Assembly (NCBI GenBank): GCA_046262595.1
Contig: JBHEMM010000016.1
Location: forward strand, 1 to 15,321
Source: Vulcanimicrobiaceae bacterium
Lineage (GTDB): Bacteria > Vulcanimicrobiota > Vulcanimicrobiia > Vulcanimicrobiales > Vulcanimicrobiaceae
Direction of reading: 5' to 3'
DNA length: 15,321 bases
Shown: positions 1-15,321 of the stretch, piece after piece
Numbering within the stretch: position 1 is the first letter of the stretch
How the letters are laid out: the number at the start of each line of letters is the position of its first letter
Notes under the pieces: generated by a model
The model's database searches: none
The model's input: the letters and a program-made list of their open reading frames with translations, nothing else
Told to the model about the DNA's origin: nothing
Made by a program: the position numbers and the translations under genes

Positions 1-518
1 GTTCTTCTTCTCGTCCCTCTCGATGGAAGCGGTGGGACGCGCGGGCGGCAAAGTCGTCGAGAACGTGCGCGAGCAGTTCGCGGGAAACCCCGGCATCATG
101 GCCGGTACCTCGCGTCCCGACTATGCATCCACGGTCGACATCGTGACGCGCGCGGCCCTCAAAGAGATGATCGTGCCGGCGCTCATTCCCGTCGGCGTTC
201 CGATCGTCATCGTCGTCCTCGGACGCCTCAACGTGTTTCCGGGCATCAGCGCCGCGCAGGTTATGGGCGGCATGCTGATGGGCGCGATCATCACCGGTCT
301 GTTCCTGGCCATTGCGATGACCAGCGGCTTGGGACAACGCCAAAAAGTACATCGAAGACGGGCACAACGGCGGAAAAGGCTCCGACGCGCATAAAGCCGC
401 GGTCACCGGCGACACGGTCGGCGATCCGTACAAAGACACGGCCGGCCCGGCGATCAACCCGATGATCAAGGTGCTGAACATCGTCGCGCTTCTTCTAGTC
501 GCGTACCTTATCCACTAG
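1..518 (+). pseudogene. hppA: C-terminal part of membrane H+/Na+-translocating pyrophosphatase, frameshifted at about 329 (real lesion or assembly error)
   Basis: The frame starting at 2 reads [62 protein letters not shown]. From 330 the +1 frame continues [62 protein letters not shown], stop TAG at 516-518. These are hallmark H+-PPase motifs. Confidence 0.93.
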
Positions 519-540
519 AGCGCGACCGGCGGAGAACAAG

Positions 541-568
541 CGGGCGGTCCCTTGCGAGAGGCCGCCCG
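541..568 (+). other. GC-rich stem-loop after hppA (no U-tract)
   Basis: CGGGCGGTC...GGCCGCCCG inverted repeat 22 nt after the stop codon. Confidence 0.4.
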
Positions 569-609
569 ATGCGTTTCCGTTACGCCGCTAGAGGTAAAAC
601 AGCATTTAT

Positions 610-1530
610 ATGAACCGCATCGTTGCCGCCGCGCTTGCGGCCGTTCTGGCGCTCACTGCAGCGGCGCCCGCACTTGCCTACTCCGACGAGGAGCAGCAAG
701 AGCTGCAGATTGGCCAGCAAGTCTATCAGCAGCTGCAGCAAAAGGGCGAAATCGTGCGAAGCTCGCCGGATTATACGACCCTGAACTCGATCGCCGCGCG
801 CATTAAGCCGGTCGCCGATCGCAACTATTTCGTGCCTTTTCACTTCATTCTGGTGAACGAGAAGTCTCCGAACGCATTCTCGGTTCCCGGCGGCAACGTC
901 TACGTAACGACCTCGATGATGCGTTTCGTGCACAACAAGGAAGAACTCGCCGGCGTGTTGTGCCACGAGGTCAACCACGACATCCATCACGACGTCTACA
1001 ATCTGTACGCCAAAGAGCAGCGTCTCTCACTCTACGCAGGCCTTGCCTCCATCCTGTTCGGACGCAATAGCGACATCGTCAATACGGGAATCAATCTCGC
1101 CGCGAACCTGCAGGCGCTGCACTTCTCGCGCGACGTCGAACACAGCGCCGACCACGGCGGCGCATACACGTGCGCGCAAGCCGGCATCACCCCGTACGCA
1201 ATGATTTGGCTCATGCAGCAGTTCGAAGCGAACCCCAGCGGCACGCCGCCGGAATTCCTCTCCGATCATCCCAGCGACAGCCACCGCATCGGCGCGCTGC
1301 AGTCGGAGTTTTCTTCCGACCCTTCCACGTTCTCGCGTTTCAATCAGAATATCGCCTGTTCGACGCCAATCGGCGTAGCCGGATGGAACGATCAATACCA
1401 AGGCGGCTGCGGACGCCGTCAGCAAACCGGAGCCGCGCCACGGTCCCGTTCGCGGTCCGGCGCACGCCCGATCGCGCCGGTGGCAGCTTCGAGCAAACCG
1501 AGATGCCCGAGTGGCTGGAAGTTCTGCTAG
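610..1530 (+). CDS. Secreted M48-family zinc metallopeptidase (BepA/YfgC-like catalytic domain)
   Basis: Signal peptide ending ALA-YS; PNAFSVPGGNVYV; EELAGVLCHEVNH (HExxH); FSRDVEHSAD; FLSDHPSDSHRI. Confidence 0.9.
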   Translation: MNRIVAAALAAVLALTAAAPALAYSDEEQQELQIGQQVYQQLQQKGEIVRSSPDYTTLNSIAARIKPVADRNYFVPFHFILVNEKSPNAFSVPGGNVYVTTSMMRFVHNKEELAGVLCHEVNHDIHHDVYNLYAKEQRLSLYAGLASILFGRNSDIVNTGINLAANLQALHFSRDVEHSADHGGAYTCAQAGITPYAMIWLMQQFEANPSGTPPEFLSDHPSDSHRIGALQSEFSSDPSTFSRFNQNIACSTPIGVAGWNDQYQGGCGRRQQTGAAPRSRSRSGARPIAPVAASSKPRCPSGWKFC

Positions 1531-1540
1531 GCGACGCGCA

Positions 1541-2059
1541 TTAAGCGGCGGCTACGGCCGTCAACGCGGTGTAGCGCTGATAGATGATGACATACGAAAC
1601 GATTAGCGCGCTCACCGCAAACGCCAGAACGCCGTCGCCCGCGAGCGAAGCCGCCGGGCCCGAATGCGGCGCGAGATACCGCACCAGCGCGCGCAAGCCG
1701 AACGCGACCAGCCACACGAGTACGATGAGCGGCGAGCTCCGGACGTCGATCACACCACGTTTCTCCGTCGCGCGCACCTCGCTGTGCCGGCCGCGTACCC
1801 AGCCGAGGGGAATCCCCGCGAGCGCGCCGGCGAGCAGTGCCGCGCCCACTTCCCACGCGGGCGCGGGAACGGCGCCGAGCCGCGAGGCAGCTGCGGCGCC
1901 CCCCCAAACGCTCAGAGCCGTCAGCGCAACCAGGAAGATCGGCATAATAGCTAACCGAACAACGCTCATGCGCTGCGGCCGCGCCATGCGGTAGATGAAA
2001 AGGCCGATCACGGCGGCGTAGATCAGAACCGTCACATTGAACGGCGGCGCTGAATGCAT
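1541..2059 (-). CDS. CcdC/DUF1453-like integral membrane protein
   Basis: About 5 hydrophobic segments; IYRMARPQRMSVVRLAIMP and GIPLGWVRG..VLVWLVAFGLR resemble DUF1453 proteins. Confidence 0.7.
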   Translation of the reverse strand: MHSAPPFNVTVLIYAAVIGLFIYRMARPQRMSVVRLAIMPIFLVALTALSVWGGAAAASRLGAVPAPAWEVGAALLAGALAGIPLGWVRGRHSEVRATEKRGVIDVRSSPLIVLVWLVAFGLRALVRYLAPHSGPAASLAGDGVLAFAVSALIVSYVIIYQRYTALTAVAAA

Positions 2060-2074
2060 TTTGCGTATCCTTAC

Positions 2075-2500
2075 TTACTTGACCATGACATCTTTTAGCG
2101 GCTCAGTACCGGTTAATTCGATGACTGCCGGCGCTTTCGTCATCGCGTAATGCGCGAGCCCCGGGGCCAGCGATATGAACGAACCGGCCGGGAACGCCGT
2201 CAGTTTTTTGGCATCGTATTTCTTGCCGACACCGGCGTAAAACACGCCCGAAATGACGGTCACGTTTTCACGGCCCGGGTGGTAGTGGGCCGGGAAAACC
2301 CAGTTTGTCCCGGTCTTCAAGCGGACGGCATAAAAGCCGGGCTTGCTGGGATTCCCGTACAACACCGCCATTGAGAAGCCGCCCTGCTGTTTGACCCAAT
2401 GCTCTTGACCCGGCATGACGAAGACGGGGCCGGCCGCTGCCGTGACCGCCGCCGCCCTTAAAGCAACCAGCACCGCAAACGCCAAAAAGTAGGAACGCAT
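2075..2500 (-). CDS. Secreted cupin-domain protein
   Basis: Signal peptide; cupin motifs PAHYHPGRENVTVISG and AGSFISLAPGLAHYA; GGAGG RBS at 2505-2509. Confidence 0.85.
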   Translation of the reverse strand: MRSYFLAFAVLVALRAAAVTAAAGPVFVMPGQEHWVKQQGGFSMAVLYGNPSKPGFYAVRLKTGTNWVFPAHYHPGRENVTVISGVFYAGVGKKYDAKKLTAFPAGSFISLAPGLAHYAMTKAPAVIELTGTEPLKDVMVK

Positions 2501-2515
2501 AAGACCTCCATCGGT

Positions 2516-2549
2516 AAAGAAAAAGGAGCGTACGCGCGTACACTCCTTT
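2516..2549 (-). terminator. Intrinsic terminator after rplL
   Basis: Minus strand AAAGGAGTGTAC-GCGC-GTACGCTCCTTT followed by TTCTTT. Confidence 0.8.
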
Positions 2550-2568
2550 CTCCGGGCCCGGATTCCTG

Positions 2569-2937
2569 TTACTTGACTTCGACGCTCGCGCCGGCGTCTT
2601 CCAGCTTCTTTTTGACGGCCGCGGCTTCGTCTTTGCTTACGCCTTCTTTGACCGCTTTGGGCGCGCTTTCCACGAACGTCTTCGCCTCGGTCAGTCCCAG
2701 GCTCGTGATTTCGCGAACCGCTTTGATCACTTTGATTTTTTCCGCTCCTGCGGCGGTGAGCACGACGTCGAACTCTGTTTTTTCGGCAGCGGGCGCGGCG
2801 GCGGCCGCGGGGGCGGCCATCATCATGGCCGGTGCTGCGGCGCTGACGCCGTATTTTTCTTCGAGCTGCTTGACGAGATCCGCGAGCTCCAGAACGGTGA
2901 GTTTATCGATCGTTTCAATGATTTCGGCTAGTGCCAT
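2569..2937 (-). CDS. rplL: 50S ribosomal protein L7/L12
   Basis: [52 protein letters not shown]. Confidence 0.99.
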
Positions 2938-2952
2938 GATGCATGTTCTCCT

Positions 2953-3483
2953 TTAAGCGGATGCCGCGGCTTCTTTTTGCTCGCGGATCGAATTGAGCAC
3001 GCGGACGAGTCCGCTTTGGTTGCCCGAAAGCACGGTAACCAGACCGCGCAGCGGGCTTGCAATCGAACCGGCCAGTCTGGCCATCAGTTCTATGCGTGAG
3101 GGAAGCGCTGCAAGCACTTTGACCTGCGCTCCGTCGACGATGCGGCCTTCGATATACGCGGCCTTCACTTCGATGGGTTTGACGTCGTCGGAGAATTTCT
3201 TCAAGGCTTTGGCCGGTGCTACCGGATCTTTGCCGGCGAACACGATGGCCGTTGGGCCGCGCAGGAATTGCTCGAGTTGCGCGCCGAGCTCTTTGCCCGC
3301 GGCAATCGAGAAGAGCGAATTCTTGGCCACTGCGTAGGTGCTGCCGTCCTTGCGGAGCTCGACGCGCAAGCGCGTAATGTCCTGGACGGTCAGACCCGCG
3401 TAATTGGTGAAAAACAAATTGCCCGATTGTTCGAGGCGCTCTTTGAGCTCACCGATCGCGGCTTCTTTTTTTGCGGTTGGCAT
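2953..3483 (-). CDS. rplJ: 50S ribosomal protein L10
   Basis: YAGLTVQDITRLRVELR, VAKNSL, GPTAIVF, LAALPSRIEL; lies directly upstream of rplL. Confidence 0.98.
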   Translation of the reverse strand: MPTAKKEAAIGELKERLEQSGNLFFTNYAGLTVQDITRLRVELRKDGSTYAVAKNSLFSIAAGKELGAQLEQFLRGPTAIVFAGKDPVAPAKALKKFSDDVKPIEVKAAYIEGRIVDGAQVKVLAALPSRIELMARLAGSIASPLRGLVTVLSGNQSGLVRVLNSIREQKEAAASA

Positions 3484-3489
3484 AACATA

Positions 3490-3643
3490 CTTTCAAAAAA
3501 GAAAAGCGTTCGACTCCACAGGGGAGGAACGCCAACCGGATCCGCTGCGATGCCGCAGCCTGACAGTCGTGAACGTCCTGGGCGATACTGCGGCCTTGCG
3601 GCCGGAAATTAAGGGCGCGAGCCCTATCGCTGTCTGTGGAGCC
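3490..3643 (-). promoter_or_regulatory. L10 leader (rplJL autoregulatory RNA) with attenuator-like terminator at 3495-3533
   Basis: Minus strand CCACAGACAGCGATAGGG..CCCTTAAT..TATCGCCCAGG resembles the L10-leader pattern. Stem GCGTTC..GAACGC is followed by TTTTCTTTTTT just before the rplJ start. Confidence 0.75.
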
Positions 3644-3649
3644 TGGGCG

Positions 3650-3678
3650 AGTATAGCAGACCCAGCTGCGCCACGCAA
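3650..3678 (-). promoter_or_regulatory. Sigma70-type promoter for rplJL
   Basis: Minus strand TTGCGT-17 nt-TATACT with an extended -10 TG (TGcTATACT). Confidence 0.7.
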
Positions 3679-3759
3679 CGGGTGAGCGCCATAGGTGCAA
3701 ACCGCCCCTGCTTCTTGAGCTTGCCGCTCCCTGCGCCATTCCGTTCCTGGAGGCGTTTT

Positions 3760-4461
3760 TTACGCGTGCGTTTTAACGTGGGCCGGGTCGACTTTGACCC
3801 CGGGACCCATCGTGCTGGTCAGCGTGATGCTGCGCAGGTAGGTGCCTTTGGATGCCGCCGGTTTCGCGCGCACGATCGCATCGAGCAGAGCCTGCACGTT
3901 TTCATTCAGCTGCTGTTCGCCGAAGCTCGCCTTGCCGACGATCGTGTGGATGATGCCCGTCTTATCCAAGCGGTACTCGACTTTACCGGCCTTGATGTCG
4001 CGGATCGCCGCGCCGATGTTCGCCGAAACGGTGCCGGCTTTCGGGTTGGGCATTTTTTGCGCGAGGACGCGGCCAAGCTCTTTGCCGACGGAGGCCATCA
4101 TATCCGGCGTCGCGACCGCGATGTCAAAATCCGCAAAACCGGCCTTCACCTTGTCGATCAGGTCCTGCTCACCGACGAAATCGGCACCCGCAGCCTCGGC
4201 TTCTTTGCCTTTGTCACCGCGCGCAAACGCGATAACGCGCACCGTGCGGCCGGTGCCGTGCGGCAGAAGGACGGTGCCCCGCACGTTCTGGTCGCTCTTT
4301 TTCGGGTCGACGCCCAAACGGATATGCGCTTCGACCGTTTCGTCGAACTTCGCGTTTGCATTCTTCTTGACCATCGAGACCGCTTCGCCGGCCTCGAACA
4401 GCTGCTTACCGTCGAACGTTTTGGCCGCACTGATGAAACGCTTGCCGTGAACACGCGCCAT
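3760..4461 (-). CDS. rplA: 50S ribosomal protein L1
   Basis: [52 protein letters not shown]. Confidence 0.99.
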
Positions 4462-4886
4462 TATGCTTCCACCTCGACGCCCATCGAACGCGCGGTGCCG
4501 GCGATGATGTTCTTGGCAGCGGCCATATCGTTCGCGTTAATGTCGGGCATCTTCACTTTGGCGATCTCTTCGATCTGCGCGTTCGTGAGTTTGCCGACCT
4601 TGTTGCGGTTGGGCTCTTTGGAACCGGACTCGATCTTGAGCGCTTGTTTGATTAAGAATGAAGCCGGCGGCGTCTTCGTGATGAACGTGAACGTGCGGTC
4701 TTCATAGACGGTGATTTCCACCGGAATAATCATGCCCGCTTGCGAGGCAGTGCGTTCGTTGTACTGCTTGCAAAAGTCCATGATGTTCAAGCTGTACGGT
4801 CCCAAAGCCGGGCCGATCGGCGGCGCGGGCGTTGCTTTGCCGGCCGGAATCTGCAGGCCGATTTTGCCTGTGACTTTCTTTGCCAT
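4461..4886 (-). CDS. rplK: 50S ribosomal protein L11
   Basis: [43 protein letters not shown]; stop overlaps the rplA start (TAATG). Confidence 0.99.
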
Positions 4887-4957
4887 GTTTTCCCTTCGTT
4901 CGTGAGAACTGCCCCTCGATAAACCGCGCGCCCGGGGTCGCCGCGCGCGGAAGCTTG

Positions 4958-5656
4958 CTAGACCTTTTCGATCTGGTAGAACTCGAGCTCGACCGGCGTT
5001 TCGCGCCCGAAAATCGATATCAGCGCGCGCACTTTTTCTTTCTCGGGCTGAATCTCATCCACGATGCCCGTGAAGTCGAAGAACGGCCCGGAGGTGACCT
5101 TGACGCGATCGCCTTTTTTGAAGTCGATCTTGAGCTTGGGCGTTTCGATCCCCATCTGCTTAAGAATCGTCTTCACTTCTTTGTCTTGCAGCGGAACGGG
5201 CTTCTCGCCGGCGCCCGGGCTGCCCACGAAACCGGTCACGCCCGACGTATTGCGCACGACGTACCAGGACTGGTCGTCCATGTCCATCTCAACGAGCACG
5301 TAGCCGGGAAACACTTTTTTCGGTGTGATCTTGCGCTTGCCGTCTTTGAACTCGACTTCGTCTTCCATGGGGACGAGCACGCGGAAGATCTTGTCCTGCA
5401 TGTTCATCGAATGGATGCGGCGCTCGAGATTGGCCTTGACTTTGTTCTCGTAGCCGGAATACGTGTGAATCACATACCAGTGCTTGCGATCGTCTTTGCC
5501 GGCGCGGACCGGTGCCGCATCGGGAAGCGCGGCCTCGGCCTCGGCGGCTCCAGCCAAATCGTTGCTGTGCGCGGCCTCGGTCAGGGCCTGCGCCTCCGAC
5601 TCGTGGGCCGGCACTTCGGCAAGCACGTCGTGCTCGTGGAGTTCGTTTTCGGTCAT
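4958..5656 (-). CDS. nusG: Transcription termination/antitermination factor NusG (232 aa, with acidic N-terminal extension)
   Basis: [43 protein letters not shown] motif [24 protein letters not shown] at 5656 overlaps the secE stop (ATGA), so the track's 5812 start is too long. Confidence 0.98.
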
Positions 5657-5892
5657 TTCGCTATCGGATGCACGGCGCTGAAAACCCACGCGAAGAGCTG
5701 ATCGCACGCAAAGGTGAAAAGTCCGATGACCACCACCAGCACAATGGTAAGGATTGTCGCGGAAACCCACTCGTCGCGCGTCGGCCACGTGACGCGTTTC
5801 AGCTCGAGCCACACGCTCCGGACGAAATCCGAAGGGTTCTGGCCTGCTAATCGTTTGCGGGCGTCCGGCGAACCGCCGGGGGCCTTTGTCAT
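5653..5892 (-). CDS. secE: Preprotein translocase subunit SecE
   Basis: FVRSVWLELKRVTWPTRDE plus one transmembrane helix; AGGAG RBS at 5903-5907; start is ATG 5892 or GTG 5895. Confidence 0.95.
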   Translation of the reverse strand: MTKAPGGSPDARKRLAGQNPSDFVRSVWLELKRVTWPTRDEWVSATILTIVLVVVIGLFTFACDQLFAWVFSAVHPIAK

Positions 5893-5913
5893 CACGTGGT
5901 TACTCCTGAATAT

Positions 5914-5989
5914 TGGCAGGGCGGACAGGACTCGAACCTGCAACAACTCGTTTTGGAGACGAGGACTCTACCAATTGAGCTACCGCCCT
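5914..5989 (-). tRNA. tRNA-Trp(CCA)
   Basis: AGGGCGGTAGCTCAATTGGTAGAG..CTCGT-CTCCAAA-ACGAG..GGTTCGAGTCC..CCGCCCTGCCA; usual position before secE. Confidence 0.97.
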
Positions 5990-5997
5990 ACGGACGC

Positions 5998-6162
5998 TTA
6001 TTTGGTCTCGCGGTGCGGTTTATGGCAACGGCAGAACCGGCAATATTTACTCAGCTCCATGCGCTCCGAGGTCTTCTGCTTATTTTTTTGCGTGTTGTAG
6101 TTGCGGCGCTTGCACTCCGTGCACGCCATCACAACCATCACGCGATTTTCTTTCTTAGCCAC
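5998..6162 (-). CDS. rpmG: 50S ribosomal protein L33, zinc-ribbon (C+) type; absent from the ORF track
   Basis: Manual translation from [64 protein letters not shown] upstream. Confidence 0.97.
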
Positions 6163-6230
6163 GTTCCTCTACCGCTCGACTACCGCTCAACGTAAATATA
6201 ACGGACCCGAGGCCCGTTATGAGACGCCCT

Positions 6231-6260
6231 ACTATAGCACAGGGCGCCAAAACGTTTCAA
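6231..6260 (-). promoter_or_regulatory. Sigma70-type promoter for the rpmG-secE-nusG-rplKA operon
   Basis: Minus strand TTGAAA-18 nt-TATAGT with an extended -10 TG (TGcTATAGT). Confidence 0.7.
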
Positions 6261-6341
6261 GCATCGAAACCGCCGCCCGCCGGAACCGCCTCATGACCGC
6301 AGAGCCTAGCAGGCGCCCGGCCGGCGCCGGGCCGTTGAACT

Positions 6342-6415
6342 TGCGCCCGGCCAGAATCGAACTGGCAACCCCCGCCTTAGGAGTGCGGTGCTCTATCCAA
6401 TTGAGCTACGGGCGC
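6342..6415 (-). tRNA. tRNA-Arg(CCT), CCA end not encoded
   Basis: GCGCCCGTAGCTCAATTGGATAGAGCA-CCGCA-CTCCTAA-GGCGG..GCCAGTTCGATTCTGGC-CGGGCGCA; has the A20 Arg identity base. Confidence 0.92.
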
Positions 6416-6477
6416 ATTCGCGGAGTTTTCGCTTAGGCAGGAGTAGCGGCCTCGCGAGACGGTGAAGTGACCCGGTG

Positions 6478-7398
6478 ATGCATATGTCCGATCGGGGTTC
6501 AACGGATTACGAGCTGCTCGAAAAGCAGCTCGTGGGACTGCTTGAGGACGAGCGCAGCTTTCTTGCCAACGCGTCGAACTTCGCCGCCTTCGTGTTCACC
6601 TCACTGCCGGCAATCAACTGGGCCGGCTTTTATTTTCCTCATCCCGATGCGCTCGTGCTCGGACCGTTCGGCGGCCGCCCGGCGCGTTCGCGCCTGCCGC
6701 GCGGCCGCGGCGTGTGCGGCAAAGCATTCGCGGCCGGCCGCACGATCGTCGTCGACGACGTCACGCAATTCGACGATCACATCGCATGCGATTCCGCCTC
6801 GCGTTCCGAGATCGTCATACCGCTTCTCAAGGACGGCGCGATCTACGGCGTGTTCGATCTCGACGCGCCGATCGAGTCGCGCTTTTCCGCTGGGGATCGC
6901 GCGGCGCTCGAGCGGTTCGTACGGCGCTTTTTGGAATTCACGCCGGTGCCCGAGCAGTACCGTACGCCGCTCGAGGGCGGCGCGCACATCGGCGAGCGTA
7001 TCGATATTCAAACCTGCCGCGATCATCACACGGTGCTGCAATATCTTCTCGAGGACCTCGAGGCGGCGACCGATCCGCAAAAGCTCGCCGAGCTGCTGTC
7101 CCGCTTCAAAAACGTGCTGCTGGCACATCTTCGCCTGGAAGACGATTGGCTCTACCCGCGCCTGCTCAAAAGCGAAAACGAGATCGTCCGACAGAAAGCG
7201 CACACGTATCGCGAGGCGATGGGCGGCCTCCGTCAAACGTTTTTGACGCTATGGACGGCATGGTCGCCGGCCGGTGCGATCGCGGCGGATCCCCGCGCGT
7301 TCCGTTCCGATTGGACGGCATTCGCCCAGCGGCTGGGCGAACGAATGCACGCGGAAGATACGGATCTTTACCTCGCGGCAAACACGGATCTCAACTGA
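6478..7398 (+). CDS. fRMsr/MsrC-like GAF domain fused to a C-terminal hemerythrin/HHE-like domain
   Basis: N half: LANASNFAA, NWAGFY, LVLGPF, GRGVCG, FDDHIACDSASRSEIVIPL, GVFDLDAP. C half: DHH..LLAHLRLEDDWLYPRL..RMHAEDTDLY. Start could be 6475, 6478 or 6484. Confidence 0.85.
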   Translation: MHMSDRGSTDYELLEKQLVGLLEDERSFLANASNFAAFVFTSLPAINWAGFYFPHPDALVLGPFGGRPARSRLPRGRGVCGKAFAAGRTIVVDDVTQFDDHIACDSASRSEIVIPLLKDGAIYGVFDLDAPIESRFSAGDRAALERFVRRFLEFTPVPEQYRTPLEGGAHIGERIDIQTCRDHHTVLQYLLEDLEAATDPQKLAELLSRFKNVLLAHLRLEDDWLYPRLLKSENEIVRQKAHTYREAMGGLRQTFLTLWTAWSPAGAIAADPRAFRSDWTAFAQRLGERMHAEDTDLYLAANTDLN

Positions 7399-7426
7399 CC
7401 GCTGCGACGAACCGCGCTTGTTGGAA

Positions 7427-7501
7427 TGGAGCCGTTGACGGGGATTGAACCCGTGGCCTCGTCCTTACCAAGGACGTGCTCTACCACTGAGCTACAACGG
7501 C
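7427..7501 (-). tRNA. tRNA-Thr(GGT)
   Basis: GCCGTTGTAGCTCAGTGGTAGAGCA-CGTCC-TTGGTAA-GGACG..GGGTTCAATCCC..CAACGGCTCCA. Confidence 0.97.
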
Positions 7502-7511
7502 GTTCCACTGC

Positions 7512-7585
7512 TGGAGCGGGCGGCGGGAATCGAACCCGCGCTGTCTGCTTGGAAGGCAGAAGCACTACCACTATGCAACGCCCGC
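7512..7585 (-). tRNA. tRNA-Gly(TCC)
   Basis: GCGGGCGTTGCATAGTGGTAGTGCT-TCTGC-CTTCCAA-GCAGA..GGGTTCGATTCCC..CGCCCGCTCCA. Confidence 0.97.
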
Positions 7586-7592
7586 GAACCTC

Positions 7593-7680
7593 TGGTGGGC
7601 AGGGCTGGATTCGAACCAGCGTACAGCGTTAGCTGGACAGATTTACAGTCTGTTGCCTTTAACCACTCGGCCACCTACCC
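7593..7680 (-). tRNA. tRNA-Tyr(GTA)
   Basis: GGGTAGGTGGCCGAGTGGTTAAAGGCA-ACAGA-CTGTAAA-TCTGT, long variable arm, GCTGGTTCGAATCCAGC-CCTGCCCACCA. Confidence 0.97.
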
Positions 7681-7859
7681 AAAGGAAAGCCGCCGCGAAC
7701 GGCGGCTGAGCAGGGTACGATGCGCTCGCGCCCGAGTCCTACCCCGGGCGTTTTAATCGAATTCTGAGCGCGCTTTCAGACGACGCTCATGAATCCGCCG
7801 CTTGCCAAGACTATAACGTGATCAAGCATCTTCTTTCTCACGCTATAGGGAGCTTCGCA

Positions 7860-9044
7860 ATGAGCATTTTACGGAAGTATCTGGCTTTGGCGGCCGTCGT
7901 TTCTTCGCTGGGACTGACCGCTTGCGGCGGCGCAGCGCCGGGCAGCACGCTGCCCGTCAACGGCAACAGCACCACGCAGCCGGCCGCCCAGCAAACGGAA
8001 GACGCGATCGACACGGCAAACGCCGTCGGCGCGCCCCTTACCGATATCAGCACTTACAACGACGCGATTGCCGGGCCGGCGTCGTCCGGATTCGTCAAGG
8101 GCGCAGGCCCCGCTGCAAATGCGGCCGGCTCCGGCGCCTGCACGAACGGCGTCGAGTTCTTCGTTCCGGACAAGAACGCGGACGCAAACTCGACCGAACG
8201 CATCGCGTTCTACGACGACGCGTGTACGCAGATCGCACGCGACGCCGTCCGCATCGTGTCCGCCGGCGCGCCCGGATCGGAAATCGTGCAGAGAACCGTT
8301 CATTTGTACGCGATGAACGAGCCGTCCACGCCGGAAGCGGTTCGCGCGGAGTCGGTTGTCTACTCCAACGCGCAGTTCGACCAGTACGGATATCCGGTTC
8401 TCTCGTCGGGTTTCGACCGCGTGCATACGGGAAGCTTGACCCTCGGCGGAGTTCGCACGATCGACGCTGACGGCGAGCTTTCGGTAAGCGCGAGCAGCAG
8501 CAACGTGTCGAACTTCTGCAGCGATTCCGCTGGCTTTAACGCGACCGGGAATCTGAGCGCGAACGAAACGTTCGGCTGGCAGAGCTCGAATCCGGGCGGC
8601 ACGCGTACGGTCAACGGCGACGGCAGCGTGACGTGGTCGCTGACACGCACCGGCACAGCGTTCACGGCTGCTATCGGCGCACTTTCCATTCAAACGGGCG
8701 CGCAGAACACGGCATGCCCCGTTTCGACGCCGATGTTCACGCTTGCGGGCGGTTCGGCGAAAGGCACCTACACCATCCCGATCGACGCGACGTACAAACA
8801 CGGTATTCTCACGAACCTGACCATCGCAAATGCGGCACTCGTGAACGGCGATACGCTGAACGTCTCCACGAACGGCGGCGTCGCACCGAGCGATCCGCAC
8901 TTCATCAGCGGTACGCTCAGCAGCGGCGCCGGCACGATCGCAACGTTCAACGTCGACGCGTTCGGTGACGGATCGCTCGTCGTGAAGGCGAGCGGAAAAG
9001 TGTACGCGATGATCGACTGGCACGTGGTGAAGGCGGCGTCGTAA
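7860..9044 (+). CDS. Hypothetical lipoprotein, rich in Thr/Gly/Asn/Ser, probably beta-strand rich
   Basis: ATG 7860 follows AGGGAG; signal peptide MSILRKYLALAAVVSSLGLTA-C with lipobox LTAC; no family recognised. Confidence 0.8.
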   Translation: MSILRKYLALAAVVSSLGLTACGGAAPGSTLPVNGNSTTQPAAQQTEDAIDTANAVGAPLTDISTYNDAIAGPASSGFVKGAGPAANAAGSGACTNGVEFFVPDKNADANSTERIAFYDDACTQIARDAVRIVSAGAPGSEIVQRTVHLYAMNEPSTPEAVRAESVVYSNAQFDQYGYPVLSSGFDRVHTGSLTLGGVRTIDADGELSVSASSSNVSNFCSDSAGFNATGNLSANETFGWQSSNPGGTRTVNGDGSVTWSLTRTGTAFTAAIGALSIQTGAQNTACPVSTPMFTLAGGSAKGTYTIPIDATYKHGILTNLTIANAALVNGDTLNVSTNGGVAPSDPHFISGTLSSGAGTIATFNVDAFGDGSLVVKASGKVYAMIDWHVVKAAS

Positions 9045-9086
9045 CGAGCCGGACCACACCCGGGGCGAAAAAGAAAGTGCGGCGGC

Positions 9087-9527
9087 CTACGTTGCCGTCG
9101 AGCTTTCTTTTTTTTCCTGGCCTTCTTCCAGATCGATCAGATCGGTCCACGTACGGGCCGAGTCGTTTCCCGGATCGATGCGTTCGAGTTCGTCGCAGAA
9201 CTGACGGTGTTCTTGTTCCCCTTGCGGCTCGTTGTTCTCAACCCACGCGTTCATGCGTTCGATCTTCTCGCGCTCCGGCCGCACGAGCTCGTGAATCCAC
9301 TCCAAGATGCCCGCGTCATCGCGCGCAGTGCGGACCGCGTCTAAGAACTCGTCTTCCGTAACGCCGAGTGTGTTGAAGAGCTTGAGGTTGAAGCGGCAGC
9401 CGTAGTACACGTAAGAGCCAAGCGTTCCGCCGAGCTGGGCGCGCGCCTTATCGACGGCGCGCGCTAAAATCGAGATTCCGTCGAGTTGCTCGCGGGGGCT
9501 GCGAGGATACTCTTTTGTGAGGTTCAT
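9087..9527 (-). CDS. DUF5069-like protein
   Basis: MNLTKEYPRSPREQLDGISILARAVDKARAQLGGTLGSYVY..C.F...LF..LGV...EF..AV..WTDLIDLEEG matches my recollection of DUF5069. Start is 9527 or 9536. Confidence 0.75.
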   Translation of the reverse strand: MNLTKEYPRSPREQLDGISILARAVDKARAQLGGTLGSYVYYGCRFNLKLFNTLGVTEDEFLDAVRTARDDAGILEWIHELVRPEREKIERMNAWVENNEPQGEQEHRQFCDELERIDPGNDSARTWTDLIDLEEGQEKKESSTAT

Positions 9528-9655
9528 GCCCGCCATGTTCCCGCTTTTGCGCGCCACGCGCGCCCGATAGGACGAAGGGGTAGCAACAAGGGGCGAACGC
9601 GCCTTGGGGAGCGTACGTTAGACCGTCGTACGGCACAGCGGGGTGTCGTATGGTG

Positions 9656-9684
9656 TTCTTGCCGGTCAGCGACCGGCAAGGAGG
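9656..9684 (+). promoter_or_regulatory. Hairpin overlapping the RBS (AAGGAGG 9678-9684) of the precursor ORF
   Basis: Perfect inverted repeat CTTGCCGGTC-AGC-GACCGGCAAG (9658-9680), extendable by 2 bp. Confidence 0.7.
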
Positions 9685-9688
9685 ACCT

Positions 9689-9826
9689 ATGTACGAAGCA
9701 CCTCACGTCATTGCAACGTTCGACGCCGGCGAACTCCTAGGCGAAGCTTATGGGGGCAACCCCGGTTGCGGCAATGAAGGCAATGGCTTACCTGTCGGCA
9801 ACGGCAGCTGTCACAGCGTCGTGTGA
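9689..9826 (+). CDS. Putative RiPP precursor peptide, 45 aa (absent from the ORF track)
   Basis: AAGGAGG-acct-ATG; MYEAPHVIATFDAGELLGEAYGGNPGCGNEGNGLPVGNGSCHSVV*; YxxP leader motif; first gene of a cluster that encodes a PqqD/RRE protein. Confidence 0.85.
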   Translation: MYEAPHVIATFDAGELLGEAYGGNPGCGNEGNGLPVGNGSCHSVV

Positions 9827-10721
9827 CGCACCTGGGGCGCATCAGAAAGGTGCGTCCCACAGTGCGGCCTCTGGCTACTTTACCCTAGGCCGCATCGGCT
9901 TAGCGTTTCAAACGCGGGACGCCTTGAGCCAAGCACTCGCTTGCCGCGCCTTCGCGCCGCTAAGCTGCCGCACGACGCTGCCGGCCGAACTGCATCATGC
10001 GGAAATTTTTCCGACCGCCGCAGGGCTGACCGGTCGTTTTAACGGCGTCGAGCGCCGGTACGCGATGGCCGGCGATCCGTTCGGCGCGGCATTCGACGCC
10101 GTGCGCGACGTCTTTGCGCAATTCGCCGCAACGGCGTCTGGTGACGGCGCGTATCACGGCGCGACCGTTGCAATCGCCGGCGCAGGAACCGTACTTCTCG
10201 GCGACGCAACCGCCGGAAAAACGCTGCTCGCACTCCATCTCACCGCGATGGGCGGCTGCTTTTACGGCGATGAAACGTTTTTGTTCGACGGCGAGAACCG
10301 CGTCGTGCGGGCGATGCCGCGCCTGCCCGCGCTGCGCGAACCAGCCCTAGCGCTTTTACCCGACCAAGCGATGCGTCGAGCCGTCGAGGGGGCGTTGAAC
10401 GTCGCTGCGCGCCCGGGAGGACGCTTGTACTACGCGCTCGAGCCGCACGAGCTCTGCGGCATTGCGCCCGACCCCTCGCCCCTGCCGCTGAAAAACGTTA
10501 TTCTGCTGCACGGCCGTGCACGCCATACGCGGTTGGAGCGTCTAACGGTAAACGGCTTGCTCGCCGCGTTCGTGCGCCGCTCGTACGTTAAGCCGGCGGA
10601 TCTGCGCGCGCTTGGACGGATACGCGCCGCATTGCATGGCGTGCGCGGATACCGTTTGATTGCCGGAGCGCCCGCGCAGACAGCACAACTGATCGTAAAG
10701 GAGCTTACGCGATGCACGTAA
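9750..10721 (+). CDS. HPr kinase-related P-loop protein 1 (start codon uncertain)
   Basis: YHGATVAIAGAGTVLLGDATAGKTLLALHLTAMGGCFYGDE shows the His...Walker A...DE pattern of HprK-like kinases; later PLPLKNVILL. Confidence 0.8.
   Translation: MGATPVAAMKAMAYLSATAAVTASCDAPGAHQKGASHSAASGYFTLGRIGLAFQTRDALSQALACRAFAPLSCRTTLPAELHHAEIFPTAAGLTGRFNGVERRYAMAGDPFGAAFDAVRDVFAQFAATASGDGAYHGATVAIAGAGTVLLGDATAGKTLLALHLTAMGGCFYGDETFLFDGENRVVRAMPRLPALREPALALLPDQAMRRAVEGALNVAARPGGRLYYALEPHELCGIAPDPSPLPLKNVILLHGRARHTRLERLTVNGLLAAFVRRSYVKPADLRALGRIRAALHGVRGYRLIAGAPAQTAQLIVKELTRCT
9825..9858 (+). other. Stem-loop directly after the precursor ORF
   Basis: GGGGCGCATC-AGAAA-GGTGCGTCCC, or alternatively GACGCACCT (9825-9833) pairing with AGGTGCGTC (9848-9856); no U-tract. 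Confidence 0.65.
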
Positions 10722-11608
10722 TCTCCGCGCGCGAACTGCAACGCGGAGGCGACATGGCGCATCTGCGGCAAGGCGCGCCGCAATCGGTTGCGCTTCGCAT
10801 CGCGCAGATTGGCGTCCGCATTGAAACCGCCGTTCCGGGCCTTGCTGCGGAACTTGCATTGCGTTATGCCGGTCATTTGGACGAGCGGGCGCCGGACTTC
10901 GTTTACCGCATCTTCCCCTCACCGCAAGGTTACGCGTTCTGGTGCGATCACGACGGCGCGTGGCAATGGAAAGCCGGTTCTCTGCCGCTGGATGCGATCG
11001 CATTTCTCGCCGATGCCGCTATGCTCTCGGCGCTCGTGCACTTCGATCCGCTTCTCGCTTCGGTGCATGCAGCCGCCGTCGCCGCGCACGGCTGCGCTGC
11101 GGCCATCGCCGGAGACTCGACTGCCGGAAAAACAACGACGCTGCTGGCGTGCGCGCGCGCCGGACTGCAAGTCTATTCGGACGAACGGGCGTTGGTGCGC
11201 CAAGGGATCGTCCATTCATTTTTGCGCCGCTGCTCGGTGCGTCCGGACGGGCGCAGCCGCTTGCTGGCCGACGACGACGCCGACGCACTGGCCCACGCGA
11301 TGCATGCCCGCGGCGATATTGCGCTTGCAGCGGTGTTCGGTGAAGCCGCTGTCGCACCGCCGCTTGCGCTGCGTGCACTGTTCGTGCTCGACGGCTATGC
11401 GGCGCGGCCGTTCATCGAACCGATCGACGCAACCGCGGCGCTGCCGGCCGTTTCGCGGTGGTTCGACACTTGCGGCGGCGCGATCGAACGCACCGCGCGT
11501 GCGCTGGGCCTGCTGCGTTCCCTGCACTGTTTCCGTTTGACGCTGGGTACGCCGCGCGAGAGCGCTCTTGCCGTGCGTGAAACATTAGAGCAGCTCGCAT
11601 GGCGTTAA
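10712..11608 (+). CDS. HPr kinase-related P-loop protein 2
   Basis: VHAAAVAAHGCAAAIAGDSTAGKTTTLLACARAGLQVYSDERALV; PLALRALFVL; AAGGAG RBS at 10698-10703; overlaps the previous stop. Confidence 0.85.
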   Translation: MHVISARELQRGGDMAHLRQGAPQSVALRIAQIGVRIETAVPGLAAELALRYAGHLDERAPDFVYRIFPSPQGYAFWCDHDGAWQWKAGSLPLDAIAFLADAAMLSALVHFDPLLASVHAAAVAAHGCAAAIAGDSTAGKTTTLLACARAGLQVYSDERALVRQGIVHSFLRRCSVRPDGRSRLLADDDADALAHAMHARGDIALAAVFGEAAVAPPLALRALFVLDGYAARPFIEPIDATAALPAVSRWFDTCGGAIERTARALGLLRSLHCFRLTLGTPRESALAVRETLEQLAWR

Positions 11609-13113
11609 CCGGCAACGCAAGCGCAACGACGAGAGCCGCATTGGTCCGGATGGCCGCAAATGCTGCCGCTCACGCGCGCGTCGTGATGCGCGGCGGCAGC
11701 ATGGCTCCCGACCTGCGCGAAGGAATGACGTTAGAGATCGCTCCGCCGCCCGAACGCATTCGTCGCGGCGCCATCCTTGTATTCTGCGCCGGCGCGCGTC
11801 TGGTCGCGCATCGCGTCGTTCGGGTTGAAGGTGCGGTCGCTGTCTGCTCGGGCGACGCGCAGCCCGAATGTATTGAGCGGGTGCAGCGCGGCGAAATCGT
11901 CGGCGTGGTTCGCGCAGTGTTCACGCCGGGCGGCGCCCGCGTCGACAATCTGGCGTTTCGCATGCGCGGCAATGCGCGCTCGCTTTCTCACCGCGTCCGT
12001 GTGTTTGCATCGCGAGCGCTTCCCCACCGGCGCACGCGTGCGTATGCGATGCTCGTGCGCGCGATGTCCTGCGCGGTCCGCAGCGACGATGCGGGGCTGC
12101 AGGCCGCCGTTGAAGCGGCGGCGCCGTGGCGGCTTGAAACCATTGCGCGGCGCCACCGTTGCGCTGCAGCGCTGTGCGCCGCGCTGCGGCGCACCGGCGG
12201 CGAGCACGCGGCTGAGCTCGCGCGCCGTCTAAGCGCCGATGCGTGGGCCGCAGCCGGACGTGCCCGGCGGTTGCGTTCCCAATTAGAAAGCGTTCTCGCC
12301 GTGCTGCGCGATGCCGGGATCCCATGCGCCGTCCTCAAAGGCGCCGCGCGGCTGCTGCAAGGAGACGAGTGGAGCGAACGCACCGAATCGCAAGACCTCG
12401 ATCTGCTGGTGGCCCCGCATGACGTCGAACGCGCCGCTTCGGCGTTGCGCGCTTGCGGTTACGCCCACCGCTGTTCGCAGGCGGAACTGCAGTATTATTC
12501 GGCGGCGCATCACCATGCCGAACCGCTTTACCCGCCGGGCGAAGGCGTGCCGGTCGAGCTGCATCGCTCGCTCGAGCTGGCCGAACTCTCGCTTCCGAAG
12601 ACGTGGAACGATTTGTTTGCGCTCTTTACGCCGCTGCGCGAGGGCGTGTATGCGTTGGGACCGGCGGGCAACGCGCTGCACCTCGCCATTCACGCGATGC
12701 GCCGCCCCGCGCTTCGCGAGATCGTTTTGCTCGCACGGCAGTTGCAGCGTCTGGATGCGTATGACACTGCTCGTCTGCGCGGCATTCTCGCACGCGAGCA
12801 CCGCTTTGCCATACGTCTGCACGGTGCCATCGCGTTCGCGGCGCAGCTTGCCGGAGTACCCTGGAACGTGTCCGCGCGCGCGGAGCACTATTCGCGATGG
12901 ATGCAAGCCCGCGAAGATTTGCCGCTGCCGATGCGAGCACGCACGCACTGCCTGGACGAATATTTCGGCGCGCAGGAAGGCGCCGTACAGGCTGCCTTTG
13001 CAGCAGCCTTCGAAGGCGCAACGCGCGCGCGGGGCCGGCAGACCGTCCGCGCTATCGCACGCCTGGGCGCGGCATGCGCGAGCGCGATTTACCTGCGTCT
13101 CACGCCTGGATAA
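11599..13113 (+). CDS. Fusion of an S24/S26 (signal-peptidase-like) peptidase domain and a nucleotidyltransferase (NTP_transf_5-like) domain
   Basis: N-terminal: MRGGSMAPDLREG..GAILVF..LVAHRVV..SGDA..V..GEIVGVV. C-terminal: AGIPCAVLKGAA..RTESQDLDLLV..A..AL..CGY..HH..PVELH..HLAIHA. Confidence 0.85.
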   Translation: MALTGNASATTRAALVRMAANAAAHARVVMRGGSMAPDLREGMTLEIAPPPERIRRGAILVFCAGARLVAHRVVRVEGAVAVCSGDAQPECIERVQRGEIVGVVRAVFTPGGARVDNLAFRMRGNARSLSHRVRVFASRALPHRRTRAYAMLVRAMSCAVRSDDAGLQAAVEAAAPWRLETIARRHRCAAALCAALRRTGGEHAAELARRLSADAWAAAGRARRLRSQLESVLAVLRDAGIPCAVLKGAARLLQGDEWSERTESQDLDLLVAPHDVERAASALRACGYAHRCSQAELQYYSAAHHHAEPLYPPGEGVPVELHRSLELAELSLPKTWNDLFALFTPLREGVYALGPAGNALHLAIHAMRRPALREIVLLARQLQRLDAYDTARLRGILAREHRFAIRLHGAIAFAAQLAGVPWNVSARAEHYSRWMQAREDLPLPMRARTHCLDEYFGAQEGAVQAAFAAAFEGATRARGRQTVRAIARLGAACASAIYLRLTPG

Positions 13114-13357
13114 GTCCCAACAACTCGAACTGCTGCAGAACCGCCGTCACATCTTCGAGCGCGCACGGCGCGGCACCGTCTCCCTCGAGTCTTTTTGCGA
13201 TCGCAGCCGCGTCCGTACGCCCGTCGCATGCCTGTAGAACCACGCCTGCTGTACGGTTGAGCACATGGATCTTTCGGACACGCGTATCGTGAACGAGCAC
13301 GTCGTCGCCCGTGTCTTGAATTTCCAACGCTTCGCTGCGTTCAGGTGACGCTTTCAT
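13100..13357 (-). CDS. Stand-alone PqqD-family RiPP recognition element (RRE)
   Basis: 85 aa; DDVLVHD..KIHVLNRTAGVVLQACDG.TDAAAIAKRL..DVTAVLQQFELLGLI; AAAGGA RBS. Confidence 0.88.
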   Translation of the reverse strand: MKASPERSEALEIQDTGDDVLVHDTRVRKIHVLNRTAGVVLQACDGRTDAAAIAKRLEGDGAAPCALEDVTAVLQQFELLGLIQA

Positions 13358-13372
13358 GGTGTGCGGTTCCTT

Positions 13373-14170
13373 TTAATAAGCGGAGAGTGAGCCGTCGCGC
13401 TTTGCGTGCGTGATAGCAGCGTGCAGCGCGTAGATGCCGGCGGGCAGTAAAATGAGCGTCGCGGCGGCAAGCCACAGCGCATCGCCCTGAACGGGAGAAA
13501 CGCCGCCGCCCGCCATGGCGGTGCGCGCGCCGCGCAGCGTATGTGTGAGCGGCAGCAGCCAAGAAACGTATTGCAGCGGTTCGGGCAGCAGCGCGACGGG
13601 GAAGAGCACCCCGGTCAAAAGGGTTGCGGCACTGCCGACGAAAAACGTGGAAGGCGCACCTTGCTTGAACGCAATCACGGCAGCGGCGCCGAGCGCACCC
13701 ATGGACGCTGCGCACGCCCCGCCGAGCGCGAGAAACAGCGCGAGCAGCGGCGCATCAACTTGCGCGATCCGTAAGCCGAAAATCATCGCTACGCCGATAT
13801 ACGCCGCGCCTTGCAGCAGCGCAAAGCAGATGGGCCATGCGGCCGAAGCGAAGACGATCGCGAGTACGGGGGCGGGGGAGCCAAGCATCGGCTCGAGTGT
13901 TCCGGCAACTTGGTCCCGGCGCAACGCCGCAGGAACGCACTGCAGCGCGACGTTGAGCACCAGCATGAAAGCCAGATTCACGACGACATAGCTGAAATAG
14001 TCGATGTGGCGGCCACCGGCGTCGAGTGCGGCGTGCGGATTCACGATGCGCGCGAGGAAAGCGAAACCCGCAACGGTAAGCGCTACGCTTGCGAAAGGCG
14101 TAATCAGCGTCGAAGGATACGAGAGCGCTAGTCGCACGTCGCGTTCCACGAACGCACGCAGCAGTGTCAC
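13373..14170 (-). CDS. ABC-2 type exporter permease
   Basis: About 6 transmembrane segments; RRDQVAGTLEPMLGSP, LLTGVLFPVALLPEPLQYVSWLLPLTHTLRGAR, AKRDGSLSAY. Confidence 0.93.
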   Translation of the reverse strand: MTLLRAFVERDVRLALSYPSTLITPFASVALTVAGFAFLARIVNPHAALDAGGRHIDYFSYVVVNLAFMLVLNVALQCVPAALRRDQVAGTLEPMLGSPAPVLAIVFASAAWPICFALLQGAAYIGVAMIFGLRIAQVDAPLLALFLALGGACAASMGALGAAAVIAFKQGAPSTFFVGSAATLLTGVLFPVALLPEPLQYVSWLLPLTHTLRGARTAMAGGGVSPVQGDALWLAAATLILLPAGIYALHAAITHAKRDGSLSAY

Positions 14171-15117
14171 CGGCTCGCCTCATGCACGAAGAGATCTTCG
14201 GCATCGGGTGCACAGGACGTAATCGATTTCACGCGGCTTTCGCCGTGCAGGATCTCTCGCAAAAAGCCGCTCACGCTATCCGGCTGCGCTTGCACGTCGG
14301 CGATCATTTCCGCACCGGCGGAAGACGGCCGCAGTTCGATATCGCCGAACCGCGAGGCACGCAGCGCGAGCGTTGTGTCGATGCGATCGAAGTCGACGCG
14401 ATAGCGCATCGTTTTGACGAAACGGCGGCTCAGCGCCGCAGGCGTGTCTATTCCGATCGTGCGCCCGCCCGAAAGCAGCACGATGCGATCGCAAACGTTC
14501 CACGCCTCTTCGAGTAAATTCGTCGCAAGCACAATGGTCTTGCCGGCACGCTTCGCGAGATCGTCGCGCACGAACGTGCGGAGCATCTGCGCGTGAAGCG
14601 GGTCGACGGCGCGCGTCGGTTCGTCCAGAAGCAAGATTTGCGCTTCATGCAGCAAGGCACGCGCGATGGAGAGCCGCTGACGCGTGCCGGTCGAGCAGCG
14701 GCTGTAACGCCGCCCGCCCACCGCGGTCAGATCGGTGATGGCGAGAACCGCATCGACGCGCGCCTTCAAGGCGCAGCCGTGCAAACCGTAGAGCCGCGCA
14801 AAAAACTCGAGATTCTCGCGCATAGAAAGACGGAAATAAAAGCTCCGGTCCGCGGCACTGCACAGTCCGACGATGCGCTGCGCCGCTCGCGCCGTCAGCG
14901 GCGCACCGTCGAAGAGGATTTCGCCACGGTCGGGTTTGAGCAGTCCGGCGATAGCGTGCAGAATCGTCGTCTTTCCGGCTCCGTTGGCGCCGAGCAGACC
15001 AACGACTTCTCCGCGCTCGACGGTAAAGCCGATATCTTCGAGCACGGGCACGCGCTCGCCCGGGCGCAGCCAATGCCCCTTGCGAAATGCCTTTCCCAGC
15101 CCACGAACGTGCAGCAC
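14167..15117 (-). CDS. ABC exporter ATP-binding protein
   Basis: Walker A GANGAGKTT, signature CSTGTRQRLSIARAL, Walker B LLLDEPT; GTGA overlap with the permease. Confidence 0.95.
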   Translation of the reverse strand: MLHVRGLGKAFRKGHWLRPGERVPVLEDIGFTVERGEVVGLLGANGAGKTTILHAIAGLLKPDRGEILFDGAPLTARAAQRIVGLCSAADRSFYFRLSMRENLEFFARLYGLHGCALKARVDAVLAITDLTAVGGRRYSRCSTGTRQRLSIARALLHEAQILLLDEPTRAVDPLHAQMLRTFVRDDLAKRAGKTIVLATNLLEEAWNVCDRIVLLSGGRTIGIDTPAALSRRFVKTMRYRVDFDRIDTTLALRASRFGDIELRPSSAGAEMIADVQAQPDSVSGFLREILHGESRVKSITSCAPDAEDLFVHEASR

Positions 15118-15173
15118 GCCTTGAGCATACTTGACGCGCGGTGTCCTACTTAAGCGGCCAAGGGGCCCATGCC

Positions 15174-15320
15174 TTAGTCTTTTAGCCCTCCGGCAGAAAC
15201 GATCGCGCTGTGCAATTGCAGCAAGCGTTCCTGCGCCGGTATTCGGGGCTCGCGTCGCTGCACGCGGAAAAGGACGAAAAACAGCATAAGGGCAACTGTG
15301 CTTTTCTTGCCGACGTAGCT
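15174..15320 (-). CDS. Possible C-terminus of an upstream (membrane?) protein, truncated by the window edge
   Basis: Open frame SYVGKKSTVALMLFFVLFRVQRREPRIPAQERLLQLHSAIVSAGGLKD* with a hydrophobic stretch, co-oriented with the ABC operon. Confidence 0.35.
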   Translation of the reverse strand, partial: SYVGKKSTVALMLFFVLFRVQRREPRIPAQERLLQLHSAIVSAGGLKD

Positions 15321-15321
15321 C

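Follow-up and report, generated by a model that had tools for sequence, protein, structure and literature searches.

The window, by which we mean the whole stretch of 15,321 nucleotides analyzed from a Vulcanimicrobiaceae bacterium, carries a gene cluster on both strands. On the forward strand, the Shine-Dalgarno sequence AAGGAGG (9678..9684) precedes the gene for a precursor peptide of 45 residues (9689..9826), made up of MYEAPHVIATFDAGELLGEAYG as leader and GNPGCGNEGNGLPVGNGSCHSVV as core. A sequence-only reading had begun the region at 9656; its small precursor ORF is real, but AAGGAGG places the true start at 9689. Two genes recognized by sequence profiles follow on the same strand, kinase 1, an accessory HprK-like P-loop kinase (9783..10721, start uncertain; H125, GKT, YGDE), and kinase 2, a core HprK-like kinase (10712..11608; H119, G139-K140, D157-E158) equivalent to LppK of the Bacillota linear polyphosphorylated peptides (LPPs). 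The last forward gene (11599..13113), assigned from profiles and an AF2 model, encodes a soluble S26 peptidase of SEC11/SipW type fused to a PF14907 nucleotidyltransferase (NTase). Kinase 1 and kinase 2 overlap by 10 nt, as do kinase 2 and the fusion. The reverse strand carries a stand-alone RRE of the PqqD family (13100..13357), an ABC-2 type permease (13373..14170; PF01061, 62.5 bits) and a DrrA-like ABC ATPase (14167..15117), the last found by profile matches; the ABC2_membrane and ABC_tran family profiles both score over cut-off. The gene set of the sequence-only reading (precursor, two HprK-like kinases, S26-NTase fusion, RRE and ABC exporter) was thus found in full and in place, as was its 14 nt overlap between the RRE gene and the 3' end of the fusion gene. 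The cluster is real, and its product is most likely a small exported peptide with a phosphorylated Ser.

The window ends at a scaffold gap of 10 N, beyond which its contig (48,567 bases) runs on. ORFs of at least 170 residues up to position 27,000 of the contig are, by eye, housekeeping genes (sigma factor, rlmB-, cysS-, cysE- and ispD-like). Upstream lipoprotein and DUF5069 genes were ruled out as cluster members, with 0 occurrences in 30 loci. A scan for promoters and terminators gave results at chance level.

The precursor peptide and its family

Compared with the copy in a related genome, G004, the precursor gene differs synonymously at 14 codons and non-synonymously at 9, with 19 of 31 base changes at third positions, an excess that indicates coding constraint through purifying selection. 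The precursor search found no second copy in its own genome. The predicted leader (9689..9754, forward strand) spans 22 residues, with the RRE-binding motif YxxPxV followed by the conserved pattern FDA-xx-LL-x-EA-x-G. Cleavage is probably after A20-Y21-G22, as suggested by conservation and by the (-3,-1) rule for signal peptidase sites, with the reservation that A/V..G was in the seed pattern; the alternative is a cut after F11-D12-A13. The F-D-A of the leader resembles the F-E-T site of LPP. The predicted core of 23 residues (9755..9823, forward strand), delimited with the help of core statistics, opens with Gly and carries Glu at +8. Its GS serine lies at core +18 rather than +3; this residue, Ser40 of GNGS (9806-9808, forward strand), would be the likely phosphorylation site. 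Cys27 and Cys41 are likely a disulfide pair.

Searches of relatives yielded 72 distinct precursors. Leader position -3 is A, V, T or S in all 72 and position -1 is G in 63, a regularity partly built into the search profile. Cores are 5-24 residues long and rich in Cys and His. Because the genomes are kin, shuffle statistics overstate significance, and it is with this limit that Ser in 72 of 72 cores (about 61 expected), GS in 40 (shuffle mean 18), Ser at core +3 in 24 (shuffle mean 12) and exactly two Cys in 38 (17 expected) should be read. Three or more Cys occur in 0 of 72. Relatives have up to 8 precursor genes each, many distant from the enzyme genes; the neighbors of these dispersed genes vary, and no common one was found.

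Such cores invite the question of whether the phosphoryl or nucleotidyl group merely activates Ser, with elimination or displacement by a core Cys giving a lanthionine-like thioether without LanM or LanKC. Ser in every core together with Cys in 58 of 72, a Ser-Cys adjacency count of 50 against a shuffle mean of 37, and the invariant His triplet of the NTase are consistent with this, and dispersed hypervariable precursors are likewise known from the prochlorosins. It is nevertheless quite improbable: 14 of 72 cores are without Cys, a lyase or cyclase gene is absent, and the Cys excess, which lies at exactly two with none at three, speaks more for one disulfide than for pairing of Ser with Cys. 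Moreover, phosphates were retained both in LPP products (PMC13381572) and in phospeptin (PMC9259500).

The fusion protein, RRE and exporter

The NTase part of the fusion (about residues 180-420 by profile and model) scores 88.8 bits against PF14907 (cut-off 31.2), with its DxD..E residues intact (D266, D268, E320) and an invariant H304-H306. For the S26 part (about residues 15-113, likewise by profile and model), the S24/S26 match falls below the curated cut-off, as does TIGR02228 (E 1.6e-5); its own profile matches SEC11 with E 8e-5. Across 18 fusion homologs D86 never varies, S34 and H71 vary little or not at all, and E93 is near-invariant; the third catalytic residue may not be Asp but Glu93. 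The AF2 model (pLDDT 90.7) combines an S26/LexA fold with an ANT(2'')-Ia/MenT-type NTase fold, the NTase matches having Z 12.8-13.2 and rmsd 3.2-3.3 over 158-177 aligned residues. A fold of this ANT(2'')-Ia/MenT type has also been suggested for PsmN.

A full-length profile of the fusion returned 64 matches, 11 of them covering at least 85% of the query. Two proteins, P0016 and the Blastocatellia-named P0019, appear by eye to be independent S26-NTase fusions. A search with the S26 domain gave 10 close matches and then a broad unnamed family; against plasmids it gave none. The RRE scores 35 bits against PqqD (PF05402, cut-off 23.4). Its profile matched only lasso B1 and PqqD proteins in the PDB, with TfuB1 and TbiB1 the best solved relatives, while the single sequence had no PDB match.

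The two kinases

Both kinases score below curated (TIGR) cut-offs, and their profiles match HPr kinase structures (E 1e-8). The kinase 1 frame is open from 9750 to 10721; because each of its in-frame ATG codons (9750, 9774 and 9783) falls within the precursor gene, where its translation truly begins is uncertain. A frameshift was ruled out, the same frame being kept in the G004 homolog. Two kinases occur in 21 of 31 loci of the window's cassette type (type A), and in a quick kinase tree single-kinase clusters always carry the kinase 2 type.

Elsewhere in the same genome, on contig C32, lies a kinase 1/kinase 2 pair of the window's own subclade, with precursor, RRE, S26 and NTase absent nearby. 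Among 10 loci of such orphan kinases fetched from relatives, 9 have the kinase pair alone and the tenth has kinase 2 only. Vertical inheritance has kept the pair next to SCO-family genes and an ECF sigma factor, with a conserved membrane protein of 91-98 residues downstream. Orphan pairs without precursor, RRE, S26 or NTase mean that these kinases can have another job, and the whole cluster might be a regulatory module whose kinases and NTase act on proteins, or else on the peptide in the role of an internal switch, with an exporter that is incidental. The vertical retention of the pair with those neighbors, the MenT toxins among the nearest NTase folds, and the 9 of 31 type-A loci in which no permease homolog was found all lean that way. 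Against it, the other 22 loci do have a permease, which together with the leader/core layout, the RRE and the soluble peptidase of leader type is what an exported RiPP looks like, and in the homologous Bacillota system the peptide is processed (PMC13381572). The regulatory account is accordingly improbable.

Homologous loci and the search for a cyclase

Comparable small ORFs do stand beside homologous fusions: 25 of 34 homologous loci carry a precursor, none has an AsnB-like gene, and B2 occurs in 2, both of a second cassette type. All 25 precursors belong to the 31 type-A loci; of the 6 such loci without one, 5 are truncated because their contig breaks off at the cluster or just upstream of it. 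An intact locus, L050, has fusion and exporter without kinase, RRE or precursor, and fusions L055 and L056 lie in the other cassette type. The homologous records are named Vulcanimicrobiota or Eremiobacterota, save a few with generic or other labels.

The proposal that the pathway consists wholly of tailoring enzymes, lacking cyclase, B2 and radical SAM enzyme, is borne out by these loci (B2 in 0 of 31 type-A loci, AsnB-like genes in 0 of 34), and neither lasso cyclase nor B2 was found past 15321 on the window's contig. An ordinary tailored lasso cluster with cyclase and B2 elsewhere in the genome, and with G1-E8 of the core as the ring, would draw on the Gly start and Glu at +8, on a genome only 89.7% complete, and on its B2-like gene (contig C20) and single full PF00733 gene (C9). 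The C9 gene, however, lies in a polysaccharide locus and was rejected as a lasso cyclase, being a glutamine-hydrolysing asparagine synthase (TIGR01536 at 413 bits, cut-off 267; the lasso cyclase profile NF033535 at 238 bits, cut-off 525), and the B2-like gene has its own separate RRE and operon. A start of G, S, C or A with D or E at 7-9 is found in just 6 of 72 cores, the window's included, and Thr(-2) in 0 of 72. Full-length PF00733 genes were not found in any of 5 cluster-bearing genomes tested. A lasso origin is thus extremely improbable.

In the window's genome neither a lasso cyclase nor a SPASM enzyme was found. Weak PF00733 matches on C31 and C5 were dismissed as, by eye, MnmA- and NAD-synthetase-like. 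Cyclase, B2 and SPASM genes were not found in G033 (96% complete), nor cyclase and SPASM genes in G018 (one contig). A CxxxCxxC scan of 37 loci had one match, HpnJ, and SPASM matches in G046, G013 and G045 lie on other contigs or far off.

Comparison with known systems

The sequence-only reading took the system to be undescribed, yet its class was published in May 2026 as the LPPs of Bacillota, with genes LppA/K/B/S/D/N (Popov et al., Nat Commun 2026; PMC13381572). There, an RRE, an HprK kinase that places 1-4 phosphates on one Ser, a SipW-like leader peptidase and an NTP transferase work with no cyclase. Leader binding by the RRE LppB was demonstrated; deletion of lppS stops processing; deletion of lppK, or S3A, ends phosphorylation; LppS is inactivated by S29A, H68A or D93A and its cleavage requires LppB; deletion of lppN had no detectable effect (PMC13381572). 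Experiments on LPP have thus demonstrated leader removal by an S26 enzyme, a need for the RRE and the action of the kinase (PMC13381572), all of them proposed for the window, where by analogy they would hold too. Popov et al. called LPPs Bacillota-restricted, and the names Vulcanimicrobiota and Eremiobacterota have 0 matches in 6 supplements of that paper (PMC13381572).

Shared with LPP are a YxxPx[VIL] leader, stand-alone RRE, HprK-like kinase, NTP_transf_5, exporter, an S26 leader peptidase of archaeal/SipW type that carries Ser-His-acid residues, and the lack of any macrolactam cyclase; Ser is often at core +3 in this family, echoing Ser3 of LPP. Unlike LPP, with its MsbA-like transporter, the locus has a separate ABC-2 permease and DrrA-like ATPase, an S26-NTase fusion and a leader some 5 residues longer that ends A-x-G; two kinases are common in its family and precursor genes are dispersed. 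The LPP consensus YxxPxVLxHQxIxFETxxS (Px9Fx[T/A]) occurs in 0 of 72 precursors, YxxPx[VIL] alone being shared. The phylum is not Bacillota, and polysaccharide and lasso genes are absent beside this locus.

Lasso peptides also undergo such tailoring: paeninodin, and pseudomycoidin through PsmK/PsmN, are phosphorylated or phosphoglycosylated, and addition of hexose on the phosphate by PsmN, which requires its DxD, is the sole in vivo result for the NTase family (PMC8498205, PMC6993621). An HprK-like kinase acting on a precursor Ser, the same NTase family and a discrete RRE are common to both, whereas cyclase, B2 and Thr(-2) are absent here, the Ser is internal rather than C-terminal, and the leader peptidase is S26. 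Phospeptin (EmbA/EmbM, from Ca. Eudoremicrobiaceae) is a linear poly-phosphorylated RiPP from marine Eremiobacterota, in which one lanthipeptide-dehydratase-like maturase acts on Thr; the accessible portion of its report names no HprK kinase, RRE, S26 or NTase (PMC9259500). The locus is a Vulcanimicrobiota variant of LPP logic, whose new parts are the peptidase-NTase fusion, the accessory kinase clade, the longer leader, and short Ser cores often with two Cys.

Proposed pathway and significance

Apart from the class of transporter, the enzymes here correspond to the LPP core, and the locus quite likely encodes a RiPP pathway that is complete in itself, needs no cyclase and operates as that of LPP does. 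The RRE would bind the YxxPxV leader as LppB does. Kinase 2 would phosphorylate a core Ser, most likely Ser40, with the leader still attached, and kinase 1 may extend the phosphate or load extra ones. The NTase domain would then cap the Ser phosphate. Of the candidate caps, a hexose or sugar-phosphate like that of PsmN is the likeliest, though at less than even odds; some other group, or a need for an outside partner, comes slightly behind, and an NMP is unlikely. The fused S26 domain would cut the RRE-presented leader after A20-Y21-G22, and the ABC-2 pair would export the core, where oxidation may close the Cys27-Cys41 disulfide. In relatives a single enzyme set would serve several precursor genes across the chromosome, giving a small peptide family. 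The products are most plausibly signals, metal-binding or competition molecules.

A bolder and decidedly unlikely version has disulfide-looped peptides with a capped Ser-phosphate, in which kinase 2 primes, kinase 1 extends to pyro- or polyphosphate, and a nucleotide cap from the NTase precedes the leader cut, one set acting on up to 8 hypervariable, scattered precursors. If true, nucleotide-capped Ser-phosphate would count as a new modification of peptides and give PF14907 its first defined reaction. Since LppN is silent in a heterologous host and LPP clusters lie amid polysaccharide genes, this variant, where fusion to the leader peptidase ties the NTase to the pathway, offers a cleaner test of the role of NTP_transf_5, with dozens of natural substrates whose short cores have an obvious Ser. 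The pathway would extend this chemistry beyond Bacillota, with features unreported in LPP: a clade of accessory kinases, cores with two Cys and scattered precursor genes.

Gene content of the cluster

Gene and family searches of the window recovered every component named in the sequence-only reading: a precursor, two HprK-like kinases, a fusion of an S26 peptidase to a PF14907 (NTP_transf_5) nucleotidyltransferase (NTase), an RRE protein and ABC genes. The precursor gene (9689-9826) has a strong Shine-Dalgarno sequence in front and, judged by codon differences from the copy in relative G004 (14 synonymous, 9 non-synonymous), evolves as a coding gene. Next come two HprK-like genes and the gene for the 504-residue fusion, each overlapping the next by 10 nt. 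Where kinase 1 starts is uncertain, since its in-frame ATGs fall within the precursor gene; a frameshift in kinase 1 was ruled out. The ATPase, permease and RRE genes lie convergently on the opposite strand, as proposed, with a 14-nt overlap with the end of the fusion gene.

Between tRNA-Tyr/Gly/Thr genes and the cluster lie an uncharacterised lipoprotein-like ORF (7860-9044, plus strand) and a DUF5069 gene (9087-9557, minus strand), neither with a match in any of 30 homologous loci. Further upstream, a gene fusing a GAF domain to a hemerythrin domain (6475-7398, plus strand) is flanked by tRNA genes, and positions 2-481 hold a 5' fragment resembling, by eye, the terminal part of a gene for a membrane pyrophosphatase, its frame apparently shifting near base 350.

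The fusion protein retains S34 and H71 in SEC11-like register and, by reading of the sequence, has no membrane anchor. Its NTase part retains D266, D268 and E320, and a His triplet is invariant. The predicted structure (pLDDT 90.7) gave zero Foldseek matches at E 0.001. A wide structural search with the predicted model matched the NTase part to MenT1, ANT(2'')-Ia and TM1012 at Z 12-13 and the peptidase part to S26/LexA folds at Z 8-10.

Search for cyclase, B2 and SPASM genes

The sequence-only reading had found no cyclase or rSAM gene in view, and wider searches agree. Past the window, which covers bases 1-15321 of a 48,567-base contig, come a 10-N gap, a putative partial tRNA-Thr (by eye; ARAGORN did not call it) and housekeeping genes, with neither cyclase nor B2 seen to position 27,000. 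Across the genome (89.7% complete), a search for SPASM domains came back empty, the sole complete PF00733 gene is a genuine AsnB, and the single B2-like gene is part of a separate cassette on another contig. In five relatives that carry the cluster (92-98% complete), full-length PF00733 genes are absent throughout, B2 occurs in two, both copies in that second type of cassette, and three have SPASM matches, located away from the cluster. Searches of relative G033 found no full-length PF00733, B2 or SPASM.

Distribution

The fusion protein has a match in 36 of 101 relatives, and with a 1e-10 threshold its profile hits 51 of 301 genomes from the phylum; both counts take in NTase-only and S26-only matches as well as unpublished-flagged genomes. 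When 185,579 species genomes were scanned with a sequence pattern, 29 loci came up, titled mostly Vulcanimicrobiota or Eremiobacterota; such a scan detects close motifs only and is no evidence of absence elsewhere.

The locus table holds 34 loci, one per cluster, of which 31 are of the window's type (type A). The small ORF does recur, a precursor being present in 25 of these 31; five of the other six are truncated by the contig, and locus L050 is a true exception. Two kinases occur in 21 and one in nine, a permease occurs in 22, and BLAST found B2 and AsnB in none of the 31. The remaining three of the 34 fusions adjoin the RRE of the second cassette. S26 is unfused in a few genomes (L100-L102). 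Locus L173 (6186-8258) encodes NTP_transf_5 fused to a HEAT-repeat C-terminal region where the S26 domain would be; a kinase and an RRE accompany it, and the fetched stretch showed no precursor.

Precursors

The leader profile matches in 26 of 101 relatives, flagged genomes included, with up to eight matches per genome. Twenty regions were fetched, picked from the extra matches, and 16 of them hold 22 precursors with kinase, fusion and type-A RRE all absent within the fetched stretch. Relative G018, a single contig, has its cluster near 1.76 Mb with two precursors and three more at 0.06, 0.57 and 1.98 Mb; one fusion and one kinase-2 gene were found there. The window's genome yielded one precursor.

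Statistics were drawn from 72 distinct precursors, flagged genomes excluded. The conserved leader end lies 21 residues from the Tyr. Signal peptidases follow a small-x-small rule at the cut site, and the leader end fits it on sequence, with A/V/T/S at -3 in 72/72 and Gly at -1 in 63/72, a conservation that is partly circular because the seed pattern required A/V..G. Cores run from 5 to 24 residues. All 72 contain Ser, GS occurs in 40 (shuffle mean 18), Ser stands at +3 in 24 (shuffle mean 12), and Cys numbers exactly two in 38 (17 expected), three in none and zero in 14; kin are not independent, so these figures are patterns and not tests.

A 2OG-Fe dioxygenase gene lies directly upstream of some dispersed precursors, and others adjoin a methyltransferase or DUF6065 gene (L153:4091-5029, L159:6405-7389, L150, L152, L161, L174); one kinase pair is headed by a JmjC gene. 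Such neighbours could possibly provide additional tailoring. Genes related to copper, namely multicopper oxidase, oxidase subunits (by eye) and cupredoxin, recur near precursors (L041, L053, L144), which, with His/Cys-rich cores, faintly hints at metal binding.

Kinases

In a quick tree of 65 kinases, kinase 2 forms a clade of 37 rows (support 99) and kinase 1 a looser group of 24 (support 89). A His ahead of the Walker A motif is conserved in HprK, where it has a role. It is present in 14/14 kinase-2 sequences; among kinase-1 sequences 10/12 have Tyr instead, and the window's kinase 1 keeps the His. Kinase 2 is likely the primary enzyme, since all single-kinase clusters have this type and its 14 sequences keep the His.

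Contig C32 (16358-18443; L109, L111) and relatives (L163-L172) carry a paralogous pair of kinases belonging to the same subclade as the window's, with no precursor, RRE, peptidase or NTase nearby, which counts against the pathway reading. This orphan pair is followed by a conserved hydrophobic ORF of 91-98 residues without family match; an ECF sigma-like gene and two SCO1/SenC genes flank them, with a multicopper oxidase near.

A second cyclase-free cassette

The cassette with the B2-like gene (contig C20, 35597-42546; L112, L009; homologues L079-L085, L105, L106, L179-L182) has the order RRE, HprK-like kinase, two GT2 glycosyltransferases, B2-like protease, NTP_transf_5 and a flippase-like gene (by eye). 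Its RRE carries a C-terminal tail with a leader-like motif, WxxPx[I/M/V], and a near-invariant end, S-A-F-D-P-S-I/V-P-L-A/V-E, in 16/16 sequences. It looks like an RRE fused to a precursor, the product being a phospho-glycopeptide. In G018, G046 and L074 this cassette and the YxxP cluster are no more than about 18 kb apart, a pairing that echoes the WxxP/YxxP split reported for paeninodin and linear polyphosphorylated peptides (LPP).

Relation to known systems

The sequence-only reading put the system forward as a candidate undescribed one; its class is already in print as the LPP of Bacillota (Popov et al. 2026, PMC13381572). The available portions of that paper report one to four phosphates on Ser3, leader cleavage after F-E-T that depends on the RRE, and an lppN deletion without effect; they term the family restricted to Bacillota, from a 2019 dataset, and its searched supplements contain no Eremiobacterota names. 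The accessible part of PMC6993621 describes PsmN as required for the attachment of one or two hexoses to the phosphate. A literature search, with most subscription journals outside its coverage, found no paper on a Vulcanimicrobiota variant.

By analogy, the window's cluster probably works like the LPP pathway. It is not an LPP member as the family is defined, because it differs in leader motif, transporter class and phylum. LPP clusters adjoin polysaccharide genes, as do several of the homologous loci, but not the window's. The GS serine of the window's peptide, at +18, counts against the LPP-like reading. On that reading, the most likely order is that the RRE would bind the precursor leader, a Ser would be phosphorylated, the NTase would cap it, the leader would be cut off after G22, the ABC-2 system would export the product, and a disulfide would close.

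As the class is already published, what stays of note is the peptidase-NTase fusion, the additional kinase, cores with two Cys and the dispersed precursors, and the variant offers a chance to settle the function of PF14907.

Follow-up and report, generated by a model that had tools for sequence, protein, structure and literature searches.

A conserved precursor peptide gene of the Vulcanimicrobiota and its predicted LPP-like maturation cluster

The unannotated gene of 45 codons described here is real, as judged from its conservation, and with moderate confidence it encodes the precursor of an LPP-like RiPP of the Vulcanimicrobiota, one that would be phosphorylated and not a lasso peptide. The cluster that it heads is a variant of the LPP pathway, which was first described in 2026. 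The gene translates as MYEAPHVIATFDAGELLGEAYGGNPGCGNEGNGLPVGNGSCHSVV, followed by a stop codon, and is surrounded by the features listed in Table 1. The window, meaning the whole stretch of 15,321 nucleotides that was analysed, is an entire contig.

Table 1. Features of the precursor gene and its cluster (positions in the window; an arrow marks a predicted cut)
Feature	Position	Strand	Basis
Ribosome-binding site AAGGAGG, ATG 4 nt downstream	9678..9684	+	homologues preceded by similar sites
Precursor peptide gene, 45 aa and stop	9689..9826	+	translation, homologues, codon-position pattern
Leader, residues 1-22: YxxPxV RRE-binding motif (Y2, P5, V7), predicted helix 13-20, A20-Y21-G22 junction	9689..9754	+	counts in 78 precursors; helix from a low-confidence model (pTM 0.29)
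Predicted -3 to -1 of the S26 cut, A-Y-G↓	9746..9754	+	small residues at both positions in 71/78 at the A-x-G↓ register
Core, residues 23-45; N24, P25, C27-N32 and V36-C41 invariant in 27 close homologues	9755..9823	+	alignment
V-G-N-G-S40-C41, family-wide G-S motif with predicted phosphorylation site Ser40 (9806-9808) adjoining Cys41	9794..9811	+	G-S counts, 27/27 invariance
Cys27 to Cys41, predicted disulfide loop of 15 residues	9767..9811	+	both invariant in 27/27
Strong hairpin directly 3' of the precursor stop codon	9827..9866	+	-30.3 kcal/mol, z -3.4, 0/200 shuffles as stable
Kinase 1, HprK-like, accessory clade; start uncertain	9750..10721	+	weak family matches, tree, motif counts
Kinase 2, HprK-like, with H119, K140, D157, E158; predicted primary kinase	10712..11608	+	motifs, HPrK structures
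Soluble S26 (archaeal/SipW-type) peptidase (S34, H71, E93) fused to PF14907 nucleotidyltransferase (S264, D266, D268, HHH 304-306)	11599..13113	+	504 aa; Pfam/NCBIfam, alignment, model
Discrete RRE (PqqD family); N34, D69, F77 invariant	13100..13357	-	PF05402 E 1.8e-8
ABC-2 type permease	13373..14170	-	family matches
ABC ATPase (DrrA-like)	14167..15117	-	family matches

The cluster and its relatives

The precursor gene is followed on the forward strand by the two kinase genes and the fusion gene, towards which the ABC ATPase, ABC-2 permease and RRE genes converge on the reverse strand, and the layout of the closest relative, L034, is identical. Among 39 distinct loci with an S26 domain, a kinase is present in 38, an RRE in 35, the precursor in 34, the S26-nucleotidyltransferase fusion in 29, and an ABC-2 permease in 25. 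Of the five S26 loci that have no precursor, four stop where their contig does; for three of these four (L154, L158, L159) there is a precursor near the end of another contig. At E <= 1e-10, matches to the fusion protein are present in 45 of 301 genomes of the family, a count that takes in the source genome, two unpublished genomes, and nucleotidyltransferase-only matches from another type of cluster. Where strong kinase matches come from named records, most of the titles read Vulcanimicrobiota, Eremiobacterota, or WPS-2, several read 'bacterium' only, and three are proteobacterial. No precursor match was found in the 33 weakest kinase loci (L121-L153), nearly all of which belong to other groups, and no radical SAM enzyme or cyclase was found among the 66 of 128 representative neighbour proteins that were scanned.

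The pathway is not confined to polysaccharide loci, in which LPPs are often found; some clusters are within such loci (L040, L043, L045, L051, L061, L158, L159, L168), but that of the window is not. The genes at positions 1-7800 of the window are ordinary neighbours, which we take to include those for a ribosomal protein and for NusG-like and SecE-like proteins, with a GAF-hemerythrin fusion at 6475-7398. A DUF5069 gene is present upstream of the precursor (9087-9557), and there are probable tRNA stretches near 5900-6400 and 7370-7700.

Several related arrangements were seen elsewhere. Precursor genes that have none of the pathway genes in the surrounding sequence retrieved are present in L155, L156, L157 (G015), and in L167, L170, and L171; one closed chromosome has three such orphans besides two clustered copies, and those of L157, L167, and L171 adjoin an adenylate-cyclase-like TPR gene. 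A sub-type has no detected S26 domain (L050, L053, L062, L082, L112), its L062 member having a nucleotidyltransferase with a C-terminal HEAT repeat. An unnamed protein of 270-300 aa with a weak HEAT-repeat signal adjoins the precursors in L050, L053, L082, L091, and L112. In or beside single clusters there are possible additional tailoring genes, for a JmjC oxygenase, methyltransferases, and a GNAT acetyltransferase (L115:5751-6959; L072:7689-8408; L044:1573-2433; L108:7024-7614). There is also a second conserved cassette, of a PqqD-like protein, an Asp-Asp HprK-like kinase, two GT2 glycosyltransferases, a lasso B2-like protease, and a PF14907 nucleotidyltransferase (G000:C20:35597-42522; L045, L055, L059, L060, L064-L068, L083, L091), near which neither a cyclase nor a precursor was found.

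Evidence that the precursor gene is real

The ribosome-binding site and the peptide are as the initial annotation had read them, as is its inventory of residues: four GN dipeptides (23, 28, 31, 37), cysteines at 27 and 41, S40 and S43 as the sole hydroxyl residues of residues 23-45, E30 at core position 8, and no Thr at -2. A ribosome-binding site with a [YW]xxP motif is not in itself rare, the motif being present near the start of 11 of 514 short ORFs of the source genome that are led by such a site, and conservation is therefore the main evidence for the gene. Comparison with two relatives gave pairwise nucleotide differences at codon positions 1/2/3 of 7/5/19, 6/5/20, and 11/5/25, with 14-19 synonymous against 9-12 non-synonymous codon changes, while the flanks are only 21-39% identical in the same comparison. 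Absence of the ORF from related clusters had been named in advance as grounds for dropping it; instead, 78 distinct related precursors were found in the genomes of relatives (L086 excluded), mostly adjoining the same enzyme genes and, where records are named, from Vulcanimicrobiota, although related genomes are not independent samples.

That the ORF might be an untranslated by-product of the overlapping kinase 1 frame, which is open through the 3' half of the precursor ORF, can be given virtually no credence. Read in the peptide frame, the changes fall mainly on third positions, the protein sequence of the overlapping frame shows no conservation, and the precursor profile has matches in 38 of 301 genomes of the phylum (one unpublished genome included), with a ribosome-binding site before the related peptides.

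A leader profile search of the source genome returned the precursor ORF with E 4e-11 and no second significant copy, and a protein database search gave 82 relatives among 167 candidates. Only 2 short loci turned up when metagenomes were scanned for the core subfamily. The precursor matches no family in Pfam or NCBIfam, nor do any of 29 homologues match NCBIfam, and an ESM Atlas search with the precursor returned unnamed clusters only, all under 0.9. Hairpins after the precursor are also present in the two relatives, with different sequence, and no sigma-70-like promoter was found in 9000-10200. A structure model of the precursor alone (pTM 0.29) was uninformative for the core.

Leader and cleavage junction

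Counting from the leader Tyr, Pro is present at +3 in 78 of 78 precursors and V, I, or L at +5 in 78 of 78, followed by a hydrophobic-acidic pair and then a short helix, so the description of the peptide as a RiPP precursor with a lasso-type, RRE-binding leader holds across the family. The junction is similarly constant, with A in 63, V in 11, and P in 4 at +18, a mostly bulky residue at +19, and G in 50, A in 17, and T in 6 at +20. Signal peptidases follow a rule of small residues at -3 and -1, type I enzymes disfavouring Val or Pro at -1. Small residues occupy both positions in 71 of 78 precursors at the A-x-G↓ register, in 58 of 78 two residues earlier, and in 6-39 elsewhere, which bears out A-Y-G↓, as had been suggested, as the candidate S26 cut site. 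The Ala at -3 is partly circular, since 29 of these peptides contributed their residues 1-20 to the search profile, which includes neither the -1 position nor the core.

In the A-x-G register Ser is at +3 in 26 of 78 precursors. Five precursors read E-A-E-T↓ at the junction, which agrees with the F-E-T↓A-Q-S of LppA. The four precursors with Pro at -3 are all in L050 and L082, two of the loci with no detected S26 domain; two others of that kind, L053 and L112, retain A-E-G.

Core peptide

Across the family the conserved feature of the core is a single G-S motif, represented here by Ser40, which the initial annotation had overlooked. All 78 cores contain Ser, and 53 of them have G-S, where shuffling gives a mean of 21 and a maximum of 33. 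In short family members a hydrophobic-G-x-G-S motif straddles the junction, and it recurs downstream in 11 longer cores, including this one (one of the 11 has Lys in the first position), while the A-x-G stays by the leader. In this peptide, then, the target Ser40 would be at +18 and not +3, and it may be the local G-x-G-S motif that the kinase reads. The Gly-Asn repeats that had been pointed out in the core are present, with four GN in this peptide, but are typical of one subfamily only, two or more GN dipeptides occurring in 4 of 78 cores.

The close homologues comprise 25 peptides of at least 69% identity and near-full coverage together with this peptide and that of L034; these 27 were chosen by likeness to this peptide, so that conservation among them is inflated. 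Within this set 14 of 23 core residues are invariant as against 3 of 21 leader residues. Cys27, Cys41, Ser40, and E30 are invariant in 27/27, S43 is kept in 25/27, and residue +1 is G, D, S, or A, with an insertion there in two. The invariance of 14 core residues, Cys27, Cys41, and Ser40 among them, makes a disulfide ring likely, in keeping with the C27-C41 bond proposed earlier, and the product is probably closed into a ring by the two cysteines. Family cores have no Cys in 28, one in 19, and two in 31 of 78, never more, with which an optional disulfide would fit. Stronger constraint on the core than on the leader points to a folded product, and conservation to this degree suggests a specific partner or a metal ligand.

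The two kinases

Assignment of the kinases to the HprK-like group follows from weak matches to TIGR04352/TIGR04355, far below the curated cut-offs, from HPrK structures (E 0.0024), and from a His-Lys-Asp-Glu motif. In a quick tree, in which some row labels are mis-anchored, they form two clades (supports 96 and 90); the His and Tyr counts are from a separate motif count. The catalytic His is kept in 54 of 56 single and second-of-pair (kinase 2-type) kinases; the same position in 26 first-of-pair (kinase 1) proteins is Tyr in 22, Phe in 1, and His in 3. The kinase 1 of the window is one of those three, with Walker A and Asp-Glu also kept. Kinase 1 would be an optional accessory, and in most clusters it is probably either non-catalytic or tuned differently. 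Asp-Glu is present in 82 of 82 kinases of the system as against the Asp-Asp of characterised enzymes, and the His-Lys-Asp-Asp motif is reported as essential in lasso kinases in the available part of a review (PMC9266682).

The sole canonical in-frame starts for a full-length kinase 1 are the ATGs at 9750, 9774, and 9783, all inside the precursor gene, and no ATG, GTG, or TTG is present between the precursor stop and the conserved beginning of the kinase. Because of this, the precursor and kinase 1 genes may overlap, or a rare start codon may be used. Frameshifting from the precursor into kinase 1 was considered and rejected: although the frame is open in the window, L034, L036, and L154, its offset is not constant from one family member to another.

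Orphan pairs of both kinases, with no precursor, peptidase, or RRE, are found in the source genome (G000:C32:16663-18443) and in L074 and L090. In the latter two the pair is between ECF sigma factor and SCO1 genes, and the catalytic His of kinase 2 is Gln.

Peptidase-nucleotidyltransferase fusion and RRE

The S26 domain matches TIGR02228 with E 1.6e-5, below the curated cut-off, and S34, H71, and E93 are unchanged wherever the 25 aligned sequences reach them (in 20, 23, and 23 sequences, with gaps in the others). No membrane anchor was found in the fusion. Its nucleotidyltransferase domain matches PF14907 with E 5.7e-25, and the invariant residues are K247-G248, S264, D266, D268, H304-H306, E320, and H322. 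A Foldseek search with the fusion model (pLDDT 93.5) gave no match at E <= 0.001, and a wide fold search placed the nucleotidyltransferase domain beside MenT1 (Z 12.4, rmsd 3.2, 175 aligned) and ANT(2'')-Ia (Z 12.1, rmsd 3.3, 158 aligned), and the peptidase domain beside SipA (Z 9.6, rmsd 2.3, 89 aligned). The modelled domain thus resembles O-nucleotidyltransferases, although fold likeness does not establish function. In the available text of PMC6993621, PsmN is likewise modelled on ANT(2'') and is needed for the hexose on phosphoserine, not for a cross-link. A faint match of the domain to the haloarchaeal ribulose-bisphosphate 5-phosphatase model NF053830 (E 0.035) was also seen. No short stand-alone S26 homologues were returned at E <= 1e-5, LppS included.

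N34, D69, and F77 of the RRE are invariant in 24 of 24 RREs and correspond by eye to N33, D70, and F74 of LppB, although LppB was absent from the matches listed for the RRE. The RRE thus appears to retain the residues that bind YxxP in LppB, in favour of the pairing of this RRE with this leader that the initial annotation had put forward. The modelling of the complex that it proposed gave weak support, with a score of 0.43 against 0.00 for the best control, but the pass may stem from resemblance to RRE-leader complexes already solved. Among solved pairs 116 of 157 come up to the mark, and among mismatched pairs 2 of 215, each of those two scoring < 0.60; here the partner has a pLDDT of at least 53, and agreement between runs extends to at least 96% of contacts. 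Elsewhere the source genome has a further RRE of this family, standing alone (G000:C1:74644-74922) beside what is presumably a ribosomal protein S15-like gene.

Proposed maturation and its alternatives

The proposed order of events is modelled on LPP. The discrete RRE would bind the YxxPxV motif of the leader, a step suggested by the conserved residues and the precedent of LppB, with weak support from the complex model. Kinase 2 would then phosphorylate or polyphosphorylate Ser40 in V-G-N-G-S before cleavage, after which the RRE would present the leader to the fused S26 domain, which would cut after G22 to give a core of 23 residues. The fused nucleotidyltransferase may then cap the phosphoserine with a nucleotide or sugar, as PsmN does; this is the weakest step. 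The ABC-2 transporter would finally export the peptide, Cys27 and Cys41 oxidising to the disulfide outside the cytoplasm.

The same pathway with the cut placed elsewhere is unlikely, though it has some points in its favour. For a cut after A20 (G-E-A↓Y-G-G) there are the small residues at both positions of the G-E-A register in 58 of 78 precursors and Glu at its -2 in 48 of 78, comparable to the E-2 of LppA, but this would set Val (11) or Pro (4) at the -1 position where type I signal peptidases disfavour them. A downstream cut, at P-V-G↓N-G-S, would release a peptide of 8 residues with Ser40 at +3, and V36-G37-N38-G39-S40 does repeat the junction of the short family members. It would, however, place Pro at -3 and lose the invariant C27-N32, the leader-adjacent A-x-G is retained in 11 of 11 peptides with the displaced motif, and LPP cleavage relied on residues of the leader, not the core, in the available text of PMC13381572. 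Also distinctly improbable is a division of S40 and S43 between the two kinases, as the earlier matching of two serines to two kinases would have it. The conservation of S43 in 25 of 27 close homologues, the separate clades of the two kinases, and the His, Walker A, and Asp-Glu of the kinase 1 of the window are in its favour, but the number of kinases is unrelated to the number of serines, the mean core Ser being 2.1 in 19 one-kinase and 2.0 in 24 two-kinase precursors (p = 0.81), and 7 precursors of two-kinase clusters have a single Ser. Furthermore, the His of kinase 1 is replaced by Tyr or Phe in 23 of 26, including the close relatives L034-L036, and in L174 a kinase 2-type gene comes straight after a precursor with this same core (the contig ending soon after). 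The characterised HprK-like RiPP kinases load several phosphates onto one Ser, as far as the available texts describe them (PMC13381572, PMC9266682).

It is conceivable, though very improbable, that the phosphate is an intermediate only, the fused peptidase-nucleotidyltransferase coupling leader removal to activation of phospho-Ser40, so that an invariant Cys thiol or the freed N-terminus attacks to close a thioether or P-N ring with no lanthipeptide or lasso enzyme needed. If true, a cyclic peptide would be made by a kinase, its His-to-Tyr pseudokinase partner, and a nucleotidyltransferase alone, a ring-forming chemistry that to our knowledge is not known in RiPPs, and it would explain why the final LPP product and the function of LppN have eluded detection. 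The peptidase and nucleotidyltransferase are one protein in 29 of 39 loci, 46 of the 50 cores with Cys have one within two residues of a Ser (shuffled mean 32, maximum 43), and S-C is present in 23 of 78 cores (shuffled mean 12, maximum 21); the final structure of LPP and the function of LppN, both open in the available text of PMC13381572, also leave room for it. On the other side, 28 of 78 cores have no Cys, PsmN served hexose attachment and not cross-linking (PMC6993621, available text), and the fold is like that of the O-nucleotidyltransferases ANT(2'')-Ia and MenT1. Less credible still, and extremely improbable, is a lasso peptide with a G23-E30 ring, made by a cyclase whose gene is outside the cluster, an option that the initial annotation had allowed from the geometry of the ring and that is not borne out. 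G at +1 and E at +8 would suit it, E30 being invariant among the close homologues, and the source genome, which is about 90% complete, has a B2-like gene on another contig. This is, however, its sole B2-like gene and is outside the cluster, and that genome has no match to the lasso cyclase model NF033535 over the cut-off, its sole cyclase match being a full AsnB in a polysaccharide locus; tblastn with AsnB gave no match in 108 loci. Thr(-2) is present in 0 of 78 precursors, and a small +1 residue with D or E at 7-9 in only 6 of 78. With no cyclase found and residue +1 variable among the close homologues, lasso formation is unlikely.

Comparison with known systems

LPP is made by lppA-K-B-S-D-N of Paenibacillus alginolyticus (Popov et al., Nat Commun 2026, PMC13381572). 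In the text of that paper that was available, an HprK kinase polyphosphorylates Ser3 of the core, the SpI-like peptidase depends on the RRE and on S29/H68/D93, N33 and D70 of the RRE matter, LppN gave no visible product in a single test, and LPP is described as restricted to Bacillota. The cluster here shares with it the YxxPxV leader, a discrete RRE with the same Asn, Asp, and Phe, a soluble SpI-like peptidase of the archaeal type with E93 about where LppS has D93 (by eye), an HprK-like kinase, an uncharacterised NTP transferase, an exporter, and a core cluster with no cyclase. Ser is at +3 in many family members, and many LppA cores are Gly-Asn rich too.

There are also differences from LPP as it is described in the same text. 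The phylum is different, the RRE and exporter are on the opposite strand, the peptidase is fused to the nucleotidyltransferase, Glu replaces the Asp of the triad, and the kinases are Asp-Glu, with a frequent second kinase in which His is replaced by Tyr. The exporter is an ABC-2 permease with a DrrA-like ATPase, where LPP has an MsbA-like one. The core of this subfamily is near-invariant and contains two Cys, and its target Ser would be at +18. Relative to LppA the leader is five residues longer (Y at -21 as against -16) and the junction is A-x-G instead of F-E-T. Of the LPP leader consensus (YxxPxVLxHQxIxFETxxS / Px9Fx[T/A]), YxxPx[VIL] is present in 78 of 78 precursors, but the position of the Phe of Px9F is A in 24, E in 23, and D in 13. 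Because the leader is longer and has no Px9Fx[T/A], the LPP cut site is not directly transferable, and since the leader consensus and the MsbA-like exporter are lacking and the host is outside the Bacillota, the cluster is a variant of LPP and not a member. No Eremiobacterota or Vulcanimicrobiota name was found in the searched files of the supplements of Popov et al., and no paper on this Vulcanimicrobiota variant was found in a literature search whose coverage excluded most subscription journals.

The phosphorylated lasso peptides of the pseudomycoidin and paeninodin type (PsmK/PsmN, PadeK) are similar, as far as the available texts go (PMC6993621, PMC9266682), in having an HprK-like kinase that acts on a Ser of the precursor, an uncharacterised nucleotidyltransferase (PsmN), and a lasso-type RRE and leader motif. 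Unlike them, the cluster here has no macrolactam cyclase, no B2 protease, and no Thr(-2), and the target Ser would be internal instead of at the C-terminus. The same phylum-level group also yields a linear phosphorylated RiPP, phospeptin of Ca. Eudoremicrobium (Paoli et al. 2022, PMC9259500), but according to the text available it is modified on Thr by a LanM-like maturase, an enzyme family other than the HprK-like kinases.

Significance

These clusters extend LPP-like chemistry beyond the Bacillota to a mostly uncultured soil phylum. They have features that are absent from the available text of the LPP paper, namely a second clade of kinases in which Tyr takes the place of His, a phosphorylation motif displaced downstream, and a core that is more constrained than the leader. 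The end product of LPP and the role of the PF14907 nucleotidyltransferases (LppN, PsmN), open questions in the texts available, are ones on which this cluster bears. Because it is compact and apparently self-contained, with a core of 23 residues, one predicted target serine, and a nucleotidyltransferase-peptidase fusion, it would be a good system in which to test them.
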